Positions 1 through 64,000 of a stretch of DNA of 64,000 nt are shown here, one piece after another. This DNA is from Bryobacterales bacterium. Its GTDB lineage: Bacteria > Acidobacteriota > Terriglobia > Bryobacterales > UBA6623. The translations under genes and the position numbers were made by a program. A model generated the notes under the pieces. The model saw nothing but the letters and a program-made list of their open reading frames with translations. It ran no database searches and was not told the DNA's origin. Where the stretch lies: contig CBDCTD010000002.1 of the NCBI GenBank assembly GCA_965222095.1, positions 332,626 through 396,625 on the forward strand, written 5' to 3'. How positions within the stretch are numbered: position 1 is the first letter of the stretch; every line of letters starts with the position of its first letter.

Positions 1-339
1 GAATCCCAGCTCGCGGTCTCGTTTCAACCGGACCGGCGTTTCGAGCTGTTTTCCAAACCACTCTTCGATTCCGTGTCCGTGACGTTCCAACGAGAAGGTG
101 GCTGCGTCCTCGCCGGCTCGCAGGGTGATTTCGCCGAAGACCAGGTCAAACTCAGAACGGATTCGGATCAGTGACTCGCCCACTCGCTTCGTATTGACAT
201 AACCCCCGTTCTCATCAACCAGGCAGAACTCCCGGTCGCCCGCAAGTCCGGAGCTTCCCTGGACCACGGCTTCGTCCAGATCGACGCCGTCAAGCGACTT
301 GATGGGGAAAATCCGTATGCGAGCCAAGTGGGGGTTCAC
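1..339 (-). CDS. MOSC N-terminal beta-barrel domain protein (partial, runs off window start)
   Basis: My translation from GTG at 339 (GGAGG upstream): MNPHLARIRIFPIKSLDGVDLDEAVVQGSSGLAGDREFCLVDENG..., matching the MOSC-N pattern (I-x-I-[FY]-P-[IV]-K-S ... G-L-x-G-D-R-x-F). Not in the ORF track because it is truncated. Confidence 0.75.
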   Translation of the reverse strand, partial: MNPHLARIRIFPIKSLDGVDLDEAVVQGSSGLAGDREFCLVDENGGYVNTKRVGESLIRIRSEFDLVFGEITLRAGEDAATFSLERHGHGIEEWFGKQLETPVRLKRDRELGF

Positions 340-374
340 GTTCGGCCTCCGAAGTGTCCCGGCACAACTCCAGG

Positions 375-562
375 CTAGCAGCCCGTGGTGCAGACCCTCC
401 GTCTCAAGAGGAGTGTCAGCCGCCCGCTCCTAACGGTCGCGGCTCCGGCAGACGGAAACCGATGGTTGCGGAGCCGCGCGAGTGAGCAAGCGGTAAGTTC
501 CAGAATCCTTTTGGTTTCCTAACGGAAGGGGTTTTTTCACAGACCCTAACGGTCGCGGCTCA
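375..562. repeat. REP/MITE composite: CTAGCAGCCCGTG end plus CCGCTCCTAACGGTCGCGGCTC-type palindromic units
   Basis: CTAGCAGCCCGTGG at 375 matches the ends of the 156-bp elements at 18442 and 46641. CCTAACGGTCGCGGCTC occurs at about 429 and 545, with an inverted GAGCCGCG...AGCGG unit at about 471-493. Confidence 0.55.
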
Positions 563-586
563 GAACGTTAGTCACGTAGTGGCGGG

Positions 587-838
587 TCAGTAGGGTGGTT
601 GAAGGCGCACAAATTCGAAGTTCAGGGGATCAAGCTCTCTGCCACGCAGCATGGAGACGCATTCCTGAACGCTGTCGCCGATAGCTTCGATCCGCTGCAG
701 CGGGAGAGTCTGCGGCGTGTAAATCTCTTGCGCAACGTATTTGCCGACCAGCGCTTCGCGTTCCGCCAACGTCAAGCGGTCCGGGGCACGGCCAACGAAT
801 TCTTCAGCGTCTAACTTCGATGCCGCAGGCATACGCAC
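587..838 (-). CDS. Small hypothetical protein (about 81-83 aa)
   Basis: Compact ORF with normal globular composition, co-oriented with its neighbours; start may be ATG 832. Confidence 0.6.
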   Translation of the reverse strand: MRMPAASKLDAEEFVGRAPDRLTLAEREALVGKYVAQEIYTPQTLPLQRIEAIGDSVQECVSMLRGRELDPLNFEFVRLQPPY

Positions 839-1314
839 ATTGGATCAGAAGTGCAGGGTTGAAGCAAGTGACCCGCCCCCACAAATAACCTTCGTTCAAC
901 GCTGGCCACCCGAAAGCTCGCGAGAAGGGTAAGTAGTTAGGCGACCCGATTACATCGTTTCGAGGAACAGGGGAGCCGGCTTATCCGGGACAGGAAGGTG
1001 TGCAAAAATGCTGGGACAGTCAGCCGCGGCTGAAGATGTCATCGATTCGGGAACGAGGACAGGCACCCCGGACGGTTCTACGTTGGGGGTCCGATAGGCA
1101 AAACGCGACCATCTTCGTGGTGCGGACGAGGTTCACTTGGTTGCCTGTCCCCACGACCTGCCTTCATGGACGTCGCTTGTGACAGCCCCCGATTTTTTCA
1201 CACCCTCCAGGCGACCTTTTCTCCGCTCCTGCCGACCGATGAAAAGACATGACACAGCCGCGGCTCGCGGTGACGCGTTGTACTTGTGGCGCAGCAGGTA
1301 GCTTGCCGGGACGC

Positions 1315-1334
1315 GGGCGCGCTCTCGCGCGCCC
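1315..1334 (-). terminator. GC-rich hairpin downstream of sodA
   Basis: Perfect 8-bp stem GGGCGCGC/GCGCGCCC with a GAGA loop on the minus strand, 16 nt after the sodA stop; no U-tract. Confidence 0.35.
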
Positions 1335-1350
1335 TTAAATCCCGAATCGA

Positions 1351-1962
1351 CTACCCCGTTGCCGCCGCGAAACGCTCGGCGACGGCATCCCAGTCGACCA
1401 CGTTGTGCCAGGCGTCGACGTAGTCCGGACGCCTGTTCTGGTAGTTCAAGTAGTAGGCGTGCTCCCAGACATCAATACCGAGAATCGGCGTGTTGCCGTG
1501 CGAGATCGGATTGTCTTGGTTGGCCGTCGACTCGACGACGAGGCCCCCATTTCCGTCGACCGAGAGCCAGGCCCAGCCGCTGCCGAAGCGCGTTAGAGCC
1601 GCTTTCTTGAGACTCCCCTTGAAGTCGTCGAGACTTCCGAACGTGCTGTCGATTGCGCTGGCCAAGTCGCCGCTCGGCGCGCCTCCGCCACCCTTCATAA
1701 TCCGCCAAAACATAGAATGGTTGAGGTGGCCACCGCCATTGTTTCGCACGGCGCCCCTGATCGCCTCGGGCACCGAATCCAGACCTCGGACAAGCTCTTC
1801 GACAGACTTGCCGGCAAGCTCTGAGTTGTCGCCGATGGCGGCATTGAGATTCTTTACATAGGTGGCGTGATGTTTGCCATGGTGGATCTCCATGGTCCTG
1901 GCGTCGATATGGGGTTCCAGCGCATCGACGGCATACGGCAGATCGGGAAGAGTGAAAGCCAT
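1351..1962 (-). CDS. sodA: Superoxide dismutase, Mn/Fe family (Mn-type signature)
   Basis: [27 protein letters not shown] and DVWEHAYY motifs. Confidence 0.95.
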
Positions 1963-2239
1963 AGTACTAAGCTCCTTCGTAGATTGTTGGTTGGGTGATT
2001 CGACTTCGCCCTCAACTGGCCTCGTCGGTTACCCTTTTCGGCTCTATCGACAGCTCGGTCATGCCGAGCCGAAGCGCATCTAAGTCGCGATAGAGCCTTC
2101 CCATCTTACACGATTGGGCAGCCCTTCTCTTATCAGAAACAAGGATTTTTGGCCGAAGCGCTGCCGGACTAGGCAGTCGCCACGAATCCAGCTGATGTCG
2201 CTTCGAAACCGGACCCAGCCGATATACTTGGAACTATCG

Positions 2240-4093
2240 ATGCGTACCAACGTGTGGCAGTATGCGGGCCTGATCGCCGCTGCCGCTGTACTCGGGTTGA
2301 TGCTGGGCTGGAGCCAAATCGGCGCCCAACTCGACGTCTGGGCCTACGACCTTTCTTTGCGGTTGTGGCCGCCCCCGGCCGAGAGGTCGGCAGCCCTGAT
2401 CCTGGCGATCGATGATGAGAGCCTAGAGGCTTACGGAGGCCTGTTGAAGCTCCGAGGTCCCCTCGCCGAAGCTCTCGAGATCATCTCCCAGCACGATCCT
2501 TCAGTCGTCGCGATCGACATCGTTCTCTCGGAACCAGGCAGTGAACGGGAAAACACAAGACTCGAGCAAGCCCTGCGTGGCGCACCGAACGTCGTACTGG
2601 CGACGCATTTGCGACTGAGCAGTGGTCCGGAAGCCGGATCTTGGGTGGAGCCGCTGGAGCGGTTTCGGCTTCCGGCGGCGGCCCTCGGCCACGTACATGC
2701 GGAACCGGACGACGACGGCGTCTGTCGCCGAGTTCTGCTGGCAAAGGTAGGAGGCATGTCGCGGCGTTGGGCGATGGGGCTCGAGGCGTATCGCGTGGCT
2801 CATGGCGCCGAGATCGTCAGGGAGGCGGACGAAGGCCTAGAAGTCGGTGGACTCTTCATTCCGGCTTCGCGGCGTGAAGCTCGGTCGCTGCCCATTCGTT
2901 TCGCCAACCCCCGCTCACCCATCGAGCGAATCTCATTAAAGCAAGTGCTCGAGGATCCTGCATCCGCTTCCATCGTGAACGGCCGAGCCGTTTTCATAGG
3001 TGTCGACATAGCCGGCGGGATCGACCGCTACTTGATGACCCCGTATTCGTTCGGCAAGGCCATGTCGGGAGTCGAAATCAATGCCAATGTTTACGAAACG
3101 TTGGAGCGGGGGCGCTTGCTCGACTCCGTAGCGGATTCCACCGTTTTGGCGGCAACTTTGAGTTTGGCGCTCGGGATAGGGGTTTGCTTCTGGAAGCTGC
3201 GCGGGATCCCGGCTTTATTGGTTGCCGTCGGGCTGCTGGCGGTTGCCCATCTGGCTCCCGTTCTCTCTCTAGGTGGCGACTACGTACTGAATGCGGCGCC
3301 GCTTTTCGCGGCTGGGTGGCTCACGTTTCTATCCGGCGGTTCCTATCAATATTCGGTGCTGCGCGGGAAGCTTACCTTCGCGGAAAGGCAGCGGGAACGG
3401 TATCAGCGAGCCGTTCACTATGTGACCCACGAAATGAGGACTCCGTTGACGGCGATTCAGGGATCGAGTGAGCTGATTAGTCGCTATCCATTGAGCGAGG
3501 AGAAGCGCAAACGGATCGCCGGGCTGATTCATCAAGAGTCGAAGCGCTTGGCGAGAATGATCGAAATGTTTCTGTCCGTCGAAAGGCTCCGGGCGGGCCA
3601 ATTGGAGCTACAACGCCAGGCGGTCGGGGCCGACGACATCCTCGCGCGTTGTATCGAGCGCGTCCTTCCGCTGGCGGGTCGGAAGCAGATACGAATTGAG
3701 CACGTCGAGGGCACAGGCGACTCCATCTGGGGGGACCCCGAATTCCTTGAATATGCCTGCTATAATCTATTGTCGAACGCCGTAAAGTACTCGCCCGCAA
3801 GCACTTCGATTGCCGTCCGCGCCTGGCATCACCATGAAAATGTACGCATTTCGGTGGAAGACCGCGGCTATGGCATGGACGAAAACGAGATAAAGCAGAT
3901 CTTCCAAAAGTTCTACCGCACCAGCCGAGCCCAGCGATCCAGCCAAGACGGCACGGGCTTGGGGCTGGCCATCGTGGAAGAAATCGTCGTCCAGCACGGT
4001 GGGTCCATCGAAGTGGAAAGCCGAATCAATCGCGGCTCCCGCTTCACCCTCTCCTTGCCGCGCGCAGGCGGTCACGCCGCGCAGACGGCCTAG
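2240..4093 (+). CDS. CHASE2-domain sensor histidine kinase
   Basis: N-terminal TM, CHASE2-like region (AIDDESL, DDDGVCRR, GVEINAN), three TM helices, H-box THEMRTPLTAI, N-box NLLSNAVKYS, DRGYG and GTGLGL. ATG 2240 preferred over TTG 2114. Confidence 0.88.
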   Translation: MRTNVWQYAGLIAAAAVLGLMLGWSQIGAQLDVWAYDLSLRLWPPPAERSAALILAIDDESLEAYGGLLKLRGPLAEALEIISQHDPSVVAIDIVLSEPGSERENTRLEQALRGAPNVVLATHLRLSSGPEAGSWVEPLERFRLPAAALGHVHAEPDDDGVCRRVLLAKVGGMSRRWAMGLEAYRVAHGAEIVREADEGLEVGGLFIPASRREARSLPIRFANPRSPIERISLKQVLEDPASASIVNGRAVFIGVDIAGGIDRYLMTPYSFGKAMSGVEINANVYETLERGRLLDSVADSTVLAATLSLALGIGVCFWKLRGIPALLVAVGLLAVAHLAPVLSLGGDYVLNAAPLFAAGWLTFLSGGSYQYSVLRGKLTFAERQRERYQRAVHYVTHEMRTPLTAIQGSSELISRYPLSEEKRKRIAGLIHQESKRLARMIEMFLSVERLRAGQLELQRQAVGADDILARCIERVLPLAGRKQIRIEHVEGTGDSIWGDPEFLEYACYNLLSNAVKYSPASTSIAVRAWHHHENVRISVEDRGYGMDENEIKQIFQKFYRTSRAQRSSQDGTGLGLAIVEEIVVQHGGSIEVESRINRGSRFTLSLPRAGGHAAQTA

Positions 4094-4131
4094 GCCGGGT
4101 TGTTCGCGAAGCCGACAGGCGGGATCAACCC

Positions 4132-5460
4132 ATGAGCGAAAAGCCACGCATTCTGTTTGTCGAAGATGATCCTGCCGTGGTGACGACCTTTGTGGCGGGT
4201 CTGGAAGCAGAAGGATATCCCACCGAGGCCGTTACCTCCACATCCGAGGCGTTGACGAAGCTGGCCAACGAGGACTACCCGATTGTCGTCACCGACATCT
4301 ACCTGGATGAGCGGACAGGTCTTGCCGTGCTTCGCGCGGCCCGAGACTATAATCCCGGCTGCGCGGTCATTGTCATCACAGGACAGGGGACGATAGAGAC
4401 GGTGGTAGAGGCCACGCATGGCGGCGCGTTTGACTATCTGGCCAAACCATTCGACATAAGCGAACTACTGAAGGCCATCCACCAGGCCGAGAGTTTTCTG
4501 TCCGAGCGGGATGACGTCCCGGCCTCCTCAACCCAGGCGCCGCCCACCGAGATGGTTGGATCGTCCGCTCGGATGGTAGAAGTCTATAAGACAATCTCGC
4601 GAGCAGCGCCGACCGACGCCCCGGTGTTGGTCGAGGGTGAATCCGGTACCGGCAAGGAGCTTGTTGCTCGGCTGATCCACCAGAACAGCCTTCGCCGGCA
4701 GGGACCGTTTGTGCCCGTCGACTGCGGGTCGATCGCGCCAACCATCATGGAAAGCGAGCTGTTCGGCAGCTTGCGCGGCGCCTTTACCGGTGCGGACCGC
4801 GATCGCAAAGGGCTTATCGAATCAGCTCAGGGCGGAACGGTATTCTTGGACGAAATCGCCGAGGTAGACACGGGCTTTCAACTCAAGCTGTTGCGGTTCC
4901 TCCAGGAAAAGGAAATACGTCCGTTGGGGTCCGCGGCAAGCCGTGTGGTGGACGTTCGGGTTGTCGCGGCGACGAACCGCCATCTCCATGCTCTGGTCGA
5001 GGAGGGTAAGTTTCGACAGGATCTTTGGTTCCGACTCAACGTGGTCCACATACGTTTACCCCCGCTGCGTGAGCGAAGAAGCGATATAGGGCTGCTCGCA
5101 AATCACTTCTTACGGCTCTTTAACGACCGATACCACCGAAACGTCCGGCTGGCGGCCGGCGGCCTGAAGGCTTTGGAAGAGCATGCCTGGCCGGGTAACG
5201 TGCGGCAGTTGCAGCACGTTTTGGAGAGGCTTTTGATCCTGAGCCCGGTTGAAGTGTTGGAAGGCGACGCTGTCGCGACTGTTTTGAGCAGTCTTGAACC
5301 GCGCAGCAAGCCGGTTCAGTCACTGATGGATGCCGAAGAAGAGCAGATCCGCAAGGTCCTTGCTGCGACCGGAGGAAACAAAACCCGCGCCGCTCAGATC
5401 TTGAACATCGAGCGCAAGACGCTCTACCGCAAGCTAGAGCGGATGAAGCTGGATTCTTGA
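4132..5460 (+). CDS. Sigma-54-dependent response regulator (NtrC/AtoC/ZraR family)
   Basis: Receiver (EDD, TD), Walker A GESGTGKE, ESELFG..GAFTGA, LDEI, WPGNVRQL, and C-terminal Fis HTH NKTRAAQILNIERKTLYRKL. Confidence 0.93.
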   Translation: MSEKPRILFVEDDPAVVTTFVAGLEAEGYPTEAVTSTSEALTKLANEDYPIVVTDIYLDERTGLAVLRAARDYNPGCAVIVITGQGTIETVVEATHGGAFDYLAKPFDISELLKAIHQAESFLSERDDVPASSTQAPPTEMVGSSARMVEVYKTISRAAPTDAPVLVEGESGTGKELVARLIHQNSLRRQGPFVPVDCGSIAPTIMESELFGSLRGAFTGADRDRKGLIESAQGGTVFLDEIAEVDTGFQLKLLRFLQEKEIRPLGSAASRVVDVRVVAATNRHLHALVEEGKFRQDLWFRLNVVHIRLPPLRERRSDIGLLANHFLRLFNDRYHRNVRLAAGGLKALEEHAWPGNVRQLQHVLERLLILSPVEVLEGDAVATVLSSLEPRSKPVQSLMDAEEEQIRKVLAATGGNKTRAAQILNIERKTLYRKLERMKLDS

Positions 5461-5676
5461 AGTGGCGGTGGGGGTAGCGTCGTTTTAGCGATTGGCGGGT
5501 GTCGAGCCGCTTACTGTTCCACTTGGCCAATTGTTCACGTTTCTTTCCGAGTGCACCGTCAACCGCCACAAGACGGGACGAGAGCATTTTCCCAACACCA
5601 ATAGTCATATTTGTCATAGCAGCGAAGAAGATACGACCAGTCCCGTCAGCTATACTGTCGGCACCGAGGAGACCTC

Positions 5677-6042
5677 ATGAGATTGCTAGTGTCGTTTTTT
5701 CTGCTGTCCTGTTTGCCGCTTGTCGCTGCCGACGTTTCGGGCACTTGGGAAGGCAGTCTCCGGATGGTGCAGTCGAACGGTGAGGTCGCGGAGCAGTCCA
5801 TTTCTCTCATCCTGCAACAATTAGGAAACAGAATCACAGGTTCCGCCGGGAGCGGAGAGCGGCGGTCGCCGATTGCGAACGGAGAGATGGATGCCAACGG
5901 GATCGTCCGCTGTCAGGCGGGGAACCGCTTTCTGACATTGAAGGTGTCGAGCAATACCATGCACGGGGAGGTCCGGCATGCCGAGGAACCCCCTGGAACC
6001 GGTGCGCAGCTCCTCGTCAGGCGGGAGCCGGAGGCTCAGTAG
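5677..6042 (+). CDS. Secreted hypothetical protein
   Basis: Signal peptide MRLLVSFFLLSCLPLVAA followed by ADVSGTWEG, a small beta-rich fold. Confidence 0.75.
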   Translation: MRLLVSFFLLSCLPLVAADVSGTWEGSLRMVQSNGEVAEQSISLILQQLGNRITGSAGSGERRSPIANGEMDANGIVRCQAGNRFLTLKVSSNTMHGEVRHAEEPPGTGAQLLVRREPEAQ

Positions 6043-6213
6043 CAGCCTTATTTTCCCCTCCTACACGCCCACCGTCTGGAGTTTTTGAAACCGATCCCGC
6101 GAAACGGCCATTACTAGACTTTGCCAACCCCCGGATTCTCCGCGACTCGGAAACAAGGCCCGACCCGCAGGAGTAGGCTTTGCGGTGCGCCCACAGCACT
6201 AGGAAATCGCAAA

Positions 6214-6237
6214 GTAGGGGCGCGATTCATCGCGCCC
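6214..6237 (+). repeat. GTAG-type REP palindrome
   Basis: GTAG-GGGCGCGATTCATCGCGCCC; near-identical copies at 17113 and 27740. Confidence 0.7.
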
Positions 6238-6269
6238 GCTACTGCCAAGGATCTTGCCACCGGTGAACA

Positions 6270-7310
6270 CTACAGCAGCGCCGCCAGCCCGTCGATGTTC
6301 TCGAAACGACCTTCGATTCGCTCGATGTACTTTGAAGCTACGCCTTCGATCGAGTAGGCTCCGAAGTGTGCTAGCGGTTCGCCGGTAGCCACGTAGCCGC
6401 GAATTTCGTCTTCCCCAAGTTCGAGCAGTTGAACACCTGTTTCCTCGACGGTCGTGTGGCTGCCGGTTGGGCCGATCCTGCATTCCGCGGTCAAGACGTC
6501 GTGTTTGCGCCCGGCGAGCGTTCGGAGCATGAGCTCGGCTTCGCCCGAGTCCCGAGGCTTGCCGAGAAAGATGCCGTCCACCGAAATCACTTTGGCAGCT
6601 CCCAAGGCGATATTTTCGGGGCCGGCTCGCGCTGCTCTTGCGGCAACCTCCGCCATGCGTTTCACATATTCGCGAGGCGACTCGTGCCGCTGAATGTCGT
6701 CCAGCAAGTGGGGAGGTCGTCTCCGAAGCCGGGCACCTGCTGAAAGAAACTCCTTTGAGCGCGGCTTCGGGGCAGGTCGAAGCATGCTGTAGACCCGAGC
6801 TACCGGTAGGCCTACGACGTTGAAATAGCAGCCTTCGATGCGCTCGACAAAATCGCGAGCCCCGCCCTGTATCGCGTAGGCGCCGGCTTTGTCGAAAGGC
6901 TCGCCTCTGCTAACGTAGGTCTCAATTTCCTGCTGCTCCAGATCTCGAAACTGGACCTTCGTCTGCTCAACGGCCACCCGGCACTGGTCCGATTCGAGCA
7001 AACAGACGCCCGTCAGGACATTGTGCGCGCGGCCGGAGAGCAGCGTGAGCATGCGGCCGGCATCTTCGCGGTCCCGTGGCTTGCCGAGAGCAAGTCCGTC
7101 GACCGCCACCACCGTGTCAGCCCCAAGGACTAATTCGCCCTCACGCCAAACTGCCCGGGCCTTGGCTTCCGCCAAACGCCTCACATGGTCGAGGGGGACC
7201 TCTCCCTCGAGTCCGCTCTCATCCACATCCGCCGGCCTTACGGAGAATGGGATCTCGGCCCTATGCAGGATTTCCTGGCGCCGGGGTGACGCGGAGGCAA
7301 GAACGAGCAC
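6270..7310 (-). CDS. maf: Maf/YhdE nucleoside-triphosphate pyrophosphatase with a second, degenerate Maf domain
   Basis: Domain 1 has SASPRR, GADTVV, GKP and DKAGAYAIQG. Residues about 188-346 repeat the fold (GAAKVI, GKPRD, AHFGAYSIEG). Confidence 0.85.
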   Translation of the reverse strand: MLVLASASPRRQEILHRAEIPFSVRPADVDESGLEGEVPLDHVRRLAEAKARAVWREGELVLGADTVVAVDGLALGKPRDREDAGRMLTLLSGRAHNVLTGVCLLESDQCRVAVEQTKVQFRDLEQQEIETYVSRGEPFDKAGAYAIQGGARDFVERIEGCYFNVVGLPVARVYSMLRPAPKPRSKEFLSAGARLRRRPPHLLDDIQRHESPREYVKRMAEVAARAARAGPENIALGAAKVISVDGIFLGKPRDSGEAELMLRTLAGRKHDVLTAECRIGPTGSHTTVEETGVQLLELGEDEIRGYVATGEPLAHFGAYSIEGVASKYIERIEGRFENIDGLAALL

Positions 7311-7359
7311 TCCCTATATAGTGTGCTCCAAGACAGGTGAGCAAATACGGGGCGGTTGC

Positions 7360-7620
7360 CTAGTTGAAGAAGAGCGTCTTCGGATTTACCGTGCCCCAGC
7401 GCATGTCCACATCGTTGGCATGGATTTCGTAGTCGGAACGCGCTCGCTGCACGACCTCCGAGATCGTCCCGGGGCCGAGCTGTCTGCCCGTCAAGAGCAT
7501 CCCTACGGCGGCAACGAGCACCACAATCAACGGGGTGTCGTGCCACTTCAGGATCAATCCCACGCCGCCGGCCAGCACCATCAGACCCAACGCCACCTGT
7601 CTCCAGCGCTCGACTGTCAC
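7360..7620 (-). CDS. Small two-TM membrane protein
   Basis: Two hydrophobic helices followed by a polar tail; directly upstream of maf on the same strand. Confidence 0.65.
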   Translation of the reverse strand: MTVERWRQVALGLMVLAGGVGLILKWHDTPLIVVLVAAVGMLLTGRQLGPGTISEVVQRARSDYEIHANDVDMRWGTVNPKTLFFN

Positions 7621-7917
7621 GATCCTCCCATCCTAACTCTTGCCCTCCGTTGAGGGTCATAGATCGCTTGTCCTAGTTCCTCCAGCCATTTTCCGTGGTT
7701 CCGAGAGCTTTGGGCCGGAATCGCGGTCGCTTATTCTAACTCTGACCTCCGATCCGTCCCTACTCCCTTCACCGGCCACGGCGGACGCCTTCTGGCCGTT
7801 GCTGGGGCGGACATCGATTGCCCGGCAAGCTCGCCACGGTCCCTTTTTCTTGACTTTCCAACCAACTCTGTGCAATGGTTTCCTATTCGTTTGGGGGCAG
7901 CCCCGGACGCCGGCTCC

Positions 7918-8706
7918 ATGACGGATGGCAGGACCCTGCAGTTGAATCTGGAAAGCACCCTGGATAGCGTTGAAGCCACCGAGCTGATCGTCCAGCAGCT
8001 GGCGCGGCGCAGGGGGTTTGGCGAGCAAGATGTGGAGCAGTTTATGATCGCGACCCGAGAGACGATGGCCAACGCGATCAGCCACGGGAACGGATACAGT
8101 CGCGAGAAATCCGTCTACTTTGGGGTAGTCGCCGACTCCAAGCAATTCAAGGTCACCGTCCGTGATCAGGGACTTGGTTTCGACCCCGAAGATGTTCCCG
8201 ACCCTACCGCGGAGGACAATCTCTTGCGGACGTCCGGTCGTGGGCTTCTACTGATGCGTTCGTTCGTCGATGAACTCTCCATCCGTCGCAGAGATCCCGC
8301 CGGCACTGAAGTTGTCTTAGTCAAGTATTCGCCTGAATCTACAAGCCACAAGGAGGAGGACGTGAGCTTAGCTACCAATATTCGTGAGGTCGATGGTGTA
8401 TCAATCGTAGATCTGAGCGGTCGTATTACGCTGGGAGAAGGCTCTGGGCAGCTCCGCGACACCGTGCGCGAGCTGCTGGGAAAAGGTCAAAAAAAGATCG
8501 TGTTGAACCTGGGAGATGTCAGCTACATCGACAGCTCCGGGTTAGGCGAGTTGGTTTCCAGCTACACCACCGCCGCCAATCAGGGCGCGAAGGTGAAACT
8601 GCTGAACGTGCAGAAAAAGGTCAACGATCTGCTGCAAATCACCAAGCTCTACACCGTGTTTGACGATTTCGGCGACGAAGCGTCAGCCGTTATGAACTTT
8701 TCCTAG
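7918..8706 (+). CDS. RsbW-like anti-sigma kinase fused in frame to an RsbV-like STAS anti-sigma antagonist
   Basis: HATPase motifs ETMANAISHGN, DQGLGF and GRGLLLM, then a STAS domain with YIDSSGLG; no stop between them; internal AAGGAGGAGG plus GTG at 8362. Confidence 0.85.
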   Translation: MTDGRTLQLNLESTLDSVEATELIVQQLARRRGFGEQDVEQFMIATRETMANAISHGNGYSREKSVYFGVVADSKQFKVTVRDQGLGFDPEDVPDPTAEDNLLRTSGRGLLLMRSFVDELSIRRRDPAGTEVVLVKYSPESTSHKEEDVSLATNIREVDGVSIVDLSGRITLGEGSGQLRDTVRELLGKGQKKIVLNLGDVSYIDSSGLGELVSSYTTAANQGAKVKLLNVQKKVNDLLQITKLYTVFDDFGDEASAVMNFS

Positions 8707-8774
8707 CTTGTCATCTGAGCGGACCTTCTTTTCTGGTCCATCGGCTTGCTGTCGTCCCGGGGGTAATTCCCGTC

Positions 8775-9371
8775 TCAGAACAGCAAGGAGAAGCCCGCCG
8801 AGTACTCGACATTGTGTAGGTTGCCGGAGCTGTTCGGAAGACCGAACGGCTTTCCGGTGATATGGTCCCTTACGTCAAACCGAATCCCGTACCGTTCGCT
8901 GAGCTTGAACTTCAAACCTCCCCCGATGTTCACTCCGGGTTTGGTCGTTCCAGCTCCTGAGAACGACGATACGCCGGGCGGAAAGAAGGTCGAAAATCCC
9001 GCTCCGGCTGTTACGAACGGTCGCACGGCAGTGCCCTGCGGTGTGGCATGCACAACAAAGTTGTAATAGAAATTCTGGATTGTCATGCCACCCGAGTCCG
9101 CACCTCCAATTTTCAACCCGCTGCGTTGATAGGCGTAGCTCAGCTCGTGGCCCAGGAATTCCCAGCTGTTTATGGCCAGGCGAGATCCGATACGTACCCC
9201 ATTGTTCAGCGACAGCTCGTTGAGAGCGGCGCCGGACTGGCCGCCCAGCCCGCCAATGTTCGAGTCCGTAAATGCCGACCACCCCACAGTCACACCAGTC
9301 TCCGCGGTTTGACCCCAAACGGAAGTGGTAGCTAGCATCCCGAGGGCGATGGACAGAATTAGGTGCCGCAC
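8775..9371 (-). CDS. Outer-membrane beta-barrel protein (OmpA-TM/OmpW-like)
   Basis: Signal peptide, alternating amphipathic strands (PFVTAGAG, GGGLKF, GIRFDVRD), terminal Phe. GTG 9371 has GGAGG upstream; ATG 9407 is the alternative. Confidence 0.8.
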   Translation of the reverse strand: MRHLILSIALGMLATTSVWGQTAETGVTVGWSAFTDSNIGGLGGQSGAALNELSLNNGVRIGSRLAINSWEFLGHELSYAYQRSGLKIGGADSGGMTIQNFYYNFVVHATPQGTAVRPFVTAGAGFSTFFPPGVSSFSGAGTTKPGVNIGGGLKFKLSERYGIRFDVRDHITGKPFGLPNSSGNLHNVEYSAGFSLLF

Positions 9372-9822
9372 GGAACCCCTCCTACAACTTTGAAAGATTG
9401 TTTTCATGGCAAGTGGAGAATCAAGACCGGTATGCCCCAGGCGCCTGGGAGTCCTACCGGCTCCCTCGATTCGATCGACGGCTGCGCGCTTGCGCCGGTT
9501 ACCCTTCCAGTGTGTTCCGGAGCGGTGTGGGGAGCCCGAGGGTGAATCGGGTGTATTGAAAAGTCCTGGAGCAGCCTATTCCTAAAAGTGCGGAACAAGA
9601 CATTGGCCCACCGCTTCCAATATTTGTGAAGCGAGAGTCAGCATCGGTGGCCTGCTAGACTCGACACCAAGTGGATTGGGCTTTTGCCGCGTCTGCGCTT
9701 TTCCCATAGAGACTCGTGCGAAGACAGCGCGGTCCGAGATCCGGTCGAAAAAGGCCCTTCTGAGACCCGCATATGTCCTTGTGGCATAATCGCTGAAGGG
9801 GCTCACATTCTGGGGAGGCGGT

Positions 9823-10479
9823 ATGAAAAGTAGTCTTGGTGTTGCGAGCCTGCTTCTAGCCGCAGGGTCGGCGGGGGCCGCGGACCCCGGCTGGGTCCAC
9901 TTCAAGACGGACGACGCCGAGTTCGGTGCACGATTGGTTCTCGGCCGTGATGAGGTTAAAAGCCTGCTGGGTAACGACTTGGACGGGGACTATATCCTAG
10001 TGCAACTGAACATTCGGCCGCTTTACAACTACCGTCTGGTTCTAGAACGGGATGATTTCACTCTCCGCTCTCGGAGGGATAATGAGCGGTCTAGGGGAAT
10101 GTCGCCAGATGAAATTGCCGGTGAGTCTGTCCTAGTGCTGGGAAGGCGTCGAGCGGGCTCGGGCGGGGTCTTCGGGGACTCCCAAGGTCCTGTGATTCCA
10201 GGCAATCCCGGCACGGACAACAGACCCCGGCGGCTACCTTCAGGAAACCCATCGATCGGTTCGGGCTTGTCGGCATCTGGGTCCACCGAAGTAAGCCGCT
10301 CCGAGCGCCGTCAGACGCCCCTGCTCGAACGCCTCATCGAAATGGAGCTCCCGATACAAGAAACCCGCGCTCCGGTACAGGGATACCTCTATTTCCAGGT
10401 CAGTGCGAAACAAAAGAAGAAACACATCCGTCTTATGTATGACGGTCCGGCCGGTGAGTTCACGATGCGGTTCGATTAG
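9823..10479 (+). CDS. Secreted hypothetical protein
   Basis: GGAGG RBS, signal peptide ending AGA-A, globular body with a Gly/Pro-rich insert. Confidence 0.75.
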   Translation: MKSSLGVASLLLAAGSAGAADPGWVHFKTDDAEFGARLVLGRDEVKSLLGNDLDGDYILVQLNIRPLYNYRLVLERDDFTLRSRRDNERSRGMSPDEIAGESVLVLGRRRAGSGGVFGDSQGPVIPGNPGTDNRPRRLPSGNPSIGSGLSASGSTEVSRSERRQTPLLERLIEMELPIQETRAPVQGYLYFQVSAKQKKKHIRLMYDGPAGEFTMRFD

Positions 10480-10747
10480 CCGGGTGGAAAGCAATTGCGG
10501 TTGCTACGCACCTGTCGTCTGCCCACATCCAGAAACATCGCCGATAGAGGATTAGTGTGTGGGACCGTGAACAGATCGCTCTCTGCCGAGCTGGAGTTTA
10601 TCGCTGCAAGTTCTTTAGTCTCGCGATCATCCGCTAAAATAGGCGTTTGAGCTTCATGGGACGGACAACAGCCAGGGTTGAAACCGCGCAAGATACGTGT
10701 GCGTATCTTACCGCAGATACGCTACAAGGAAAGGACTTAGGCAAAGT

Positions 10748-13700
10748 ATGCTTGGACGCCGGCTCCGGCGCCTGAAAATCGCGGCTTCGGCCTTGCTTCT
10801 GCTAGTTATCCCTGTTCTGTCGGCCATCGCGGTCGCGGCGGATAACCCCGGGGAGGATTCGGCCACCGCGCAGTTTCTGCAGGCTCCCTCGATCGCCTCC
10901 GTTGATTCTGCCTCCGACGGCAATCGGCCCGCGGCCGAGCCTTGGGTATTAGCCCAGCAAAAGAAGCCTCCCTCTCCTTTCGAGGAAGTCCCCGAGGAGG
11001 AGACGCCTCAGAGAAAACCGCCGTCGCCTTTTGAAGACGTCGAGGAGGAAGCCGAGGAGGCAGCTCCCACTGCGCGGGGACCCCTGCTCGATGTCATCGA
11101 GTCGATCCAGTTCCGCGGAACTCGGCGTATTCCCCGCGACAACCTGCTCGCTCGCATTTTTAGCAAGGCAGGGGATGTGTACGACGAAGCGAACCTGCGA
11201 CGCGACTTTATGGTGCTCTGGAACAGCGGGTACTTCGACGACCTCCGCCTCGAAGTGGAAGACGGCGACCGCGGGAAAATCGTACGCTTCATTGTCGTCG
11301 AGCGGCGCGTCGTACGAACGATTCGATACGAAGGCAACAAGTCCGCCACGGTTTCCGACATCCTCGAACGCTTCAAGGAAAGAAAAGTAGGCCTCAGCGT
11401 CGAGAGCCGCTACGATCCCACGAGGGTGCAGCGGGCCGTTATTGTGCTTCGTGACTTGCTGGGCGAGCGCGGGCGCCAGTATGCCAAAGTTGTGCCGGAG
11501 GTCCGCCAGATCCCTCCCTCATCGATCGAGATCGTCTTCAACATCGAAGAAGGTCCCAAAGTCAAGGTCGGCAAGCTCAAGTTCGAAGGCAATCAAGTGA
11601 TATCGGCTAAGGCACTGCGTCGCAGCATGAAGAACTTGCGGCCCATGGGCCTGCCGCACAGTTTCATCCTCGAGAAGATGTTCAAAAAGACGTTCGACAT
11701 TCGCAAGCTCGAAGAAGACAAAGAACGGGTGCGAAACGCGTACCAAATCAAGGGCCACTTCAGAGCGACCGTTCTCAATCACGATCTGAACGTTCGCGAC
11801 CAGAAGGGAAGACGCATCTTTCCCATTCCCATGGTGTGGAAGAAAAAGGCCAAGCTGGCGGATGTAAAACTCTTCCTCGAAGAAGGTGACCGGTACTACC
11901 GGGGGAAGCTCAGCTTCACCGATGTCAAGCTGTTCCGTACCCCCGAGGCCGTACTTGGCCCCGTCTTCCAAATGGAGGAGAACGCGGTCTTCGATATCGA
12001 AAAACTCCGCGAGGGCGTGGAAAACCTCAAGAAACTTTACGGAGAGTTCGGCTACATCGATTTTGTGGCGGAGCCGAATTTCGAGTTTCGAGACGATGAA
12101 GATCCGCCCAAGATCGACCTCAACTTCATTGCTGACGAGGGGAAGCAGTTTTTCGTGCGCCGCATCAACTTCAGCGGCAACACGACTACGCGAGACAAGG
12201 TCATCCGTCGCGAGCTCATGCTCGACGAAGGGGATATGTTCAACACCCGCCTTTGGGACATGAGCATGCTGCGGCTCAATCAGCTGGGTTATTTCGAGCC
12301 CATTGAGCCACAGGAAGGGGGGACATCGGGTTCGGCGGGGACCGACATCCGACGGGACACGCGCCAAGGCCTGGTCGATCTGACGCTCAATGTCAAGGAA
12401 AGAGGCCGCAACACGGTCAGCCTGAACGGCGGCGTTTCAGGATTCGCCGGCAGTTTCATCGGCTTCGGTTACTCGACGAACAACTTCCTCGGGCTGGGCG
12501 AAAGGCTGGGATTCGAAACGCAACTAGGCAGCCGCGAACGAGTGCTGCTGTTCAGCTTCACCGAGCCTTATCTGTTCAATCGTCCCATTCAAGCCGGCTT
12601 CACGGTTTTTACGCGCCGCTTCAGTTTCAACCAGGCGAGGGAAGCCTCTATCTTCAGCGGCGCTAACCTGATTCCCTTGTTCAACGCGCTGGGCCAAGAC
12701 AACATCCTCGACTATCGCCAGAACAGCACGGGGTTTACTTCTTTCGTCAGCTATCCGCTCAGAAAGCTCAGCTTTACGCGGCTGAGTGTAAGCTACGGTT
12801 ACAACAAAACCAAACTGACAACCTTCAGCCGGTCGGCGGAGAACCTGTTTACGTTTCTCAACTTTGAGGGAGTATCGGGGCCAAACTCGCTGGAGGGCAT
12901 AACGACCAGCGAAATCACGCCGGGCATCTTCTATAACACGGTCAACCACCCGATTACCCCCTCCTCCGGGAAGAGTCTGTTTGCCAACGTCGCCGTTGCG
13001 GGATTCGGTGGCAATACCCGATTCATGCAGCCGACCGCCGAGGCCAAGTATTTCAAAAAGGTGTCCGCGCGCGGCAATGTAATCGGCATGCGATTTCTGT
13101 TCTCGTTCCTCACAGGTTACGGCGGCAGAGTGCCGCCGCCGTTCCGGCGATCCTTCATGGGAGGGGAGAACGATATCCGCGGCTTCGAGATTTTCTCCAT
13201 CGTTCCCATGGCTTGGATCCCCGATACAGCGACAGTTCCCGTCCTCAACGGTGATGGGACCACCCGGCAGCAGATCGTCATTCGCGAGGGCATAGAGCAA
13301 CTGGTGCCCGTCACCCAGACCGTACCCATCTTCCGGCTCAATTTCCCGGGCGGTGACACGCGGTTGGTCTACAACCTGGAATACCGCATCCCCTTATTCG
13401 GGCCCGTGACCGTGGCGCCGTTCTTCGACATCGGCTTCAACAAGATTCTGTTGGAGAATCAGGTCACATTGAATGAGGGGCGCGTGGCCGAGTTGAACGC
13501 CCAGTTTCCGCAGGTCGGTTTCGAGCGGCGGATCCGGATCATTCCCGAGACACAGAAGGTGCGCGCTTCGACGGGCGTCGAGTTGCAGGTAATGATGCCG
13601 GTCGTGAACGCGCCTTTTCGGTTTTACTGGGCTTACAATCCGCTGCGGGTCAGCACGTTCCTACGGACCCCGATTGTGGCGGATCGCTCGTCGTTTCCGA

Positions 13701-13801
13701 ACGCCCAATCGTTCCTTGCCGGGATCCAACCCTTCGGCCGAATACTGCCGTTCTTTGAGAAGGCCAGGACCGTTCGATTCACGATCAGCCGAACGTTCTA
13801 A
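10748..13801 (+). CDS. bamA: Outer membrane protein assembly factor BamA
   Basis: POTRA repeats (GNTTTRDKVIRRE, LNQLGYFE), barrel motif IRGF, C-terminal ISRTF. ATG 10748 chosen; start uncertain. Confidence 0.93.
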   Translation: MLGRRLRRLKIAASALLLLVIPVLSAIAVAADNPGEDSATAQFLQAPSIASVDSASDGNRPAAEPWVLAQQKKPPSPFEEVPEEETPQRKPPSPFEDVEEEAEEAAPTARGPLLDVIESIQFRGTRRIPRDNLLARIFSKAGDVYDEANLRRDFMVLWNSGYFDDLRLEVEDGDRGKIVRFIVVERRVVRTIRYEGNKSATVSDILERFKERKVGLSVESRYDPTRVQRAVIVLRDLLGERGRQYAKVVPEVRQIPPSSIEIVFNIEEGPKVKVGKLKFEGNQVISAKALRRSMKNLRPMGLPHSFILEKMFKKTFDIRKLEEDKERVRNAYQIKGHFRATVLNHDLNVRDQKGRRIFPIPMVWKKKAKLADVKLFLEEGDRYYRGKLSFTDVKLFRTPEAVLGPVFQMEENAVFDIEKLREGVENLKKLYGEFGYIDFVAEPNFEFRDDEDPPKIDLNFIADEGKQFFVRRINFSGNTTTRDKVIRRELMLDEGDMFNTRLWDMSMLRLNQLGYFEPIEPQEGGTSGSAGTDIRRDTRQGLVDLTLNVKERGRNTVSLNGGVSGFAGSFIGFGYSTNNFLGLGERLGFETQLGSRERVLLFSFTEPYLFNRPIQAGFTVFTRRFSFNQAREASIFSGANLIPLFNALGQDNILDYRQNSTGFTSFVSYPLRKLSFTRLSVSYGYNKTKLTTFSRSAENLFTFLNFEGVSGPNSLEGITTSEITPGIFYNTVNHPITPSSGKSLFANVAVAGFGGNTRFMQPTAEAKYFKKVSARGNVIGMRFLFSFLTGYGGRVPPPFRRSFMGGENDIRGFEIFSIVPMAWIPDTATVPVLNGDGTTRQQIVIREGIEQLVPVTQTVPIFRLNFPGGDTRLVYNLEYRIPLFGPVTVAPFFDIGFNKILLENQVTLNEGRVAELNAQFPQVGFERRIRIIPETQKVRASTGVELQVMMPVVNAPFRFYWAYNPLRVSTFLRTPIVADRSSFPNAQSFLAGIQPFGRILPFFEKARTVRFTISRTF

Positions 13802-13853
13802 GAAGGGGCCTGTGATAGACTGAGGGGAATTTCACGACACTCCCGAGGTTCCT

Positions 13854-14456
13854 ATGAAACAACAAATCTTACGTAGTGTTAGCGCCTCTGTCTGCTTGAT
13901 GGCCGGTGCGGTGGCGGCTTTGGGTCAAGCCCCAAGTGGCTTAACTGCCGGCGGGAAAATCGTATTGATCGACATGAATACGGCCATTACCCAGACTCAG
14001 GAAGGCCAGCAAAAGGCCAAGGAACTGGAGGCAAAGTTCGCTCCCAAGAGTACGGGAATCAAAGAGAAACAGCAGAAAATCACCGACCTGCGGAGTCAGC
14101 TCAGTCGCGGAAGCAACACAATGAGCGACGATGCCCGCCGCAAACTGCTGCGGGACATTCAGTCTACCGAGCGTGACCTGAAGCGCGAAACCGAAGACGC
14201 CCGGGAGGAATTCGGTCAGGAACAGGGGAAGCTGGCGAATGAGATCGGCACTAAGCTCCTAGCCACCATTCAGAAGTACTCCATCGATAAGGGCCTCCCC
14301 CTGGTTCTCAACGTTTCCGCTCTCCCCAATCTGTCGGTCGTGTTCGCACTCAACGAACTCAATATCACCGAGGACATTGTCAAGTTGTACGATCAGGAGC
14401 ACCCAGTCCCTGGTTCGTCTTCTTCCCCACCAGCGGCGGCCCCGAGTTCCCCGTAG
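13854..14456 (+). CDS. skp: OmpH/Skp periplasmic chaperone
   Basis: Signal peptide, KIVLIDM motif, long coiled coil, NITEDIVKLYD; directly after bamA. Confidence 0.85.
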   Translation: MKQQILRSVSASVCLMAGAVAALGQAPSGLTAGGKIVLIDMNTAITQTQEGQQKAKELEAKFAPKSTGIKEKQQKITDLRSQLSRGSNTMSDDARRKLLRDIQSTERDLKRETEDAREEFGQEQGKLANEIGTKLLATIQKYSIDKGLPLVLNVSALPNLSVVFALNELNITEDIVKLYDQEHPVPGSSSSPPAAAPSSP

Positions 14457-14585
14457 CGGCCGTGTGCCTGACGTCCCCCGACACCCCAGCCCCAACCCCG
14501 CTTCTCGATCAGAACAGTATGCCGGCGCTTCCGAACTAGTACAAGGTCTATAAGCAGCCAGTACTGGAACACCCTTTCGTGGCAC

Positions 14586-14768
14586 GGGGAGCTGCCGATC
14601 TTACCGCGGGCCCATCCCCGCTGGTGGCGAACAGAATTGGGTACCGCTCAAACCCACTCTTGCGGGCGAATTCGAACCGAACAATCCCAGGGTGGGCATC
14701 TGGCGCCGTAACCGATCATCCCGGGCCACGTCTATCCAATTGGGGGGCATGGGTACGGCCTGTCCCCC
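14586..14768. ncRNA. Putative 6S-like rod-shaped structured RNA (183 nt)
   Basis: Nested end-to-end pairing: GGGG 14586/CCCC 14764, GCCG 14594/CGGC 14756, TACC 14602/GGTA 14752, GTGGC 14624/GCCAC 14725, CCCACTCT 14653/AGGGTGGG 14689, with an unpaired central zone. Strand not resolved. Confidence 0.5.
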
Positions 14769-15079
14769 ATTAGCTCGACCCGTTAGTGGTCGGTCTTCTC
14801 CTTCTCCGCCGTTGGCGGGGGTGGCTGTGGCCGGACAGGTGGCCGCTTGCGGCCATCGACACTAGCCTCCTCATCGGTTCTGGCCACAGTCATCCCCGCC
14901 CCGATCGCCTTGCCGGGTGCGCAGGGTTCAGGGCCCGATGGGTATTCCACCGGCTCCCTTTCCCGACCTTTGACGGTCAATTATTGGAGATCTTGTTAAC
15001 ATGGTAAGAGAAGGTCCGCAAGCAGCCCGGCTCGTGGTTCGACGGATCGTACCGCAAGAGAATCCGATGGGTAGAAGGA

Positions 15080-15775
15080 ATGGGCAAAGTCGAGTCCCCG
15101 GAAACAGAGAATCCGCAGAAACAGGCTGAGCCGGCCGAGGAATCTCAGCCCGACCACGAAGAATCCGCCCGCAGTCAGAACGAGGTCGACGGCGCCGGCT
15201 CGAACGGCTCGGCGCCCGAGGAAGAAGTTGCACCTCAGCCCGGCGGCGCTGAGGCGGACGGCGAGTCCCCCCTCGCTGCCGCGGTCGCCGAGAGGGATCG
15301 GGCCGTGGCCGAAAAGGCCGAGCAGTTTGAGCGGTTCCAGCGCGCCCAGGCCGAATTTGAGAACTTCCGCAAACGACTCTTGCGGGAGAAGGAAGAGGCC
15401 CACGAGTACGCGGCGATGGGAACAATCGAGTCGCTGTTGCCCATCCTCGATGATTTCGAACGCGCTCTAAACGCTCCTGGGCTCGACGCTGAGTTCCGCG
15501 AGGGATGGGACCTGATCTACCAGCGGATGTTCGAAGTCTTCACGCGTGCTGGTTTGAAGCCGGTTGAAACGGAAAACACTAAATTCAACCCCTATTTCCA
15601 CCACGCTCTTGACCGCGAACCGGCCGAGAACGACGAGCAGGACCAGACGATCCTGGAAGTTTACCAGCGGGGGTATCACTTCAAAGACCGCCTGCTGAGA
15701 CCGGCCATGGTCAAGGTAGCCGTGAAAGAAGCCACCGAGCAGACGAAGGACGAGCAAGAAGAAAAAGAAGAGTAG
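15080..15775 (+). CDS. grpE: Nucleotide exchange factor GrpE
   Basis: RAQAEFENFRKR, LLPILDDFERAL, FNPYFHHA, YQRGY..LLRPAMVKV. Confidence 0.95.
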   Translation: MGKVESPETENPQKQAEPAEESQPDHEESARSQNEVDGAGSNGSAPEEEVAPQPGGAEADGESPLAAAVAERDRAVAEKAEQFERFQRAQAEFENFRKRLLREKEEAHEYAAMGTIESLLPILDDFERALNAPGLDAEFREGWDLIYQRMFEVFTRAGLKPVETENTKFNPYFHHALDREPAENDEQDQTILEVYQRGYHFKDRLLRPAMVKVAVKEATEQTKDEQEEKEE

Positions 15776-15972
15776 GCGACTGTTCTGGAGACGAGTTAGC
15801 TATAGATTCGCAAATGTCGGGCTCTGAAAGGCCCGACACAGCACTCTGAACGCGCGTGCGTCGCGTCGTCAGGACGATGAGAGTCTTGACTGGGACAGCT
15901 TACTAGGCAACAGGGCGGCGGCAATAGCAGCGGCACCGACCGCGACGGCGCAGCGAGGCGCGACTTAAATCC

Positions 15973-17091
15973 GTGGCAAACAAACGGGACTTTTACGAAG
16001 TGTTGGGTGTTGAGCGTGGCGCCAGGGAAGACGCGATCAAGAGCGCCTATCGCAAGCTGGCGCTGAAGTATCATCCTGACCGCAACCCCGACAGCTCGGA
16101 AGCAGAAGACAAATTCAAGGAGGCGGCCGAAGCCTACAGCGTGCTGAGCGACGCCGAAAGGCGCAGCCGCTATGACCGTTTCGGGCATGATGGGCTTGCC
16201 GGCGCAAGCGGCGGCGGATTTGACCCACGAGACTTCAGCGATTTCGCCGACATTTTCGGGGACTTCTTCGGCTTCGGTGATCTGTTCGGGGGACGGCAGC
16301 GTAGGGCCAGGCCACGACGCGGCACCGACCTGCAGTACGACCTGGAAGTGGATTTCGAAGACGCCGTCTTCGGCCTCAGTACTGAGATCCAGTTCCCACG
16401 CAACGAAGCCTGCAGCGAATGCCAGGGGTCCGGGGCGGCGGCGGGCAGCGGCCCGAGGACTTGCTCCACCTGCAGCGGTCGCGGACAGGTCTACTACCAG
16501 CAGGGGTTTTTCTCGGTGGGCCGCACCTGCTCGGCGTGCCGGGGTTCGGGCCAGGTGATCGAGAGACCCTGCGGCACCTGCGGGGGGCAAGGGCAACTCC
16601 GCAAGCAACGCAAGCTGAAGGTGAACATCCCCCCGGGCGTCGACAGTGGCACCCGACTGCGCCTCGGCGGCGAAGGAGAGGCAGGATCAGTCGGCGGCCC
16701 ACCCGGTGACTTATACGTCGTGCTAGGGGTGCGCGACCACCCGATCTTCGAGCGAGTGGAAAACGATCTGCACTGCGAAGTGCCGATCAACGTGGCACAG
16801 GCTGCGCTGGGATCCCAGATCAGCGTACCGTCACTCGAGGGACCGTCCCAGCTGAAGATTCCACCAGGTGCTGAGACTGGCCGTCAATTTCGTCTTCGCA
16901 ATCGGGGAGTGGCTCATGTACAAAGCGGCCGGCGAGGCGATTTAGTCGTGCACATCAAAGTCGTGGTTCCTTCCAAACTAACCAAAGAGCAGCGCAAGTA
17001 TTTCGAATCGTTGCTTGAGGTCCTGCCGGTCGACAACTCCCCTACGGAAAAAGGCATCTTCGACAAGGTTAAAGACTACTTCACGAACTGA
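15973..17091 (+). CDS. dnaJ: Molecular chaperone DnaJ
   Basis: J domain with HPD, G/F region, four CxxCxGxG repeats, C-terminal domain. GTG start. Confidence 0.97.
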
Positions 17092-17112
17092 GCGAGTACT
17101 GATCCCGTACGC

Positions 17113-17136
17113 GAGCGCGATGAATTGCGCCCCTAC
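17113..17136 (-). repeat. GTAG-type REP palindrome
   Basis: Reverse complement reads GTAGGGGCGCAATTCATCGCGCTC; 21 nt after the dnaJ stop. Confidence 0.7.
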
Positions 17137-17253
17137 TTGAGTGCAGGGAAGACTCTCGGCCCGGGTAGGGGTGTGATTCATAGCGCCCGGCTTGGGCCAT
17201 CGATTCCTTTACGCCTCCGAGTCGTCGTCGAGCTCGTTGAGTATGATGAAGGC

Positions 17254-17715
17254 GTGCCCTTCTCATTCGGCGGCCAGCTGCTTCCTGTCGGTTCCCAAGC
17301 GCCCGGTTTTCAGCTTCCTGACGAGGCCGGCAATGTCATTCGGCTGTCCGATTTCCACGGTGGCCGCCCAGTAGTGCTTGTCTTCTACGTCATGGACGCA
17401 ACGCCCGGCTGACGCAAGCAACTATGTCAGTTGCGGGACAACTGGGCGGCCTTCAAGGAGCACAGCATCACACTGTTCGGCGTTAACCCCGGCAGCGCCC
17501 GCAGACATCAGAAGTTCAAAAGCGCTCACCAGTTTCCGTTCCCGTTGCTGGTTGACAAGGGAAGAAAGGTTGCCGCTCGCTACGGCGCGGGCGGGTTTCT
17601 TGTCAAACGGACTGTCTACGGTGTCGGGATCGACGGGCGCGTCCGCTTCGCGGAGCGCGGCATGCCGTCCCCGGAGAGAATCCTGGCGGCCGTCAAGGAC
17701 GCTACAGTCGGCTAG
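17254..17715 (+). CDS. bcp: BCP/PrxQ peroxiredoxin with in-frame UGA at the peroxidatic position (probable selenoprotein)
   Basis: ORFs 17125-17412 and 17431-17715 share a frame. Joined they read ...APGFQLPD...VVLVFYVMDATPG-(TGA 17410-17412)-RKQLCQLRD...FPFPLLVD...VKRTVY, i.e. TPGC-x4-C of BCP with C replaced by UGA. Confidence 0.8.
17413..17445 (+). promoter_or_regulatory. Candidate bacterial SECIS element
   Basis: Hairpins immediately 3' of the UGA: GCAACT-atgtc-AGTTGC (17418-17434) and CAGTTG-cggga-CAACTG (17428-17444), both with G-containing loops. Confidence 0.55.
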
Positions 17716-17727
17716 CCCGCTTTGTGA

Positions 17728-17875
17728 CGGCGACCAGAGGCCGCTTCCCGGGGGACTTCTCGCAACATCCCCTTTTCATAGTCAATTCCGGCCGGGACGC
17801 AGCCGACCGGGGCTAGCGGGCAACGGCGACCAGAGGTCGCCGCCGCGGGCCGGAAGCCCGCGCCACAGGGTGTCA
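17728..17875. repeat. REP-like palindrome cluster between convergent genes
   Basis: ACGGCGACCAGAGG(C/T)CGC occurs twice (about 17728 and 17823; the second is the full GGCGAC-cagag-GTCGCC hairpin), plus GCGGGC-cggaa-GCCCGC. Confidence 0.5.
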
Positions 17876-17934
17876 CCGTCTCTCAATCGTCAGGTGCGAC
17901 GCGACGTACCCCTTCCAGGGACGTGAATGGAGAC

Positions 17935-18225
17935 TCAACTTCGGGCGCGGCGACGGCGCGGGCCTTTGTTGTGCTCTGACGAACGAGCTTCGTTTACGCG
18001 GAGAACTTTGTCTTCGAGCGGAGCGCGATTGAAGCGCTTGATAACCGCCTTTACGTCCTCGTCGGAAGCGGCTTCTATAAAAGCGTAGCCTTTCGATTCC
18101 TGCGTTTCGAAGTCACGAATGACCTTTACTTCATCGAAGATGATTTCTTCGCTGCTCAACCAGCCCTCGATCTCTTCGGCAGTGACCCAGTTCGGGAGGT
18201 TCCCCATAAAGACAGTCCTTGGCAT
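17935..18225 (-). CDS. RNA-binding protein (single RRM)
   Basis: RNP2 VFMGNL, RNP1 KGYAFIEA, LRVNEAR and a basic tail; ATG 18225. Confidence 0.88.
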   Translation of the reverse strand: MPRTVFMGNLPNWVTAEEIEGWLSSEEIIFDEVKVIRDFETQESKGYAFIEAASDEDVKAVIKRFNRAPLEDKVLRVNEARSSEHNKGPRRRRARS

Positions 18226-18441
18226 CCAAGATTCCCTTCGATAATGAGATGTTCTGTCGATATTATCGTGGGTCGGATCTGAGAAACGCAATCGCCGCGG
18301 TCGTCTTCCTCGCCTCGTGGCCCCACAGCAGGAAACCCGGTCCGCAGGTGGCGGACGCGTTGTTGGAAGCCGCGCCCCCGGCCCGACTGGGCTTCGGTCG
18401 CCGACCGGCCGGTACTCGAGGGGAGGCTGCTCAGACGGCTG

Positions 18442-18597
18442 TCAGCAGCCCTTGGTGAAAGTACTTGTCGCGAAAAATAGGGTATAGCCAGCCAATTCGC
18501 TTCAGGCTAAGCACTTTGTTTCTAGGGCCATGACAGGGGCGAATTGGTGGCAGTCCCCATTTTTCGCTCCCGCACGACTCTTGCGACGGGCTGCCAG
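18442..18597. mobile_element. 156-bp MITE-like element, copy A
   Basis: Imperfect terminal inverted repeats CAGCAGCCCTTG / ACGGGCTGCCAG; the interior is largely identical to 46641-46796 (AGCCAGCCAATTCGCTTCAGGCTAAG, GGTGGCAGTCCCCATTTTTCGCTCC). Confidence 0.7.
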
Positions 18598-18681
18598 CCC
18601 AAGTAAGCCACTGATTCTTATAGCACTTCCGAAGCCAGATCTTGACCAGCCGGATCAAGCACGTCATCCCTGAACCGGCTC

Positions 18682-19431
18682 TTACACCCTGAAAGGATTG
18701 AGGCTGACACCTTCATCGAAGGTGTCTACGCCTTCGGCTCGCTTTAGGCGGTTGACAATCAAGTAGGTAACAGGGGTAGCAAGGGCCTCGTAGCTGACTT
18801 TAAACACATAGCCGGTGAACATGAGATTCAACATTGTGCGGAATTCGTGAATGCCAATGAAGACAATTGTGATCACAACGACCGTGTCGACTAACTGACC
18901 CACAACAGTCGAGCCGATGGTGCGTGTCCAAAGCAACTTCCCCTTGGTAACAAGCTTCATCTTCGACATCACGAGGGCATTGGCGAATTCGCCGCACCAG
19001 TATGCGACCAGGCTGGCAGCAAGAACACGTGGCACGAAGCCGAACACCTGCTCGAATGCTTCTTGGTTCTTGAACTCCGGCGCCGCCGGAAGACTTGTGG
19101 TGATCTGCGCCATCGCCGCCAGCAACGCCGCCGAGAAAAACCCGATCCAGATGGCTCGTCGCGACGCGCTATAGCCATAGACCTCGACGAAGATGTCGCC
19201 GAAAATGTAGGTTATCGGAAACAGGATCATCGCGCCGCTGATGTAAAACGGACCCAACTCCCATTCGAAGAGTGTAAACGGTCCGATGGCGCATACCTTT
19301 TGGGCAACCAGATTGGAAACCAGCAGAACTACCACGAAAACGTGCACGAGCAGATCGTAGTAGCGGAACGGGTTTCGGGCAGTGAGAGTCTTCGCCACGG
19401 CTGACAAAGGTTTCGAGATCGGTTCAGGCAT
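18682..19431 (-). CDS. yhhQ: Queuosine precursor transporter (VUT/YhhQ family)
   Basis: SNLVAQK, FPITYIFGDIFVEVYG, RTIGSTVVGQLVDT motifs; polytopic membrane protein. Confidence 0.88.
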   Translation of the reverse strand: MPEPISKPLSAVAKTLTARNPFRYYDLLVHVFVVVLLVSNLVAQKVCAIGPFTLFEWELGPFYISGAMILFPITYIFGDIFVEVYGYSASRRAIWIGFFSAALLAAMAQITTSLPAAPEFKNQEAFEQVFGFVPRVLAASLVAYWCGEFANALVMSKMKLVTKGKLLWTRTIGSTVVGQLVDTVVVITIVFIGIHEFRTMLNLMFTGYVFKVSYEALATPVTYLIVNRLKRAEGVDTFDEGVSLNPFRV

Positions 19432-19517
19432 AAGGTAACAGTGTAGAACGCCGGCCAGCGTCCTGAGCAGATGGCGAATAGGCGCGACCCCGGGGCGCGG
19501 GTTGCGGAGCGTCTGGA

Positions 19518-20168
19518 TCAGACAGCGGGAGGGATGTCGGCGGCGACGGCTCGGTAGGCGGCTTCTTCTAGCTCATCCAGTCCGCCGTTGAAGAAGTGGT
19601 CGGAAGCTTCGATCCAGGTAAGCGTCTTCGGTGAGGCCGCACGGGCGAACACCTGCTCCATCGTGTGTCGAGACCCGTGCTCATCGTTTGTACTGTGGAG
19701 GAAAAACTTGGGGCAGCCGCAGTGCGCGAGAAAGTCCCAGTCGCCGTGATCCACCGGCGTCCCCACCGCTAGGCAGCGGTCGATGCGAGTGTCGCCGCAA
19801 GATACGGCAAGGCCCACTCTCGAGCCGAAAGAAAAGCCGGCGGCGGCAAGTGGCAAGCCGGGATAACGTCCCGCAAGGTAGTCCACAGCCACCCGCAAAT
19901 CGTCTTGCTCGCCGATGCCTTCGCCGTAGGCCCCCGCGCTTTGCCCGACCCCCCGGAAGTTGAAGCGCAGCACGGCCGAGCGCGCCTGCTGCACCCCTTT
20001 GGCCAGCCGGTAGACAACCTTGTTGTGCATGGTCCCGCCATGGAGGGGATGCGGGTGGCAAATGACGACAGCGCGTTCGACGCGAACCGTTTCGTCAGGG
20101 CTTTCGTGAAGAGCTTCCAACCGGCCGGCCGGACCTTCGAGGAATAGTGATTCGATCAGACGGGCCAT
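19518..20168 (-). CDS. Alpha/beta hydrolase (COG2945-like)
   Basis: CHPHPLHGGTMHNKVV, RFNFRGVG, nucleophile elbow GFSFG, C-terminal DHFF. Confidence 0.88.
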   Translation of the reverse strand: MARLIESLFLEGPAGRLEALHESPDETVRVERAVVICHPHPLHGGTMHNKVVYRLAKGVQQARSAVLRFNFRGVGQSAGAYGEGIGEQDDLRVAVDYLAGRYPGLPLAAAGFSFGSRVGLAVSCGDTRIDRCLAVGTPVDHGDWDFLAHCGCPKFFLHSTNDEHGSRHTMEQVFARAASPKTLTWIEASDHFFNGGLDELEEAAYRAVAADIPPAV

Positions 20169-20188
20169 CGGCTGCGGTCACGGGAGCG

Positions 20189-20689
20189 TCAGCTTGAACG
20201 GTAGTTGCTGAACTGCACGTCGATCCCGAAATCGCGCTCTCGCAACGCGGCGATCACTTCTTGCAACTCGTCGCGCTTCTTGCCGCTGACGCGAACCTGG
20301 TCTCCTTGAATGGAAGCCTGGACTTTCAGCTTCATGTTTTTGATGAGTTTGACCATCTCGCGGGCCTTTTCCATCGGGATACCCTGCTGAAGATTGATTT
20401 CGCGCAGTACGGACGATCCCGCCGCCGGCTGCACTTCGCCGTAGTGTAGCCCCTTCAAGGGCACCTTTCGGCGAACGAACTTTTGCTCGAGAATCTCGAG
20501 CACGGAACGCAGGCTGAATGTATCCTGACTGCGGACCACAATGCGGCGGGCATTGGGGTCGAACTCGATCGTACTTTTCGATTGCTTGAGGTCGTAACGC
20601 GTCCGAACTTCCTTTTCCGTCTGATGAATCGCGTTTACGACTTCTTGCAAGTCGATATTCGAAACGATATCGAAGCTGTTAGCCGGCAC
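20189..20689 (-). CDS. yajQ: YajQ family nucleotide/c-di-GMP-binding protein
   Basis: SFDIVS, RYDLK, KVQASIQGDQVRVSGKKRDELQ, QFSNYR. Confidence 0.95.
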   Translation of the reverse strand: MPANSFDIVSNIDLQEVVNAIHQTEKEVRTRYDLKQSKSTIEFDPNARRIVVRSQDTFSLRSVLEILEQKFVRRKVPLKGLHYGEVQPAAGSSVLREINLQQGIPMEKAREMVKLIKNMKLKVQASIQGDQVRVSGKKRDELQEVIAALRERDFGIDVQFSNYRSS

Positions 20690-20869
20690 GGGCTGGCCTC
20701 ATCCGTACAAGGATAGCAACCGGGGCCTCTTGTTGAGCTGGGGGATCGGGGTGGCCAGGGATCTCGAAGATGTCCGATCGATTGACGACTCTCCGCGCGT
20801 TGGAAGACGGCGCGAAGAGCGAACTGTTAAGACTCGAACCGCTAGGGCGAGCCGCCGCGAAAGTCGACG

Positions 20870-21994
20870 CTACTTGCCTTCCTCAGGCGGTTTCGGGGAT
20901 CTTCCCTTGCGGGCGTCGGGTTCGGTATCGAGCTTGCTCGGCCCGGAAATGGTTTCGGCCGTGACCTCGGCGCTCGGCTCGCTTGACGCCGCACCCAGGC
21001 CCGACGTCGGCTTGATACCGGGAGGTGTCGCCGGCTTAAGCGGAGTCATGGCGGGCCGGCCTCGTTTGGCTGCCATCCGTATGTCGGGACGGCCACTAAA
21101 AAGGCCCATGGCTTTCCCAAGCCTTCCCTTCTCGACCTGACGCTCGAGGTTGTACTTCATGAGCTCATACATCTCAGGATCGGGCTCGGGGATAGGGCGA
21201 TTCAGAGCAGCCAGTTTCTGCTTTGCCTCGTCGACCCGAGGGCTGAGCGGATAGTCTCGGACCAGCTTGGAGAAAGTCTCGGCTGTCTGCTCTTCGAACT
21301 GTTGGCCCAACTTTTCGTAGATTGTCCCGAGCAGCCACAGGGCCTCGTCATTTTTGCTGTACAGCGGATAATGGTCGCTCAACGTCTGAAGGCGGCTAAT
21401 ACCAGCTCGGTAGGCGCCCTTAGAGGAGTAGAAGTTTCCAACCCGAAACTCCGCCTCAGCGATTATCTCCTGGACCTCACGAAGCCTCTGCTCCGTATCC
21501 CCAATGAACCTGCTGTTAGGAAACTGCAGCAGCAGGTTCCGGCATTCGTGGTCTGCTTTCACCGCGTGCGTGTTATCGCGGTCAGGCTTTTGCATCTGAT
21601 TGACGTGGATGTCACAGACCTTGAGCTGCGACTCGGCGGCTTCCTCCATGGTCGGGAAAAAGGTGATGAAGTCTTTGTACTCCGCTTCGGCCTGCGCCAG
21701 CGCGTGGCGGGTGCCCTCGCGATACCAACTGTCGGCGATGGCCAGCTTTGCCTTGGCAATGTATTCGCTGTCCGGGTAGGTGTTGATCAATGTCTGGAGC
21801 GTAAGGCGGGCCATCTCGTAGCGTTTCTTCTCGATATCTCTTGTCGACTTGTCGAACAGAATCTTGTCGGGTTGCTGCGAATTGTTCGCGATGGGATTTT
21901 CATACTTGGGGCCGCTGCAACCGGCGAGCCACATGATGGCAAACACAGGGAGCAGGCTCGTTGTCGATATTCGTTTCAGGAAATTGATTTTCAT
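20870..21994 (-). CDS. bamD: Outer membrane protein assembly factor BamD
   Basis: Lipobox LAGC, TPR helices (LINTYPDSEY, AEYKDFITFFP, EFRVGNFY); ATG 21994. Confidence 0.88.
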   Translation of the reverse strand: MKINFLKRISTTSLLPVFAIMWLAGCSGPKYENPIANNSQQPDKILFDKSTRDIEKKRYEMARLTLQTLINTYPDSEYIAKAKLAIADSWYREGTRHALAQAEAEYKDFITFFPTMEEAAESQLKVCDIHVNQMQKPDRDNTHAVKADHECRNLLLQFPNSRFIGDTEQRLREVQEIIAEAEFRVGNFYSSKGAYRAGISRLQTLSDHYPLYSKNDEALWLLGTIYEKLGQQFEEQTAETFSKLVRDYPLSPRVDEAKQKLAALNRPIPEPDPEMYELMKYNLERQVEKGRLGKAMGLFSGRPDIRMAAKRGRPAMTPLKPATPPGIKPTSGLGAASSEPSAEVTAETISGPSKLDTEPDARKGRSPKPPEEGK

Positions 21995-22001
21995 AATCTC
22001 A

Positions 22002-22676
22002 TCACGCTCGCAATAGTTGGGTTTGCTCGGCCGCTTGGCGTAGAGCGTCAAAGGCTTCGACGGAGTCGCGCGCCGCAAAGATCGTAGTCCCGGCGACGAC
22101 GATGTCGCAGCCGGCCTGGACGACCTCGCCCACGTTCTCTAGCGTTATCCCGCCATCGATTTGGATGCGAAACGTCAGATCGCGCTCATGGCGGATGCGG
22201 TCAAGCTGCCGGATCTTCTCAATCGCTAGGGGCAGGAACTTCTGACCACCGAAGCCCGGGTTTACGCTCATCACGAGGACGTAGTCAACAAGATCCAGCA
22301 CATCGTCGAGTGTGTGGACGGGCGTAGCCGGGTTAAGCACAGCTCCCGCCAGGGCGCCTTCGTCGTGAATGAGCTGTAGGCTGCGGTAGAGGTGGGGGCA
22401 AGCTTCCTGATGAACCGAAACCATTTGCGCTCCGGCACGGACAAAATCGGGCGTGTAGCGGTCGGGGTCTTCGATCATCAGGTGACAGTCGAACGTTAGA
22501 TCCGTTGCCAAGCGGAGCGAACGAACAACCGGCACCCCGATGGTGATATTAGGCACAAACCGGCCATCCATGACGTCGATGTGAATCATGGAGGCGCCGG
22601 CATTCTTGACGGCTTGAATCTGTTCGCCCAGCCGAGAGAAGTCGGCCGCCAGGATCGAGGGAGCGATCTCAACCAT
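22002..22676 (-). CDS. rpe: Ribulose-phosphate 3-epimerase
   Basis: IAPSILAADF, HIDVMDGRFVPNIT, DCHLMI, MSVNPGFGGQKF, IDGG. Confidence 0.97.
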   Translation of the reverse strand: MVEIAPSILAADFSRLGEQIQAVKNAGASMIHIDVMDGRFVPNITIGVPVVRSLRLATDLTFDCHLMIEDPDRYTPDFVRAGAQMVSVHQEACPHLYRSLQLIHDEGALAGAVLNPATPVHTLDDVLDLVDYVLVMSVNPGFGGQKFLPLAIEKIRQLDRIRHERDLTFRIQIDGGITLENVGEVVQAGCDIVVAGTTIFAARDSVEAFDALRQAAEQTQLLRA

Positions 22677-22821
22677 ATCGGAAGGCCCGCAAAAGAAGCT
22701 TCATTCTATCACCCCTATCGGTTTACTCCAGGCCGTGTGGCGAGCCCGCACGGCGGTCACCAACGACTCATCTCAGATGGAAAAGTCAGGGCCACAGGCA
22801 ATGGGTCCCTGACCCTTGTTC

Positions 22822-24051
22822 CTACCGTCGCTCTAGCCTGCAGGCAAAGAATCCGTCCCCGGCATCCCGGCCCGGGACTCTTTGTAGATACGCTCCGGAC
22901 CTGAAGCCGGTTTCGGTTTCCAGGACAGCTTCCACCACCGCTTGGTTCTCTTCGGGTTCCAGGGAACAGGTGGCATAGACGAGAACTCCGCCGGGGGCTA
23001 GGGCCGCCAAGGCATTACGGAGGATTCTCTGCTGCTTGTGAGACAGGTCGTCCCGGTCTTTCGGGGTCAGGCGCCACTTGATTTCAGGGTTGCGGGCCAA
23101 CGTGCCGGTCCCCGAGCAGGGGACGTCAACCAGAACGCGATCAAACGTTTGCCGGAGGGGCAGTGAGGTCTCCGCATCAAGCGAAACCAGATTCAAACGC
23201 ACGGTGGCCAGCGCTCGCATCGTTCGCAGCCGATGCAGGTGCAGGTCGGCAGCGACGGCTCGGCCCGAATCGCCGCTTTGCTCGAGCGCTTGACAGGTCT
23301 TTCCACCGGGCGCGGCGCACACGTCAAGGAAGCTGTGGTGGGCTTCGAGATCGAGCAGAGGGGTGACGGTTTGGGAACTGATGTCCTGGATTCGGATGCG
23401 CCCTTGCTGGTAGCACTTGGTGGCCCCGGGCCGACCTCTCCGGACGACTCGGCACCAGGGCACCTCAGTAGCTTCCGTTTCGACCCCCTCAGAGGCAAGC
23501 TGAGCGAGAGTTTCCCCGAGGGGATACCGAGCGTTTAGCCGAAGATAGGTCGGCGGCGGCTGAAGGTTGGCCTTCAAGATCGAAGCGGTGACCTCCGGGC
23601 CATAGATACCCCGCCACCGTTCCGTTATCCAAGCAGGATTGGACAGATCCGTGGAACTGTCGGGGCGATCGGACAGTTTCCGCAGTACTGCATTTACGAG
23701 CCCGGCCGCGGAGCGCTTGCCGGCGCGCTTGACGATCTCCACGCTTTCCGACACTGCCGCCCGGGCGGGAATACGATCCAGAAACCACATCTGGTAGCAG
23801 CCCATGCGGAGAGCGACCCGAACCTCAGGATCGAGTTTGTCCAATCCGCGTTGCGCCGCTTGAGTGAGGAAGTGGTCGATCTCACCTTGCCGTCGCAGAC
23901 AGCCCAAGACGATCTCTGAAACCAGGGCTCGATCACGTTCGGTCAACGAATCGAGAAGCGATGAATGCAGAGCGTCTGTCGAGAAGGCACCCTCCGTCTC
24001 CACCTTCATCAGGACGATGAAGGCTGCGCGGCGAGCCGGCGAAACGCCCAT
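22822..24051 (-). CDS. rsmB: 16S rRNA m5C967 methyltransferase RsmB/Sun
   Basis: NusB-like N-terminus, IQDISSQ, DVCAAPGGKT, DVPCSGTG, YATCS. Confidence 0.92.
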   Translation of the reverse strand: MGVSPARRAAFIVLMKVETEGAFSTDALHSSLLDSLTERDRALVSEIVLGCLRRQGEIDHFLTQAAQRGLDKLDPEVRVALRMGCYQMWFLDRIPARAAVSESVEIVKRAGKRSAAGLVNAVLRKLSDRPDSSTDLSNPAWITERWRGIYGPEVTASILKANLQPPPTYLRLNARYPLGETLAQLASEGVETEATEVPWCRVVRRGRPGATKCYQQGRIRIQDISSQTVTPLLDLEAHHSFLDVCAAPGGKTCQALEQSGDSGRAVAADLHLHRLRTMRALATVRLNLVSLDAETSLPLRQTFDRVLVDVPCSGTGTLARNPEIKWRLTPKDRDDLSHKQQRILRNALAALAPGGVLVYATCSLEPEENQAVVEAVLETETGFRSGAYLQRVPGRDAGDGFFACRLERR

Positions 24052-24216
24052 AGCAGGCTACGATACCAGAGCTGCCATCGGGCGGCTGTGGACGCAGGAA
24101 GACCGGGAGTGGGACGATAGTTCGCGGTATTCGCTCGGTGGCTCTCGTCTTTAGGGGCCGTGCTATAATTCCGCTGGAAAGCGGTCTCGGACCTCGGAAT
24201 CATCGCAGGCAGAAAG

Positions 24217-24633
24217 GTGGCTCAAGAAGTCGAGGTAATCATTGCCAGCGATCCGCGGTGGCTTCGACTCGCGCGCGGCGTCGTCCGCCAGTTTCTCGAG
24301 CAGACGGGATTCGAAGCCACGCAGCGTGAAGAGATTGCCGTCGCAGTGGGTGAAGCCGTCGCCAACGTGATCAGGCACGCCTACCGGGGTGATATTCGCC
24401 AGAAGTTTTCCCTCCTCTGTAAGGAGGGTAACGGCGCGGTCGAGATCGAGCTTCGTGACCAAGGCGAGCCGTTTGATCCTCCTAAGGAGCCGATTTCGCC
24501 ACCCGACGAAACATGTGCGGGAGGACGCGGCATTTTCATGATGCAGGCCATCATGGACGAAGTAGTATACACTCGCCAAGGCGCCACCAATTCTGTTCGA
24601 ATGAAGAAATACCTCCCCGATAAGAACGGCTGA
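24217..24633 (+). CDS. RsbW-like anti-sigma factor / Ser kinase (HATPase_c_2)
   Basis: EAVANVIRHAY, DQGEPFDP, GGRGIFMM. Confidence 0.88.
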   Translation: MAQEVEVIIASDPRWLRLARGVVRQFLEQTGFEATQREEIAVAVGEAVANVIRHAYRGDIRQKFSLLCKEGNGAVEIELRDQGEPFDPPKEPISPPDETCAGGRGIFMMQAIMDEVVYTRQGATNSVRMKKYLPDKNG

Positions 24634-24647
24634 CGAGCAGCGACAAC

Positions 24648-24977
24648 ATGGAAATCAAGGTCAAACGCGAGGGCACTTGTTCTATCGTCTACGTTTCCGG
24701 CGACATCGATCTGCATTCGTCGCCGAAACTGCGGGAAACGGTTCTAGATCTGCTTCAGAAGCGAGGACAGGAGAAGGTCATCCTGAATCTGTCACAGGTC
24801 CAGTATGTAGACAGCTCGGGCATCGCAAGTCTGGTCGAAGGACTGCAAGAGGCCAAGAAGAAGAAGGCGCGCTTTATCCTTGTAGGTCTCAACGAGAGTC
24901 CGCGCCACGTTTTGGAATTGACGAAACTTCTGAACGTGTTCGAAATCGCCTCGAGCGAGGAAGAAGCTGTGGGTTAG
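24648..24977 (+). CDS. STAS domain anti-sigma factor antagonist (RsbV/SpoIIAA-like)
   Basis: GDIDLHSSPKLR, NLSQVQYVDSSGIASL with the phosphorylatable Ser. Confidence 0.9.
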   Translation: MEIKVKREGTCSIVYVSGDIDLHSSPKLRETVLDLLQKRGQEKVILNLSQVQYVDSSGIASLVEGLQEAKKKKARFILVGLNESPRHVLELTKLLNVFEIASSEEEAVG

Positions 24978-25043
24978 AGTGACAGCCCAGCCCCCCGATC
25001 CGCGACGAAATCTCAGCGCGGGTCTACCAAACTCAAAGAGACA

Positions 25044-25841
25044 ATGACGTTTCTTGACGCCGTGGGCCGAGCCACGATCGACAAGGTCGAGTATCTCGGC
25101 GGACTGAGCATTCAGTTTTGGAGGGGCCTTGCGTCTTCTTGGCGCGCCAATCCGATCACCGGAAGCCGGCTGCGTTGGAAGGCGACCGTGCGAACGATGG
25201 CCAATGTGGGCGTGGGCGCGCTGCCCGTGGTGTGCCTGATTGCCGCCTGTACCGGGCTGATCATGGCGCTGCAAGGGGGTGCTGAGCTGCGCCGATTCGG
25301 CGCTCTGCAATTTGTCGTCAATCTGGTGGGCGTGAGCATGACCCGGGAACTGGGCCCGCTCATGACGGCGATCGTGGTCATCGGGCGCTCGGGATCGGCC
25401 TTCTCGGCTGAAATAGGCACCATGGTGGTGACCGAGGAGGTCGACGCGCTTCGCACCATGGCGCTGGACCCGGTTGAGTTCGTCTTGGTTCCCAAATATC
25501 TCTCGATGATGCTCATGCTGCCGTGTTTAACGATCGCCGCCGACGCATCCGGGATTCTGGCCGGTGGGATCTACACTTACTTCACACTTGACATGGGCCT
25601 GGGCCTATTCCTGCGCGCCACGTCGGAAGTGCTACTGCTAAGGGACATCGTATCCGGGCTCATCAAGAGCATCGCGTTCGGCACGATTATCGTGCATGTG
25701 GGCTGCTTCGAAGGTTTCATGGTTCGTGGAGGGCCGGAAGGGGTCGGTCGAGCGACTACTTCGGCTGTCGTGAAATCGATTTTTCTGGTGATTCTCGCCG
25801 ACTTACTGTTCACCGGGTTCTTCTACTTCTTCTGGAGATGA
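25044..25841 (+). CDS. mlaE: MlaE family lipid ABC transporter permease
   Basis: RELGPLMTAIVVIGRSGSAFSAEIGTM, EEVDALRTM, GVGRATTSAVV. Confidence 0.93.
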   Translation: MTFLDAVGRATIDKVEYLGGLSIQFWRGLASSWRANPITGSRLRWKATVRTMANVGVGALPVVCLIAACTGLIMALQGGAELRRFGALQFVVNLVGVSMTRELGPLMTAIVVIGRSGSAFSAEIGTMVVTEEVDALRTMALDPVEFVLVPKYLSMMLMLPCLTIAADASGILAGGIYTYFTLDMGLGLFLRATSEVLLLRDIVSGLIKSIAFGTIIVHVGCFEGFMVRGGPEGVGRATTSAVVKSIFLVILADLLFTGFFYFFWR

Positions 25842-26674
25842 GCGCAGCACCAGACCCTACGGCGATGTCGGGCGAGCAGGCTCCGGAGCGGGAGCGCATA
25901 ATCTCGGTGCAGGACGTCGTGGTTCGGTATGGGGAACACACCGTGCTCGACAGCGTGAATCTTGACGTCTATGCCGGTGAGACAATGGTTATCCTGGGGG
26001 GCAGCGGCGACGGCAAGAGTACGCTCCTCCGCCACATCGAGGCTCTGGAAAAGCCCACTTCGGGACGCATCTTCATCAAGGGAGTCGACATCACTTCGTG
26101 CTCCCGAGCCGAGCTGCGGGAGCTTCGACGCGCGATGGGCATTTCGTTCCAAAGCGCGGCGATGTTTAACTCCATGACGGTCGGTGACAATGTCGCTCTG
26201 CCTCTGCGGGAGCACACGAAGCTCGCTGAGTCGACCATCCGCCTGATGACGCGCATGAAACTCTCCCAAGTGGGGCTCGATGAAGTCGAGGACCTGTTTC
26301 CTTCCCAACTTTCCGGCGGCATGCGCAAGCGAGCCTCCGTAGCCCGGGCGCTTGCCATGGATCCTGAGATTCTGCTGTTCGATGAGCCCTCGGCCGGGTT
26401 GGACCCGATTATTGCCGCCGGCATTGACGAGCTGATCCTGCACCTCAAGCGTGCCTTTAAGATGACGATCGTTGTCGTGACTCATGAGCTCCAGAGCGCC
26501 TTCCTCATTGCCGATCGGATCTGCATGCTGCACGGCGGCAAGATGATCGCGGTCGGCGAGAAAGAGGAGATTCGCAATAGCCAGCAGGCTCGCATCCGAC
26601 AGTTTCTGGATCGCGTTCCGGATACGATGGGTGAAAACCAGCAAGAATTCTTGAGCCGGTTGACAGAAAACTAG
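25838..26674 (+). CDS. mlaF: MlaF family ABC ATPase
   Basis: Walker A GGSGDGKST, LSGGMRKR, DEPSAGLDP, VTH; ATGA overlap with mlaE. Confidence 0.93.
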   Translation: MSAAPDPTAMSGEQAPERERIISVQDVVVRYGEHTVLDSVNLDVYAGETMVILGGSGDGKSTLLRHIEALEKPTSGRIFIKGVDITSCSRAELRELRRAMGISFQSAAMFNSMTVGDNVALPLREHTKLAESTIRLMTRMKLSQVGLDEVEDLFPSQLSGGMRKRASVARALAMDPEILLFDEPSAGLDPIIAAGIDELILHLKRAFKMTIVVVTHELQSAFLIADRICMLHGGKMIAVGEKEEIRNSQQARIRQFLDRVPDTMGENQQEFLSRLTEN

Positions 26675-26682
26675 AACAAGTC

Positions 26683-27663
26683 ATGAGCAGCGAAGCGAAG
26701 GTCGGAGCGTTTGTTGTTGTATCGCTAATTGTGTTTGTCTACACCTTCATCACGGTTGCCAACAAGCAGCTGGCGGGCGAAAAGGTGCAGTACAAGACCT
26801 ACTTCACGTTCGCGGCCGGTCTCGACCCCGGCACGGCTGTGCGCTTCGGCGGGCTCAAGGCAGGGGTGGTGGAGCGGGTGCGTCCGTGGGAGGAAGATCA
26901 AACCAAGGTTGAGGTCATCTTCGAAGTGCGAGGGGACATCCCAGTAAACGGCGACTCGGTCGCCAAACTTGCCTCACTGAGCGCGCTGGGACAGAACTAC
27001 TTGGAGATTACGACGGGCTCGAGTGAGGCGCCCCGCATCGAGCCGGGAGGGGTCATCCAGTCGGAAGAGGCTGTCACGGTGGACGACATCATGCAAAAGT
27101 TCGGCAACTTGGCGGACACGGCAAGCGATCTGATGGCCGACATGCGTGGAGACATGGCAAGAGTCATCGAACGGGCGGAGGTTCTGTTGAACAACCTCAA
27201 CGAGATCACAGGCGACAAGAACCGCGAGAGCATGGAAAAGTTGCTGCAGAACGCAAACGAAATGATGGCGGAGCAAAGGCCCAAGATCAATCGCATCACC
27301 GATCAAGTGACTGAAATGCTCGTAAAAGCCGACCGGCTAATCGTTGACTTCCAGGCGGTTGCCGAACAGACCAAAACCACCATCGGCAACGCAAACCGTA
27401 CCCTCGACGAAACCCGTGAACCCCTCAAGCGGGACCTCGTGGAGCTGGAGGCAACGCTGAAACAGGCGAGACAAACGCTCGAAGATATTCAAGCGATCGT
27501 GGTTGTGAATGAGGGCAACATCAACGAGACGCTCGAGAACCTTCGGGTCAGCTCGCAAAACCTCAAAGAGATGAGCGACGAATTGAGACAACGCCCCTGG
27601 AGCTTGATCCGCGTCAAGCCCAAACCGGACCGCAAGGTTCCGTTGCCCGCGCCGGGCGGCTAG
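26683..27663 (+). CDS. mlaD: MlaD/MCE family protein with long helical extension
   Basis: MSSEAKVGAFV, TM, MCE domain (GLDPGTAVRFGGLKAGVV, LGQNYLEI), coiled coil ending RPWSLI. Confidence 0.9.
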   Translation: MSSEAKVGAFVVVSLIVFVYTFITVANKQLAGEKVQYKTYFTFAAGLDPGTAVRFGGLKAGVVERVRPWEEDQTKVEVIFEVRGDIPVNGDSVAKLASLSALGQNYLEITTGSSEAPRIEPGGVIQSEEAVTVDDIMQKFGNLADTASDLMADMRGDMARVIERAEVLLNNLNEITGDKNRESMEKLLQNANEMMAEQRPKINRITDQVTEMLVKADRLIVDFQAVAEQTKTTIGNANRTLDETREPLKRDLVELEATLKQARQTLEDIQAIVVVNEGNINETLENLRVSSQNLKEMSDELRQRPWSLIRVKPKPDRKVPLPAPGG

Positions 27664-27739
27664 GTGGAATTTAGTCGGGCTTCGACGTTCGCCGGCCTTG
27701 GTTCAGCGAGGCGTCTCTTACCTTAGTGCTCCTACCCGC

Positions 27740-27763
27740 GGGCGCAATGAATTGCGCCCCTAC
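27740..27763 (-). repeat. GTAG-type REP palindrome
   Basis: Reverse complement reads GTAGGGGCGCAATTCATTGCGCCC; between convergent mlaD and fhs. Confidence 0.7.
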
Positions 27764-27820
27764 TCGAATCAAGCGAAGGGCCGCCGGGCAGCTATCCCGC
27801 CGTGATGCGAGCCGAACTGC

Positions 27821-29503
27821 TCAGAAAAGCCCTTCGATCGAGCCGTCCGGGTCAACCCGCATGCGCTCGGCGGCCGGGGATTTTGGAAGCCCGGGCATCG
27901 TGAGGATGTCCCCTGCGACAGCCACGATGAAACCCGCACCGGCGGAGGGATAGAGATGTTGCACCTTGAGACGAAATCCGCTGGGCGTGCCTAGCCGTGA
28001 AGCTTTATCGGATAGCGAATACTGCGTTTTGGCGATGCAAACCGGTGTGTCAGCTAAACCAAAGGACTCGAGATCGCCAATTTCCCGCTCGGCTGGCGTC
28101 GTGTAGTCCACACCATCAGCACCATAGATCTCGCGGGCAATGACCTCGATCTTCTGCTTGATCGGAAGGGCAGCGCCATAGAGAGGACGAAAGTCGGCTT
28201 TTCCTGAGTCGAGAAGCGCAACCAGGGCTTCGGCAACTTCCAGGCCGCCCTCGCCGCCTTTCTCCCAGACTTCGCAGACGAGTACAGGTACGTTTTCTGC
28301 AGAGCACCCTTCGCGAACCGCCGACACTTCCTCTTCGGTGTCTTCTAGAAAGCGATTAAGGACGACGATCAACGGGACGCCGAATTTCTTGACGTTCTGG
28401 ATGTGTCGCCGCAGGTTGACCGCACCCCGCTCGACGGCCGCCGGGTCCGCGGCTTTGAGTTGAGACCTCTTCACACCGCCATGCGTTTTGAGTGCCCTCA
28501 CCGTTGCGACAAGAATCGCCGCCTGCGGCTGCAAGCCTGCCATGCGGCACTTGATGTTGAAAAACTTCTCCGCCCCTAGGTCGGACCCGAATCCGGCTTC
28601 GGTCAGCACGATGTCCGTCGTCGCCAGCCCCATTCGCGTCGCCAGCACGGAGTTGCATCCGTGGGCGATGTTGCCGAACGGCCCGCAGTGTACGAACGCC
28701 GGGCCGCCCTCGAGAGTCTGAACGAGGTTCGGCATGAGGGCGTCCTTGAGGAGCAAAGTCATGGCGCCGTGGGCTTTAAGATCGCGCGCGGTAACCGGCG
28801 CGTTGCTAAAGGTCGCCCCGAGAACGATGCGCGCCAGCCGCCCTTCCAAATCCTCCAGTCCTTCCGCCAACGCCATGATGGCCATCACCTCGCTGGCCGG
28901 GGTAATCACAAAACGATCCTCGCGCGAGGGTCCGGATCTCAAGCGTCCCAGCCCGGTTACGGCGTGACGCAAAGCGCGATCATTCATGTCGATCGCTCGC
29001 GGCCAGGTGAGATGGCGGGGATCGATCAATAGCGCGTTGCCGCGGTGCAGATGGTTGTCGAGCATGGCCGACAACAGGTTGTGGGCGCAGGTGATGGCAT
29101 GGAAGTCGCCGGTGAAGTGGAGGTTAATGTCCTCCATCGGTAGCACCTGGGAATAGCCCCCTCCGGCCGCCCCTCCTTTTAGACCGAAAACCGGCCCTAA
29201 GCTGGGCTCCCGAATACAAGCTACGGCGTTGTGTCCCAGTCGGCGGAGCGCTTGCGCGACACCGACGGTCACCGTTGACTTCCCTTCGCCTGCTGAGGTG
29301 GGGTTCATTCCGGTGACGAGTACAAGGCGTCCCCGCGGAGGCCTTTGCTCGAGAGCCGCCAACTTGACCTTCGTCTTGTACTCGCCAAAGAGCACCAAGT
29401 CGTCTTGCTCGAGGCCCAGTTCCGCAGCGACATCGCGAATAGGGCGTAGCTTCGCCCGCTGCGCGATCTCGATATCAGGTGGAATGGCGACTTTTTGCGG
29501 CAC
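27821..29503 (-). CDS. fhs: Formate--tetrahydrofolate ligase
   Basis: TSAGEGKST, REPSLGPVFGLKGGAAGGGY, LHFTGDFHAI, CGPFGNIAHG, TEAGFG, AKTQYSLSD. Confidence 0.97.
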   Translation of the reverse strand: MPQKVAIPPDIEIAQRAKLRPIRDVAAELGLEQDDLVLFGEYKTKVKLAALEQRPPRGRLVLVTGMNPTSAGEGKSTVTVGVAQALRRLGHNAVACIREPSLGPVFGLKGGAAGGGYSQVLPMEDINLHFTGDFHAITCAHNLLSAMLDNHLHRGNALLIDPRHLTWPRAIDMNDRALRHAVTGLGRLRSGPSREDRFVITPASEVMAIMALAEGLEDLEGRLARIVLGATFSNAPVTARDLKAHGAMTLLLKDALMPNLVQTLEGGPAFVHCGPFGNIAHGCNSVLATRMGLATTDIVLTEAGFGSDLGAEKFFNIKCRMAGLQPQAAILVATVRALKTHGGVKRSQLKAADPAAVERGAVNLRRHIQNVKKFGVPLIVVLNRFLEDTEEEVSAVREGCSAENVPVLVCEVWEKGGEGGLEVAEALVALLDSGKADFRPLYGAALPIKQKIEVIAREIYGADGVDYTTPAEREIGDLESFGLADTPVCIAKTQYSLSDKASRLGTPSGFRLKVQHLYPSAGAGFIVAVAGDILTMPGLPKSPAAERMRVDPDGSIEGLF

Positions 29504-29553
29504 GCTGAGTGGTTCCTTGGTGATCGCTAGGCCGGCTGTCGGGGGAAAAGTCG

Positions 29554-30756
29554 CTAGGAGAACAAAAGGTACGGATTCTCCAATAGGCTCTTCAGTGTCT
29601 TGAGGAAATCAGCCGCGACTGCACCATCTACGGCGCGGTGATCGACATTGACCGTCACCTGCATCGTCGGTCGAAGCGCGATCTGGTCATTCGCTTTTAC
29701 CGCCCTGTCCGTAACCGTTCCGACGGATAGGATGCCGATCTCCGGCGGGTTCACAATCGCCGTAAATTGTTCGACACCGAACATTCCCAAGTTCGAGATC
29801 GTGAACGTGCCGCCTTTGATCTCGTCCGATCGGAGGCGGCCGCTTCGCGCGCGCGAGAGTAGGTCCTGCATTTCAACGTGGACGTCAGTGAGCTTTTTGC
29901 GACCCACATCGCGGACGACCGGCACGATGAGTCCATCTTCCAGCGCCACCGCGATCCCCAGATGAATCGCGGAGTATTGATGGATCTCCTCATCCACGAA
30001 GTGGGCATTGAGGCGGGGGTGCTTTTCAAGAGCCGCGGCGGTCACTTTCGCCAGCACTGGCGTCATCTTGAGTGGCGCGCCGGTTTCGGACCCGACTTGG
30101 GAGCTGAGACGTTCGACCAACCGCTGTAGCTCCCCTACATCCACTGAGAGGGAAAGTGAGATGTGCGGCGCGGCCTGGGCGCTCTGCTGCATGCGCTCCG
30201 CGATGATTCTGCGTTTGCCCTTCAGCGGTATGATTTCGTATTCCTGTTCCGCAACGGACGGAGCTGCTGCCGCTCCTCGATGCTGTGCCACATCGGCGGC
30301 GAGCACGGCCCCATCGGGACCCGAGCCGCGCACACTCGCCAGTGAGACTCCCGCTTCCACGGCGAGCCGGCGCGCCTTGGGCGAGGCCAGTGGCAGTTTT
30401 CCGACGGTAGGCTGTGCGGCTTGTGACGGCGCTTGCGCGGCTCCGTCCGCCGAGACAGAGCTTTCGGCGGCGGGGGCCGCAACGGTTTCAGCCACAGCTC
30501 CCTCGGGGGCGCTTTCGCCTTCCGCGAGCAGTACCGCCACTACCTGTCCAACGGGGATCTCGTCGCCCTCCTTGGCGCTGACGTTCGCCAGGGTTCCCGA
30601 TCCCGGAGCTTCAAACTCGAAGACCGTCTTGTCGGTTTCGATCTCCATCACGGGCTCGCCCTGTTTTACGAACTCTCCCTCGGCCTTGAGCCAGCGCACG
30701 AGAATGCCGCTGTCTTGGGCCATTTCGACCGCGGGCATGACGATTTCAACTGCCAC
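29554..30756 (-). CDS. Dihydrolipoamide acyltransferase E2 (AcoC/PdhC-like)
   Basis: One lipoyl domain (ETDKT), E1/E3-binding ASPKARRLA, TFTISNLG, catalytic DHRAVDG. Confidence 0.92.
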   Translation of the reverse strand: MAVEIVMPAVEMAQDSGILVRWLKAEGEFVKQGEPVMEIETDKTVFEFEAPGSGTLANVSAKEGDEIPVGQVVAVLLAEGESAPEGAVAETVAAPAAESSVSADGAAQAPSQAAQPTVGKLPLASPKARRLAVEAGVSLASVRGSGPDGAVLAADVAQHRGAAAAPSVAEQEYEIIPLKGKRRIIAERMQQSAQAAPHISLSLSVDVGELQRLVERLSSQVGSETGAPLKMTPVLAKVTAAALEKHPRLNAHFVDEEIHQYSAIHLGIAVALEDGLIVPVVRDVGRKKLTDVHVEMQDLLSRARSGRLRSDEIKGGTFTISNLGMFGVEQFTAIVNPPEIGILSVGTVTDRAVKANDQIALRPTMQVTVNVDHRAVDGAVAADFLKTLKSLLENPYLLFS

Positions 30757-30765
30757 GAATCCTCC

Positions 30766-31767
30766 TTAGCGCCCGAGCATTTCTCGGGCAACGCCGACAA
30801 CGCCCTCAGTATTCGGAATTGTCTGGTCTTCCAAAGTGGGAGCGAAAGGAACAGGTACATCCATCGCTGCGATGCGCCGAACGGGGGCGTCAAGATGATA
30901 AAACGCCTTCTCGGCGATGACGGATCCCAGCTCGGCCGTTGCGCCGAACCGCCGGTAACCTTCGTCGAGGACGATGCAGCGGGACGTCTTCTTGGCCGAC
31001 GCCACGAGCGTTTCTTCGTCCAGCGGCGTCAGGGTTCGGGGGTCAATCACCTCCGCCTCGATCCCGTCCTCTGCCAGCTTGTCAGCCGCTTCGAGCGCAA
31101 CGTGAACCATGCTGGAAGTAGCGACGATTGTGAGGTCTTGTCCTTCTCTTTTCGTGTCCGCGACGCCAAAAGGAATCGCGTATTCCTCGCTGGGATCCGG
31201 GACGGCCCCTTTCTGCTGGTACATCATCTTGTCCTCAAAGAACACGACAGGGTTGTTGTCGCGGATGGCCGTTTTCAGTAAGCCCTTTGCGTCGTAGGGC
31301 GTTGAAGGCAATGCGACCTTGAGACCGGGTATGTGCGAAACCCAGGCTTGCAGACTCTGCGAATGCTGCGCGGCGGCGCGCCGTCCGGCCCCCATCGTTG
31401 TGCGAACGACGAGCGGAACGGTGAATTTCCCCCCGGACATGTAGTGGATCTTGGCCGCCTGGTTGACGAGCTGATCCATCGACAACGTCATGAAATCCCC
31501 GAACATGATTTCGACAATCGGGCGGATGCCTGTCAGGGCGCCGCCGACGGCGAGGCCGGTGAATCCGGCTTCTGAAATCGGGGTATCGATGACGCGCGCC
31601 GGCCCGAATTCGTCCAGGATTCCCTGTGTGACCTTGAGGACCCCGCCGGGCGCTGCGACGTCCTCGCCCAAGAGGACCACGGTTTCATCCCGGCGCATTT
31701 CCTCGCGGATGGCCTCATTGATGGCCTCCGAGATGGTGATCTGCCTACCGTTAGTCGGCGTAGACAT
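30766..31767 (-). CDS. TPP-dependent dehydrogenase E1 beta (AcoB-like)
   Basis: LGEDV, DTPISEAGF, EIMFGDF, AAQHSQS, PGLKV. Confidence 0.93.
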   Translation of the reverse strand: MSTPTNGRQITISEAINEAIREEMRRDETVVLLGEDVAAPGGVLKVTQGILDEFGPARVIDTPISEAGFTGLAVGGALTGIRPIVEIMFGDFMTLSMDQLVNQAAKIHYMSGGKFTVPLVVRTTMGAGRRAAAQHSQSLQAWVSHIPGLKVALPSTPYDAKGLLKTAIRDNNPVVFFEDKMMYQQKGAVPDPSEEYAIPFGVADTKREGQDLTIVATSSMVHVALEAADKLAEDGIEAEVIDPRTLTPLDEETLVASAKKTSRCIVLDEGYRRFGATAELGSVIAEKAFYHLDAPVRRIAAMDVPVPFAPTLEDQTIPNTEGVVGVAREMLGR

Positions 31768-32743
31768 GTCGTGTGACCTCCTCGGCTTCCGGAAACGGAG
31801 CCTGCTTCGCGTATTTGACGGCCGCTTCCACCTCCGCGGCCACCTCTTTCCCGATGGATTCTAGGTCAGCTTCGCTCGCGTGTCCGGCGCTGCTGATTTT
31901 GCCGGCAAGGCGATCGATGGGATCACGTTGTTCGCGCCATTCCCGCTCTTCCTCTCGCGTGCGATAGGCGCGCTGGATGTCGCTCATGCCGTGTCCGCCA
32001 TGGCGGTAGGTCTCCAAGACGAGGAAACTCGGGCCCTGGCCGGCGCGCCCCCGATCGACAGCTTCCAGAGCCGCTTCACGGACGGCGAGGACGTCCATCC
32101 CATCTACCGTTGATGACGCAATGTCGAATGCTTTGCCGCGCTCTATGATGTTCCCCGCGGTTACATTTTGCATGGGCGTGTACTCGCCGTATTGGTTGTT
32201 TTCGCAGGCGTAGATGACCGGTAGCTTCCATATGGAGGCCATGTTCAGGGATTCGAGCAGCACTCCTTGATTCGCTGCTCCGTCACCGAAGAAACAAACC
32301 GCCACCTGGTCCGTCTTTCGGACCTTGGCGCTGAAAGCGGCCCCGGTAGCGATCGGTATGCTGCCCCCGACGATGGCGTTGGCGCCCAGGTTGCCCATTT
32401 CCTGATTGGCAATGTGCATCGAGCCGCCCTTGCCCCGGCAGTAGCCGGCCTCTTTGCCGAACAGCTCGGCGAACATGCGGCCCATGTCGGCGCCTTTGGC
32501 CAAGCAGTGTCCGTGACCACGGTGCGTGCTGGTGATGTAATCGTCCGCCCGAAGAGCCGAGCAGACGCCCACGGCAACCGCCTCTTGCCCGATGGAGACG
32601 TGTGCAATGCCGATGATCACCGTGCCGCGATAGAGTTCCTGGACCTTGCCTTCAAAGGTGCGAATGGTGACCATTCGGGTGTAAAGGTCCAGGAGTTGGT
32701 CCTTCGTTACGTCTTTGTCGATTACTGCGGAAGTGTTTGTCAT
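31751..32743 (-). CDS. TPP-dependent dehydrogenase E1 alpha (AcoA-like)
   Basis: GQEA, STHRGHGH, GKGGSMH, TPP motif GDGA...ENN. Confidence 0.93.
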   Translation of the reverse strand: MTNTSAVIDKDVTKDQLLDLYTRMVTIRTFEGKVQELYRGTVIIGIAHVSIGQEAVAVGVCSALRADDYITSTHRGHGHCLAKGADMGRMFAELFGKEAGYCRGKGGSMHIANQEMGNLGANAIVGGSIPIATGAAFSAKVRKTDQVAVCFFGDGAANQGVLLESLNMASIWKLPVIYACENNQYGEYTPMQNVTAGNIIERGKAFDIASSTVDGMDVLAVREAALEAVDRGRAGQGPSFLVLETYRHGGHGMSDIQRAYRTREEEREWREQRDPIDRLAGKISSAGHASEADLESIGKEVAAEVEAAVKYAKQAPFPEAEEVTRHVYAD

Positions 32744-32957
32744 TGTGATACTCGTCTGTTCGTCCCAAAGTCGCCGGCGCTGGTTTCCTAGATCAGGGCG
32801 CGTGATTCCACGCCGCGCGGGTGAAACTCACCACAGAGCCACGCCCGTGAGGGCAGGGGCCCTGGGCCCGCAAGCTCACGCTTGCGGCTCTGTTTCAGTG
32901 TTCGCTTCGCATTCTTGCGGTCGCGGCTGTACGGCTCTCAGCGGCGCCTATCGCGGC

Positions 32958-33233
32958 TCACTCCTTGCCGGCTATGCCGCTCCATTGTCGCTCAAGTTCG
33001 CTTACCAGCGCGTCCAGAACTTCCTCGGTACTTCCCGGCCTTTCCTGCTTAGCGCTCCACTGCCACTGGTTGAGGTAGTCATCCGTCCCCGCCAGCCCTT
33101 CTTCCATTGCCACGCGGTCGATCTCTTCCTGGAAGTAAGAGGGCAGCGGTCGCGACACCGGCCTGCGGCCGTGTTCGGATACTTTCACCTGGGCCGGGAT
33201 GTCTTTCCAGTAAAGAACCTGGTAGATCGCCAT
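32958..33233 (-). CDS. Small 'virulence factor' (CvfA/B-like) domain protein associated with methyl-transfer clusters
   Basis: YWKDIPAQV...FQEEIDRVAM...DDYLNQW pattern, recalled from family knowledge; ATG 33233. Confidence 0.75.
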   Translation of the reverse strand: MAIYQVLYWKDIPAQVKVSEHGRRPVSRPLPSYFQEEIDRVAMEEGLAGTDDYLNQWQWSAKQERPGSTEEVLDALVSELERQWSGIAGKE

Positions 33234-33249
33234 CGCCAAGAGATTCCTT

Positions 33250-34302
33250 TCAATTTGCTTTAGCCGGTTGCAGCTCTCCTTTTCGATAGGCGCGGAGGAA
33301 TTTCTTGCAAAAGCGATCACGGCCCAGCAGCATGTCCTCGGCCAGCTTGTAGCGCGCCGTGGTTTTGTCGATCGAGAAGACTTCGTTCATCTTGCCCGTA
33401 ACGGGGTCGACGATGCCACTGTCGGCGCCGGCATCCACCGCCAAGTTGGCGAAGGCGTCATTGATCAACCGGCGGCTCGGCAGTCCGAACGATACGTTAC
33501 TGAATCCTCCGGTGATGTGAATCTCGGGACCGCACTTCTGTCGCAGCTCGCGGACGGCGTCGAAATAATGATTGCAAAATTCACCGTCGACCGATATTGG
33601 GAACACGAGCCCGTCGACGTAGATCTTGCTCAATGGGATGCCCTTTTCGACGGCGGCGTCGACCATGCGGGAGGCGTTTGTCACGCGCTGCTCATCGTTC
33701 TGCGGCATGCCCGACTCGCCGGCCGCCGTAGCGATGACGGGATGGCCACCTGCCTGGGCCAAGTCCAGCGCCTCGACTCGTTCGAGAGACGCCGAGTTCA
33801 ACATCGGGGTTCCGGCTTGAGACCGGCAGGCCGCCAGACCGGCTTCGATGATCTCGATGTTGGACGAATCCACCGACACTGGGACCGGTGCGAGCGGCTC
33901 CACGAATTCTACCAACCAACGAATGGCCGCCTTTTGGTCGTCAAGCGATATGGAAATTTCGTCGACGTTGAGGTCTAAGAAATCCGCGCCCGCATCAACT
34001 TGGCGCTGGACGATGGTGGCGATGTATTCCCGCCCTTCGCCGGCAGCAGGCTCCTCGCCTGACATAGCAGCCTGCACGGCGATCTTGACGTGCTTGACGC
34101 GGCCCTCGTCGTAGTCTTGGGTTTTCTTCGCCTTTTCGGGGATGATCAGAAAGCGCGTTTCCCCGTCACGCGCAACGTAGCGAACCGCCTCGTTGCCCGC
34201 GGGGTCGGTCGTTACTCGTTTGCCCTTGCGAAGCACAATCCGCGTGCAGTGAGTATTTTCTCCGATGACCATGAACTCTCGATCCAGTCCGGCGACTTTC
34301 AT
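33250..34302 (-). CDS. Methyltetrahydrofolate:corrinoid methyltransferase (AcsE/MetH pterin-binding fold)
   Basis: IGEN, GADFLDLNVD, SVDSSN, LNSAS, DGLVFPI, GFSNVSFGLP, GIVDP. Confidence 0.85.
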   Translation of the reverse strand: MKVAGLDREFMVIGENTHCTRIVLRKGKRVTTDPAGNEAVRYVARDGETRFLIIPEKAKKTQDYDEGRVKHVKIAVQAAMSGEEPAAGEGREYIATIVQRQVDAGADFLDLNVDEISISLDDQKAAIRWLVEFVEPLAPVPVSVDSSNIEIIEAGLAACRSQAGTPMLNSASLERVEALDLAQAGGHPVIATAAGESGMPQNDEQRVTNASRMVDAAVEKGIPLSKIYVDGLVFPISVDGEFCNHYFDAVRELRQKCGPEIHITGGFSNVSFGLPSRRLINDAFANLAVDAGADSGIVDPVTGKMNEVFSIDKTTARYKLAEDMLLGRDRFCKKFLRAYRKGELQPAKAN

Positions 34303-35924
34303 TCCGAGTTGTCCTCGTTTCGGCTCACTTTGGCGTGATGATCACGCTCCAGGAAGGTATTGGCCCAGGCGCTGGTTCCCTTGAGGGCGCCATCTCGAAA
34401 CACGACGGGCCGGCCGATGAGCTTATCTTCTTCGCCGTAGCCCTTCAATCGATCATAGGCACGCGACCATATGCAGTCCTTCTCGCCGACTTCGCATTTG
34501 CCTCCCGGCCGCGTTCCTCCGCACGGCCCGTTGCGCTGGTTTTTGACGCACTGTGACTCCGGGCAGAGGAAAGCGATCTCGGGGAGGGCGCAGTCGCCGC
34601 AGTCCTTGCAGTCAAAAGCTGCGATCTTGAGCGCTTGTTCGGCGCCGTGCATGGCTGCCCGCACGCCATGGCCTGCACGCTCCACCCTTTCGTAGATAGC
34701 TCGGCCTGCACGGAATCCTAGGGTCCCTTTCTCGAACACCTTGTCGTGCGCGAGGCGATTGAATCTGTAGGCGATCGGCGCCTTCCGTCGGGCGGCCCGC
34801 AGGCCCTCGGGCGTTTTCGACTGTGCGTAGCGGCGATTAACCTCGGTTGAGCTGAGGCCCGTCTCGGGATCCCGCTCGAAGTGGTAGAACTCGTCGGGCT
34901 GATGGAACAGAATTTCGCGAGCAAACTGTTTCCAGTCATCCTCCGCGAAGCCAGCCGCCAGGCTGAGGATTTTTTCGTAGTCCTTGTATCGCAGGTGCCC
35001 TCCCAGGTACACGCCGCGAAAACCCAACCCGCGTGCCACCGCGCACTGCTTGGCGGCCAGTTCCAGGAAAAACGCCTTGCCGCGGTCGGGGGAAGCGGCT
35101 TGCTTTTCCGCGATACGAAACAGCTCATCGGGCAGTACAACTCCGGGGATATTCCCTCCGTGAAAGAACCGAGCCGCGGGCACGCTGAGCACATAGACGT
35201 TCGCTAGCACCGGGGCGTTCAGTTCGTGCATCCGCATGTACTTGAGCAACTCGTCTTGCTTACGAGAGTCGTAGCCGATCTGGTTGATGATGAACGCCGC
35301 CCCGTTTTCGACCTTCTTCGCCAGTTTGAAATACTGCGGCATGACTTCCCGCTCGGCCTGCTTGTAATTGTTGACGACGGCCCCGAGGAAGAAATTGGTC
35401 TGTTCGAGAGGTTTCTCCGGCCGCGCGTCCCCGTTCGAGAGCCGGACACCGGCGTTCATGTCGGAGTACATGCGAAGAAGTCCGATCGAATCGATATCGA
35501 ATACGCCCGCCGCCTGGCCCTGGTAGCTGGGCGTGGGACAGTCGCCGGAAAGCGCCAGGACGTTGTCGAACCCCTCGCTGGCCAGCTTCCAGCCGCGGCT
35601 TTGGAGCGCATTGCGATTCCAGTCTTTGCACGACAGGTGAATGATGACCTCTTGTCCGCGGGAGATAAGATCGGTACCCAAGGTGTCGGCGCTCAACATG
35701 GCGTTGCCGCCGGGGTTGTCCGTGATGCTGAGGGCGTGGACCTGGGGATGCTCGGCAAGCGCTCGGGCAAGAGACAGCACTTTCCTTCCCCGTCGCTCGG
35801 TAATCAGGCCTCGGGAGGTGACCAGCTCCGCGCAGGTGACAAAGGTCTCGCTCTGCTGGAGGAGGCGGCGCAGCGACGGCTTGGTCCAAGCATCCGTTCG
35901 CGGGGTCGTGTGAGCCGTGGCCAA
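34299..35924 (-). CDS. metF: Methylenetetrahydrofolate reductase MetF fused to a C-terminal MetV-like Cys-rich domain
   Basis: SITDNPGG, HLSCKDWN, LALSGD, KKVENGAAFIINQ; C-terminus CKDCGDC...CPESQCVKNQRNGPCGG...CEV...CIW. Confidence 0.88.
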   Translation of the reverse strand: MATAHTTPRTDAWTKPSLRRLLQQSETFVTCAELVTSRGLITERRGRKVLSLARALAEHPQVHALSITDNPGGNAMLSADTLGTDLISRGQEVIIHLSCKDWNRNALQSRGWKLASEGFDNVLALSGDCPTPSYQGQAAGVFDIDSIGLLRMYSDMNAGVRLSNGDARPEKPLEQTNFFLGAVVNNYKQAEREVMPQYFKLAKKVENGAAFIINQIGYDSRKQDELLKYMRMHELNAPVLANVYVLSVPAARFFHGGNIPGVVLPDELFRIAEKQAASPDRGKAFFLELAAKQCAVARGLGFRGVYLGGHLRYKDYEKILSLAAGFAEDDWKQFAREILFHQPDEFYHFERDPETGLSSTEVNRRYAQSKTPEGLRAARRKAPIAYRFNRLAHDKVFEKGTLGFRAGRAIYERVERAGHGVRAAMHGAEQALKIAAFDCKDCGDCALPEIAFLCPESQCVKNQRNGPCGGTRPGGKCEVGEKDCIWSRAYDRLKGYGEEDKLIGRPVVFRDGALKGTSAWANTFLERDHHAKVSRNEDNSE

Positions 35925-35943
35925 GGCTATCTACCGTATCCTT

Positions 35944-37581
35944 TCAAGCAACCGCCGAGAAGTCGAAATCCGCCGGCATGGGTTTGAATTGACAGGCCTC
36001 GACGAAGATCTCAAAGAAATCGGGCGTAGTCTCTAACTCCACATGTTCGATTTGTTGCGCCAGCTTCTCGATCGATTGGCGCTTGGAACGCGATAGCAGC
36101 ATCTCTTTGGCGCCCAGCGCCGCGGCGTTGCCGATCTTGACAATACGGTCCTCCGGCACCGGAGCCAGAAAACCGATCTCGATCGCATTCCTGACGTTGA
36201 CGTAGTTCGCAAAGCCGCCCGCGAGGTAAAGCTTGCTGATGTCCGCGGGCCGAACGCCGTAGTTGCGCATGACGATGAACTGTCCGCAATAGTTCGCCGC
36301 CTTGGCCTGCGCCAGATTGCTGGCGTCGAGACGTGAAAGGGTGATCCCATATTCGGGAACGATGTCGAGTTCCCGTGCCTTGTTCGGGAAGACGCCTTTC
36401 GGGGTCATTTGTTCGCGCCGGCGAAGTTCGGCCAGCAGATCGACGAGGCCCGATCCACACAGCCCGCGCGGCTCGCCGCCCCCAATCGTGCTGTAGTCCG
36501 CACGACCGTTTTTGAGACGAAGGGACTCGATCGCTCCGTCGACACCAGGCATTCCGTACTTGACCAGCCCACCCTCGAAAGCGGGTCCCGCCGGACACGA
36601 TGCCGCCATGAGCTTCCCGGCGTGTCCCAGCACAACCTCGGTATTGGTCCCCACATCGACAACCATGACGACTTCGCGCTGCGATTCGATATCAACCGCC
36701 ACTAAGTCCGCCAGCATGTCCGCTCCCACGTGGCTGGCGATCAGCGGAGCCCCGAATACGACCGCCTTCGGGTGAGACCAGATGCCGAGCCGGTGCGCTC
36801 TCTCTGTGAGCGTAGTCGTCTTGCGTTCGCCGGCCAGGTACTCGTGCTCGATTTGCGACTTGTACGGACGCTGGCCGATCGATTGCACATCCAAATTGAA
36901 GAACAGGTCGCGCATGGTGGAATTTCCCACCACGACAATTTCAAAGATCCGATGACGAGGGAACCCAAGCTCTCGGCACATGGTCTTCAACTGATGATTG
37001 AGCGTGCTAATCACCGACTTATGAAGTTCCCCCTGAAAAGGTCCACCGTCGTAGGAGATGCGGTGCATCACATCGCTGCCGCCAAAGCGCTGGGGGTTCT
37101 CGAAGGAAGCTAAGTAGACGCCCTCCCCCGTTTCGAGGTCGACCAGCTCGGCCACCACGGTGGTCGTGCCGAGGTCGACGGCCAAGCCGTACATCTTGCC
37201 CTGGTAGCGGTCAATCACCTCGCCGTCGTAGCAGACATTGTCGCCTTCGCGAGCCACGATCGGGTCGAGCGTGATGTTCTTCGGCAGCGAAGCGGTGAGA
37301 ATCTTGGGCTGGCTGCGAAGCAGCGAAAACCGGACATCTTCGTCGGGGTTTTCAATCACGGCCTGGCAGGCGAGGCGGTAGTCGCCGCGCAAAAACTCCT
37401 CCGCCTCGCTCGGAGCGCTCAGTGCCTCATGGCCACGATTAACCTCCACGATGCACTCGTGGCAGACGCCGGTGCGCCCGCAAGAGGTGGGCACCTGGAT
37501 GGCCAGCTCGTCGGCATAGTCGAAGATGGTCCTTCCGCCCACAAGAGGGCGCTTTAGACCGTCGTAGGATATCTCTCCCAT
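35944..37581 (-). CDS. ASKHA-domain corrinoid reductive activator (RACE/RamA/AcsV-like) with N-terminal 2Fe-2S domain
   Basis: CGRTGVCHEC...RLACQ, DLGTTT, DVGTNTE, SCPAGPAFEG, GLCGSGL, LAGGF, GNAA. Confidence 0.9.
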   Translation of the reverse strand: MGEISYDGLKRPLVGGRTIFDYADELAIQVPTSCGRTGVCHECIVEVNRGHEALSAPSEAEEFLRGDYRLACQAVIENPDEDVRFSLLRSQPKILTASLPKNITLDPIVAREGDNVCYDGEVIDRYQGKMYGLAVDLGTTTVVAELVDLETGEGVYLASFENPQRFGGSDVMHRISYDGGPFQGELHKSVISTLNHQLKTMCRELGFPRHRIFEIVVVGNSTMRDLFFNLDVQSIGQRPYKSQIEHEYLAGERKTTTLTERAHRLGIWSHPKAVVFGAPLIASHVGADMLADLVAVDIESQREVVMVVDVGTNTEVVLGHAGKLMAASCPAGPAFEGGLVKYGMPGVDGAIESLRLKNGRADYSTIGGGEPRGLCGSGLVDLLAELRRREQMTPKGVFPNKARELDIVPEYGITLSRLDASNLAQAKAANYCGQFIVMRNYGVRPADISKLYLAGGFANYVNVRNAIEIGFLAPVPEDRIVKIGNAAALGAKEMLLSRSKRQSIEKLAQQIEHVELETTPDFFEIFVEACQFKPMPADFDFSAVA

Positions 37582-37705
37582 GGGGAACCGGGTCAGTGCG
37601 CGGAGGCCAACAGGTCTACGTGCCGCTCGCCGGCGAGTTGCCTTGCCGAACTATGCGCGCGCAAGCAAGCGATCGAGTACGCCTCGCGCGAGTTGCAGTC
37701 CGCCC

Positions 37706-37948
37706 CTACGTCGTCTCCCAGGCGCCGCGGTAATCGAGCTTGTCGTCACTTGCGCAGATCAGCAGCTCTCTTGAGCGCGCGGGTTTGCGCTGGTTCCTAC
37801 AGCCGAACTGCGCCGTGCACTGATCGAAGCGGTCCTTATAGGGACAGCGCTTGGCGGAGAACTCCTCGGCGTGCCGCATCATGTCGGTGAACATTTCCGT
37901 GATGCGGTCGAGCCGCTTTTGATACTCCGCTTTGTCGATCTTTTGCAT
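37706..37948 (-). CDS. Hypothetical 80-aa four-Cys protein
   Basis: Packed in the operon 8 nt after the corrinoid gene; CPYKDRFDQCTAQFGCRNQ...C. Confidence 0.75.
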   Translation of the reverse strand: MQKIDKAEYQKRLDRITEMFTDMMRHAEEFSAKRCPYKDRFDQCTAQFGCRNQRKPARSRELLICASDDKLDYRGAWETT

Positions 37949-37956
37949 GGCTCGGG

Positions 37957-38712
37957 TCAGGCTTCGACTTCTTGGGCCATCAGATCTTTGGCGAGTTCTA
38001 CGCAGGCAACAGCATCTTTGCCGTATCCGTCGGCTCCCATATCGTCGGCAAACTCCTGCGTGACGGGCGCGCCTCCCACCATGATCTTCACGTCGTCCCG
38101 GAGGTCTGCGTCGATGAAGGCTTCAATCGTTTTGCCCATGTTCGGCATCGTGGTCGTCAGCAGCGCCGACATGCCCAACAGCGGAGCTTCATGCTCTTCG
38201 ATCGCTTCGATGAATTCGTCCGACGAAGTGTCCACGCCCAGATCGACGACTTCGAATCCCGAGCCTCGCAGCATCATGATGCACAAGTTCTTGCCAATGT
38301 CGTGCAGGTCGCCTTTCACCGTTCCCATGACGACCTTGGCGATCGGTTTGATGCCCGAGGCAGATAGAATCGGTTCGATGTGGGCCATGCCCGCTTTCAT
38401 GGCGCGGGCGCAGGCAAGCACCTCGGGGACAAAGATAAAGTTTTCTCGGAACTTGATGCCCACGATCCCCATAGCCGCGATCAGGCCGTCGTCCATGACT
38501 TCGATTGCTTCGATGCCCTCTTCGAGGGCTTTGACCGTGAGCTTGTCGACAGTTTCGTTTTCGCCCTCGATTAGGGCCGCGCCGATCTCTTGCATACTGG
38601 CCCGAGCTTTGGCGAACGTGTTGACTATGCGCTCGCGCTCGTCGGGCCGCTCAATAAATTCTTCGATTTCGTCTCGGATGAGTTCGTTCGAGATGTCGCT
38701 GATGGATGCCAT
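37957..38712 (-). CDS. Corrinoid (cobalamin-binding) protein, MtbC/MttC/MtaC-like
   Basis: Cap domain (GLIAAMGIVG..F...FVPEV), B12 motif GDLHDIGKN, SALLTTTM, VGGAP. Confidence 0.93.
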   Translation of the reverse strand: MASISDISNELIRDEIEEFIERPDERERIVNTFAKARASMQEIGAALIEGENETVDKLTVKALEEGIEAIEVMDDGLIAAMGIVGIKFRENFIFVPEVLACARAMKAGMAHIEPILSASGIKPIAKVVMGTVKGDLHDIGKNLCIMMLRGSGFEVVDLGVDTSSDEFIEAIEEHEAPLLGMSALLTTTMPNMGKTIEAFIDADLRDDVKIMVGGAPVTQEFADDMGADGYGKDAVACVELAKDLMAQEVEA

Positions 38713-38739
38713 GCTTTCGTTTCGTCCTTAGAAGTTTTC

Positions 38740-39795
38740 TCAGTTTTCCGTCGCGTGTTCGCGATGCCAGTCCTTGACAGCCTTAGGAATCTCTTTTAGG
38801 TTCTCGATCGCAGTCTGCAGTGGAATAGCACACTCAGGAGCGACGAGCTGCACTCCGGCATCGAGATTCTTGTACACTTCCTGGCGAACGTCCTCGGGTT
38901 TCTTGGCGAACAACGTTTCCGGATTGTTGATGTTCCCCACCAAAGAAATGCGATCCTTCATGATTCCCACCGATGTTTGGGGGTTATTCTTCGAATCGTA
39001 GTGGAAGGCCGCCATGCCGGTTCCCGCGATGTAATCCATGCGGTCTTCGGTCTTGCCGCAAATGTGAAGGATCAGCGGCACCGGCAGCCGCTCGGCGAAC
39101 TCGATGTGCAATTCCGTGAGGAATCGATCGTAGTATTCACCGCTAACCAGGTCGCCGGTTGCGTGATCCGGCAGCGTCAAGGCGTCCGCTCCGGCTTCAA
39201 TCTGCGCCAGACCGAATTGGATTGTCGCCTCTTTCATGCGGTCCAGGCAAAGCTTCGTCTTTCCTGGGTCGTCGAGCGACAGCAGTAGGAAGGGTTCCAC
39301 GCCGAAGCAGTGGTAGCCGAGCGACCACGGTCCCATCGTTTTCCCAATAACGGCCACTTCATCCCCGTACTCTTTCTTGAGAATCTTGATTGCCTCGGTG
39401 ACACACTTCGTGTCCTTGTGCGTCAGGAAATCCGGCGGGACCTTGATGTCGTCGGCTGTTTCCCAGATCGGCTCTCGCATTTTCACCGTCGGCCAGTTGT
39501 CCTTCTGCTCCCACTGGATCTTGCACCCGAGCGCTGAAGAATCCTGGATGATCGTGAAAACCGGCATGATGGAATCGAAACCTAACTCCGTATAGCCTGT
39601 GGCGGCCAGGCGGGCCATCAACTCGGGCTCACGGTTTGCGTCCGGGAAGGGAGCGTCTACCAGATCCATGAGCTCGACCGTCGCCACGGAGGTCGGGTTG
39701 CTGACCGGCGTCCGATCGACTGGTTCGCGGCGCAGGGCCGCCAGGACGCGCTCCCGCGGTTTCATCGGCCCAACGGTTTGTGGTGCTGCCATCAC
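38740..39795 (-). CDS. MtaA/CmuA family Zn methyltransferase (UroD fold)
   Basis: RERVLAALRREPVDR, GPWSL, AGAD, Zn ligands HICG ... APEC. Start could also be 39792 or 39765. Confidence 0.88.
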   Translation of the reverse strand: MMAAPQTVGPMKPRERVLAALRREPVDRTPVSNPTSVATVELMDLVDAPFPDANREPELMARLAATGYTELGFDSIMPVFTIIQDSSALGCKIQWEQKDNWPTVKMREPIWETADDIKVPPDFLTHKDTKCVTEAIKILKKEYGDEVAVIGKTMGPWSLGYHCFGVEPFLLLSLDDPGKTKLCLDRMKEATIQFGLAQIEAGADALTLPDHATGDLVSGEYYDRFLTELHIEFAERLPVPLILHICGKTEDRMDYIAGTGMAAFHYDSKNNPQTSVGIMKDRISLVGNINNPETLFAKKPEDVRQEVYKNLDAGVQLVAPECAIPLQTAIENLKEIPKAVKDWHREHATEN

Positions 39796-39985
39796 TTACC
39801 TCCCTCTGTTTCCAGCGAGCACGTTCCGCCGGCAACATCCGTCACTCCTGGCGGTCCTAGTTTCCAAGTATCGGCCGGCAATCCTGCCGGCCAGGCCAAG
39901 GACAAGCTGAGCCTGTCACAACTACCAACCGGGACAAACACGAGTGTTTGCCGCCACCGGCAGTGACCGTCACTTTTGTTCGTCA

Positions 39986-40627
39986 TTATTGCTGCGCGCT
40001 TGGCGCAGCGAGCTGTCCCCGAGAGGCGGCCATTTCCTGTTCCCGCAAGATCACCCTTACGTTTGGCGCTCGGACCAGCAGCAGGCCGACCAGCGCATCA
40101 TGAGACTGCCCGCAGGGGAATTCGACCCGGTCTTGGCCGCCTTCGTCCAATTCGAGCTGAGCGAGCTTGGCCAAACCCGCGGTGACCGCCGACTTGCGCT
40201 TGGCAACTTTGTCGCCTTCCCCGTCTGAACTCATTTCGTAAGAGCCGTTCCCGAGGTTGGTCGCGATCATATTCGCGTCCGCCTTCTTGTCCCGAATGCT
40301 CAGCGGCCTAGGCGCCAACTCGCTTCCGGTAGGCAACTTGCATGCCTCAAGAAAAACACGCTTGCTGGCAAGATGATGCGCCATGCCACACGGGAAGCGC
40401 ACTCTCGCGCCGGAATCTCCCACGAGCTCCATGCCTCCCAATACAGTCATGGCTTGCGCGACGAAGGCGATCCTGTCCTGGGCACCTTCCTTTTGACTGT
40501 AGGTGTGGACCGTCAGCTCTATGCCGGCGTCGCGCTCTTGGCGGTAAAGAGCGATCGAAATGTCATGGAAATGCGGATCCATCGGAAGCAGCTCGATCCG
40601 CTCTCCGATGTCGGTTGTTACGCCCAT
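39986..40627 (-). CDS. Uncharacterised 213-aa protein with two FPCG-x-x-H motifs, first gene of the methyl-transfer operon
   Basis: Globular ORF, co-oriented; RVRFPCGMAH and RVEFPCGQSH. Confidence 0.8.
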   Translation of the reverse strand: MGVTTDIGERIELLPMDPHFHDISIALYRQERDAGIELTVHTYSQKEGAQDRIAFVAQAMTVLGGMELVGDSGARVRFPCGMAHHLASKRVFLEACKLPTGSELAPRPLSIRDKKADANMIATNLGNGSYEMSSDGEGDKVAKRKSAVTAGLAKLAQLELDEGGQDRVEFPCGQSHDALVGLLLVRAPNVRVILREQEMAASRGQLAAPSAQQ

Positions 40628-40791
40628 AGGCTCGATCCTTTGTCAAAGGCCATCTGCCAAAGCAAGGGAGACGGCGGCACTCGAATGCGCGCGGCTGGTC
40701 CCGACGCCGGGTACCGGTCCCGTATCCGTCCTCGCCGGATTTTCGAAACCGCCCGTCAGGCAAGTCAATCTAGTTGACTGGCTATCCAGAC

Positions 40792-40884
40792 TTGACAGCC
40801 GCCCCAGTGCCACTTTAGCATAATATATGTCTGGTTGTCTGACAACCTGACTATTAGAATAGCGTCTGACGTATAGTTTGTAAA
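40792..40884. promoter_or_regulatory. Overlapping divergent sigma70-type promoters sharing a FadR/GntR-type operator GGTTGTCTGACAACC (40833-40847)
   Basis: Plus strand: TTGACA 40792, N18, TAGCAT 40816. Minus strand: TTTACA 40884, N17, TATTCT 40861. A 15-bp palindrome lies just downstream of both -10 boxes. Confidence 0.7.
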
Positions 40885-40917
40885 GTCCACTTTTTCAATC
40901 ACCTGGCAAGAGGACTA

Positions 40918-41673
40918 GTGATCGAAAACCTCAAGCGCGTCTCGCGAGTTTCGGTAAGCGATGAGATCGTCGACCAGCTCATTGACCTCATTTCCCGTGG
41001 GGTGCTCAAGCCGGGCCAGCGGATGCCTTCGGAGAAGCAGCTTTCCCAGCAGTTTGGCGTTGGTCGAACGTCGGTCCGGGAGGCACTGCGCTCACTTTCG
41101 GCAACCGGAATCGTTGAATCCCGGCCGGGAGAAGGCAGCTTTGTGTCGGAGGACAGTAGCAGGTACCTCGAAAAGACGCTGCAGTGGGGTCTGCTTCTAG
41201 ACCGCAAAGTGCTCGAGGATCTTATCGAGACCCGCCTCATGCTCGAATCGCACACGTCGTTTCTTGCCGCTCAGAAAGCGAGCCGCAAGGACCTCAACGA
41301 GATTTCATCCACGATCGAGCGGATGGAAGAACTGACCGATGATCCCGATCAGTACCTGGAATTTGACCTCCGCTTTCACTTAGCGATCGCCCAGGCGACG
41401 CACAACTCGATCCTTCGCCAGCTACTGAGCATGACGAGAGGCTACCTGCAGGTCTGGATCAAGGAAACGTTGTCGGAAACTCCGGCCAGCGAATCAGGAT
41501 CGCGAGCCAAGCTGTCGATTGCCGAGCATCGGAAGATCTTTCAAGCACTCGAGCAGCGCAAAGCTGACCAAGCGCGTGAAGCGATGACCGAACACATTCT
41601 TTCGAGCAGCGCCGATCTTCGCACCCACGTGGCGGCAAGAGGCGACGCCCCGTCCGCCGCTCGTGCTTCGTGA
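40918..41673 (+). CDS. FadR/GntR family transcriptional regulator
   Basis: wHTH MPSEKQLSQQFGVGRTSVREAL...G+G; FCD domain FDLRFHLAIA...N...EH...H. Confidence 0.93.
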   Translation: MIENLKRVSRVSVSDEIVDQLIDLISRGVLKPGQRMPSEKQLSQQFGVGRTSVREALRSLSATGIVESRPGEGSFVSEDSSRYLEKTLQWGLLLDRKVLEDLIETRLMLESHTSFLAAQKASRKDLNEISSTIERMEELTDDPDQYLEFDLRFHLAIAQATHNSILRQLLSMTRGYLQVWIKETLSETPASESGSRAKLSIAEHRKIFQALEQRKADQAREAMTEHILSSSADLRTHVAARGDAPSAARAS

Positions 41674-41904
41674 CCACTCTGCGGACCCAAACCATGGCGT
41701 CCGAGGTGTCACCCCAGGGCTGTGTCGGTACTCCTACCGACACCTGTTGCCGTGCTGCCGACACGCAACGACCCAGGTCGGGCTGAACGTATCGCTCAAC
41801 AGCCGGCTCCACAACATGCACTATATCCCGTCCGCGTTGGCCGACCGCTTGCTGACGGGCGCGGCGCAGAAACTCCAACTTCATACTGAGCCTTGTTTCC
41901 CCAT

Positions 41905-41944
41905 GAGTCGACATGAGTGTCGACTCGGCAAGCTAAGAGCTTGC
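41905..41944. repeat. Tandem palindromes (REP-like or terminator) between convergent gntR and pyrG
   Basis: GAGTCGAC-atgagt-GTCGACTC and GCAAGCT-aag-AGCTTGC. Confidence 0.45.
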
Positions 41945-42054
41945 GCCACAAACGGCTGTCCCCATTCTTTTCACACAAACTTTCGGGTGCGGCCCCGTTG
42001 TTCGACTGGGTCTCGGATGAATGTTCCTTCTGAACAGTCTACTAGGGCTGGTCG

Positions 42055-43902
<1,848 letters not shown>

Positions 43903-43959
43903 TCAGCGAGCACGTAAGCTAAAGTCTAGCACAGGCTTAAGTCGTATGTTAGAATCAAG

Positions 43960-45015
43960 ATGGCTTTTTCTCAAGTCAGCGGCTTTTGTGCCTTTCTTCG
44001 GTGGAGAGGTGTTGTGGGAGCGAGTGTGTTGTCAGTGTTTTCGGGCCCGAGATTCGTTCGCGGGGTGGCGTTTTCGCTTGTAGCGGCGCTGCCCGCTTTC
44101 GCGGCCGACGCCAAGATTGCCCTCAAGAACCGCCCTCCTGAATCCTCCCGGCCTGAACTCCCGACGCGAGCATCGACCATCAAGGTTGACGTACCGCTGG
44201 TCCTCATCAACGTGACGGTAACTGACCCGATGGGGCGGTTTGTCACGGGGCTCGAAAAAGGACACTTCAAGGTACTCGAGAACAAAGCTACCCAGGAGAT
44301 CACCCAGTTCGGAGCCGAGGACGTGCCCCTATCACTGGGCATTGTTTTCGACGCCAGCGGCAGCATGGGTCACAAGATGAGCAAGGCTCGTGAAGCCGTG
44401 GCACAGTTCATGAAGACGTCCAACCCCGAGGATGAGTTCTTTCTGGTGCAATTCAACGACCGTCCTAAGCTGATGATCGGCTTCACGAACAGCCTGGAAG
44501 AAGTTCAGAATCGTCTCACGTTCACACGACCAAAGGGGCGCACCGCACTGCTCGACGCGGTCTACCTGGCAATCAGCAAGATGAAAGAAGGCGTGAACGG
44601 GGGAAAAGCGTTGTTGATCATCTCCGACGGCGGCGACAACAGCAGCCGTTATACGGACCGCGAAATCAAGCGTTTGGTCAAAGAAGCCGATGTTCAGATA
44701 TACGCCATCGGCATCTTTGAGCCAATGTCGAGCCGCGGACGGACGCCCGAAGAGCTGGCCGGCCCGGGCCTTCTGAGCCACATCGCCGAGCAGACCGGAG
44801 GCCGCCAATTTCCTGTCGAAAACATCAACGAACTGCCCGACGTCGCGGCCAAGATCGGCATCGAACTGAGGAACCAGTATGTTCTGGGTTACGTCCCTAG
44901 TAATCAGGAGAAAGACGGTAAATGGCGGCGCGTGAAGGTCGTTACGAAAAAGATCCGCGGCATGCCGCCGCTCCGCGCGCACTACCGCCTGGGATACTAC
45001 GCCCCGACCCGTTAG
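43960..45015 (+). CDS. VWA-domain protein (acidobacterial VWFA-related type)
   Basis: KVDVPLV..NVTV, MIDAS DASGSM, TALLDA, ISDGGDNSS, LRNQYVLGY; start uncertain. Confidence 0.88.
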   Translation: MAFSQVSGFCAFLRWRGVVGASVLSVFSGPRFVRGVAFSLVAALPAFAADAKIALKNRPPESSRPELPTRASTIKVDVPLVLINVTVTDPMGRFVTGLEKGHFKVLENKATQEITQFGAEDVPLSLGIVFDASGSMGHKMSKAREAVAQFMKTSNPEDEFFLVQFNDRPKLMIGFTNSLEEVQNRLTFTRPKGRTALLDAVYLAISKMKEGVNGGKALLIISDGGDNSSRYTDREIKRLVKEADVQIYAIGIFEPMSSRGRTPEELAGPGLLSHIAEQTGGRQFPVENINELPDVAAKIGIELRNQYVLGYVPSNQEKDGKWRRVKVVTKKIRGMPPLRAHYRLGYYAPTR

Positions 45016-45047
45016 GCAGCGGGGCTTCCATTGATTAGGACGCGAGT

Positions 45048-46022
45048 TTGATGAAAGCAAGCATTCGCTCATCGACACGGGTCCGGCGATTTCCGCATGC
45101 CCGGATGCTCCTAGCGGTTAGCCTGTGCCTATTGGTCTTCGCCCTACTGAGTCCCGCCCAGAACCGCGTAGCTAGCAAGCGTCAAGACGACCCAGGACTC
45201 ACCTTCCACGCAGGCACGAAATTGGTCGTGCTGCACACGACGGTGCTAGACAAACAGAAGCACTTCGTAACCGACCTGCCTCAGAACGCTTTCAAGGTCT
45301 ACGAAGACGACGTCCTGCAAACGTTGAAGAGGTTCCTGCGCGAGGACATTCCTGTCTCGCTCGGCATTCTGGTCGACAACAGTGGCAGCATGCGCGACAA
45401 GCGTCAGCGGGTCAACGCGGCGGCGTTGGATTTCGTCAAAGCGTCGAACCCCGAGGATGAAGTCTTCATCGTGAACTTCAATGACGAAGCCTTTCTTGAC
45501 AGCCCGTTTACCGGCGACCTGCTGCGCCTGCAAGACGCGCTACAGCGTATCGACTCCCGGGGGGGCACGGCGCTCTACGATGCCGTCACGATGTCGTTGG
45601 ACTACCTGAAGGAGAAGGCGAAGTGGGACAAGCGCGTATTGGTCATCGTGACGGACGGCGTTGATAACGCCAGTCGTCCGAACAACACGCTCGAGAGGCT
45701 GGTCCGAGTTCTGCAGAGTAAAGAAACTCTGATCTACGCGGTGGGCTTGCTGAGCGACGAAGCACCACGAGACGCCAAACGTGCCGCGCGTGCTGTCAAA
45801 CACATTGTGCGCGCTACTGGAGGGGCGGCTTTCTTCCCCAAGACCTTGGGCGAGGTCCACGCCATTGCCCAGCAGATCGCGCAAGATATCCGCAATCAAT
45901 ACGTGCTGGCCTACACGCCACAGGATACGTTGAAGACCGGCTTCCGGAGCGTTAAGGTTGTCCTCAACGGAAAGGCCAAAAGGCTCCAGGTCAGACATCG
46001 GCCCGGATACTACGTTGAATAG
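45048..46022 (+). CDS. VWA-domain protein (second paralogue)
   Basis: DNSGSM, TALYDA, TDGVDNAS, IRNQYVLAY, RPGYY. Confidence 0.88.
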   Translation: MMKASIRSSTRVRRFPHARMLLAVSLCLLVFALLSPAQNRVASKRQDDPGLTFHAGTKLVVLHTTVLDKQKHFVTDLPQNAFKVYEDDVLQTLKRFLREDIPVSLGILVDNSGSMRDKRQRVNAAALDFVKASNPEDEVFIVNFNDEAFLDSPFTGDLLRLQDALQRIDSRGGTALYDAVTMSLDYLKEKAKWDKRVLVIVTDGVDNASRPNNTLERLVRVLQSKETLIYAVGLLSDEAPRDAKRAARAVKHIVRATGGAAFFPKTLGEVHAIAQQIAQDIRNQYVLAYTPQDTLKTGFRSVKVVLNGKAKRLQVRHRPGYYVE

Positions 46023-46050
46023 TTCCCGGGGTTCTTCCCAACTGCCCCGT

Positions 46051-46311
46051 TTGAAACGCCAGCCTGGTGTTTTCCCAAAGTCGATCGCCGTTCTACGCTT
46101 TCTCTGGAACAGTACTCGAGGCTACCGACTGCGCCCTTGGGCCAGCCCGTACCTGAGGTGGCGCATCGAGACGTATTGGGGATGGCCCGCCGAGGCGATT
46201 GACGCTGGAAGGTTCTGGAGCTTCACCTGGCGGCAGCGCCGATCGGTTGGCCGCTTTATATGGTGGGCGGGGGAAATGGGATCACAGAAACGCCATCGTC
46301 TTGATGCCTGA
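46051..46311 (+). CDS. Small Trp/Arg-rich hypothetical protein
   Basis: 3' part of ORF 45958-46311 (LRFLWNSTRGYRLRPWASPYLRWRIETYWG) looks protein-like; TTG start tentative. Confidence 0.55.
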   Translation: MKRQPGVFPKSIAVLRFLWNSTRGYRLRPWASPYLRWRIETYWGWPAEAIDAGRFWSFTWRQRRSVGRFIWWAGEMGSQKRHRLDA

Positions 46312-46554
46312 GATGTCAAATCGGTGGCGGCAACGCATGTTGCGACACGCAACCTTTTCGTCTTTAAGAACCATATAAGACTGTGCCTTCGCGAAACGGG
46401 CTCGGTCACGCTCGTCACCGCCCGGTGGCAGTTTTTGCCTCTTCTTGCGCACCACCCAGCGCAGCCCGTATTCGGCCACTTCCCGGCAGTGAGGACAGTT
46501 CAGCCGCGCCGGCTTGGTCGTTTCCGATTCCTGGTAATAGTCTGTCTCCCGCAT
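46282..46554 (-). CDS. Small zinc-ribbon-like hypothetical protein
   Basis: CPHC ... CRNMRC; GAAAGG upstream of ATG 46554. Confidence 0.7.
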   Translation of the reverse strand: MRETDYYQESETTKPARLNCPHCREVAEYGLRWVVRKKRQKLPPGGDERDRARFAKAQSYMVLKDEKVACRNMRCRHRFDISGIKTMAFL

Positions 46555-46640
46555 CGCTTGCCCTTTCAAGCAGGAAGCCGCCGGTCCGTTACAGTCTAGC
46601 TCGAATCGGTCCGGGAGTGCTCCGAATCGCGTTGGTCAGC

Positions 46641-46796
46641 CTAGCAGTCCGTGGTAAAGTAGACGTCGCGAAAAATCGGGTACAGCCAGCCAATTCGCTT
46701 CAGGCTAAGTGGCTTGTTTCGAGGCCGTGATAGGGAAGCGAATCGGTGGCAGTCCCCATTTTTCGCTCCTGCACCACTTTTGTCACGGGCTGCTGG
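46641..46796. mobile_element. 156-bp MITE-like element, copy B
   Basis: Ends CTAGCAGTCCGTGG / TCACGGGCTGCTGG; same length and interior as 18442-18597. Confidence 0.7.
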
Positions 46797-46902
46797 GCCA
46801 GTGTAGCAACTCCCGGTGCGCCTTATCCGGCAGCGCCCAGCGGCCGTGTGCGAGGGTTTTGGAATCCAGCTATAATCTCCTGTTTGTCGCGGAATTCAGA
46901 TT

Positions 46903-48501
46903 ATGGAAAACAAGGGTCTCCATCAGAGCAGTTTCGGGCTGGAACAGCACGGCCTAGGTGAGGTCGGAACAGCCTACTGGAACCTCGGGCCGGCGCGGCT
47001 CACAGAGGAAGCGCTGGCGCGCGACGAGGGACAACTGGCCGCCAACGGCTCGCTCGTCGTCCGCACGGGAAAATACACCGGGCGTTCACCCGGCGACCGA
47101 TTCATCGTCAGCGACGAGTCCACGGAGGGCACGGTCGACTGGGGTCCAGTGAACAAGAAGATCTCGACCGAGAATTTCGATCGGCTCTTGGCCAAGATCC
47201 AGGCCTACTTGAAGGGTCGGGAGGTCTTCGTCCAGGACTGTTTTGGCGGCGCGGCCCCTGACTATGGACTGCCGATTCGTACGGTCCACCAACTCGCCTG
47301 GCACAGCCTATTCGCCCGCCAGCTTTTCGTCCAGCCGGAGCCCGGGTCGACGGTGGGACACGTTCCCGAGCTCACCGTCTTGTATGCCCCAGGAGCAGTT
47401 GCCGATCCCGAAGCGGACGGCACGCGTTCAGAAGCGTTCATCGTTTTGAACCTGGCCCGAAAGATGGTGATCATCGGAGGGACAAGCTACGCGGGAGAAA
47501 TGAAGAAGTCGGTCTTTACCACCCTGAACTACCTTCTCCCGGACAAGAAAGTCTTCCCCATGCATTGCTCGGCGAACGAGGGACCGGGCGGCGACGTCGC
47601 TCTCTTCTTTGGCCTCTCCGGCACCGGCAAAACGACCCTCTCGGCCGATCCTGGGCGACGCCTGATCGGCGACGATGAACACGGGTGGAGCGACGACGGC
47701 ATCTTCAACTTCGAGGGCGGCTGCTACGCGAAATGCATCCGCCTGTCGAAGAAGAATGAACCCCAGATCTGGAACGCGATCCGCTTCGGGTCGGTGGTTG
47801 AGAACGTGGTGTTCAATCCCGACACTCGAGTGCTGGACTTTGACGACGACTCCATTACCGAAAACACCCGTTGCGCCTATCCGGTCGATTTCATTGACAA
47901 CGCCGTGATTCCGAGCGTCGGCGGACACCCTGCGAACGTCGTGTTTCTGACTGCCGACGCCTTCGGCGTCTTGCCTCCGATTTCGAAGCTCACGCCCGAG
48001 CAGGCCATGTATCACTTCTTGAGCGGGTACACCGCCAAGGTCGCCGGCACCGAACGAGGGCTCGGAAACGAGCCGGCGGCTACATTCAGCACCGGCTTCG
48101 GGGCGCCGTTTCTGCCGCGACCGCCCTCGGTCTATGCCGAAATGCTCGGAGACCGTCTCCGCCGTCACCAGGCCCGCTGCTGGCTTGTCAATACGGGCTG
48201 GGTCGGCGGACCGTTCGGAGTCGGCGAGCGCATGGACCTGCCCTACACTCGCGCCATGCTCACCGCGGCCCTTTCCAGTAAACTCGACGACGTCGATTTC
48301 GCGCCGCACCCCATATTCCGGGTAGCCGTCCCCGGTAGTTGCCCTGGGGTCCCGTCGGAGACGCTTGACGCCCGCGGGATGTGGTCCGACAAGCCAGCCT
48401 ACGACCAAGCGGCGAGGGAACTAGCGGCGCGCTTCCACAAAAACTTCGAGAAGTTTAGTTCGGTGTCGGAGAAGATCCGCGCCGCGGGACCTGTGGGGTA
48501 A
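46903..48501 (+). CDS. pckA: Phosphoenolpyruvate carboxykinase (ATP)
   Basis: YTGRSP, GGTSYAGEMKKS, MHCSAN, FFGLSGTGKTTLS, LIGDDEHGW, NFEGGCYAK. Confidence 0.97.
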   Translation: MENKGLHQSSFGLEQHGLGEVGTAYWNLGPARLTEEALARDEGQLAANGSLVVRTGKYTGRSPGDRFIVSDESTEGTVDWGPVNKKISTENFDRLLAKIQAYLKGREVFVQDCFGGAAPDYGLPIRTVHQLAWHSLFARQLFVQPEPGSTVGHVPELTVLYAPGAVADPEADGTRSEAFIVLNLARKMVIIGGTSYAGEMKKSVFTTLNYLLPDKKVFPMHCSANEGPGGDVALFFGLSGTGKTTLSADPGRRLIGDDEHGWSDDGIFNFEGGCYAKCIRLSKKNEPQIWNAIRFGSVVENVVFNPDTRVLDFDDDSITENTRCAYPVDFIDNAVIPSVGGHPANVVFLTADAFGVLPPISKLTPEQAMYHFLSGYTAKVAGTERGLGNEPAATFSTGFGAPFLPRPPSVYAEMLGDRLRRHQARCWLVNTGWVGGPFGVGERMDLPYTRAMLTAALSSKLDDVDFAPHPIFRVAVPGSCPGVPSETLDARGMWSDKPAYDQAARELAARFHKNFEKFSSVSEKIRAAGPVG

Positions 48502-48545
48502 CCGGCATGTTGGTTCCATCACAGCCTAAGTGACGAGTATTTGGG

Positions 48546-49241
48546 CTAGCGCCCAGCCTTCGCCGCTTTCAGAGGCGCGTTCAAGAACCGCAGGAAGGGC
48601 ATCATCCCGCGGAAATGTTTGACCAGCTCGCTGTAAAGCTTAGGGGTCTCGGCCAGCGCGGGGTCGAGCGTCTTCCACGCCAGGAACCGCTTGAACATCA
48701 GCAAGTCAATGGCGGGATGGTCGGCCGGAAAGCCTTTGGGCGCACGTTTCAGCTTCTCGCCCGTCATCTCTCCAAAGAGCCGCCGAAACGAGCGGTCTTT
48801 CAGGATTGCCCGCAGCTCACCATCTCGGGCGGCGACGCGCTGCCGAATGGCTAGAAGCTCTTTCGGTCCGGGCGCGTAAGCACCTCCCGCGACGAGAATC
48901 TCATCGGACGCCAGGTGGAAATAGGTGCCCGCGCCGGCGTGCTTCTCAAGTCCTCGAGGAGGGAACGCTGCTGCAATCCAGGTCTTGTAGGGACTCTTGT
49001 CTTTGCTGAACCGCACGTCGCGATAAATGCGATAGAGGGCCTTCTTTGGGTCGGCAACCAACTCGGGTGCAAAATCGCGCATCGCATCGCCGAGCGCCAA
49101 GACCAGCTCGGTCATCGGAGCCTTGACCTTCTCTTCATAGACAGTTTTGCGGGGCATGAACCAGTCGCGATCGTTATTGCGCTTGAGTTGTTTGAGAAAC
49201 TTCCGCGCTTCTGGCGGAAAGCCGGGGAATCGTGATTTCAT
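48546..49241 (-). CDS. DUF2461 / TIGR02453 family protein
   Basis: LKRNNDRDWF, RIYRDVRFSKDKSPYK, LKRAPKGF..DHP; ATG 49241. Confidence 0.88.
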   Translation of the reverse strand: MKSRFPGFPPEARKFLKQLKRNNDRDWFMPRKTVYEEKVKAPMTELVLALGDAMRDFAPELVADPKKALYRIYRDVRFSKDKSPYKTWIAAAFPPRGLEKHAGAGTYFHLASDEILVAGGAYAPGPKELLAIRQRVAARDGELRAILKDRSFRRLFGEMTGEKLKRAPKGFPADHPAIDLLMFKRFLAWKTLDPALAETPKLYSELVKHFRGMMPFLRFLNAPLKAAKAGR

Positions 49242-49471
49242 GCCTCTACCGTAGCGAGGGACCGCAGAGACCGGCAAGATTGGCGGGCGCTGCTGAGACC
49301 CGGTCGTACGATTCGATTTGCTGTGAGAGAGAGGATGCCCCCCTCAGGAAAGACATCGGAAGGGGTGAAGTCTGAGCCGATTCAGTGGCTTGAGCGGTGG
49401 TACCCTCGTATAGCGAGTGGGGAAGGCTTTGTTCTCATTAGCTATCCGGTGGCGGTACAATCTCCCTGTCA

Positions 49472-51715
49472 ATGATTGGTCAGACAATCAGCCACTACCG
49501 CATCGCCGAGAAACTCGGCGAGGGCGGGATGGGAGTGGTGTATAAGGCCGAGGACAAGAAGCTCCAGCGTCCGGTCGCCCTCAAGTTCCTGCCGTCAAAC
49601 TTGCTGGGGGACGAGGAAGCCAAGGCACGGTTTCTTCGCGAGGCGCGGGCGGCGGCTGCACTGCAGCACCCGAACATCTGCACGATCCACGAGATCGACG
49701 AGGCCGACGGCTACACGTTCATCGTGATGGCCTACCTGGAAGGCGAGGAACTACGAAAACATATCGAGAAAGGGCCGCTAAGCCTCGACCGCCTGCTGGA
49801 CATCGCTATCCAGGTAGCGCGGGGTTTGCAGGAGGCGCACAGCAAGGGCGTCGTGCACCGCGACATCAAGCCGGCCAACATCATGGACACCACGACCGGT
49901 CAGGCGGTGCTGATGGATTTCGGGTTGGCGCAAATCGCCTCGGCAGCATCGAAGCTCACGCGCGAGGGAACGACCGCCGGCACCTCGGCCTACATGTCGC
50001 CGGAGCAGACGACCGGCGAGAAAACTGATCATCGCACGGACATCTGGGCCTTGGGCGTGGTGCTGTATGAAATGGCCACCGGGCAAGCGCCGTTCCAAGG
50101 TCATTACGAGCAGGCAATCGTGTACTCGATTCTCCAAGAGGCGCCGGAACCGATCACGGCCTTGCGCACCGGCATTCCACCCGAATTGGAGCGCATTGCC
50201 AACAAGTGCTTGGCCAAACGGGGTGACGAGCGTTATCAAACCGTCAGCGACTTGCTTGCCGATCTGGGTGCATTGAAGCGAAGCCGGGAAACGGGTGAGG
50301 GAAAGCGGCAGTCGTCGGGGACAAGGGACGTGCGTCCCTCGATTACGGTCCTGCCGTTTGAGAACCGCAGCCGGGACGAGGATGACGAATACTTCAGTGA
50401 CGGCGTCACCGAAGACATCATCAGCGCTTTGGGGAAGGTCGAGGGTTTGCGGGTTACGCCCCGCGCTTCGGCTTTTCGCTTCAAAGGGCAGAGCACGGCA
50501 GTAAGGCAGGTCGCCGAGAAACTAAATGTCGGCTGTGTGCTGACCGGCACTATCCGTCGCGCCGGCAGCCGGCTGCGCATCACGGTCGAGCTGATCGATG
50601 CCTCCGAAGACACGCAGATGTGGTCCGAGCGCTATGACCGGGTGCTCGAGGACATCTTCGACATTCAGGACGAGATCTCGCAGGCGATTGTGGACCAACT
50701 CAAGACGAAGCTGACCGGCGCCGTCGCTTCTCCGGGGGCGACTCGTCGAACTCACGACTTCGAAGCCTACCGGCTTTACCTGCAAGGTCGTCATCATTTC
50801 TACAAATTGTCCGAGTCCGGCATAGGCCAGGGGGTCTCCTGTTTCGAAAAGGCGCTCGCCATTGACCCGCGCTACCCAGAGCCGCACGCGGGCTTGGCCG
50901 ACGCGTACGTTGTATTGGGCATACTCGGCTACGGGCGGCCCGCTGACGTGATGGTGAAAGCCAAGGCGGAGGCCGTTAGAGCCCTCGAGATGGACGAGAC
51001 CATCGCCGAAGCTCACGTCTCTTTGGGCCTCGTCCGCCATGTGTACGACTGGGATTTCGCCGGAGCCGAGCAGTCTTACCGGCGCGCCGGCGAACTGAAC
51101 CCGGCCGACCCGATTTCGCGAGTCTATTTGGGCATATTGCTCGCGGAGACCGGCCGGCCGGCCGAAGGCGTTGCGGAGTTGCGGACCGCCGTCCAATTGG
51201 ACCCGTTGTCTCCATTCGTCAATCATTTTCTTTGCCTCCTCCTGGTTTATGCGCGTGACTTCGAAGCCGCCCTCGATCAGGCGCGCAAGACTCTGGACAT
51301 CGACCCGACCTATTCCCCAGTAAGGTGGGAGATGTCAACCGCATGGCGCTTCCTGGGCCGTCCGGACGAAGCACTCGGAACGATCGAAGCTGCCGTGTCG
51401 CTCGCATCGAAAGACCCCTTCACGCTGCGATTCCTCGGAACGTGCCAGGCTGTCGCGGGGCACCAGGAGGAGGCGCTGCGAACGATCGACAAGCTCAAGG
51501 ACTTGCGAGCGGAAAGGTACTGCGCCGCCTCACCCATCGCCTATGTTTATGCGCACCTGGGTGACTTCAATCAAGCGTTCCAGTGGCTGGATACAGCCTT
51601 CGAGGAGCGCGACGGTCTGCTCGTGATCCTCAAGCAGTACCCGTGGGCAAGCGAGTCCTTCAGGCAAGACCCGCGCTACCAAGAGCTGCTGCGGCGCATC
51701 GGCTTCCCGGAGTGA
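49472..51715 (+). CDS. Hanks-type Ser/Thr kinase with TolB-N-like middle domain and TPR repeats
   Basis: LGEGGMGVVY, VALK, HRDIKPAN, DFG, YMSPE; SITVLPFEN..DEYFSDGVTEDII; TPR C-terminus. Confidence 0.93.
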   Translation: MIGQTISHYRIAEKLGEGGMGVVYKAEDKKLQRPVALKFLPSNLLGDEEAKARFLREARAAAALQHPNICTIHEIDEADGYTFIVMAYLEGEELRKHIEKGPLSLDRLLDIAIQVARGLQEAHSKGVVHRDIKPANIMDTTTGQAVLMDFGLAQIASAASKLTREGTTAGTSAYMSPEQTTGEKTDHRTDIWALGVVLYEMATGQAPFQGHYEQAIVYSILQEAPEPITALRTGIPPELERIANKCLAKRGDERYQTVSDLLADLGALKRSRETGEGKRQSSGTRDVRPSITVLPFENRSRDEDDEYFSDGVTEDIISALGKVEGLRVTPRASAFRFKGQSTAVRQVAEKLNVGCVLTGTIRRAGSRLRITVELIDASEDTQMWSERYDRVLEDIFDIQDEISQAIVDQLKTKLTGAVASPGATRRTHDFEAYRLYLQGRHHFYKLSESGIGQGVSCFEKALAIDPRYPEPHAGLADAYVVLGILGYGRPADVMVKAKAEAVRALEMDETIAEAHVSLGLVRHVYDWDFAGAEQSYRRAGELNPADPISRVYLGILLAETGRPAEGVAELRTAVQLDPLSPFVNHFLCLLLVYARDFEAALDQARKTLDIDPTYSPVRWEMSTAWRFLGRPDEALGTIEAAVSLASKDPFTLRFLGTCQAVAGHQEEALRTIDKLKDLRAERYCAASPIAYVYAHLGDFNQAFQWLDTAFEERDGLLVILKQYPWASESFRQDPRYQELLRRIGFPE

Positions 51716-52537
51716 GGCAGTCCATCTTCCACTACCTCTTCTCGAGAGTGTACGGCAGGGACGAACCCTTTCGAAAATTTCCAGTGAGGCGTCTGGGAGC
51801 CGTGGTCTCCAAGGAAGCTCTACCAGAAAACCGATGTACCGCGATAGTCCCGTAGCGCATGGCTCGGCGGTCGTTTCGCCGAGACTTGCGGCCGTTTCTA
51901 TTATTCGCGCCGTATGCGGGCCAACCTAATCCCGTCTGAATTTCACCAAGCTTCCAGCCTCCGGTCCCGCCATGCTAGGTAATCTAAGTCGTTCATTCAA
52001 CGCGCCTTAATGCCTATGACAGCGCCACGGCCTTGCATTGGCGGGTTACAATATGATTGGGTACCGAGGCATTTGGGCCAAGAACGGTAATCCGGAGCTA
52101 CGAAACGAGGAGCAAACAAATTACCAAACAAAGCCAATTCTGCACAACCCATGGTGAATCAATGGGTTGCGGCTGGTTTGCAGTATCGGTGGGGCGGCTC
52201 GCTCGGCAAACCCCACGGATCGCTCTACAGAAGAGATGCGAGGGGACCTTTGCGGGAGGGCACGCGGCCCCGAGGAACAGCAACAGTGCAACAACGGACC
52301 ATCGGAGCAGGGCAGCTACCGGGCAACAAAATGACCAAACAAACCCAATTCCTCATAACTGTCATCTATTCAGTAATTTACAATACACTTCCGAGGCCAC
52401 TGGAGGGCTGATCATCTGCGCCGGCGCGAAACGCCCGGTCGTTGCCCCAGCCCGACGGCTCCCTGCGGTCGCTGCCCCGCCTTCCCACTCGCTCGCAAAC
52501 CTGTACTACCACTCCCAGAGCGTTTTCCCTGGCGCTA

Positions 52538-53690
52538 GTGTAGTGCCACATAAATAACTGGACAATAACACCCTTTTCACGGTAGGATGGTTTATGTGGC
52601 CATCCGCTGACGCTCTACCCCTCACCGCTCCGCAGCGAAACGCTCTTCGTCGCCTGGTTCGAGGAGGCAACACAGCCCAGAAAATGGCCTTACGGGCAGG
52701 CATTGTTTTGCTGTGTGCGCAGGGGTTGGCGAACCACGCCATTGCCCGCGAACTCGGCGTCAACCGCAAGACCGTCATCCTGTGGCGAAAGCGCTTCGCC
52801 CAGTCCGGCCTCGACGGACTCCGCGATCGGACGCGCCCCGGACGCAAACCGGCGCTCTCCGCTGAATTCGTCCAATGCACCCTCGATACAACGCTTCACG
52901 AGAAGCCCCGGGCGGCCACGCATTGGAGCACCCGCACCCTCGCCAAGCACTTGGGCGTCTCCAAGATGGCCATCCAGCGCGTCTGGAAAGCGCACGGACT
53001 GCAGCCCCATCGCCTCGAAACTTTCAAGCTCAGCCGCGACAAGCAGTTCGTCGAGAAACTCCGCGACGTGGTCGGTCTGTACTTGAATCCGCCCGAGCAC
53101 GCGCTGGTGCTCAGTGTCGATGAGAAAAGTCAGATCCAGGCCTTAGACCGCAGCCAGCCGGGACTGCCCCTGAAAAGGGGTCGTGCCGGCACCATGACCC
53201 ACGACTTCAAACGACATGGCACAACGACGTTGTTCGCCGCCTTCAATGTGCTCGACGGCAAGGTGATCGGCGAGTGTCTGCCGCGACATCGGCACCAGGA
53301 ATTCCTCAAATTCCTACGCAAGATCGACCGCGAAACGCCACCGGCGCTGGAGCTGCATCTGATCGTGGACAACTACTCCACGCACAAGCATGAGCAAGTG
53401 AAGAAGTGGCTCGCGAAGCACCCCCGCTTCCACTTTCACTTCATTCCCACGTCTTCTTCTTGGCTCAATCTCGTCGAGCGCTGGTTCCGCGAGCTGACAC
53501 AGAAGCGCATCCGCCGCGGCGTGTTCCGCAGTGTTCCCGAACTCGAGGCCGCCATCCACGAGTACCTGGAAGCGAGCAACCAAGCGCCCAAGCCCTTTGT
53601 CTGGACAGCTCCGGCACAAGATATCCTCGCCAAAGTCGAGCGCGCCGCCAAAACCCACGCCATTGTCCAGAACCGTTAGTGGCACTACAC
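52538..53690 (+). mobile_element. IS630-family insertion sequence, copy 1 (1153 bp)
   Basis: Terminal inverted repeats GTGTAGTGCCAC / GTGGCACTACAC flanked by duplicated TA within CTAG. Confidence 0.93.
52594..53679 (+). CDS. IS630 transposase
   Basis: HTH region, then DDE triad VDEKS / VDNYSTH / LNLVERWF. Confidence 0.95.
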   Translation: MWPSADALPLTAPQRNALRRLVRGGNTAQKMALRAGIVLLCAQGLANHAIARELGVNRKTVILWRKRFAQSGLDGLRDRTRPGRKPALSAEFVQCTLDTTLHEKPRAATHWSTRTLAKHLGVSKMAIQRVWKAHGLQPHRLETFKLSRDKQFVEKLRDVVGLYLNPPEHALVLSVDEKSQIQALDRSQPGLPLKRGRAGTMTHDFKRHGTTTLFAAFNVLDGKVIGECLPRHRHQEFLKFLRKIDRETPPALELHLIVDNYSTHKHEQVKKWLAKHPRFHFHFIPTSSSWLNLVERWFRELTQKRIRRGVFRSVPELEAAIHEYLEASNQAPKPFVWTAPAQDILAKVERAAKTHAIVQNR

Positions 53691-53941
53691 TAGCAGCTAG
53701 TTTTTGGCGGGAAAATCTGGCCTCGCGAACCCTTTTCGTCACTTTCTCAAAACCCTGTCACAGACTTTGTCGATTTTTTCTCCTCGCCATTCCAACGACT
53801 TACGTCCCCCGACCTCCCTTAGCCCCCACTCCGTCCCGTATTCTGGTACGGGGCCCAGAAAGCGAAACGGCGGGAGGAAAATTTTTCTATTCCTGCCACC
53901 TACTGCCACCGGCCATTCTCTAGTAGCTGTGGAGAATCTCT

Positions 53942-54088
53942 ATGTCTTACAATTCAGAAGACTTAACCATCAAGCAGGAGAAGGCCATCGCCGCTCTGCT
54001 CGGCTGCCAAACCGCTGCCAAGTCGCGAAATTCACACGGTAGCGCACGCCTGGGCCGTCTTTCGACACCGCCCAGCAGCTTTTTCTGA
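53942..54088 (+). pseudogene. Truncated helix-turn-helix gene of mobile-element type
   Basis: MSYNSEDLTIKQEKAIAALLGCQT resembles the LTxKQEKAIAALL start of phage/ICE HTH proteins, then degenerates; stop after 48 aa. Confidence 0.45.
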
Positions 54089-54277
54089 CCGGTTGCGTCG
54101 GTAGAAAGGGGAACCACGATGCATCGAGCCCGAAGTGTCACGCGCCCCGCTCCGGCAGACGGAAACCGCTTGTTGCGGAGCCGCGAACGTTGCGTTCGCG
54201 GCTCGGATTCGCTCGTCGCGAGGATGTGCAGGCGTCGGCGGGTTCGAGTGTCGCCCGGTGTTACGATGGCTGTTTCT

Positions 54278-55491
54278 ATGGGGTGGTTGAGCCGGCGGGC
54301 GTTTCTGGGTGGTGCGGCGGCGCCCCTGTTGGGGGCCCGTCGAGGGCCGGGCCGGGGATTCCGAGTCGCCTCCGAGATTGCGGTGCTGCGGGACGCACTC
54401 ACCGAGCGAGAGCTCTTTCGACTGACAGATCCTTCCGTACTGCACCACCTGCCGCATTACCATCATCGCTTCATCGCCCGGAACAATTCGTTCATCTTGC
54501 TTGCCTCCGAGCGGCCGGGAACCCGGCAGATCTATCGCATGGATCTACCAGAGGGCAAGATGGTGCAGCTCACCGAGGGCCAGGGCGTTCATTCCTACTC
54601 GCCGGCACTCGATCCGGGCGAGCGCGCCTTCTTCTACCTTCAGAACGATACCCTCAAGCGGGCCGCCGTTCGCGGGCGATCCGAAAGACGAATCTATGAG
54701 TCGGACCTAGGTTGGCGGATGAGCGGGCATCTGTCGGTGAGCGACAAGGGCAGGTATGTGGCCGTTGTCGAGATGAAGACAGGCCACCGCGTCGATGGCT
54801 TCGAGGCGCAATTCCGCAGGCGGCCAAGCTGCCGGATTCGAGTCGTGGAGGTGGCAACACGTCGAAGCTGGGTGGCGGTCCAGGCAAATCATTGGCTAGC
54901 TCACCCGCAGTTCCAGCCGGGAGGAACCGACATCCTCTATTCGCGCGAAGGACCCTGGGAAAAGGTGAAGGGACGCTTGCGGCTTGTCAGGCTCGATGGC
55001 TCCTATCGCAAGAACATTCGCCCTCGACGGGGATCGGAGGCCGTGGGGCACGAGTATTGGTCGAACAGCGGCGAGGAGGTCTGCTTCGTGATCTATCCTG
55101 ATGCCGGTTGGCGGCGTTCCACGGTCAATTGCATTCACATGAGCTCTGGTCGTGAACGGACCCTGGCAGACTGCTCCCAGTTCGCCTGGATGTCGCCCAA
55201 CGCGGATAGCTCGGTCATCGTGGGAGCGAGCCGACGCGTTGCCGGCCCCAATATCTATTTGCTTTTTCCGCTGCTCAAGCGGGAGGTCACGATCGCCGAG
55301 CATTTCAGTACCGCCAAGCCCTATTCAATCGCCGGCACGCGACGCCTCGACCCCTTTGCCGCCTGGCCCGAGCCGGTGCTTTCCCCCGACAGTCGGTGGC
55401 GTATTTCGTCACGGACAGAGAAGGAAAGCCAGCCGTCTATCGGATGGATTTGTCGGATCTCGTGGAGGAGACCAGCCGTCCGAGGTCTTGA
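54278..55491 (+). CDS. Oligogalacturonate lyase/TolB-like beta-propeller with Tat-like signal; 1-nt frameshift near 55399
   Basis: SRRAFLG signal, RELFRLTD, HPQFQPGG, GHEYWS. The propeller-like C-terminus (AYFVTDREGKPAVYRMDLSDLVEET) continues in a shifted frame to TGA 55491. Confidence 0.7.
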
Positions 55492-55832
55492 CGCTCGGCG
55501 CAGGCTCGGTGAATTGCTCAGAGGGATGGATGCTTGAGTCCATTTTGGGCCGGAAAAGGTGCCGTTTGGGACCGAAACATGTAGACGCACCGCGGCAACG
55601 CGAGACGGCGCTAAACCCCTGTTTTGTAGTAACTTGGATCAAGCAGCGCCGCTCGGTCCCAGCCGCTTGGCTATGCTATGATCGCAGGTTGTTTGGACGA
55701 AAGGGGCGACAACCGCGACAACTCCGTCGAACCCTGCCGGGCAATAGGCGCCGTCAATAAGGGGCCGGTTCTTACGTTCGGGAGGCGGCTTGGTTCGCCG
55801 GCCCTCCGCGACCCACTCGCCGAGATGTGTGA

Positions 55833-56501
55833 ATGAGCAGAGTGCGAAAGCCTCGTACCAAGAAGGATCGCCAACGGCGGCTCAGCACCATCCTGCGACG
55901 CCTCAACAAGGACTACCCTGACGTAAACTGCGCCTTGAACCACCGTAGCCCCTGGGAGTTGCTGGTCGCGACGATTCTGTCCGCGCAATGCACCGATGTA
56001 CGGGTCAACCGGGTTACGCCGGGACTCTTCGAAAAGTACCCCGCGGTCGCGGACATGGCCTCCGTGCGCCAGGAAGTTCTCGAGCGGGACATCCAGTCGA
56101 CCGGTTTCTTTCGCAATAAGGCCAAGTCGCTGATCGGCTCGGCGCAAAAGGTCCTCTCCGAGTTCGGCGGCAAGGTGCCCGAAACGATGGACGAAATACT
56201 TACCCTGCCCGGCGTGGCCCGAAAAACGGCTAATGTTGTGTTGGGAACCTGGTTCGGGAAAGCGACGGGCGTAGTTGTCGACACGCACGTTCAGCGCATT
56301 TCACGCCGGCTTGACCTGACCAAGGAAAAAGATCCTGCCAAGATCGAAAAGGACCTGATGGAAACGATCCCCAAGAAGCGTTGGATATTGTTTAGCCATC
56401 AGATCATTCACCACGGCCGCCAGGTCTGCCAAGCGCGCAAGCCACGCTGCGGGGAGTGCAGTCTGGCACGCCTTTGCTACGCCCCCGACAAGAGCGTTTG
56501 A
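55833..56501 (+). CDS. nth: Endonuclease III
   Basis: LLVATILSAQCTD, HhH LPGVARKTANVV, VDTH, 4Fe-4S motif C-x6-C-x2-C-x5-C. Confidence 0.96.
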   Translation: MSRVRKPRTKKDRQRRLSTILRRLNKDYPDVNCALNHRSPWELLVATILSAQCTDVRVNRVTPGLFEKYPAVADMASVRQEVLERDIQSTGFFRNKAKSLIGSAQKVLSEFGGKVPETMDEILTLPGVARKTANVVLGTWFGKATGVVVDTHVQRISRRLDLTKEKDPAKIEKDLMETIPKKRWILFSHQIIHHGRQVCQARKPRCGECSLARLCYAPDKSV

Positions 56502-56535
56502 TGGCCCCTCGACCGCGAACCAACCAGGAATAGGC

Positions 56536-57129
56536 GTGCTCCAAGATCTCGGAGAGCGGCTTGTACAGACCGCCACGGCCATGGGCCCGCCGGGGCTCTT
56601 TCTGGTAGCGCTGGGAGACTCTGCTTTCGTGCCTCTGCCGCAGGGTGTGGACGCGCTAATCATCGCGCAGTCCATTGCGGCTCCCTCGACCGCCTATCTG
56701 GGAGCGGCCCTGGCGGTTCTGGGATCGCTCATCGGATCACTGATTCTCTACACCATGGCGCGCAGGGTCGGCCGTGCGATGCTGGAAAAGAAAGTCAAGG
56801 CGGGTGGGATCGAAAGGATGCGCCACCAAATCGAAAAGTACGACGCTCTGGTGCTCCTGTTTCCCACAATGATCCCCTTACCGCTCCCGATGAAACTCTT
56901 TGTCATCGGCGCCGGCGTGTTTCAAATGAACATGGCACGCTTCATCGGCGTGATTCTTCTCGCCCGCTGCGTGCGTTACTTTGGCGAAGCCTTTATCGCT
57001 CTCCGCTACGGTGAACAAACCACTGCCTTCCTCAAAGAGAACATGCTGTTTGGCGTTGCCGTCGCGATTGGGTTGCTCGTAATGTTTTACGCTGTCCAGC
57101 GTTGGAGTACGAGCAAAGTGAGCCAATGA
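56536..57129 (+). CDS. VTT/DedA (YqaA-like) membrane protein
   Basis: DSAFVPLPQGVD, GSLILY..GR, PLPMKLFVIGAG, RCVRYF. Confidence 0.85.
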   Translation: MLQDLGERLVQTATAMGPPGLFLVALGDSAFVPLPQGVDALIIAQSIAAPSTAYLGAALAVLGSLIGSLILYTMARRVGRAMLEKKVKAGGIERMRHQIEKYDALVLLFPTMIPLPLPMKLFVIGAGVFQMNMARFIGVILLARCVRYFGEAFIALRYGEQTTAFLKENMLFGVAVAIGLLVMFYAVQRWSTSKVSQ

Positions 57130-58787
57130 AAGCAGCGTTTAAGCCTCAACCGGGACTAACCCCACCCAGCGCCCGCGAGCGTGCAGCCCGGGCCGACCAC
57201 ATGCACGCGCTGGTCGAGCAGGTCCGAAAGATCGAAGGACGCCTCCGTGAGGGCGGTGGCCCGGAGCGGGTGGCCAAGCAGCACAAGGCAGGCAAACTGA
57301 CGGCCCGCGAGCGGGTCGAGAAGCTTGTCGATCCGGGTTCGTTTTTCCTCGAGATCGGTCTGCTAGTCGCCTGGGACCGCCATGACGGAAAAGCCCCTGC
57401 CGCCGGCGTTGTCACGGGAATCGGGCGTGTCGGCGGAAGACCGATCGCCATTGTCGCCAACGATTCGACCGTCAAAGCAGGCGCCTGGTGGCCTGAAACG
57501 GTTCCCAAGATCGTCCGGATGCAGGAAGTCGCGATGCAGTGCCGGGTCCCCATTGTTTACCTGGTCGACTCGTCGGGCATCAACCTGCCCTTCCAGGAGA
57601 GTATTTTCCCCGGCCAATACGGGGGCGCACGCATTTTCTACAACAACTCCCTGATGCGCCGCAGATTGCGCATACCTCAGATCGCCGCGGTGATGGGGCC
57701 GTGCATCGCGGGGGGAGCCTATCTCCCCGCCTTGAGCGACGTCATCATCATGGTGGAAAAGACAAGCTTCATGGGGCTGGGAGGGCCGAATCTAGTCAAA
57801 GGAGCCATCGGAAAGTCGGTGGACGCCGAAACTTTGGGGGGTGCCGCGACTCACACCGAGGTGAGTGGCGTTGCTCACCACCGAGCCCGTGACGATCAAC
57901 ACTGCCTGGAGATCATCCGCCAGATGGTAGCCGAGTTGCCGCGCCCGAATGAGCCGAAGCCGCGCGATCCCTCCGCACCTCTACTCAATGAACGCGATAT
58001 CTACTCCGTGCTCCCGGCCGACCATCGCCTTCCCTACGACGTGCAAGAAGTTATCTTTCGGATTTTTGACCGCGAGGGGTTCCTGGAATTCATGGCCGAC
58101 TATGCCGCCGAAGTCCTATGCGCCAACGCGCGATTGGCCGGCAGGCCTGTGGGTCTCATCACCAACCGGCGCGGCGTTTTGCGGCAAGGCGAGTCGACTC
58201 GCTTGGGCGCCATTATCTACACCGAAAGCGCACGAAAGATTGCACAGTTCGTCGAAGCCTGCGACCGTCACGGCCATCCGCTTGTCTACCTGCAGGATGT
58301 CAGTGGCTTTATGGTCGGTCCGGAGGCCGAGGAAAGTGGCATTATTCGCGCCGGCGCGGAAATGGTCGAAACCATGGCATGCACTCGGGTTCCCAAGATC
58401 GTGATTACGATAAACCATGCCAGCGGCGCCGGTTACTACGCCATGGCGGGACAGGGCTTCGATCCAAATTTCATTTTCGGATGGCCCACCGCAAGAGTCG
58501 GCGTCATGGAAGGGGAGTCGGCCGTACAAGCCCTCTATTCCGCCGAGTTGGCGCGGCTGAGCGAAGCTGACAAGCCGGCCGGCGAAGAGCTGCAAAAAGC
58601 CATGGATCAAACCCGCGCCGACTACGAAAGAAGCCTTGACTCAAAATGGGCGGCGGCTCGCGGCCACGTTGACGCTATCATCGACCCTCGCGAGACGCGT
58701 CAGGTACTCGATATATGCCTAGAGACCGCAGCTCATAGTCGGCCGATCGTATCGCCGTGGCGCGATTTCGATGATACAAGAAGATGA
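57126..58787 (+). CDS. Acyl-CoA carboxylase carboxyltransferase (beta) subunit
   Basis: GKLTARERV, ANDSTVKAG, DSSG, GPCIAGGAY, QDVSGFMVG, GAGYYAMAG; ATGA overlap with the previous gene. Confidence 0.92.
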   Translation: MKAAFKPQPGLTPPSARERAARADHMHALVEQVRKIEGRLREGGGPERVAKQHKAGKLTARERVEKLVDPGSFFLEIGLLVAWDRHDGKAPAAGVVTGIGRVGGRPIAIVANDSTVKAGAWWPETVPKIVRMQEVAMQCRVPIVYLVDSSGINLPFQESIFPGQYGGARIFYNNSLMRRRLRIPQIAAVMGPCIAGGAYLPALSDVIIMVEKTSFMGLGGPNLVKGAIGKSVDAETLGGAATHTEVSGVAHHRARDDQHCLEIIRQMVAELPRPNEPKPRDPSAPLLNERDIYSVLPADHRLPYDVQEVIFRIFDREGFLEFMADYAAEVLCANARLAGRPVGLITNRRGVLRQGESTRLGAIIYTESARKIAQFVEACDRHGHPLVYLQDVSGFMVGPEAEESGIIRAGAEMVETMACTRVPKIVITINHASGAGYYAMAGQGFDPNFIFGWPTARVGVMEGESAVQALYSAELARLSEADKPAGEELQKAMDQTRADYERSLDSKWAAARGHVDAIIDPRETRQVLDICLETAAHSRPIVSPWRDFDDTRR

Positions 58788-59040
58788 AGATAATGTTCCT
58801 CTCTTACTTAAAAAGACTTTTCCAACTCTCTATCAAGCTGCATGGGAGTGACTCCTCCGCCTCCGCAACACGAGCCAGCGCTGCCTACATGACTAGTCGT
58901 GAACCTGAACCTCAGAGCGCCATCGAGCACACAGCAGGCCCGCCAACCCGGCTAGTCGTCAGTGAAGTACTCCGAGTCGAGCTATTTTACCTCGTGAACC
59001 TGGACCGAGGTGTTGACACCCCTGGTGAACAAGTCTCTCG

Positions 59041-59505
59041 CTAGGGACGCTGCAAAGTTTTACAATCTCCCTTCTTCTCGAACCGCCTCATTGGAGCATC
59101 GCGACACCTTCCATCAATGACTAGCTCTTCTTTCGTGATCGAAAAGTGATAAAGCCTCTTGCCTATAACCAACATTAATCCCTTTTTCTCTTCAGGACGT
59201 AGCGAATCCCTTGGATAATACCCAAGCTCGAAGCTCTCTTTCTCTAACTCGCCCCCCCGATAGATTTCGACGACGCCTTCCTTCAGGAATCGCCACTCCC
59301 GGCTGTGCCCAACCCCTTCGGGCGTATCCACCGCATTCGTCCTTGGATAAGTCGTACTGACCCAACACCACGAGCCCACCAGTACAGCTCGCAACGCATT
59401 TAGTCTTTCGTCGGCTGCGGCCTGCAGCGGCAGCACACATAGCCACATCAGAGAGGCTAATGCAAGGGCAAGCACTTCTTCCCGCCGCTTAACTCTCGAT
59501 TCCAT
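59041..59505 (-). CDS. Secreted lipocalin-like hypothetical protein
   Basis: Signal peptide, LVGSWCW (G-x-W lipocalin-like start), ends DAPMRRFEK; abuts the M43 gene. Confidence 0.7.
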   Translation of the reverse strand: MESRVKRREEVLALALASLMWLCVLPLQAAADERLNALRAVLVGSWCWVSTTYPRTNAVDTPEGVGHSREWRFLKEGVVEIYRGGELEKESFELGYYPRDSLRPEEKKGLMLVIGKRLYHFSITKEELVIDGRCRDAPMRRFEKKGDCKTLQRP

Positions 59506-59507
59506 AC

Positions 59508-60692
59508 TCACTTCCAAACGCTGACATTGAACCGCGCGCCCACTGCGATCTGCACACCTGCTTGCAGGCTCACACCTTTCTTGGCCCGGACCGTTACGCT
59601 GCTAGTACTGGGGACGCTGAAGGATCGCACAGCCTTCACCGTGTCAGACGAGACGTAGCTATAGTCGCCCTTGTGTAAACCCTCCAGAGTGAAATTGTAG
59701 TTTTCGAGCCCCGGCGACGACGATAGGCCTTTGCGGACGGTCTTGATCGTGGCGTGAACCCTGCCCGTCTGATCCATCGTCATCAAATTCATGCAGCGGT
59801 CATCGGTGTAGTCCATATAGTTCTCAGTCTGAGTTCGAACTGAGCACGAGTCTCGGGAAGGTGGACAACCGCTAGTAGCAACCGCCACCGGTGGAGTGTC
59901 ACAGCACCGGTCACCATCTTTCGTACAATTATCATTCTTGCAGCCACCTTGAAAGGTGTGCCACAAATTGAGCCAGTGTCCGACTTCATGCGTCGTGGTT
60001 CGTCCCTGGTCGAACGGGCATTTCACGCTACCCACCTTGTCGCCGAAAGCGGTGTAAGTAACAACGACGCCATCTACGTCTGGCTTCGCTCCCGGAAAAG
60101 TGGCATAGCCCAGCAGTTTGTTTCCGAGGTTGCACACCCAGATGTTCAGGTACTTCGTGCTATCCCATGCATTAGACCCTCCCTTCGACGCGAACTTAAC
60201 CTTGTCGTCATCTGTGAATTCTCTGACATTAGTGGATTTCCTGATAATTCCGCCGGTCACCCTGCCCTGTGGATTACGCTGAGCCAACCGGAACTCCAGC
60301 CGGGTGTCGTCGCCGACCGGGTTTGTGTTATGACCAGGAGTACCGATGAATCTCCTGTAGTCTTCGTTGAGTACATTGATCTGAGAGAGAATCTGGGATT
60401 CTGGTATGTTCTGGCTTTGTTGGCTATACACGACATGCACAACCACAGGTATCACGAGGATCGGTCCTATCGGAGGTGCGCGGTGTCTCTCTCTTGTGAT
60501 TTCGGCTTGAATAGCGTTCTCGATCTCCACCATTCTCGATGACAGACTTGGGTCCTCACGCTGAAGGCGTTCGAGCACCTCCATCGTGCCACACCAATTC
60601 GCAGGTTTCTGAGCGACCGCTATACCAGGGATGAAAAGCAGCAAGAATACGGTCAGATAACTAAAGGGGGAGTGGCCGCGATTTCTAGACAT
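59508..60692 (-). CDS. M43 (pappalysin/ulilysin-like) zinc metalloprotease
   Basis: Signal peptide, propeptide CGT switch, IPVVVHVV, LNIWV, zinc motif HEVGHWLNLWH, Met-turn NYMDY, short beta C-terminal domain. Confidence 0.92.
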   Translation of the reverse strand: MSRNRGHSPFSYLTVFLLLFIPGIAVAQKPANWCGTMEVLERLQREDPSLSSRMVEIENAIQAEITRERHRAPPIGPILVIPVVVHVVYSQQSQNIPESQILSQINVLNEDYRRFIGTPGHNTNPVGDDTRLEFRLAQRNPQGRVTGGIIRKSTNVREFTDDDKVKFASKGGSNAWDSTKYLNIWVCNLGNKLLGYATFPGAKPDVDGVVVTYTAFGDKVGSVKCPFDQGRTTTHEVGHWLNLWHTFQGGCKNDNCTKDGDRCCDTPPVAVATSGCPPSRDSCSVRTQTENYMDYTDDRCMNLMTMDQTGRVHATIKTVRKGLSSSPGLENYNFTLEGLHKGDYSYVSSDTVKAVRSFSVPSTSSVTVRAKKGVSLQAGVQIAVGARFNVSVWK

Positions 60693-60901
60693 TTGTGAGC
60701 ATCTCCGCATCAGCCGAGCCTTGCAAGGTTCGTCGATATTGCACCTCTCATTGGCTTCTCACACGGATGGCCGCTTCAGCCCGGTTTGGCTTAACAGGGC
60801 GCATAAATCGGCCAGGCTGCGGGGATTTCAAGGAATGCAAACGCACTTAAGCAATGCCCGGGGTGCGACATAAGCTGCGTCCTTATTTTGCAGATGAGCT
60901 A

Positions 60902-62054
60902 GTGTAGTGCCACTAACGGTTCTGGACAATGGCGTGGGTTTTGGCGGCGCGCTCGACTTTGGCGAGGATATCTTGTGCCGGAGCTGTCCAGACAAAGGGC
61001 TTGGGCGCTTGGTTGCTCGCTTCCAGGTACTCGTGGATGGCGGCCTCGAGTTCGGGAACACTGCGGAACACGCCGCGGCGGATGCGCTTCTGTGTCAGCT
61101 CGCGGAACCAGCGCTCGACGAGATTGAGCCAAGAAGAAGACGTGGGAATGAAGTGAAAGTGGAAGCGGGGGTGCTTCGTGAGCCACTTCTTCACTTGCTC
61201 ATGCTTGTGCGTGGAGTAGTTGTCCACGATCAGATGCAGCTCCAGCGCCGGTGGCGTTTCGCGGTCGATCTTGCGTAGGAATTTGAGGAATTCCTGGTGC
61301 CGATGTCGCGGCAGACACTCGCCGATCACCTTGCCGTCGAGCACATTGAAGGCGGCGAACAACGTCGTTGTGCCATGTCGTTTGAAGTCGTGGGTCATGG
61401 TGCCGGCACGACCCCTTTTCAGGGGCAGTCCCGGCTGGCTGCGGTCTAAGGCCTGGATCTGACTTTTCTCATCGACACTGAGCACCAGCGCGTGCTCGGG
61501 CGGATTCAAGTACAGACCGACCACGTCGCGGAGTTTCTCGACGAACTGCTTGTCGCGGCTGAGCTTGAAAGTTTCGAGGCGATGGGGCTGCAGTCCGTGC
61601 GCTTTCCAGACGCGCTGGATGGCCATCTTGGAGACGCCCAAGTGCTTGGCGAGGGTGCGGGTGCTCCAATGCGTGGCCGCCCGGGGCTTCTCGTGAAGCG
61701 TTGTATCGAGGATGCATTGGACGAATTCAGCGGAGAGCGCCGGTTTGCGTCCGGGGCGCGTCCGATCGCGGAGTCCGTCGAGGCCGGACTGGGCGAAGCG
61801 CTTTCGCCACAGGATGACGGTCTTGCGGTTGACGCCGAGTTCGCGGGCAATGGCGTGGTTCGCCAACCCCTGCGCACACAGCAAAACAATGCCTGCCCGT
61901 AAGGCCATTTTCTGGGCTGTGTTGCCTCCTCGAACCAGGCGACGAAGAGCGTTTCGCTGCGGAGCGGTGAGGGGTAGAGCGTCAGCGGATGGCCACATAA
62001 ACCATCCTACCGTGAAAAGGGTGTTATTGTCTAAGTATTTATGTGGCACTACAC
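60902..62054 (-). mobile_element. IS630-family insertion sequence, copy 2 (1153 bp, inverted relative to copy 1)
   Basis: Same terminal repeats, TA duplication at 60900-60901 and 62055-62056. Confidence 0.93.
60913..61998 (-). CDS. IS630 transposase
   Basis: Matches copy 1 except QCILD vs QCTLD and KWLTK vs KWLAK; true start ATG 61998. Confidence 0.95.
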   Translation of the reverse strand: MWPSADALPLTAPQRNALRRLVRGGNTAQKMALRAGIVLLCAQGLANHAIARELGVNRKTVILWRKRFAQSGLDGLRDRTRPGRKPALSAEFVQCILDTTLHEKPRAATHWSTRTLAKHLGVSKMAIQRVWKAHGLQPHRLETFKLSRDKQFVEKLRDVVGLYLNPPEHALVLSVDEKSQIQALDRSQPGLPLKRGRAGTMTHDFKRHGTTTLFAAFNVLDGKVIGECLPRHRHQEFLKFLRKIDRETPPALELHLIVDNYSTHKHEQVKKWLTKHPRFHFHFIPTSSSWLNLVERWFRELTQKRIRRGVFRSVPELEAAIHEYLEASNQAPKPFVWTAPAQDILAKVERAAKTHAIVQNR

Positions 62055-62179
62055 TAGCTAGACGACGCACTTCGTCGATTTCGCGTTTGAGATCTTGCAA
62101 GGCAGCCGTAGCATCGAGCAAATCAGCTTGTACCCGCATTTTCAATTTGATGTATGACCTCCCGACCTTCCAGCGGCCT

Positions 62180-62437
62180 TCAGCGTCTTTATTCATAGGG
62201 GCTAGATCCCGATGAGGACGCCATGGAGGCCGACACCCAATGGGTGAAAAACAAACCAAGCCATTCCAGCTAAGTTTCAACGGCTTGTTGAAAGTCGATT
62301 TCCAAGGATCGCACGTCACTTCCGACGGCGGCCTGCTGCTAGTCCGCGAGTTGGACGAGCGACTCGGACTCGGCAAGTTGATCAACGAGCATCTCAGCGA
62401 CTCCCGGCAAGGCACAAACAAGCAGTTCACGTTGTAA
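62180..62437 (+). mobile_element. IS1380-family remnant (left end plus first 65 codons of the transposase)
   Basis: MGEKQTKPFQLSFNGLLKVDFQGSHVTSDGGLLLVRELDERLGL is a typical IS1380 N-terminus; truncated at about 62433. Left boundary approximate. Confidence 0.8.
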
Positions 62438-62977
62438 TGCTGCCACCGTCTTTTTGAGTGTCTGGATGTCATTGTCGTTCGCACTGGGCTTGCCCTGCGA
62501 ATAGACTCTGCCACTTTTAGCAATCAGGAGGTTCTTTGTTCCCCACGGATAATCAGTGGGTATGTTATCCATATATAGGTTTCCCTTGAGAGAGAGGTCA
62601 CCGGGCGCGCTGGCCTTCCCGATGGTGACACTGCCGCTCTCTGTGATAACGAACGCATTACCGACCCTATTTTTGTATCCAAAAACACGCCAAGATCCAT
62701 CTGTATCCAGGCCGGCGAAAAAGCCTATTTTGTCCGCAGCGTCGAAATACTCGACACCCGAGGTTGCATCGGCTCCTTTTCGGGCCCGTATTCGACCGTT
62801 CACATCAAGAACTGCCGTCGGCGAAGAAGTTTTGATGCCCACATTTCCTTTGCTGTCTACAGCAATACCCACTTGAGAGGTTTGGCCGATCGTGACAGGC
62901 ACCAAAGTGAAAAACAAGAGGACGACAGCAGGTGGGGCGGAGACGAGTGAACGGCTTTTAGGTCCGAAGACGCACAT
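62434..62977 (-). pseudogene. Secreted protein with tail-fibre/adhesin-like GNVGI repeat, C-terminus cut by the IS1380 remnant
   Basis: GAGGAGG RBS, signal peptide, DSKGNVGIKTSSPTAVLDVNG, start of a coiled coil DIQTLKKTVAALQ, then runs into IS sequence. Confidence 0.65.
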
Positions 62978-63177
62978 GACGACCTCCTCGTTTGACTCGC
63001 GTAGCGGCGAACGCTCTGGGGTTTAGGCAGCAGGGAATTCCACAGGGTGGCCGGGTTTTGTCGCGATTTGTCAGAATGTTCAGCGATTATATTAGATCAT
63101 ACGATTCAGGAAGTCAACGCCGCTTAAGAGCGCAGTTGTTTCGGTGGCCCGGGGCAGCTGGATGGGGGTCGAAGCTG

Positions 63178-63203
63178 GAGCGGCGGGCGAGAACCCGCCG
63201 CTC
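63178..63203 (-). terminator. 10-bp GC hairpin after the gene remnant
   Basis: GAGCGGCGGG-cgagaa-CCCGCCGCTC. Confidence 0.45.
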
Positions 63204-63213
63204 CGCCGAGCGA

Positions 63214-63317
63214 TTAGCCGTTGGCCGACTTCTGCTGCAGCTCGAAGATGCGCGAGTGCGCAAGGTCAGCGACTTTGGCGAGCGTGAGCAGCTCGTCTCG
63301 GCCGAAGCTCTGAGTAC
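63214..63317 (-). pseudogene. 3' remnant of a small conserved mobile-element-associated protein
   Basis: TQSFGRDELLTLAKVADLAHSRIFELQQKSANG* resembles the C-terminus of small PVC-group hypothetical proteins (from memory); no start or N-terminal half upstream. Confidence 0.5.
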
Positions 63318-63621
63318 ATAGGCAGATTGCTCTAAAAAGTAGCAGGGAACTGGAAGGCTAAGGCGTTCTTCGCCCGCCCGCCACCGGGAAATCTTACGCG
63401 GTACTCAATCGTTTTTACCTACCAACCGCGACCCGTCGTTTTCGCGGAAATCTCAGTTGAGAACCAACTTCCCTAGGCATATCTACGAGATAGCCGTCGC
63501 TGGATCGGACGCGACGGCTTGACCACGATTCTGGCATGCGGTTTGCATTCCTCCCTGCCGTAAACGAGCGAACAGGACTTCCCGCTGCCGGGAAGGATTC
63601 CAAAAAAGGGAGGAAAGTTCG

Positions 63622-64000
63622 ATGAACATCACAAAACCAGCACCCGAACAGGAAGAGGAAAAGTCATCCGGTACACGGAAAACCGTCGCAATAACCGTCG
63701 TGATCGCGTTTCTGCTGATAGGCAACGTGTATCTGCTGTCGCGCGTGAATCGAGCTCAAGTCGAAGCCTCGACGCTGCAGGAAAACACGCAGGAAGACAT
63801 TGCCCGCCTGGAAGAGCAATTGGCCTTCCGATCGCTCCAAGCCAACCGCGATCTCGAGGCGGTACGGAAGGAACTCGACAAGGCCCGCCGCGACGCAGAC
63901 AAACAAGCTGTGAAGCAAGCTTCGAACTATACGGAACGGCTAAGCCGGAAAGTATCCGAGCGGCAACGGCAGCGACAAGAGACTGTGTTGGGTGAAATCA
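63622..64000 (+). CDS. Membrane-anchored coiled-coil protein (partial, runs off window end)
   Basis: GGGAGG RBS, ATG 63622, TM TVAITVVIAFLLIGNVYLL, then a heptad-rich region; open to the end of the window. Confidence 0.75.
   Translation, partial: MNITKPAPEQEEEKSSGTRKTVAITVVIAFLLIGNVYLLSRVNRAQVEASTLQENTQEDIARLEEQLAFRSLQANRDLEAVRKELDKARRDADKQAVKQASNYTERLSRKVSERQRQRQETVLGEI

Follow-up and report, generated by a model that had tools for sequence, protein, structure and literature searches.

Does the TGA codon that interrupts a peroxiredoxin gene in a 64,000-nucleotide stretch of DNA from a Bryobacterales bacterium (the whole stretch is hereafter called the window) end translation at that point, or is it read as selenocysteine (Sec)? 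The list of open reading frames cuts this gene in two, at 17125..17412 and 17431..17715, and the public gene calls, both for the window's 541-kb contig in ENA assembly ERZ25069191 and for related contigs, give only a 94-residue C-terminal fragment. An earlier note on this DNA had proposed that the two pieces form a BCP peroxiredoxin with a hidden Sec residue. As we will describe below, that interpretation is supported by the conservation of the TGA codon, by the selection acting on the sequence around it, and by a SECIS-like hairpin that is tied to the TGA forms, and we regard it as very probable from these sequence comparisons that 17254-17715 encodes a peroxiredoxin in which Sec is decoded at UGA codon 53. 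Because the public gene calls hold only the C-terminal fragment, a whole clade of Acidobacteriota abundant in soil would then be annotated without one of its real antioxidant enzymes, and its selenium dependence would be under-counted.

A peroxiredoxin gene with TGA at the peroxidatic codon

The complete coding sequence of this BCP/PrxQ-type peroxiredoxin (17254..17715, forward strand, as are all features given below) comprises 153 codons, ends in a TAG stop, and contains a single internal stop, the TGA at 17410..17412, which is codon 53 counted from the GTG at 17254. The translation of 17254-17715 reads VPFSFGG...VLVFYVMDATPG*RKQLCQLRDNW...VKRTVYGVGIDG...ATVG* or, given with longer ends, VPFSFGGQLLPVGSQAPGFQLPDEAGNVIRLSDFHGGRPVVLVFYVMDATPG*RKQLCQLRDNW...FLVKRTVYGVGIDGRVRFAERGMPSPERILAAVKDATVG*, where asterisks mark the stops. 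The GTG at 17254..17256 is the probable start codon, since an in-frame stop lies three codons 5′ of the GTG start position in two of the relatives described below (L004 and L005) and since the Cys homologues begin at equivalent positions (for example, MSWLFGG and MAWFFGG).

Profile searches were run on the protein with Cys substituted for the stop at codon 53. In this form, it matches Pfam AhpC-TSA (PF00578) with E=7.9e-32 over residues 12-132, corresponding to profile positions 1-123 of 124, and it also matches Pfam Redoxin. The best NCBIfam matches are the Bcp and PrxQ equivalogs, both under their curated cut-offs (78.5 bits vs a cut-off of 140 for PRK09437 (Bcp), and 69.4 bits vs a cut-off of 260 for NF053650 (PrxQ)), and the PrxU model NF040737 yields 28.5 bits vs a cut-off of 270. 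The nearest solved structures are likewise BCP/PrxQ enzymes (PDB 3drn and 5epf). Because the scores fall below the NCBIfam equivalog cut-offs, the window protein is, judged by these profiles, a distinct subfamily related to Bcp/PrxQ and not an equivalog.

To follow the conservation of individual residues, we aligned the window protein with 52 Cys homologues (53 sequences in all). The TGA falls on alignment position 53, which is an invariant Cys in the 52 homologues, and this peroxidatic position is thus where we propose a Sec codon. Five residues past the proposed Sec lies the resolving Cys58 (TGT, 17425..17427), in a column that is Cys in at least 90% of the aligned sequences; across the larger pooled family introduced below, every one of the 27 TGA forms has a Cys at +5, as do 61 of the 65 Cys forms. 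Thr50 (17401..17403), the catalytic Thr in TxxU, is invariant both in the 53 aligned sequences and in all 92 family members examined, and the conserved active-site Arg, Arg119 (CGG, 17608..17610), is invariant in the 53 sequences, with the Arg of VKRT aligning with that of VKRT in PDB 5epf. The PxxxTxxC motif itself is altered at two places: it reads V46-M-D-A-T50-P-G-U53, with the Thr kept, the Cys replaced by TGA, and the Pro replaced by Val (GTC, 17389..17391). At least 90% of the aligned sequences have Pro at position 46, and Val46 is found in all 14 members of the window's TGA clade and in none of the 78 other family members, all of which have Pro (13 of these are TGA forms and 65 are Cys forms). 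To our knowledge, the Pro of PxxxTxxC is conserved in essentially all peroxiredoxins; among the family members examined here, the change from Pro to Val occurs only where Sec is proposed, and we thus view this clade as a natural experiment on the effect of selenium in a peroxiredoxin active site. The earlier note had located the split of the reading frame exactly at the catalytic Cys site, and had described a resolving Cys five residues on, retention of the catalytic Arg (VKRTVY), and replacement of the motif Pro by Val; the translation and the alignment agree with it on each of these points.

The gene lies just downstream of grpE (15080-15775) and dnaJ (15973-17091) on the same strand, as had also been pointed out, and we give these neighbors as context only. 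The grpE-dnaJ synteny is kept in seven relatives (L001, L002, L004-L006, L097, and L098) and was undetected in L003 and L007-L010; as it is confined to closer relatives, we gave the linkage little weight as a functional clue. In the interval from dnaJ to the peroxiredoxin gene, a simple scan detected neither a promoter nor a terminator, and the terminator-like matches of that scan fall within the peroxiredoxin coding sequence and are probably spurious. A crude GC3-based scan of the window for other TGA-interrupted genes, which is insensitive in that it missed the peroxiredoxin gene itself, returned five matches that are antisense shadows of known genes and a sixth (position 172) that is not protein-like.

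Conservation of the TGA codon and of the frame around it

A genome scan that took one genome per species provided ten loci from Bryobacterales (Acidobacteriota) MAGs (L001-L010), at 64-95% amino acid identity, and all ten have TGA at codon 53 with both frames intact. The TGA is also present in three further contigs of the window's clade (L025, L097, and L098); a TGC or TGT in close relatives, which the earlier note had named as evidence against its proposal, was seen in none of these 13 sequences. At the catalytic codon of a Pro-type sister subfamily, 13 contigs carry TGA as well, and TGA thus occupies the identical codon in 26 other sequences besides the window, far more than chance would give. 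In all 27 TGA forms the two parts share one frame and are free of indels. Ratios of dN/dS (Nei-Gojobori) before and after the TGA are 0.08-0.30 (0.10-0.30 for the part 3′ of the TGA), and dS is saturated, at approximately 2, between the subclades L001-L006 and L007-L010. Both halves are under purifying selection, in agreement with the earlier claim that both are intact.

The combination of a conserved TGA, low dN/dS, and saturated dS rules out that the TGA arose as a sequencing error or a recent nonsense mutation, or that the gene is a pseudogene. Nothing beyond the stop codon itself speaks for an error of sequencing or assembly, or for a nonsense mutation of recent date, at this position; the same-codon TGA appears in independent assemblies from 10 species-level genomes and 16 contigs (3 of the clade and 13 of the Pro type), and with dN/dS well under 1 after the stop we consider this explanation refuted, its residual probability being negligible. 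The probability is just as slight for an alternative genetic code in which UGA would mean Trp or Gly everywhere: TGA terminates 11 of the 28 Pfam-supported genes in the window (the peroxiredoxin TGA excluded), from which we conclude that the genetic code is standard, and the homologues show Cys at column 53, neither Trp nor Gly, so that this explanation is refuted as well.

It might instead be supposed that UGA 53 is a true stop, in which case the locus would encode a 52-residue N-terminal peptide and a separate 94-residue ORF (TTG 17431-17715), exactly the fragment that the public gene calls report (P0043 and P0053 are C-terminal fragment entries of such calls). Neither product would have the full thioredoxin fold or the full active site, however, and the two parts share one frame, without an indel, in all 27 TGA forms. 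Purifying selection is as strong on the N-terminal part as on the C-terminal part, and the TTG at 17431 lies inside a conserved hairpin (see below) and lacks independent support as a start. We consider a true stop highly improbable, and return to the reading of codon 53 as Sec.

A metagenome scan with the family alignment gave 80 loci, which we pooled with the genome loci. The pooled family contains 27 TGA forms vs 65 Cys forms at the catalytic codon, which is the Cys/TGA alternation at codon 53 that the earlier note had suggested looking for. On a neighbor-joining tree, the 14 TGA forms with Val (FYVMDATPGU) make up one clade, the sister clade of which is wholly Cys/Pro (FYPMDETPxC), and the 13 TGA forms with Pro (FYPGDDTPGUTKQLCQLRDNW) are interleaved with Cys forms. 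This interleaving implies that the family has apparently undergone several Cys/TGA switches. In all Val-type sequences, the nucleotide following the UGA is C. A separate observation concerns P0001/L099, a 762-nt scaffold that is a mosaic; the idea that it shows Sec naturally replaced by Cys at this locus was set aside, as the scaffold may be an assembly chimera.

Hairpins downstream of the UGA as candidate SECIS elements

The earlier note had mentioned hairpins following the UGA, and two can be identified. Hairpin A (17418..17434; GCAACU-AUGUC-AGUUGC) is the single-sequence minimum-energy structure, and shuffled sequences reach an overall energy at least as good as that of this fold. Hairpin B (17427..17445) consists of a 5′ arm at 17427-17433 (UCAGUUG), a loop at 17434-17438 (CGGGA), and a 3′ arm at 17439-17445 (CAACUGG), begins 14 nt after the UGA, and has a UGA-to-loop distance of 21 nt. 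The two are mutually exclusive, as they compete for the AGUUGC arm. Hairpin B is the RNAalifold consensus structure and, in view also of its covariation and its association with TGA, we propose it as a bacterial SECIS; hairpin A is probably not a SECIS.

Several features of the sequence point to constraint on hairpin B beyond the encoded protein. A run of 16 nt, GTTGCGGGACAACTGG, is invariant in 11 of 11 genome sequences. Among 61 codon columns in which the amino acid is degenerate and does not vary, just 7 are codon-invariant, and 4 of these 7 are consecutive, at +7 to +10 (UUG CGG GAC AAC), and lie over hairpin B; in this genome, just 17% of Leu codons are UUG, and codon usage gives the four frozen codons a joint probability of 1.8%. 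Hairpin B shows 95.9% pairing across 22 TGA forms; four of the 22 carry a compensatory change from G-C to A-U (CAGUUG/CAACUG to CAAUUG/CAAUUG), and none of 500 shuffles reaches the covariation score, with the qualifications that the two-sided change occurs at one pair only and that the amino acid sequence fixes much of the stem. Hairpin A is 89.7% paired, without shuffle support, and is disrupted by the compensatory substitution of hairpin B, being broken at that site in 5 of 21 distinct sequences. In L088, a divergent TGA form, the hairpin at the same offset has another sequence (CCCUG...CAGGG), and two relatives (L008 and L009) have a U-U mismatch in the stem of hairpin B.

The hairpin also distinguishes TGA forms from Cys forms. 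Of the 27 TGA forms, 24 carry a conforming hairpin whose spacing is exactly 21 nt, vs 5 of the 65 Cys forms, and the energies of the best hairpins are lower in TGA than in Cys forms (Mann-Whitney p=2e-7, uncorrected for phylogeny). Where the encoded residues are Gln-Leu, the Leu codon is always UUG in TGA forms; in Cys forms it is CUN in 13 and UUR in 8.

The published bSECIS model (PMC13188914) calls for a loop of 3-9 nt, a stem of 4-16 bp, a G in the first two loop positions, a UGA-to-loop distance of 16-37 nt, and an MFE of -7.5 kcal/mol or lower. Hairpin B agrees with this model in its loop of 5 nt, its stem of 7 bp, the G at loop position 2, and its spacing of 21 nt. Its bare stem, at -5.8 kcal/mol in the window, fails the -7.5 cut-off, and values of -7.4 to -8.1 kcal/mol are attained in some relatives; we looked for a lower stem in hairpin B and identified none, and the comparison of a bare stem with the whole-element energy of the model is an imperfect one. 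Hairpin A agrees with the model in its 5-nt loop (AUGUC) and 6-bp stem, and fails it in that neither of its first two loop positions is a G, in its spacing of 11 nt, and in its energy of -5.3 kcal/mol. We rejected hairpin A as the SECIS on the basis of its 11-nt spacing, the lack of an early loop G, and its being broken where hairpin B compensates.

Partition-function folding of the free window RNA favors hairpin A (P 0.91 vs 0.01 for hairpin B). Hairpin A would, however, be unwound by a ribosome with the UGA in its A site, and with occlusion of the first 15 nt, the structure of lowest energy for the window sequence is hairpin B (P 0.74). Across orthologues, the P of hairpin B in the occluded RNA ranges from 0.3 to 1.0, and is just 0.3-0.5 in several. 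Overall, we judge that the alignments give strong evolutionary evidence for a UGA-linked constraint on the RNA, and that the folding models give moderate thermodynamic evidence for hairpin B as a SECIS.

Proposed decoding and catalysis, and comparison with known systems

Within the 64-kb window, ARAGORN found no tRNA genes, tRNA-Sec included, there were no Rfam matches at gathering thresholds, and a Pfam scan of the window's 20 largest ORFs showed no SelA, SelB, or SelD among them. At the level of the order, Sec decoding is documented: Solibacter usitatus is a member of the Bryobacterales, and Zhang et al. 2006 (PMC1794560) list SelA, SelB, and two Sec-containing FdhA for this species in their supplement. 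Using the Solibacter SelA as a probe, we obtained thousands of close homologues at 73-90% identity in metagenomes and MAGs, some of them named Bryobacteraceae or Acidobacteriia; by record name and length, neither of two long SelA-bearing contigs corresponds to a MAG contig of L001-L010 or to the window's contig. From this order-level record we infer that selA, selB, selC, and selD are present in the window's own genome.

These considerations bear on one further explanation, in which UGA 53 is read through as Cys or Trp by a near-cognate tRNA, perhaps with some help from the hairpin that follows, giving an ordinary thiol or an inactive peroxiredoxin. Such read-through would be consistent with the lack of sel genes among those of the 64-kb window, with the weakness of hairpin B (-5.8 kcal/mol), and with the leaky UGA-C context of all Val-type sequences. 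Yet TGC or TGT would be a far more efficient way of encoding Cys, and TGA has nonetheless persisted over saturated dS; in addition, hairpin B fits SECIS geometry, the same family includes accepted Sec members, and Sec decoders are present in the order Bryobacterales. We thus consider read-through as Cys or Trp unlikely, and retain the reading in which codon 53 specifies Sec.

Under the proposed Sec decoding, a ribosome reaching the UGA at 17410-17412 would have unwound the first ~15 nt downstream, and hairpin B (7 bp, loop CGGGA) could then form at the mRNA entrance. Binding of SelB carrying Sec-tRNA(Sec) to hairpin B would lead to insertion of Sec without chain termination; both the identity of the inserted residue and the binding of SelB to this hairpin are predictions from sequence. 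Hairpin B would be encoded by the Q-L-R-D-N-W codons, which specify the helix bearing the resolving Cys. BCP/PrxQ enzymes are thioredoxin-dependent. By analogy, the U53 selenolate, positioned by Thr50 and Arg119, would attack the hydroperoxide to give a selenenic acid; Cys58 would attack the selenenic acid to form an intramolecular selenenylsulfide, the Se-S catalytic intermediate that the retained resolving Cys predicts; and thioredoxin would reduce the selenenylsulfide, regenerating the enzyme.

More tentatively, the clade may represent a mechanistic variant, VxxxTxxU-x4-C, in which Sec made the active-site Pro dispensable, and the QLRDNW codons may contain a 'latent SECIS', an extension of the argument that we find conceivable and would not count on. 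The idea of a latent SECIS comes from the fact that some Cys forms already carry the hairpin and that UUG alone suffices; if it is true, the hairpin needs merely a UUG Leu codon within QLRDNW, which would explain the repeated Cys/Sec switching in the subfamily. The interleaved TGA and Cys forms, together with a hairpin residing in the QLRDNW codons, would in that event offer a concrete case for how Cys-to-Sec switches arise.

Sec-for-Cys peroxiredoxins exist, as the earlier note had stated: Zhang et al. 2006 (PMC1794560) reported 12 Prx selenoproteins with a T/SxxU site, and Peng et al. 2016 (PMC5029168) reported 91 Prx selenoproteins in 78 organisms. The 2006 supplement (PMC1794560) includes BCP-like TPGU/TSGU Sec forms from Geobacter metallireducens, Anaeromyxobacter dehalogenans, and Symbiobacterium thermophilum, and no Prx selenoprotein from Acidobacteriota or Bryobacterales is found among the sequences compared from it. 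PrxU of Peptoclostridium (Eubacterium) acidaminophilum was characterized experimentally, according to the citation of Sohling et al. 2001 in a review (PMC13188914) that also describes PxxxTxxU as highly conserved. Our search of the literature, which was incomplete, found no paper on a Sec BCP/PrxQ in Acidobacteriota, and the large selenoproteome surveys may include such sequences.

Among known proteins without Sec, the best family and structure matches of the window protein are the BCP/PrxQ enzymes (E. coli Bcp, PRK09437; Sulfolobus Bcp1, 3drn; and M. tuberculosis PrxQ B, 5epf), with which it has in common the CP-x4-CR spacing, the catalytic Thr and Arg, and a length of ~150 residues, and from which it differs in the proposed Sec in place of the peroxidatic Cys and in the Val in place of the motif Pro. 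PrxU (NF040737) has Sec at the peroxidatic position, as is proposed here, and belongs to another Prx subfamily. With the E. coli fdhF-type element and bSECIS elements in general, hairpin B shares its position as a stem-loop 3′ of the UGA within the ORF, a small apical loop, an early loop G(G), and the 21-nt spacing; in contrast, it has no sequence resemblance to the fdhF element, and the energy of its bare stem lies above -7.5 kcal/mol.

The closest parallel is with the published BCP-like Sec peroxiredoxins, which likewise combine the AhpC/TSA fold, UGA in a T-P-G-U context at the peroxidatic site, and a candidate SECIS hairpin just downstream, inside the coding sequence. The S. thermophilum Sec peroxiredoxin is 40% identical to the window protein over 137 residues, including the VNPGS...H and GMP..E.ILAAV blocks. 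At +5, the BCP-like Sec sequences compared from the PMC1794560 supplement carry N, S, or A, and so lack a resolving Cys, and the motif Pro is retained in most of them; in the window's clade, by contrast, Cys58 is retained (U-x4-C) and Val stands in place of the Pro. The Pro-type TGA relatives also keep the +5 resolving Cys. Sec peroxiredoxins, BCP-like ones included, are thus already published; the family is established and current understanding of it is not overturned, and the window gene adds a mis-annotated member to a known selenoprotein family, in which the distinguishing marks of the window's clade, as far as the sequences compared indicate, are the change from Pro to Val and the retained resolving Cys.

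Annotation and neighbourhood of the peroxiredoxin gene

At the locus of the TGA-containing peroxiredoxin gene (prx, 17254-17715, forward strand), the sole product called publicly is a 94-residue C-terminal fragment (PF00578), whose annotated start is a TTG within the hairpin (hairpin B, the proposed bacterial SECIS). The calls lie at L094:4459-4743, L097:3001-3285 and L098:3001-3285, equivalent to window 17431-17715, and in no assembly examined is the N-terminal half of prx or the proposed Sec codon annotated. Across the Bryobacterales loci that carry a TGA form, the gene order grpE-dnaJ-prx-RRM-Vut1 is limited to the closer relatives L001, L002 and L004-L006, the neighbourhood being different in L003 and L007-L010; the downstream RRM gene is also shared by three sister sequences of the Cys/Pro type, with Cys at the catalytic codon and the motif Pro (L014, L016 and L026).

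Repeats and a conserved block flanking prx

The prx and RRM-protein genes are convergent, and the region between them (17716-17870) contains GGCGACCAGAGGYCGCC twice, at 17729-17745 and 17825-17841, with no further copy anywhere else in the window; two copies were reached in 0 of 100 shuffles. The copy at 17825-17841 folds into a perfect hairpin, and an inverted repeat, UAGCCCGC / GCUAGCGGGC, brackets the intergenic region. This region could serve both genes as a bidirectional terminator, or could be a small repeat element. At the other end of the gene, a block of about 28 nt, GCTCGTTGAGTATGATGAAGGCGTGCCC (17227-17259), spans the GTG start and is conserved in L001-L006 as well as in the short scaffold L099. 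The part of the block that precedes the GTG is non-coding, because it is interrupted by an in-frame stop in L004 and L005. The block includes a TATGAT 7 nt before the GTG, and may act in translation initiation or as a promoter element.

Hairpins and a mosaic scaffold in the wider family

Full hairpin B is kept in the Cys forms L034, L038, L039 and L051, at codons +6 to +11 counted from the catalytic TGC (for example, CCAAUUG-CGCGA-CAAUUGG). These few hairpin-bearing Cys forms, which sit nested among the Pro-type TGA forms (the sister subfamily), may have switched from Sec to Cys recently, or may be "SECIS-ready" precursors. Two TGA forms with Glu-Leu in place of Gln-Leu, L062 (L062:1147-1215) and L085 (L085:291-360), are without hairpin B. 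They have in common an alternative candidate hairpin with GCGCG and CGCGC arms around a 10-nt loop, beginning about 21 nt past the UGA, which may represent a second SECIS variant within the family.

L099 (L099:1-762, protein P0001), a scaffold of 762 nt, is a mosaic of two prx types. Over about 200 nt, comprising the upstream region and codons 1-45, it matches the Val/TGA type of the window's clade (L002/L006) at 93-97% identity, and it changes over to the Cys/Pro type precisely at the FY|V/P active-site motif, beyond which identity is ~85% to L026 versus ~60% to L002. Either L099 is a chimera produced during assembly, or gene conversion has replaced a patch carrying Sec/Val by one carrying Cys/Pro at the same locus.

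Other genes in the window

An ORF at 1351-1962 (reverse strand) looks by eye like an Fe/Mn superoxide dismutase (HHGKHH...DVWEHAYYL), and if so would be a further antioxidant gene in the window. An IS630-like insertion sequence ORF with DDE_3 transposase and HTH domains lies at 52558-53679 (forward strand). A one-carbon/corrinoid-type gene cluster at 27821-39795 (reverse strand) encodes formate-tetrahydrofolate ligase, 2-oxoacid dehydrogenase E2, E1-beta and E1-alpha, a pterin-binding methyltransferase-like protein, an MTHFR-like protein with a DUF5981 C-terminus, a RACo-type corrinoid activator and a URO-D-like protein. The cluster resembles a methyl-corrinoid/demethylase module, which is unusual in Bryobacterales.

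Follow-up and report, generated by a model that had tools for sequence, protein, structure and literature searches.

Described corrinoid methyltransferases and the present locus

Corrinoid-dependent methyl transfer has already been mapped well in methanogens and acetogens, and also in a few chloromethane-degrading methylotrophs. Within the UroD superfamily, a His-Cys-Cys zinc sphere has been argued to mark the S- and Se-methyltransferases, the O-demethylases losing the cysteines (PMC10418091). The bacterial tetrahydrofolate (THF)-linked systems compared here, namely Cmu, Cdm and the O-demethylases, are catabolic and combine a UroD-superfamily MT1, a corrinoid carrier and a THF-methylating MT2 (PMC13222342). 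Cmu is the sole corrinoid MT1 system described in aerobes (PMC13222342). Its architecture comprises a protein in which a corrinoid domain comes after an MtaA-like one, a THF pterin methyltransferase and a dedicated MTHFR (partly after PMC13222342). The type 1 mlp clusters of Kountz and Balskus, for which a role in methyl-sulfur or methyl-selenide metabolism was proposed, hold two or three Mlps (at least Mlp2 and Mlp3) and no THF methyltransferase, and occur in obligate anaerobes only (PMC10418091).

The locus that we compare with these systems lies in a 64-kb window (the whole stretch of DNA that was analyzed, 64,000 nucleotides), where a same-strand run of genes, the last of which encodes formate-tetrahydrofolate ligase (FTHFS), stands next to a divergent regulator gene:

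40918-41673, plus strand: divergent GntR/FCD (FadR-subfamily) regulator (Pfam GntR 2.3e-22, FCD 7.1e-27)
40833-40847, no strand: operator-like palindrome GGTTGTCAGACAACC in the divergent promoter region
39986-40627, minus strand: hyp213, an uncharacterized 213-aa protein, adjoining the MtaA-like gene upstream
38740-39795, minus strand: MtaA/CmuA-family Zn methyltransferase (HMM scores, PDB alignment, invariant predicted Zn ligands), probable ATG start at 39792
37957-38712, minus strand: corrinoid protein with B12-binding_2 cap and B12-binding domain (Pfam), DxHxxG at residues 135-140
37706-37948, minus strand: small 4-Cys protein of 80 aa, between the corrinoid protein and RACo
35944-37581, minus strand: RACo-type corrinoid reductive activase (Pfam Fer2, Raco_middle, RACo_C_ter)
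34299-35924, minus strand: MTHFR fused to a MetV-like C-terminal domain, DUF5981 (Pfam MTHFR, DUF5981)
33250-34302, minus strand: pterin-binding methyl-corrinoid:THF methyltransferase, MtgA/AcsE-like (Pfam Pterin_bind)
32958-33233, minus strand: PF13769 ('Virulence_fact') small protein (Pfam 2.5e-17), after the pterin methyltransferase
29554-32743, minus strand: PDH-type E1 alpha, E1 beta and E2 (lipoyl, E3-binding and catalytic domains), a lineage-specific addition
27821-29503, minus strand: FTHFS (Pfam FTHFS 4.9e-247; NCBIfam equivalog, 833 bits), a lineage-specific addition

With the methanogen coenzyme M methyltransferases (MtaA, MtbA, MtsA and MtpA, all of the UroD superfamily) the MtaA-like protein shares the fold family, the length and the H-x-C...carboxylate...C site; its 31.7% identity to Methanosarcina mazei MtaA makes it about as close to them as they are among themselves, and here too a separate MtaC/MtgC-type corrinoid protein is encoded next door. 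Unlike the methanogen enzymes, it belongs to bacteria of oxygen-exposed, uncultured phyla, scores under the MtaA and MtbA equivalog cut-offs, has no MtaB, MtbB or MttB partner and no methanogenesis context in the 64-kb window, and is coupled to THF enzymes and to the obligate partner hyp213. A first-pass annotation of this DNA had found the cluster free of any MttB/MtaB/MtvB-type MT1, and this holds for all sizeable ORFs of the window.

The same annotation drew a parallel to CmuA, CmuB and MetF that proves apt: as in the Cmu system of aerobic methylotrophs (CmuA, CmuB, MetF2, FolD, PurU), to which we liken the locus by architecture, an MtaA-like part is followed by a corrinoid part, a pterin methyltransferase and a dedicated MTHFR. 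In the module, unlike in CmuA, the MtaA-like and corrinoid parts are two separate genes, and the module differs from Cmu in having RACo, the 4-Cys protein, the PF13769 protein and hyp213; CmuC, FolD and PurU were not found in the cluster. A tblastn search for CmuA in a plasmid collection (E 1e-8, then 0.05) gave only hemE and distant UroD-family matches. With the THF-linked systems of anaerobes (the O-demethylases Odm/Vdm/Mtv, Cdm and Mtg/Mtq) the module shares the scheme of an MT1, a corrinoid protein, an MT2 and an activase (RACE/RACo), and its MT2 and corrinoid protein resemble MtgA and MtgC most. What sets the module apart from those three-component systems is an MT1 candidate of SCMT type that has Cys ligands and is not of the MtvB/OdmB/CdmB type or the MttB family, along with hosts that are not obligate anaerobes. 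The module also departs from the type 1 mlp cluster in that it has a single Mlp-like enzyme and includes hyp213, an MTHFR and a THF methyltransferase. As for methionine synthases, the wider module holds each catalytic part of MetH as a separate protein (PF02574, Pterin_bind, and cap plus B12 domain), with RACo reactivation in place of the SAM domain and with an MtaA-like/hyp213 pair that has no MetH counterpart; PF02574 (homocysteine S-methyltransferase) was not found in the 64-kb window itself. An MtaA-type barrel shares its zinc-thiolate chemistry with MetE.

We found no paper describing a B12/folate methyl-transfer module with this pairing in the literature searched. That literature covered Poribacteria, sponge symbionts, Acidobacteria and 'Versatilivorator', where the module is undescribed in what was searched, and a search for CmuA homologues in Acidobacteria, in which nothing matching was found.

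The zinc enzyme and its upstream partner

The first-pass annotation had read ORF 38740-39795 as an MtaA-type enzyme, and the family profiles agree, setting it apart from a true uroporphyrinogen decarboxylase (UroD). The ORF begins GTG-ATG, and a GGGAGG Shine-Dalgarno sequence lies 6 nt ahead of the ATG at 39792; because the Shine-Dalgarno sequence is placed for this second codon, the product is probably 350 aa, which is also the length of its closest database relatives. URO-D is the sole Pfam family matched (1.6e-63). The protein scores above the cut-offs of NCBIfam TIGR01463, mtaA_cmuA (239.2 bits vs 235.4), and PRK06252 (259.4 vs 244), and below those of the hemE (65 bits vs 303), MtaA_Meth (236 vs 400) and MtbA (209 vs 600) equivalogs; in a search of the PDB, MtaA (4AY7) scored 169 bits and the best UroD 41 bits. 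The zinc ligands that had been picked out from the sequence, an H-x-C motif and a distal APEC, are present: HICG (residues 244-247) and APEC (319-322) align with HiCG and aPgCG of M. mazei MtaA (4AY7; HMMER, E 1.4e-48), D267 aligns with the glutamate of 'svEek' in the same enzyme, which is the carboxylate-ligand position, and H244, C246, D267 and C322 are invariant in 121 of 121 family sequences. As judged from these alignments and scores, the ORF appears to encode a genuine zinc-dependent MtaA/CmuA-type corrinoid methyltransferase and not a UroD, and an intact predicted His-Cys-Cys(+Asp) zinc site, in a protein far from true UroD, is supported.

The MtaA-like protein is the most conserved of the module, with a mean pairwise identity of 0.83, and remains 65% identical across a deep subfamily split. 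Each locus has one URO-D gene, and among the 120 relatives listed all are 341-362 aa and none is fused to a corrinoid domain; when the protein of the window was itself looked up by exact match, there was no record of it. The predicted substrate pocket differs from that of MtaA. The positions named for the Methanosarcina barkeri MtaA pocket, T28, Q29, R70, L75, Q94 and A201 (PMC13618148), correspond to T35, S36, M77, I82, W101 and P209, all invariant within the family, a comparison that is indicative only, the pocket definition being an AF3 model in that paper. The sole cationic pocket residue of MtaA is gone (R70 to M77) and a tryptophan is gained (Q94 to W101), and coenzyme M is thus disfavored as a partner.

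The strongest signal in the genomic neighborhoods is the association with hyp213. Of the earlier proposal that the MtaA-like protein is the substrate-facing enzyme, the role stands as a candidate one, and the protein is the only recognizable candidate for it in this THF-linked corrinoid module; the idea of a single enzyme does not stand, since the unit comprises two genes and hyp213 (39986-40627) had been overlooked. The hyp213 gene is directly 5' of the MtaA-like gene in 80 of 80 related loci, and in a divergent hyp213 subfamily (Chloroflexota, 29% identity) a URO-D gene is directly next wherever the locus extends far enough; in the sponge locus L095, a DUF4268 gene lies between the divergent hyp213 gene and the URO-D gene. 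It is from this complete adjacency, and from its recurrence in so deeply divergent a subfamily, that we take the unit to be two genes. They are an obligate pair, and we infer that their products form a complex. Two apparent hyp213-MtaA fusions (P0295 and P0323) were rejected, since they look like frameshifted or chimeric ORFs.

The hyp213 protein matched no family in Pfam or NCBIfam; it accounts for only 277 representative clusters in a set of 1.84 billion proteins, and almost all are about 210 aa long. The protein is internally duplicated (hhalign probability 96%, E 1.3e-9). An AF2 model from a 62-sequence alignment reached pLDDT 87 and pTM 0.84 (structure prediction from the single sequence, without an alignment, was unusable at pLDDT 41), and a Foldseek search of the model against the PDB gave no fold match, the best E being 0.25. 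We considered C80/H84/C172/H176 as a catalytic metal site and rejected it, since all four residues are lost together in P0173, P0356 and P0373; this joint loss in some members makes a dispensable structural site likelier than a catalytic one. C96, seemingly invariant, is replaced by Val, Ile or Leu in the divergent subfamily.

The conserved gene set and its distribution

The conserved set consists of the GntR regulator, hyp213, the MtaA-like protein, the corrinoid protein, the 4-Cys protein, RACo, the MetF/MetV-type MTHFR, the MtgA-like methyltransferase and the PF13769 protein; three of these, hyp213, the 4-Cys protein and the PF13769 protein, have no known function. The corrinoid protein (62 of the 80 related loci) is MtgC-like according to NCBIfam, has 1Y80 as its closest solved structure (E 2.6e-60) and keeps the DxHxxG histidine in a DLHDIG motif; the order of MtaA-like gene and then corrinoid gene, which had been remarked on in the window, is real and recurs in these 62 loci. 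RACo (53/80) has 2Fe-2S, middle and ASKHA domains and is AcsV-like at 6e-85 (NCBIfam). The MTHFR gene is in the operon in 39/80, and the pterin methyltransferase is found in 43/80. The latter had been called AcsE-like; it is indeed a Pterin_bind protein, but among solved structures it is closer to MtgA of the glycine-betaine system (4O0Q, 2e-34), the best match, than to AcsE (1e-27). The 4-Cys protein matched no family, and its C35, C44, C50 and C65 are invariant, Chloroflexota-type operons included; some gene callers fuse it to RACo, and in the window it is its own frame with a stop. The PF13769 protein, which in our reading probably starts at the Met of 'MAIYQ', is found in 34/80 and in Chloroflexota-type operons.

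A GntR homologue is divergently upstream in 47/80; for the regulator of the window the best NCBIfam matches are LldR, NanR and PdhR, each under its cut-off. The palindrome core TTGTCNGACAA occurs once per locus in 10 Acidobacteriota loci, each time between the GntR gene and hyp213, and the interval 40739-40884 holds a cluster of promoter-like hexamers on both strands. No credible cobalamin, SAM or THF riboswitch emerged from an Rfam scan of 27000-44500. E1 and E2 genes accompany the module in 5/80: L001-L003 have them in the same order, and L011 and L012 have them flanking the module on the opposite strand with 34-43% identity. No FTHFS gene was found beside the module in other lineages, L001-L003 ending inside or just past E2; the only other match, in L006, is on the opposite strand with 48% identity.

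Module carriers number hundreds of uncultured soil, sponge and ocean bacteria from at least seven phyla, and a single scan found a relative encoded in 569 species-level genomes; the hosts include Acidobacteriota, Poribacteria, Latescibacterota, Opitutales, Planctomycetota, Gemmatimonadota and SAR202-like Chloroflexota. At least seven phyla, dominant in soils, in sponge microbiomes and in the dark ocean, thus have an SCMT-type enzyme together with an ATP-dependent activase and a link to folate. PF02574 is found in 20/80 and in those Chloroflexota-type operons whose loci reach upstream (L084, L086, L090, L093-L095). The Chloroflexota-type operon belongs to compact genomes and is without regulator or MTHFR. 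Sixteen loci have the hyp213/MtaA-like pair alone, with no corrinoid protein within 10 kb, and in Poribacteria the pair stands alone near cell-division genes; some operons of Poribacteria also contain restriction-modification genes, which we take for mobile insertions and reject as parts of the system. In several phyla the operon contains or adjoins genes for O2-dependent PhyH dioxygenases, Ldh_2, 2-hydroxyacid dehydrogenases and an enolase-superfamily dehydratase. No transporter is kept with the module across the loci compared, which fits a small diffusible substrate. A cytochrome b/Rieske pair adjoins the hyp213/MtaA-like pair, and an SOD gene lies inside the 64-kb window.

Direction of methyl transfer and substrate class

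We tentatively favor a reading, to which we give somewhat less than an even chance, in which hyp213 and the MtaA-like protein together face the substrate as a methyltransferase, act on a small, soft methyl compound (an S- or Se-methyl compound or a methyl halide) and feed folate and methionine; both the direction of transfer and the substrate class of the pair are what we infer from the gene set and its relatives. The MtaA-like protein would be the catalytic Zn subunit of a two-gene unit acting on a dedicated corrinoid protein, whose cobamide RACo, perhaps with the 4-Cys protein, would hold as Co(I) using ATP. The pair would move a methyl group onto Co(I) from a donor with a soft leaving atom, candidates being methyl halides, S-methyl compounds of the methanethiol/DMS type, Se-methyl compounds or a sulfonium, and the MtgA-like enzyme would hand it to THF. 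The MetF/MetV-type MTHFR would then oxidize the methyl group, with FTHFS ending the route at formate in this lineage; in many genomes a MetH-type homocysteine methyltransferase may tap the same methyl-corrinoid for methionine, and in Acidobacteriota the divergent GntR/FCD protein would govern the operon as a repressor. In favor of this reading, the zinc site is of the His-Cys-Cys kind, the THF-linked bacterial systems compared are catabolic, hyp213 stays paired with the enzyme even in the divergent subfamily, the pocket has lost its cationic residue and gained a Trp, the closest solved relative of the MT2, MtgA, comes from a demethylation pathway, and the signature formed by an MTHFR in the operon (39/80), a GntR/FCD regulator with a conserved operator and O2-dependent neighbors fits catabolism better. 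Against it, the nearest characterized relatives, MtaA and MtbA (about 32% identity), work on the acceptor side, from methyl-cobamide to thiol; the Chloroflexota-type operon looks like a split MetH with extra parts and more housekeeping than catabolic; the mean identity of 0.83 is unusual, being oddly high for a substrate-specific MT1; and in the 16 loci with the pair alone the corrinoid protein is absent within 10 kb. Methyl transfer from pterin to thiol releases about 30 kJ/mol (about -30 kJ/mol for methyl-THF/H4MPT vs methyl thioethers), and the step from thioether or thiol to THF is uphill, so S-methyl donors would be workable only towards homocysteine, or only as a sulfonium.

A related proposition, which we regard as doubtful, is that the pair is a previously unrecognized two-subunit corrinoid methyltransferase with which oxygen-exposed, mostly uncultured bacteria would strip a small volatile soft-atom methyl compound (candidates being methyl halides, methanethiol/DMS or methyl selenides) and supply the methyl groups to folate and methionine. 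If the two-subunit reading is true, soils, sponges and the ocean would contain a biological sink for methyl compounds that has so far gone unaccounted, and the biochemistry of B12-dependent methyl transfer would gain two new families, the 4-Cys protein and hyp213, whose fold has no match in the PDB. Should the substrate be a methyl halide or a methylated S or Se compound, the module becomes a candidate for environmental trace-gas consumption, which the genes for cmuA, methanethiol oxidase and DMS oxygenase may explain incompletely.

The same genes could run in the opposite direction, which is the main rival to our favored reading. The MtaA-like enzyme could be an acceptor-side thiol methylase and not an MT1, because the corrinoid protein is repeatedly co-encoded with a MetH-type methyltransferase and because of the uphill step to THF; methyl groups would pass from methylene-THF to methyl-THF by the MTHFR, from there to the corrinoid protein by the pterin methyltransferase, and through the MtaA-like/hyp213 pair on to a thiol or sulfide, in a split, RACo-reactivated analogue of MetH, core-MetE or MtaA with homocysteine (a methionine synthase), HS-/methanethiol or another thiol metabolite as acceptor. 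We consider this unlikely, if a serious possibility. In its favor, the closest characterized homologues are methylcobamide:thiol methyltransferases, the H-x-C...D...C layout is that of MtaA and also that of MetE, the direction is thermodynamically downhill, and the other MetH parts are repeatedly co-encoded, with RACo replacing the SAM reactivation domain. The compact Chloroflexota operon without a regulator, the conservation of the MtaA-like enzyme at a housekeeping level and the lone Poribacteria pair next to cell-division genes point the same way. However, where PF02574 is present it already serves homocysteine, so that a second thiol methylase needs a separate acceptor; the lost cationic residue and gained Trp leave the pocket ill suited to anionic or zwitterionic CoM, homocysteine and 3-mercaptopropionate; GntR control and O2-dependent catabolic neighbors suit catabolism better; and the literature searched holds no bacterial precedent with an MtaA-type enzyme. 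Were the system nonetheless a split methionine synthase with an extra branch, the annotation of B12-dependent methionine synthesis would change in these phyla. Returning to methyl removal by the pair, a special case of our favored reading is a split chloromethane or methyl-halide dehalogenase, with the MtaA-like and corrinoid proteins as CmuA, the pterin methyltransferase as CmuB and the MTHFR as MetF2. The matched CmuA domain order, an operon with pterin methyltransferase, MTHFR and, in this lineage, FTHFS, the joint mtaA_cmuA subfamily of NCBIfam, a pocket more hydrophobic than that of MtaA, the exergonic transfer from methyl halide to THF with no transporter needed, and oxygen-exposed hosts (SOD in the window, PhyH in operons, cytochrome b/Rieske beside the pair) are all consistent with it. 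This identity is nevertheless improbable, given that there is no CmuC homologue, that the corrinoid protein retains the DxHxxG histidine, that homocysteine methyltransferase, PhyH and Ldh_2 neighbors are foreign to cmu clusters, and that haloalkane MT1s, by the example of CdmB, need no zinc (PMC13222342).

The first-pass annotation had further speculated on the E2 encoded alongside, whose dihydrolipoyl arm could serve the MtaA-like enzyme as thiol partner. In the window, E1 alpha, E1 beta and E2 separate the methyltransferase genes from FTHFS and share their strand, and the like arrangement in L001-L003 and the flanking E1/E2 of a second Acidobacteriota lineage (L011/L012) might suggest such a link. 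It is unsupported, since E1/E2 are lineage-specific and occur in just 5/80: the other 75 loci and the Chloroflexota-type operons have no E1/E2, yet the MtaA-like protein is 81-87% identical, and E1 and E2 are ordinary PDH-type proteins with standard domains. The recurring 2-hydroxyacid and 2-oxoacid enzymes are explained more simply by carbon-skeleton handling, and we give the lipoyl partner very little credence. Least credible of all, and close to discounted, is a true HemE mistaken for a methyltransferase; URO-D is the only Pfam family matched, but the protein has the zinc ligands, falls far short of the hemE equivalog cut-off and matches MtaA far better than any solved UroD (see the scores above), and its genomic setting is always that of a corrinoid system.

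An MtaA-like zinc enzyme and its gene cluster

The protein encoded at 38740-39795 (-), hereafter MtaA-like, matches the Pfam URO-D family (1.6e-63) and scores above the cut-offs of the NCBIfam MtaA/CmuA subfamily TIGR01463 (239.2, cut-off 235.4) and of PRK06252 (259.4, cut-off 244); it does not reach the equivalog cut-off of either MtaA or MtbA and stays far under that of hemE (65 vs 303). Its sole strong match in the PDB is Methanosarcina mazei MtaA (4AY7; E 1.4e-48, 169 bits; 31.7% identity over 328 residues), about the level of identity that methanogen coenzyme M methyltransferases share with one another (PMC10418091), and the best true UroD there reaches 41 bits, so the grouping with UroD considered in the first-pass annotation is refuted. 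The H-x-C motif (HICG, residues 244-247) and the distal APEC (319-322) read at first pass as zinc ligands are confirmed: in the alignment to MtaA, the H-x-C and the distal Cys fall on their MtaA counterparts and D267 on the glutamate of 'svEek', and all four predicted ligands (H-x-C His and Cys, D267, distal Cys) are invariant in 121/121 family sequences. At the sequence level these comparisons identify a bona fide zinc enzyme of the soluble coenzyme M methyltransferase (SCMT) type. Database relatives number thousands; the top 120 have 80-98% identity and are named only 'MtaA/CmuA family', 'mtaA' or 'mtsA'. The ORF has 351 codons and begins GTG-ATG, and the true product is probably 350 aa because a GGGAGG ribosome-binding site lies 6 nt ahead of the ATG at 39792 and the nearest database relatives are 350 aa.

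Genes of the cluster; the module comprises those from the GntR regulator to the PF13769 protein
40918-41673, GntR/FCD regulator, divergent from the module genes and upstream of the (-) run
39986-40627 (-), hyp213, a 213-aa protein
38740-39795 (-), MtaA-like methyltransferase
37957-38712 (-), corrinoid protein, cap and B12 domains, DLHDIG motif, MtgC-like
37706-37948 (-), 4-Cys protein, 80 aa, between corrinoid protein and RACo, without family match
35944-37581 (-), RACo-type activase
34299-35924 (-), MTHFR fused to a MetV-like DUF5981 domain
33250-34302 (-), pterin-binding methyltransferase
32958-33233 (-), PF13769 ('Virulence_fact') small protein
29554-32743 (-), PDH-type E1 alpha, E1 beta and E2
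27821-29503 (-), FTHFS

The gene at 33250, annotated at first pass as AcsE-like, does encode a pterin-binding methyltransferase, but its closest PDB relative is MtgA (4O0Q, 2e-34), with AcsE second. Among the remaining sizeable ORFs of the window, Pfam scans detected housekeeping genes only and no MttB-, MtaB- or MtvB-type or PF02574 protein, in agreement with the earlier statement that the cluster lacks a substrate-side methyltransferase (MT1) of the MttB/MtaB/MtvB type. A riboswitch search around the module found none. Promoter-like sites cluster in the GntR/hyp213 intergenic region, which also holds a perfect palindrome, GGTTGTCAGACAACC, at 40833-40847. A single copy of its core, TTGTCNGACAA, is present in each of 10 Acidobacteriota loci, every time between GntR and hyp213; by our own estimate chance would give about 1-2 matches in all loci together. 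Because of this recurrence at the same relative position, the palindrome is probably the GntR operator.

Conservation of the module and of hyp213

With one genome scanned per species, 569 stretches encode an MtaA-like relative, and the best 80 of these, with lineages taken from record titles, comprise 32 loci from Poribacteria, 27 from Acidobacteriota (9 Bryobacterales, 4 Ca. Versatilivorator and relatives, 14 others), 16 from Latescibacterota, 3 from Opitutales, 1 from Planctomycetota and 1 unclassified; one further carrier belongs to the Gemmatimonadota. The carriers are all MAGs, from soils, peat, groundwater and marine sponges, with no isolate seen among those found.

Synteny with the MtaA-like gene and mean pairwise identity, best 80 of 569 stretches
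MtaA-like: identity 0.83 (inflated, the loci having been picked by likeness to this query)
hyp213, directly upstream: 80/80 loci; identity 0.57
Corrinoid protein: 62/80; 0.79
RACo: 53/80; 0.70
GntR, divergent: 47/80
Pterin methyltransferase: 43/80; 0.64
MTHFR: 39/80; 0.71
PF13769 protein: 34/80
4-Cys protein: at least 21/80
PF02574 homocysteine S-methyltransferase: 20/80

Distances correlate strongly from protein to protein (r 0.80-0.92), and the set has therefore been inherited or transferred together. More distant hyp213 relatives, about 29% identical, come from Chloroflexota/Dehalococcoidia MAGs of marine and sponge origin, hosts that we read from their records as 'SAR202-like'. There the gene after hyp213 encodes a URO-D protein with the same predicted zinc ligands and 65% identity to that of the window, so that this deep split (65% vs 29%) gives the same ranking as the 80 loci; in L095, from a sponge MAG, a DUF4268 gene separates the two. 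The tight order of the Chloroflexota operon is Pterin_bind, PF13769, PF02574, hyp213, MtaA-like, corrinoid protein, 4-Cys, RACo and 2-hydroxyacid dehydrogenase. Since the hyp213/MtaA-like pairing and the gene set recur in so divergent a subfamily, the association of the module parts is, by this comparison, ancient. C35, C44, C50 and C65 of the 4-Cys protein are invariant, Chloroflexota-type operons included; its gene keeps the same position across phyla, these operons again included, and some gene callers merge it with RACo. The PF13769 gene always follows the pterin methyltransferase, in all the loci that have it and in the Chloroflexota operons, and 'Virulence_fact' is probably a misnomer here. 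One Chloroflexota operon (L093) begins with a 261-aa protein without Pfam family (6972-7757), immediately ahead of the pterin methyltransferase.

hyp213 has no Pfam or NCBIfam family, and all named homologues are 'hypothetical'. Its halves are mutually homologous (hhalign probability 96%, E 1.3e-9), each with an F-P-C-G-x-x-H motif, and a confident AlphaFold2 model from a 62-sequence alignment (pLDDT 87, pTM 0.84) predicts two beta-beta-beta-alpha-beta-beta-alpha repeats, a long helix and a disordered tail that is invariant in sequence (G204, L206, P209, S210, Q212). The best Foldseek match of this model in the PDB reaches only E 0.25 and TM 0.2, and in a profile search only 277 of 1.84 billion representative proteins matched, nearly all of them about 210 aa long and none a convincing fusion. 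Because the Cys/His pairs are lost jointly in a few members and C96 is not retained in the divergent subfamily, we rejected a catalytic role for the putative metal site and read it as structural.

Accessory genes differ by phylum among the 80 loci. PhyH Fe/2-oxoglutarate dioxygenases occur in Poribacteria and Latescibacterota modules, often between RACo and MTHFR; Ldh_2 proteins, D-2-hydroxyacid dehydrogenases and SDRs occur as well. In the Latescibacterota loci L049 (15335-16438) and L070 (12672-13775), an enolase-superfamily gene that reaches 457 bits against a cut-off of 500 for the cis-3-hydroxy-L-proline dehydratase equivalog sits with a PhyH gene between RACo and MTHFR; this near-equivalog gene and PhyH hint that the carbon skeleton handled beside methyl transfer in this phylum may be a proline-like or hydroxy-amino-acid derivative. 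Several Poribacteria loci (L016, 15856-18356; L006, L010, L037, L038) carry a restriction-modification-like pair (Eco57I/N6_Mtase and a gene of no assigned function) between PhyH and MTHFR, probably a mobile insertion. At 16/80 loci, almost all Poribacteria, the hyp213/MtaA-like pair stands alone; one example adjoins a dcw cell-division cluster together with a Rieske/cytochrome b pair. In pair-only L081 (Poribacteria), as in loci without a nearby corrinoid protein, a 275-aa protein without Pfam match (11426-12253) follows the pair, ahead of Rieske and cytochrome b genes.

Substrate and direction of methyl transfer

In the form seen in Chloroflexota, the module comprises, as judged from its genes, all catalytic parts of a split MetH together with RACo and the hyp213/MtaA-like pair. 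The comparisons establish an obligate partner without PDB fold match, a dedicated corrinoid protein and activase, and a folate link; we infer that the MtaA-like protein would shift a methyl between a soft heteroatom and a cobamide. In the UroD superfamily, His-Cys-Cys zinc sites have been argued to go with S/Se chemistry (PMC10418091).

The six active-site residues that a 2026 study gives for M. barkeri MtaA, on an AF3 model, are T28, Q29, R70, L75, Q94 and A201 (PMC13618148); carried to the 4AY7 sequence with an offset of 9, at which all six letters agree, they correspond to T35, S36, M77, I82, W101 and P209 of the MtaA-like protein, all six family-invariant. Relative to MtaA the sole cationic residue is gone, its position being Ser or Ala in Chloroflexota-type proteins, and a Trp is added. 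As an indication only, such a pocket would speak against coenzyme M as substrate and, more weakly, against similarly bound thiols that carry a carboxylate, and would fit a small, less polar substrate.

We lean, at somewhat below an even chance, towards the MtaA-like protein being the MT1, which would pass the methyl of a donor to the corrinoid protein; candidate donors are methyl halides, sulfonium compounds and S/Se-methyl compounds, simple thioethers being workable mainly towards homocysteine. This reading is favoured because the bacterial precedents compared are all catabolic (Cmu, Cdm, O-demethylases, Mtg; PMC13222342). It is also favoured by an MtgA-like THF-side methyltransferase (MT2), by MTHFR in the operon, by the GntR regulator and O2-dependent catabolic neighbours, and by the finding that no transporter is conserved with the module in the 80 loci. 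Transfer from the corrinoid to an acceptor thiol, which we consider only somewhat less likely, is the direction in which the nearest characterised enzymes work and the one favoured by thermodynamics (pterin to thiol is downhill by ~30 kJ/mol, thioether to THF uphill); the MetH-like parts list, the compact, regulator-free Chloroflexota operon and the housekeeping-level conservation of the MtaA-like protein argue for it as well. The first-pass suggestion that the thiol partner is the dihydrolipoyl arm of the co-encoded E2 was not borne out and now seems extremely improbable: E1/E2 are ordinary PDH-type proteins and accompany the module in only 5/80 loci, the three closest Bryobacterales loci and one pair of paralogous loci from another Acidobacteriota genome, where they flank it on the opposite strand (34-43% identity). 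Their recurrence in Acidobacteriota and the 2-hydroxyacid dehydrogenases found elsewhere point rather to the processing of a 2-oxo/2-hydroxy acid skeleton.

L011 and L012 are two module copies ~60 kb apart in one Acidobacteriota MAG (contig CBDFLD010000014.1), each preceded on the other strand by an E2 gene, L012 also having E1 alpha and E1 beta downstream. The three closest Bryobacterales loci (L001-L003) stop at E2, and any FTHFS gene would lie beyond their ends; elsewhere the one FTHFS match near the module is in L006 (opposite strand, 48% identity).

The module would work like three-component corrinoid methyltransferase systems, and its layout resembles Cmu most; it is distinct from each known system. 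[quoted passage not shown] Nor is the module equivalent to plain MetH. We found no literature description of it; it is widespread, holds at least two protein families without assigned function, and would touch trace-gas and methionine biochemistry.

Other features of the window

Two 1161-nt copies at 52534-53694 and 60898-62058, 100% identical, inverted and each with an IS630-like DDE_3 transposase, enclose 7.2 kb with an oligogalacturonate-lyase-like gene, an HhH-GPD glycosylase, a VTT-domain protein, a carboxyltransferase and an M43 peptidase; the whole looks like a composite transposon. The 346-aa ORF at 6270-7310 (-) looks like a tandem Maf-Maf fusion, since it gives two Maf-like matches.
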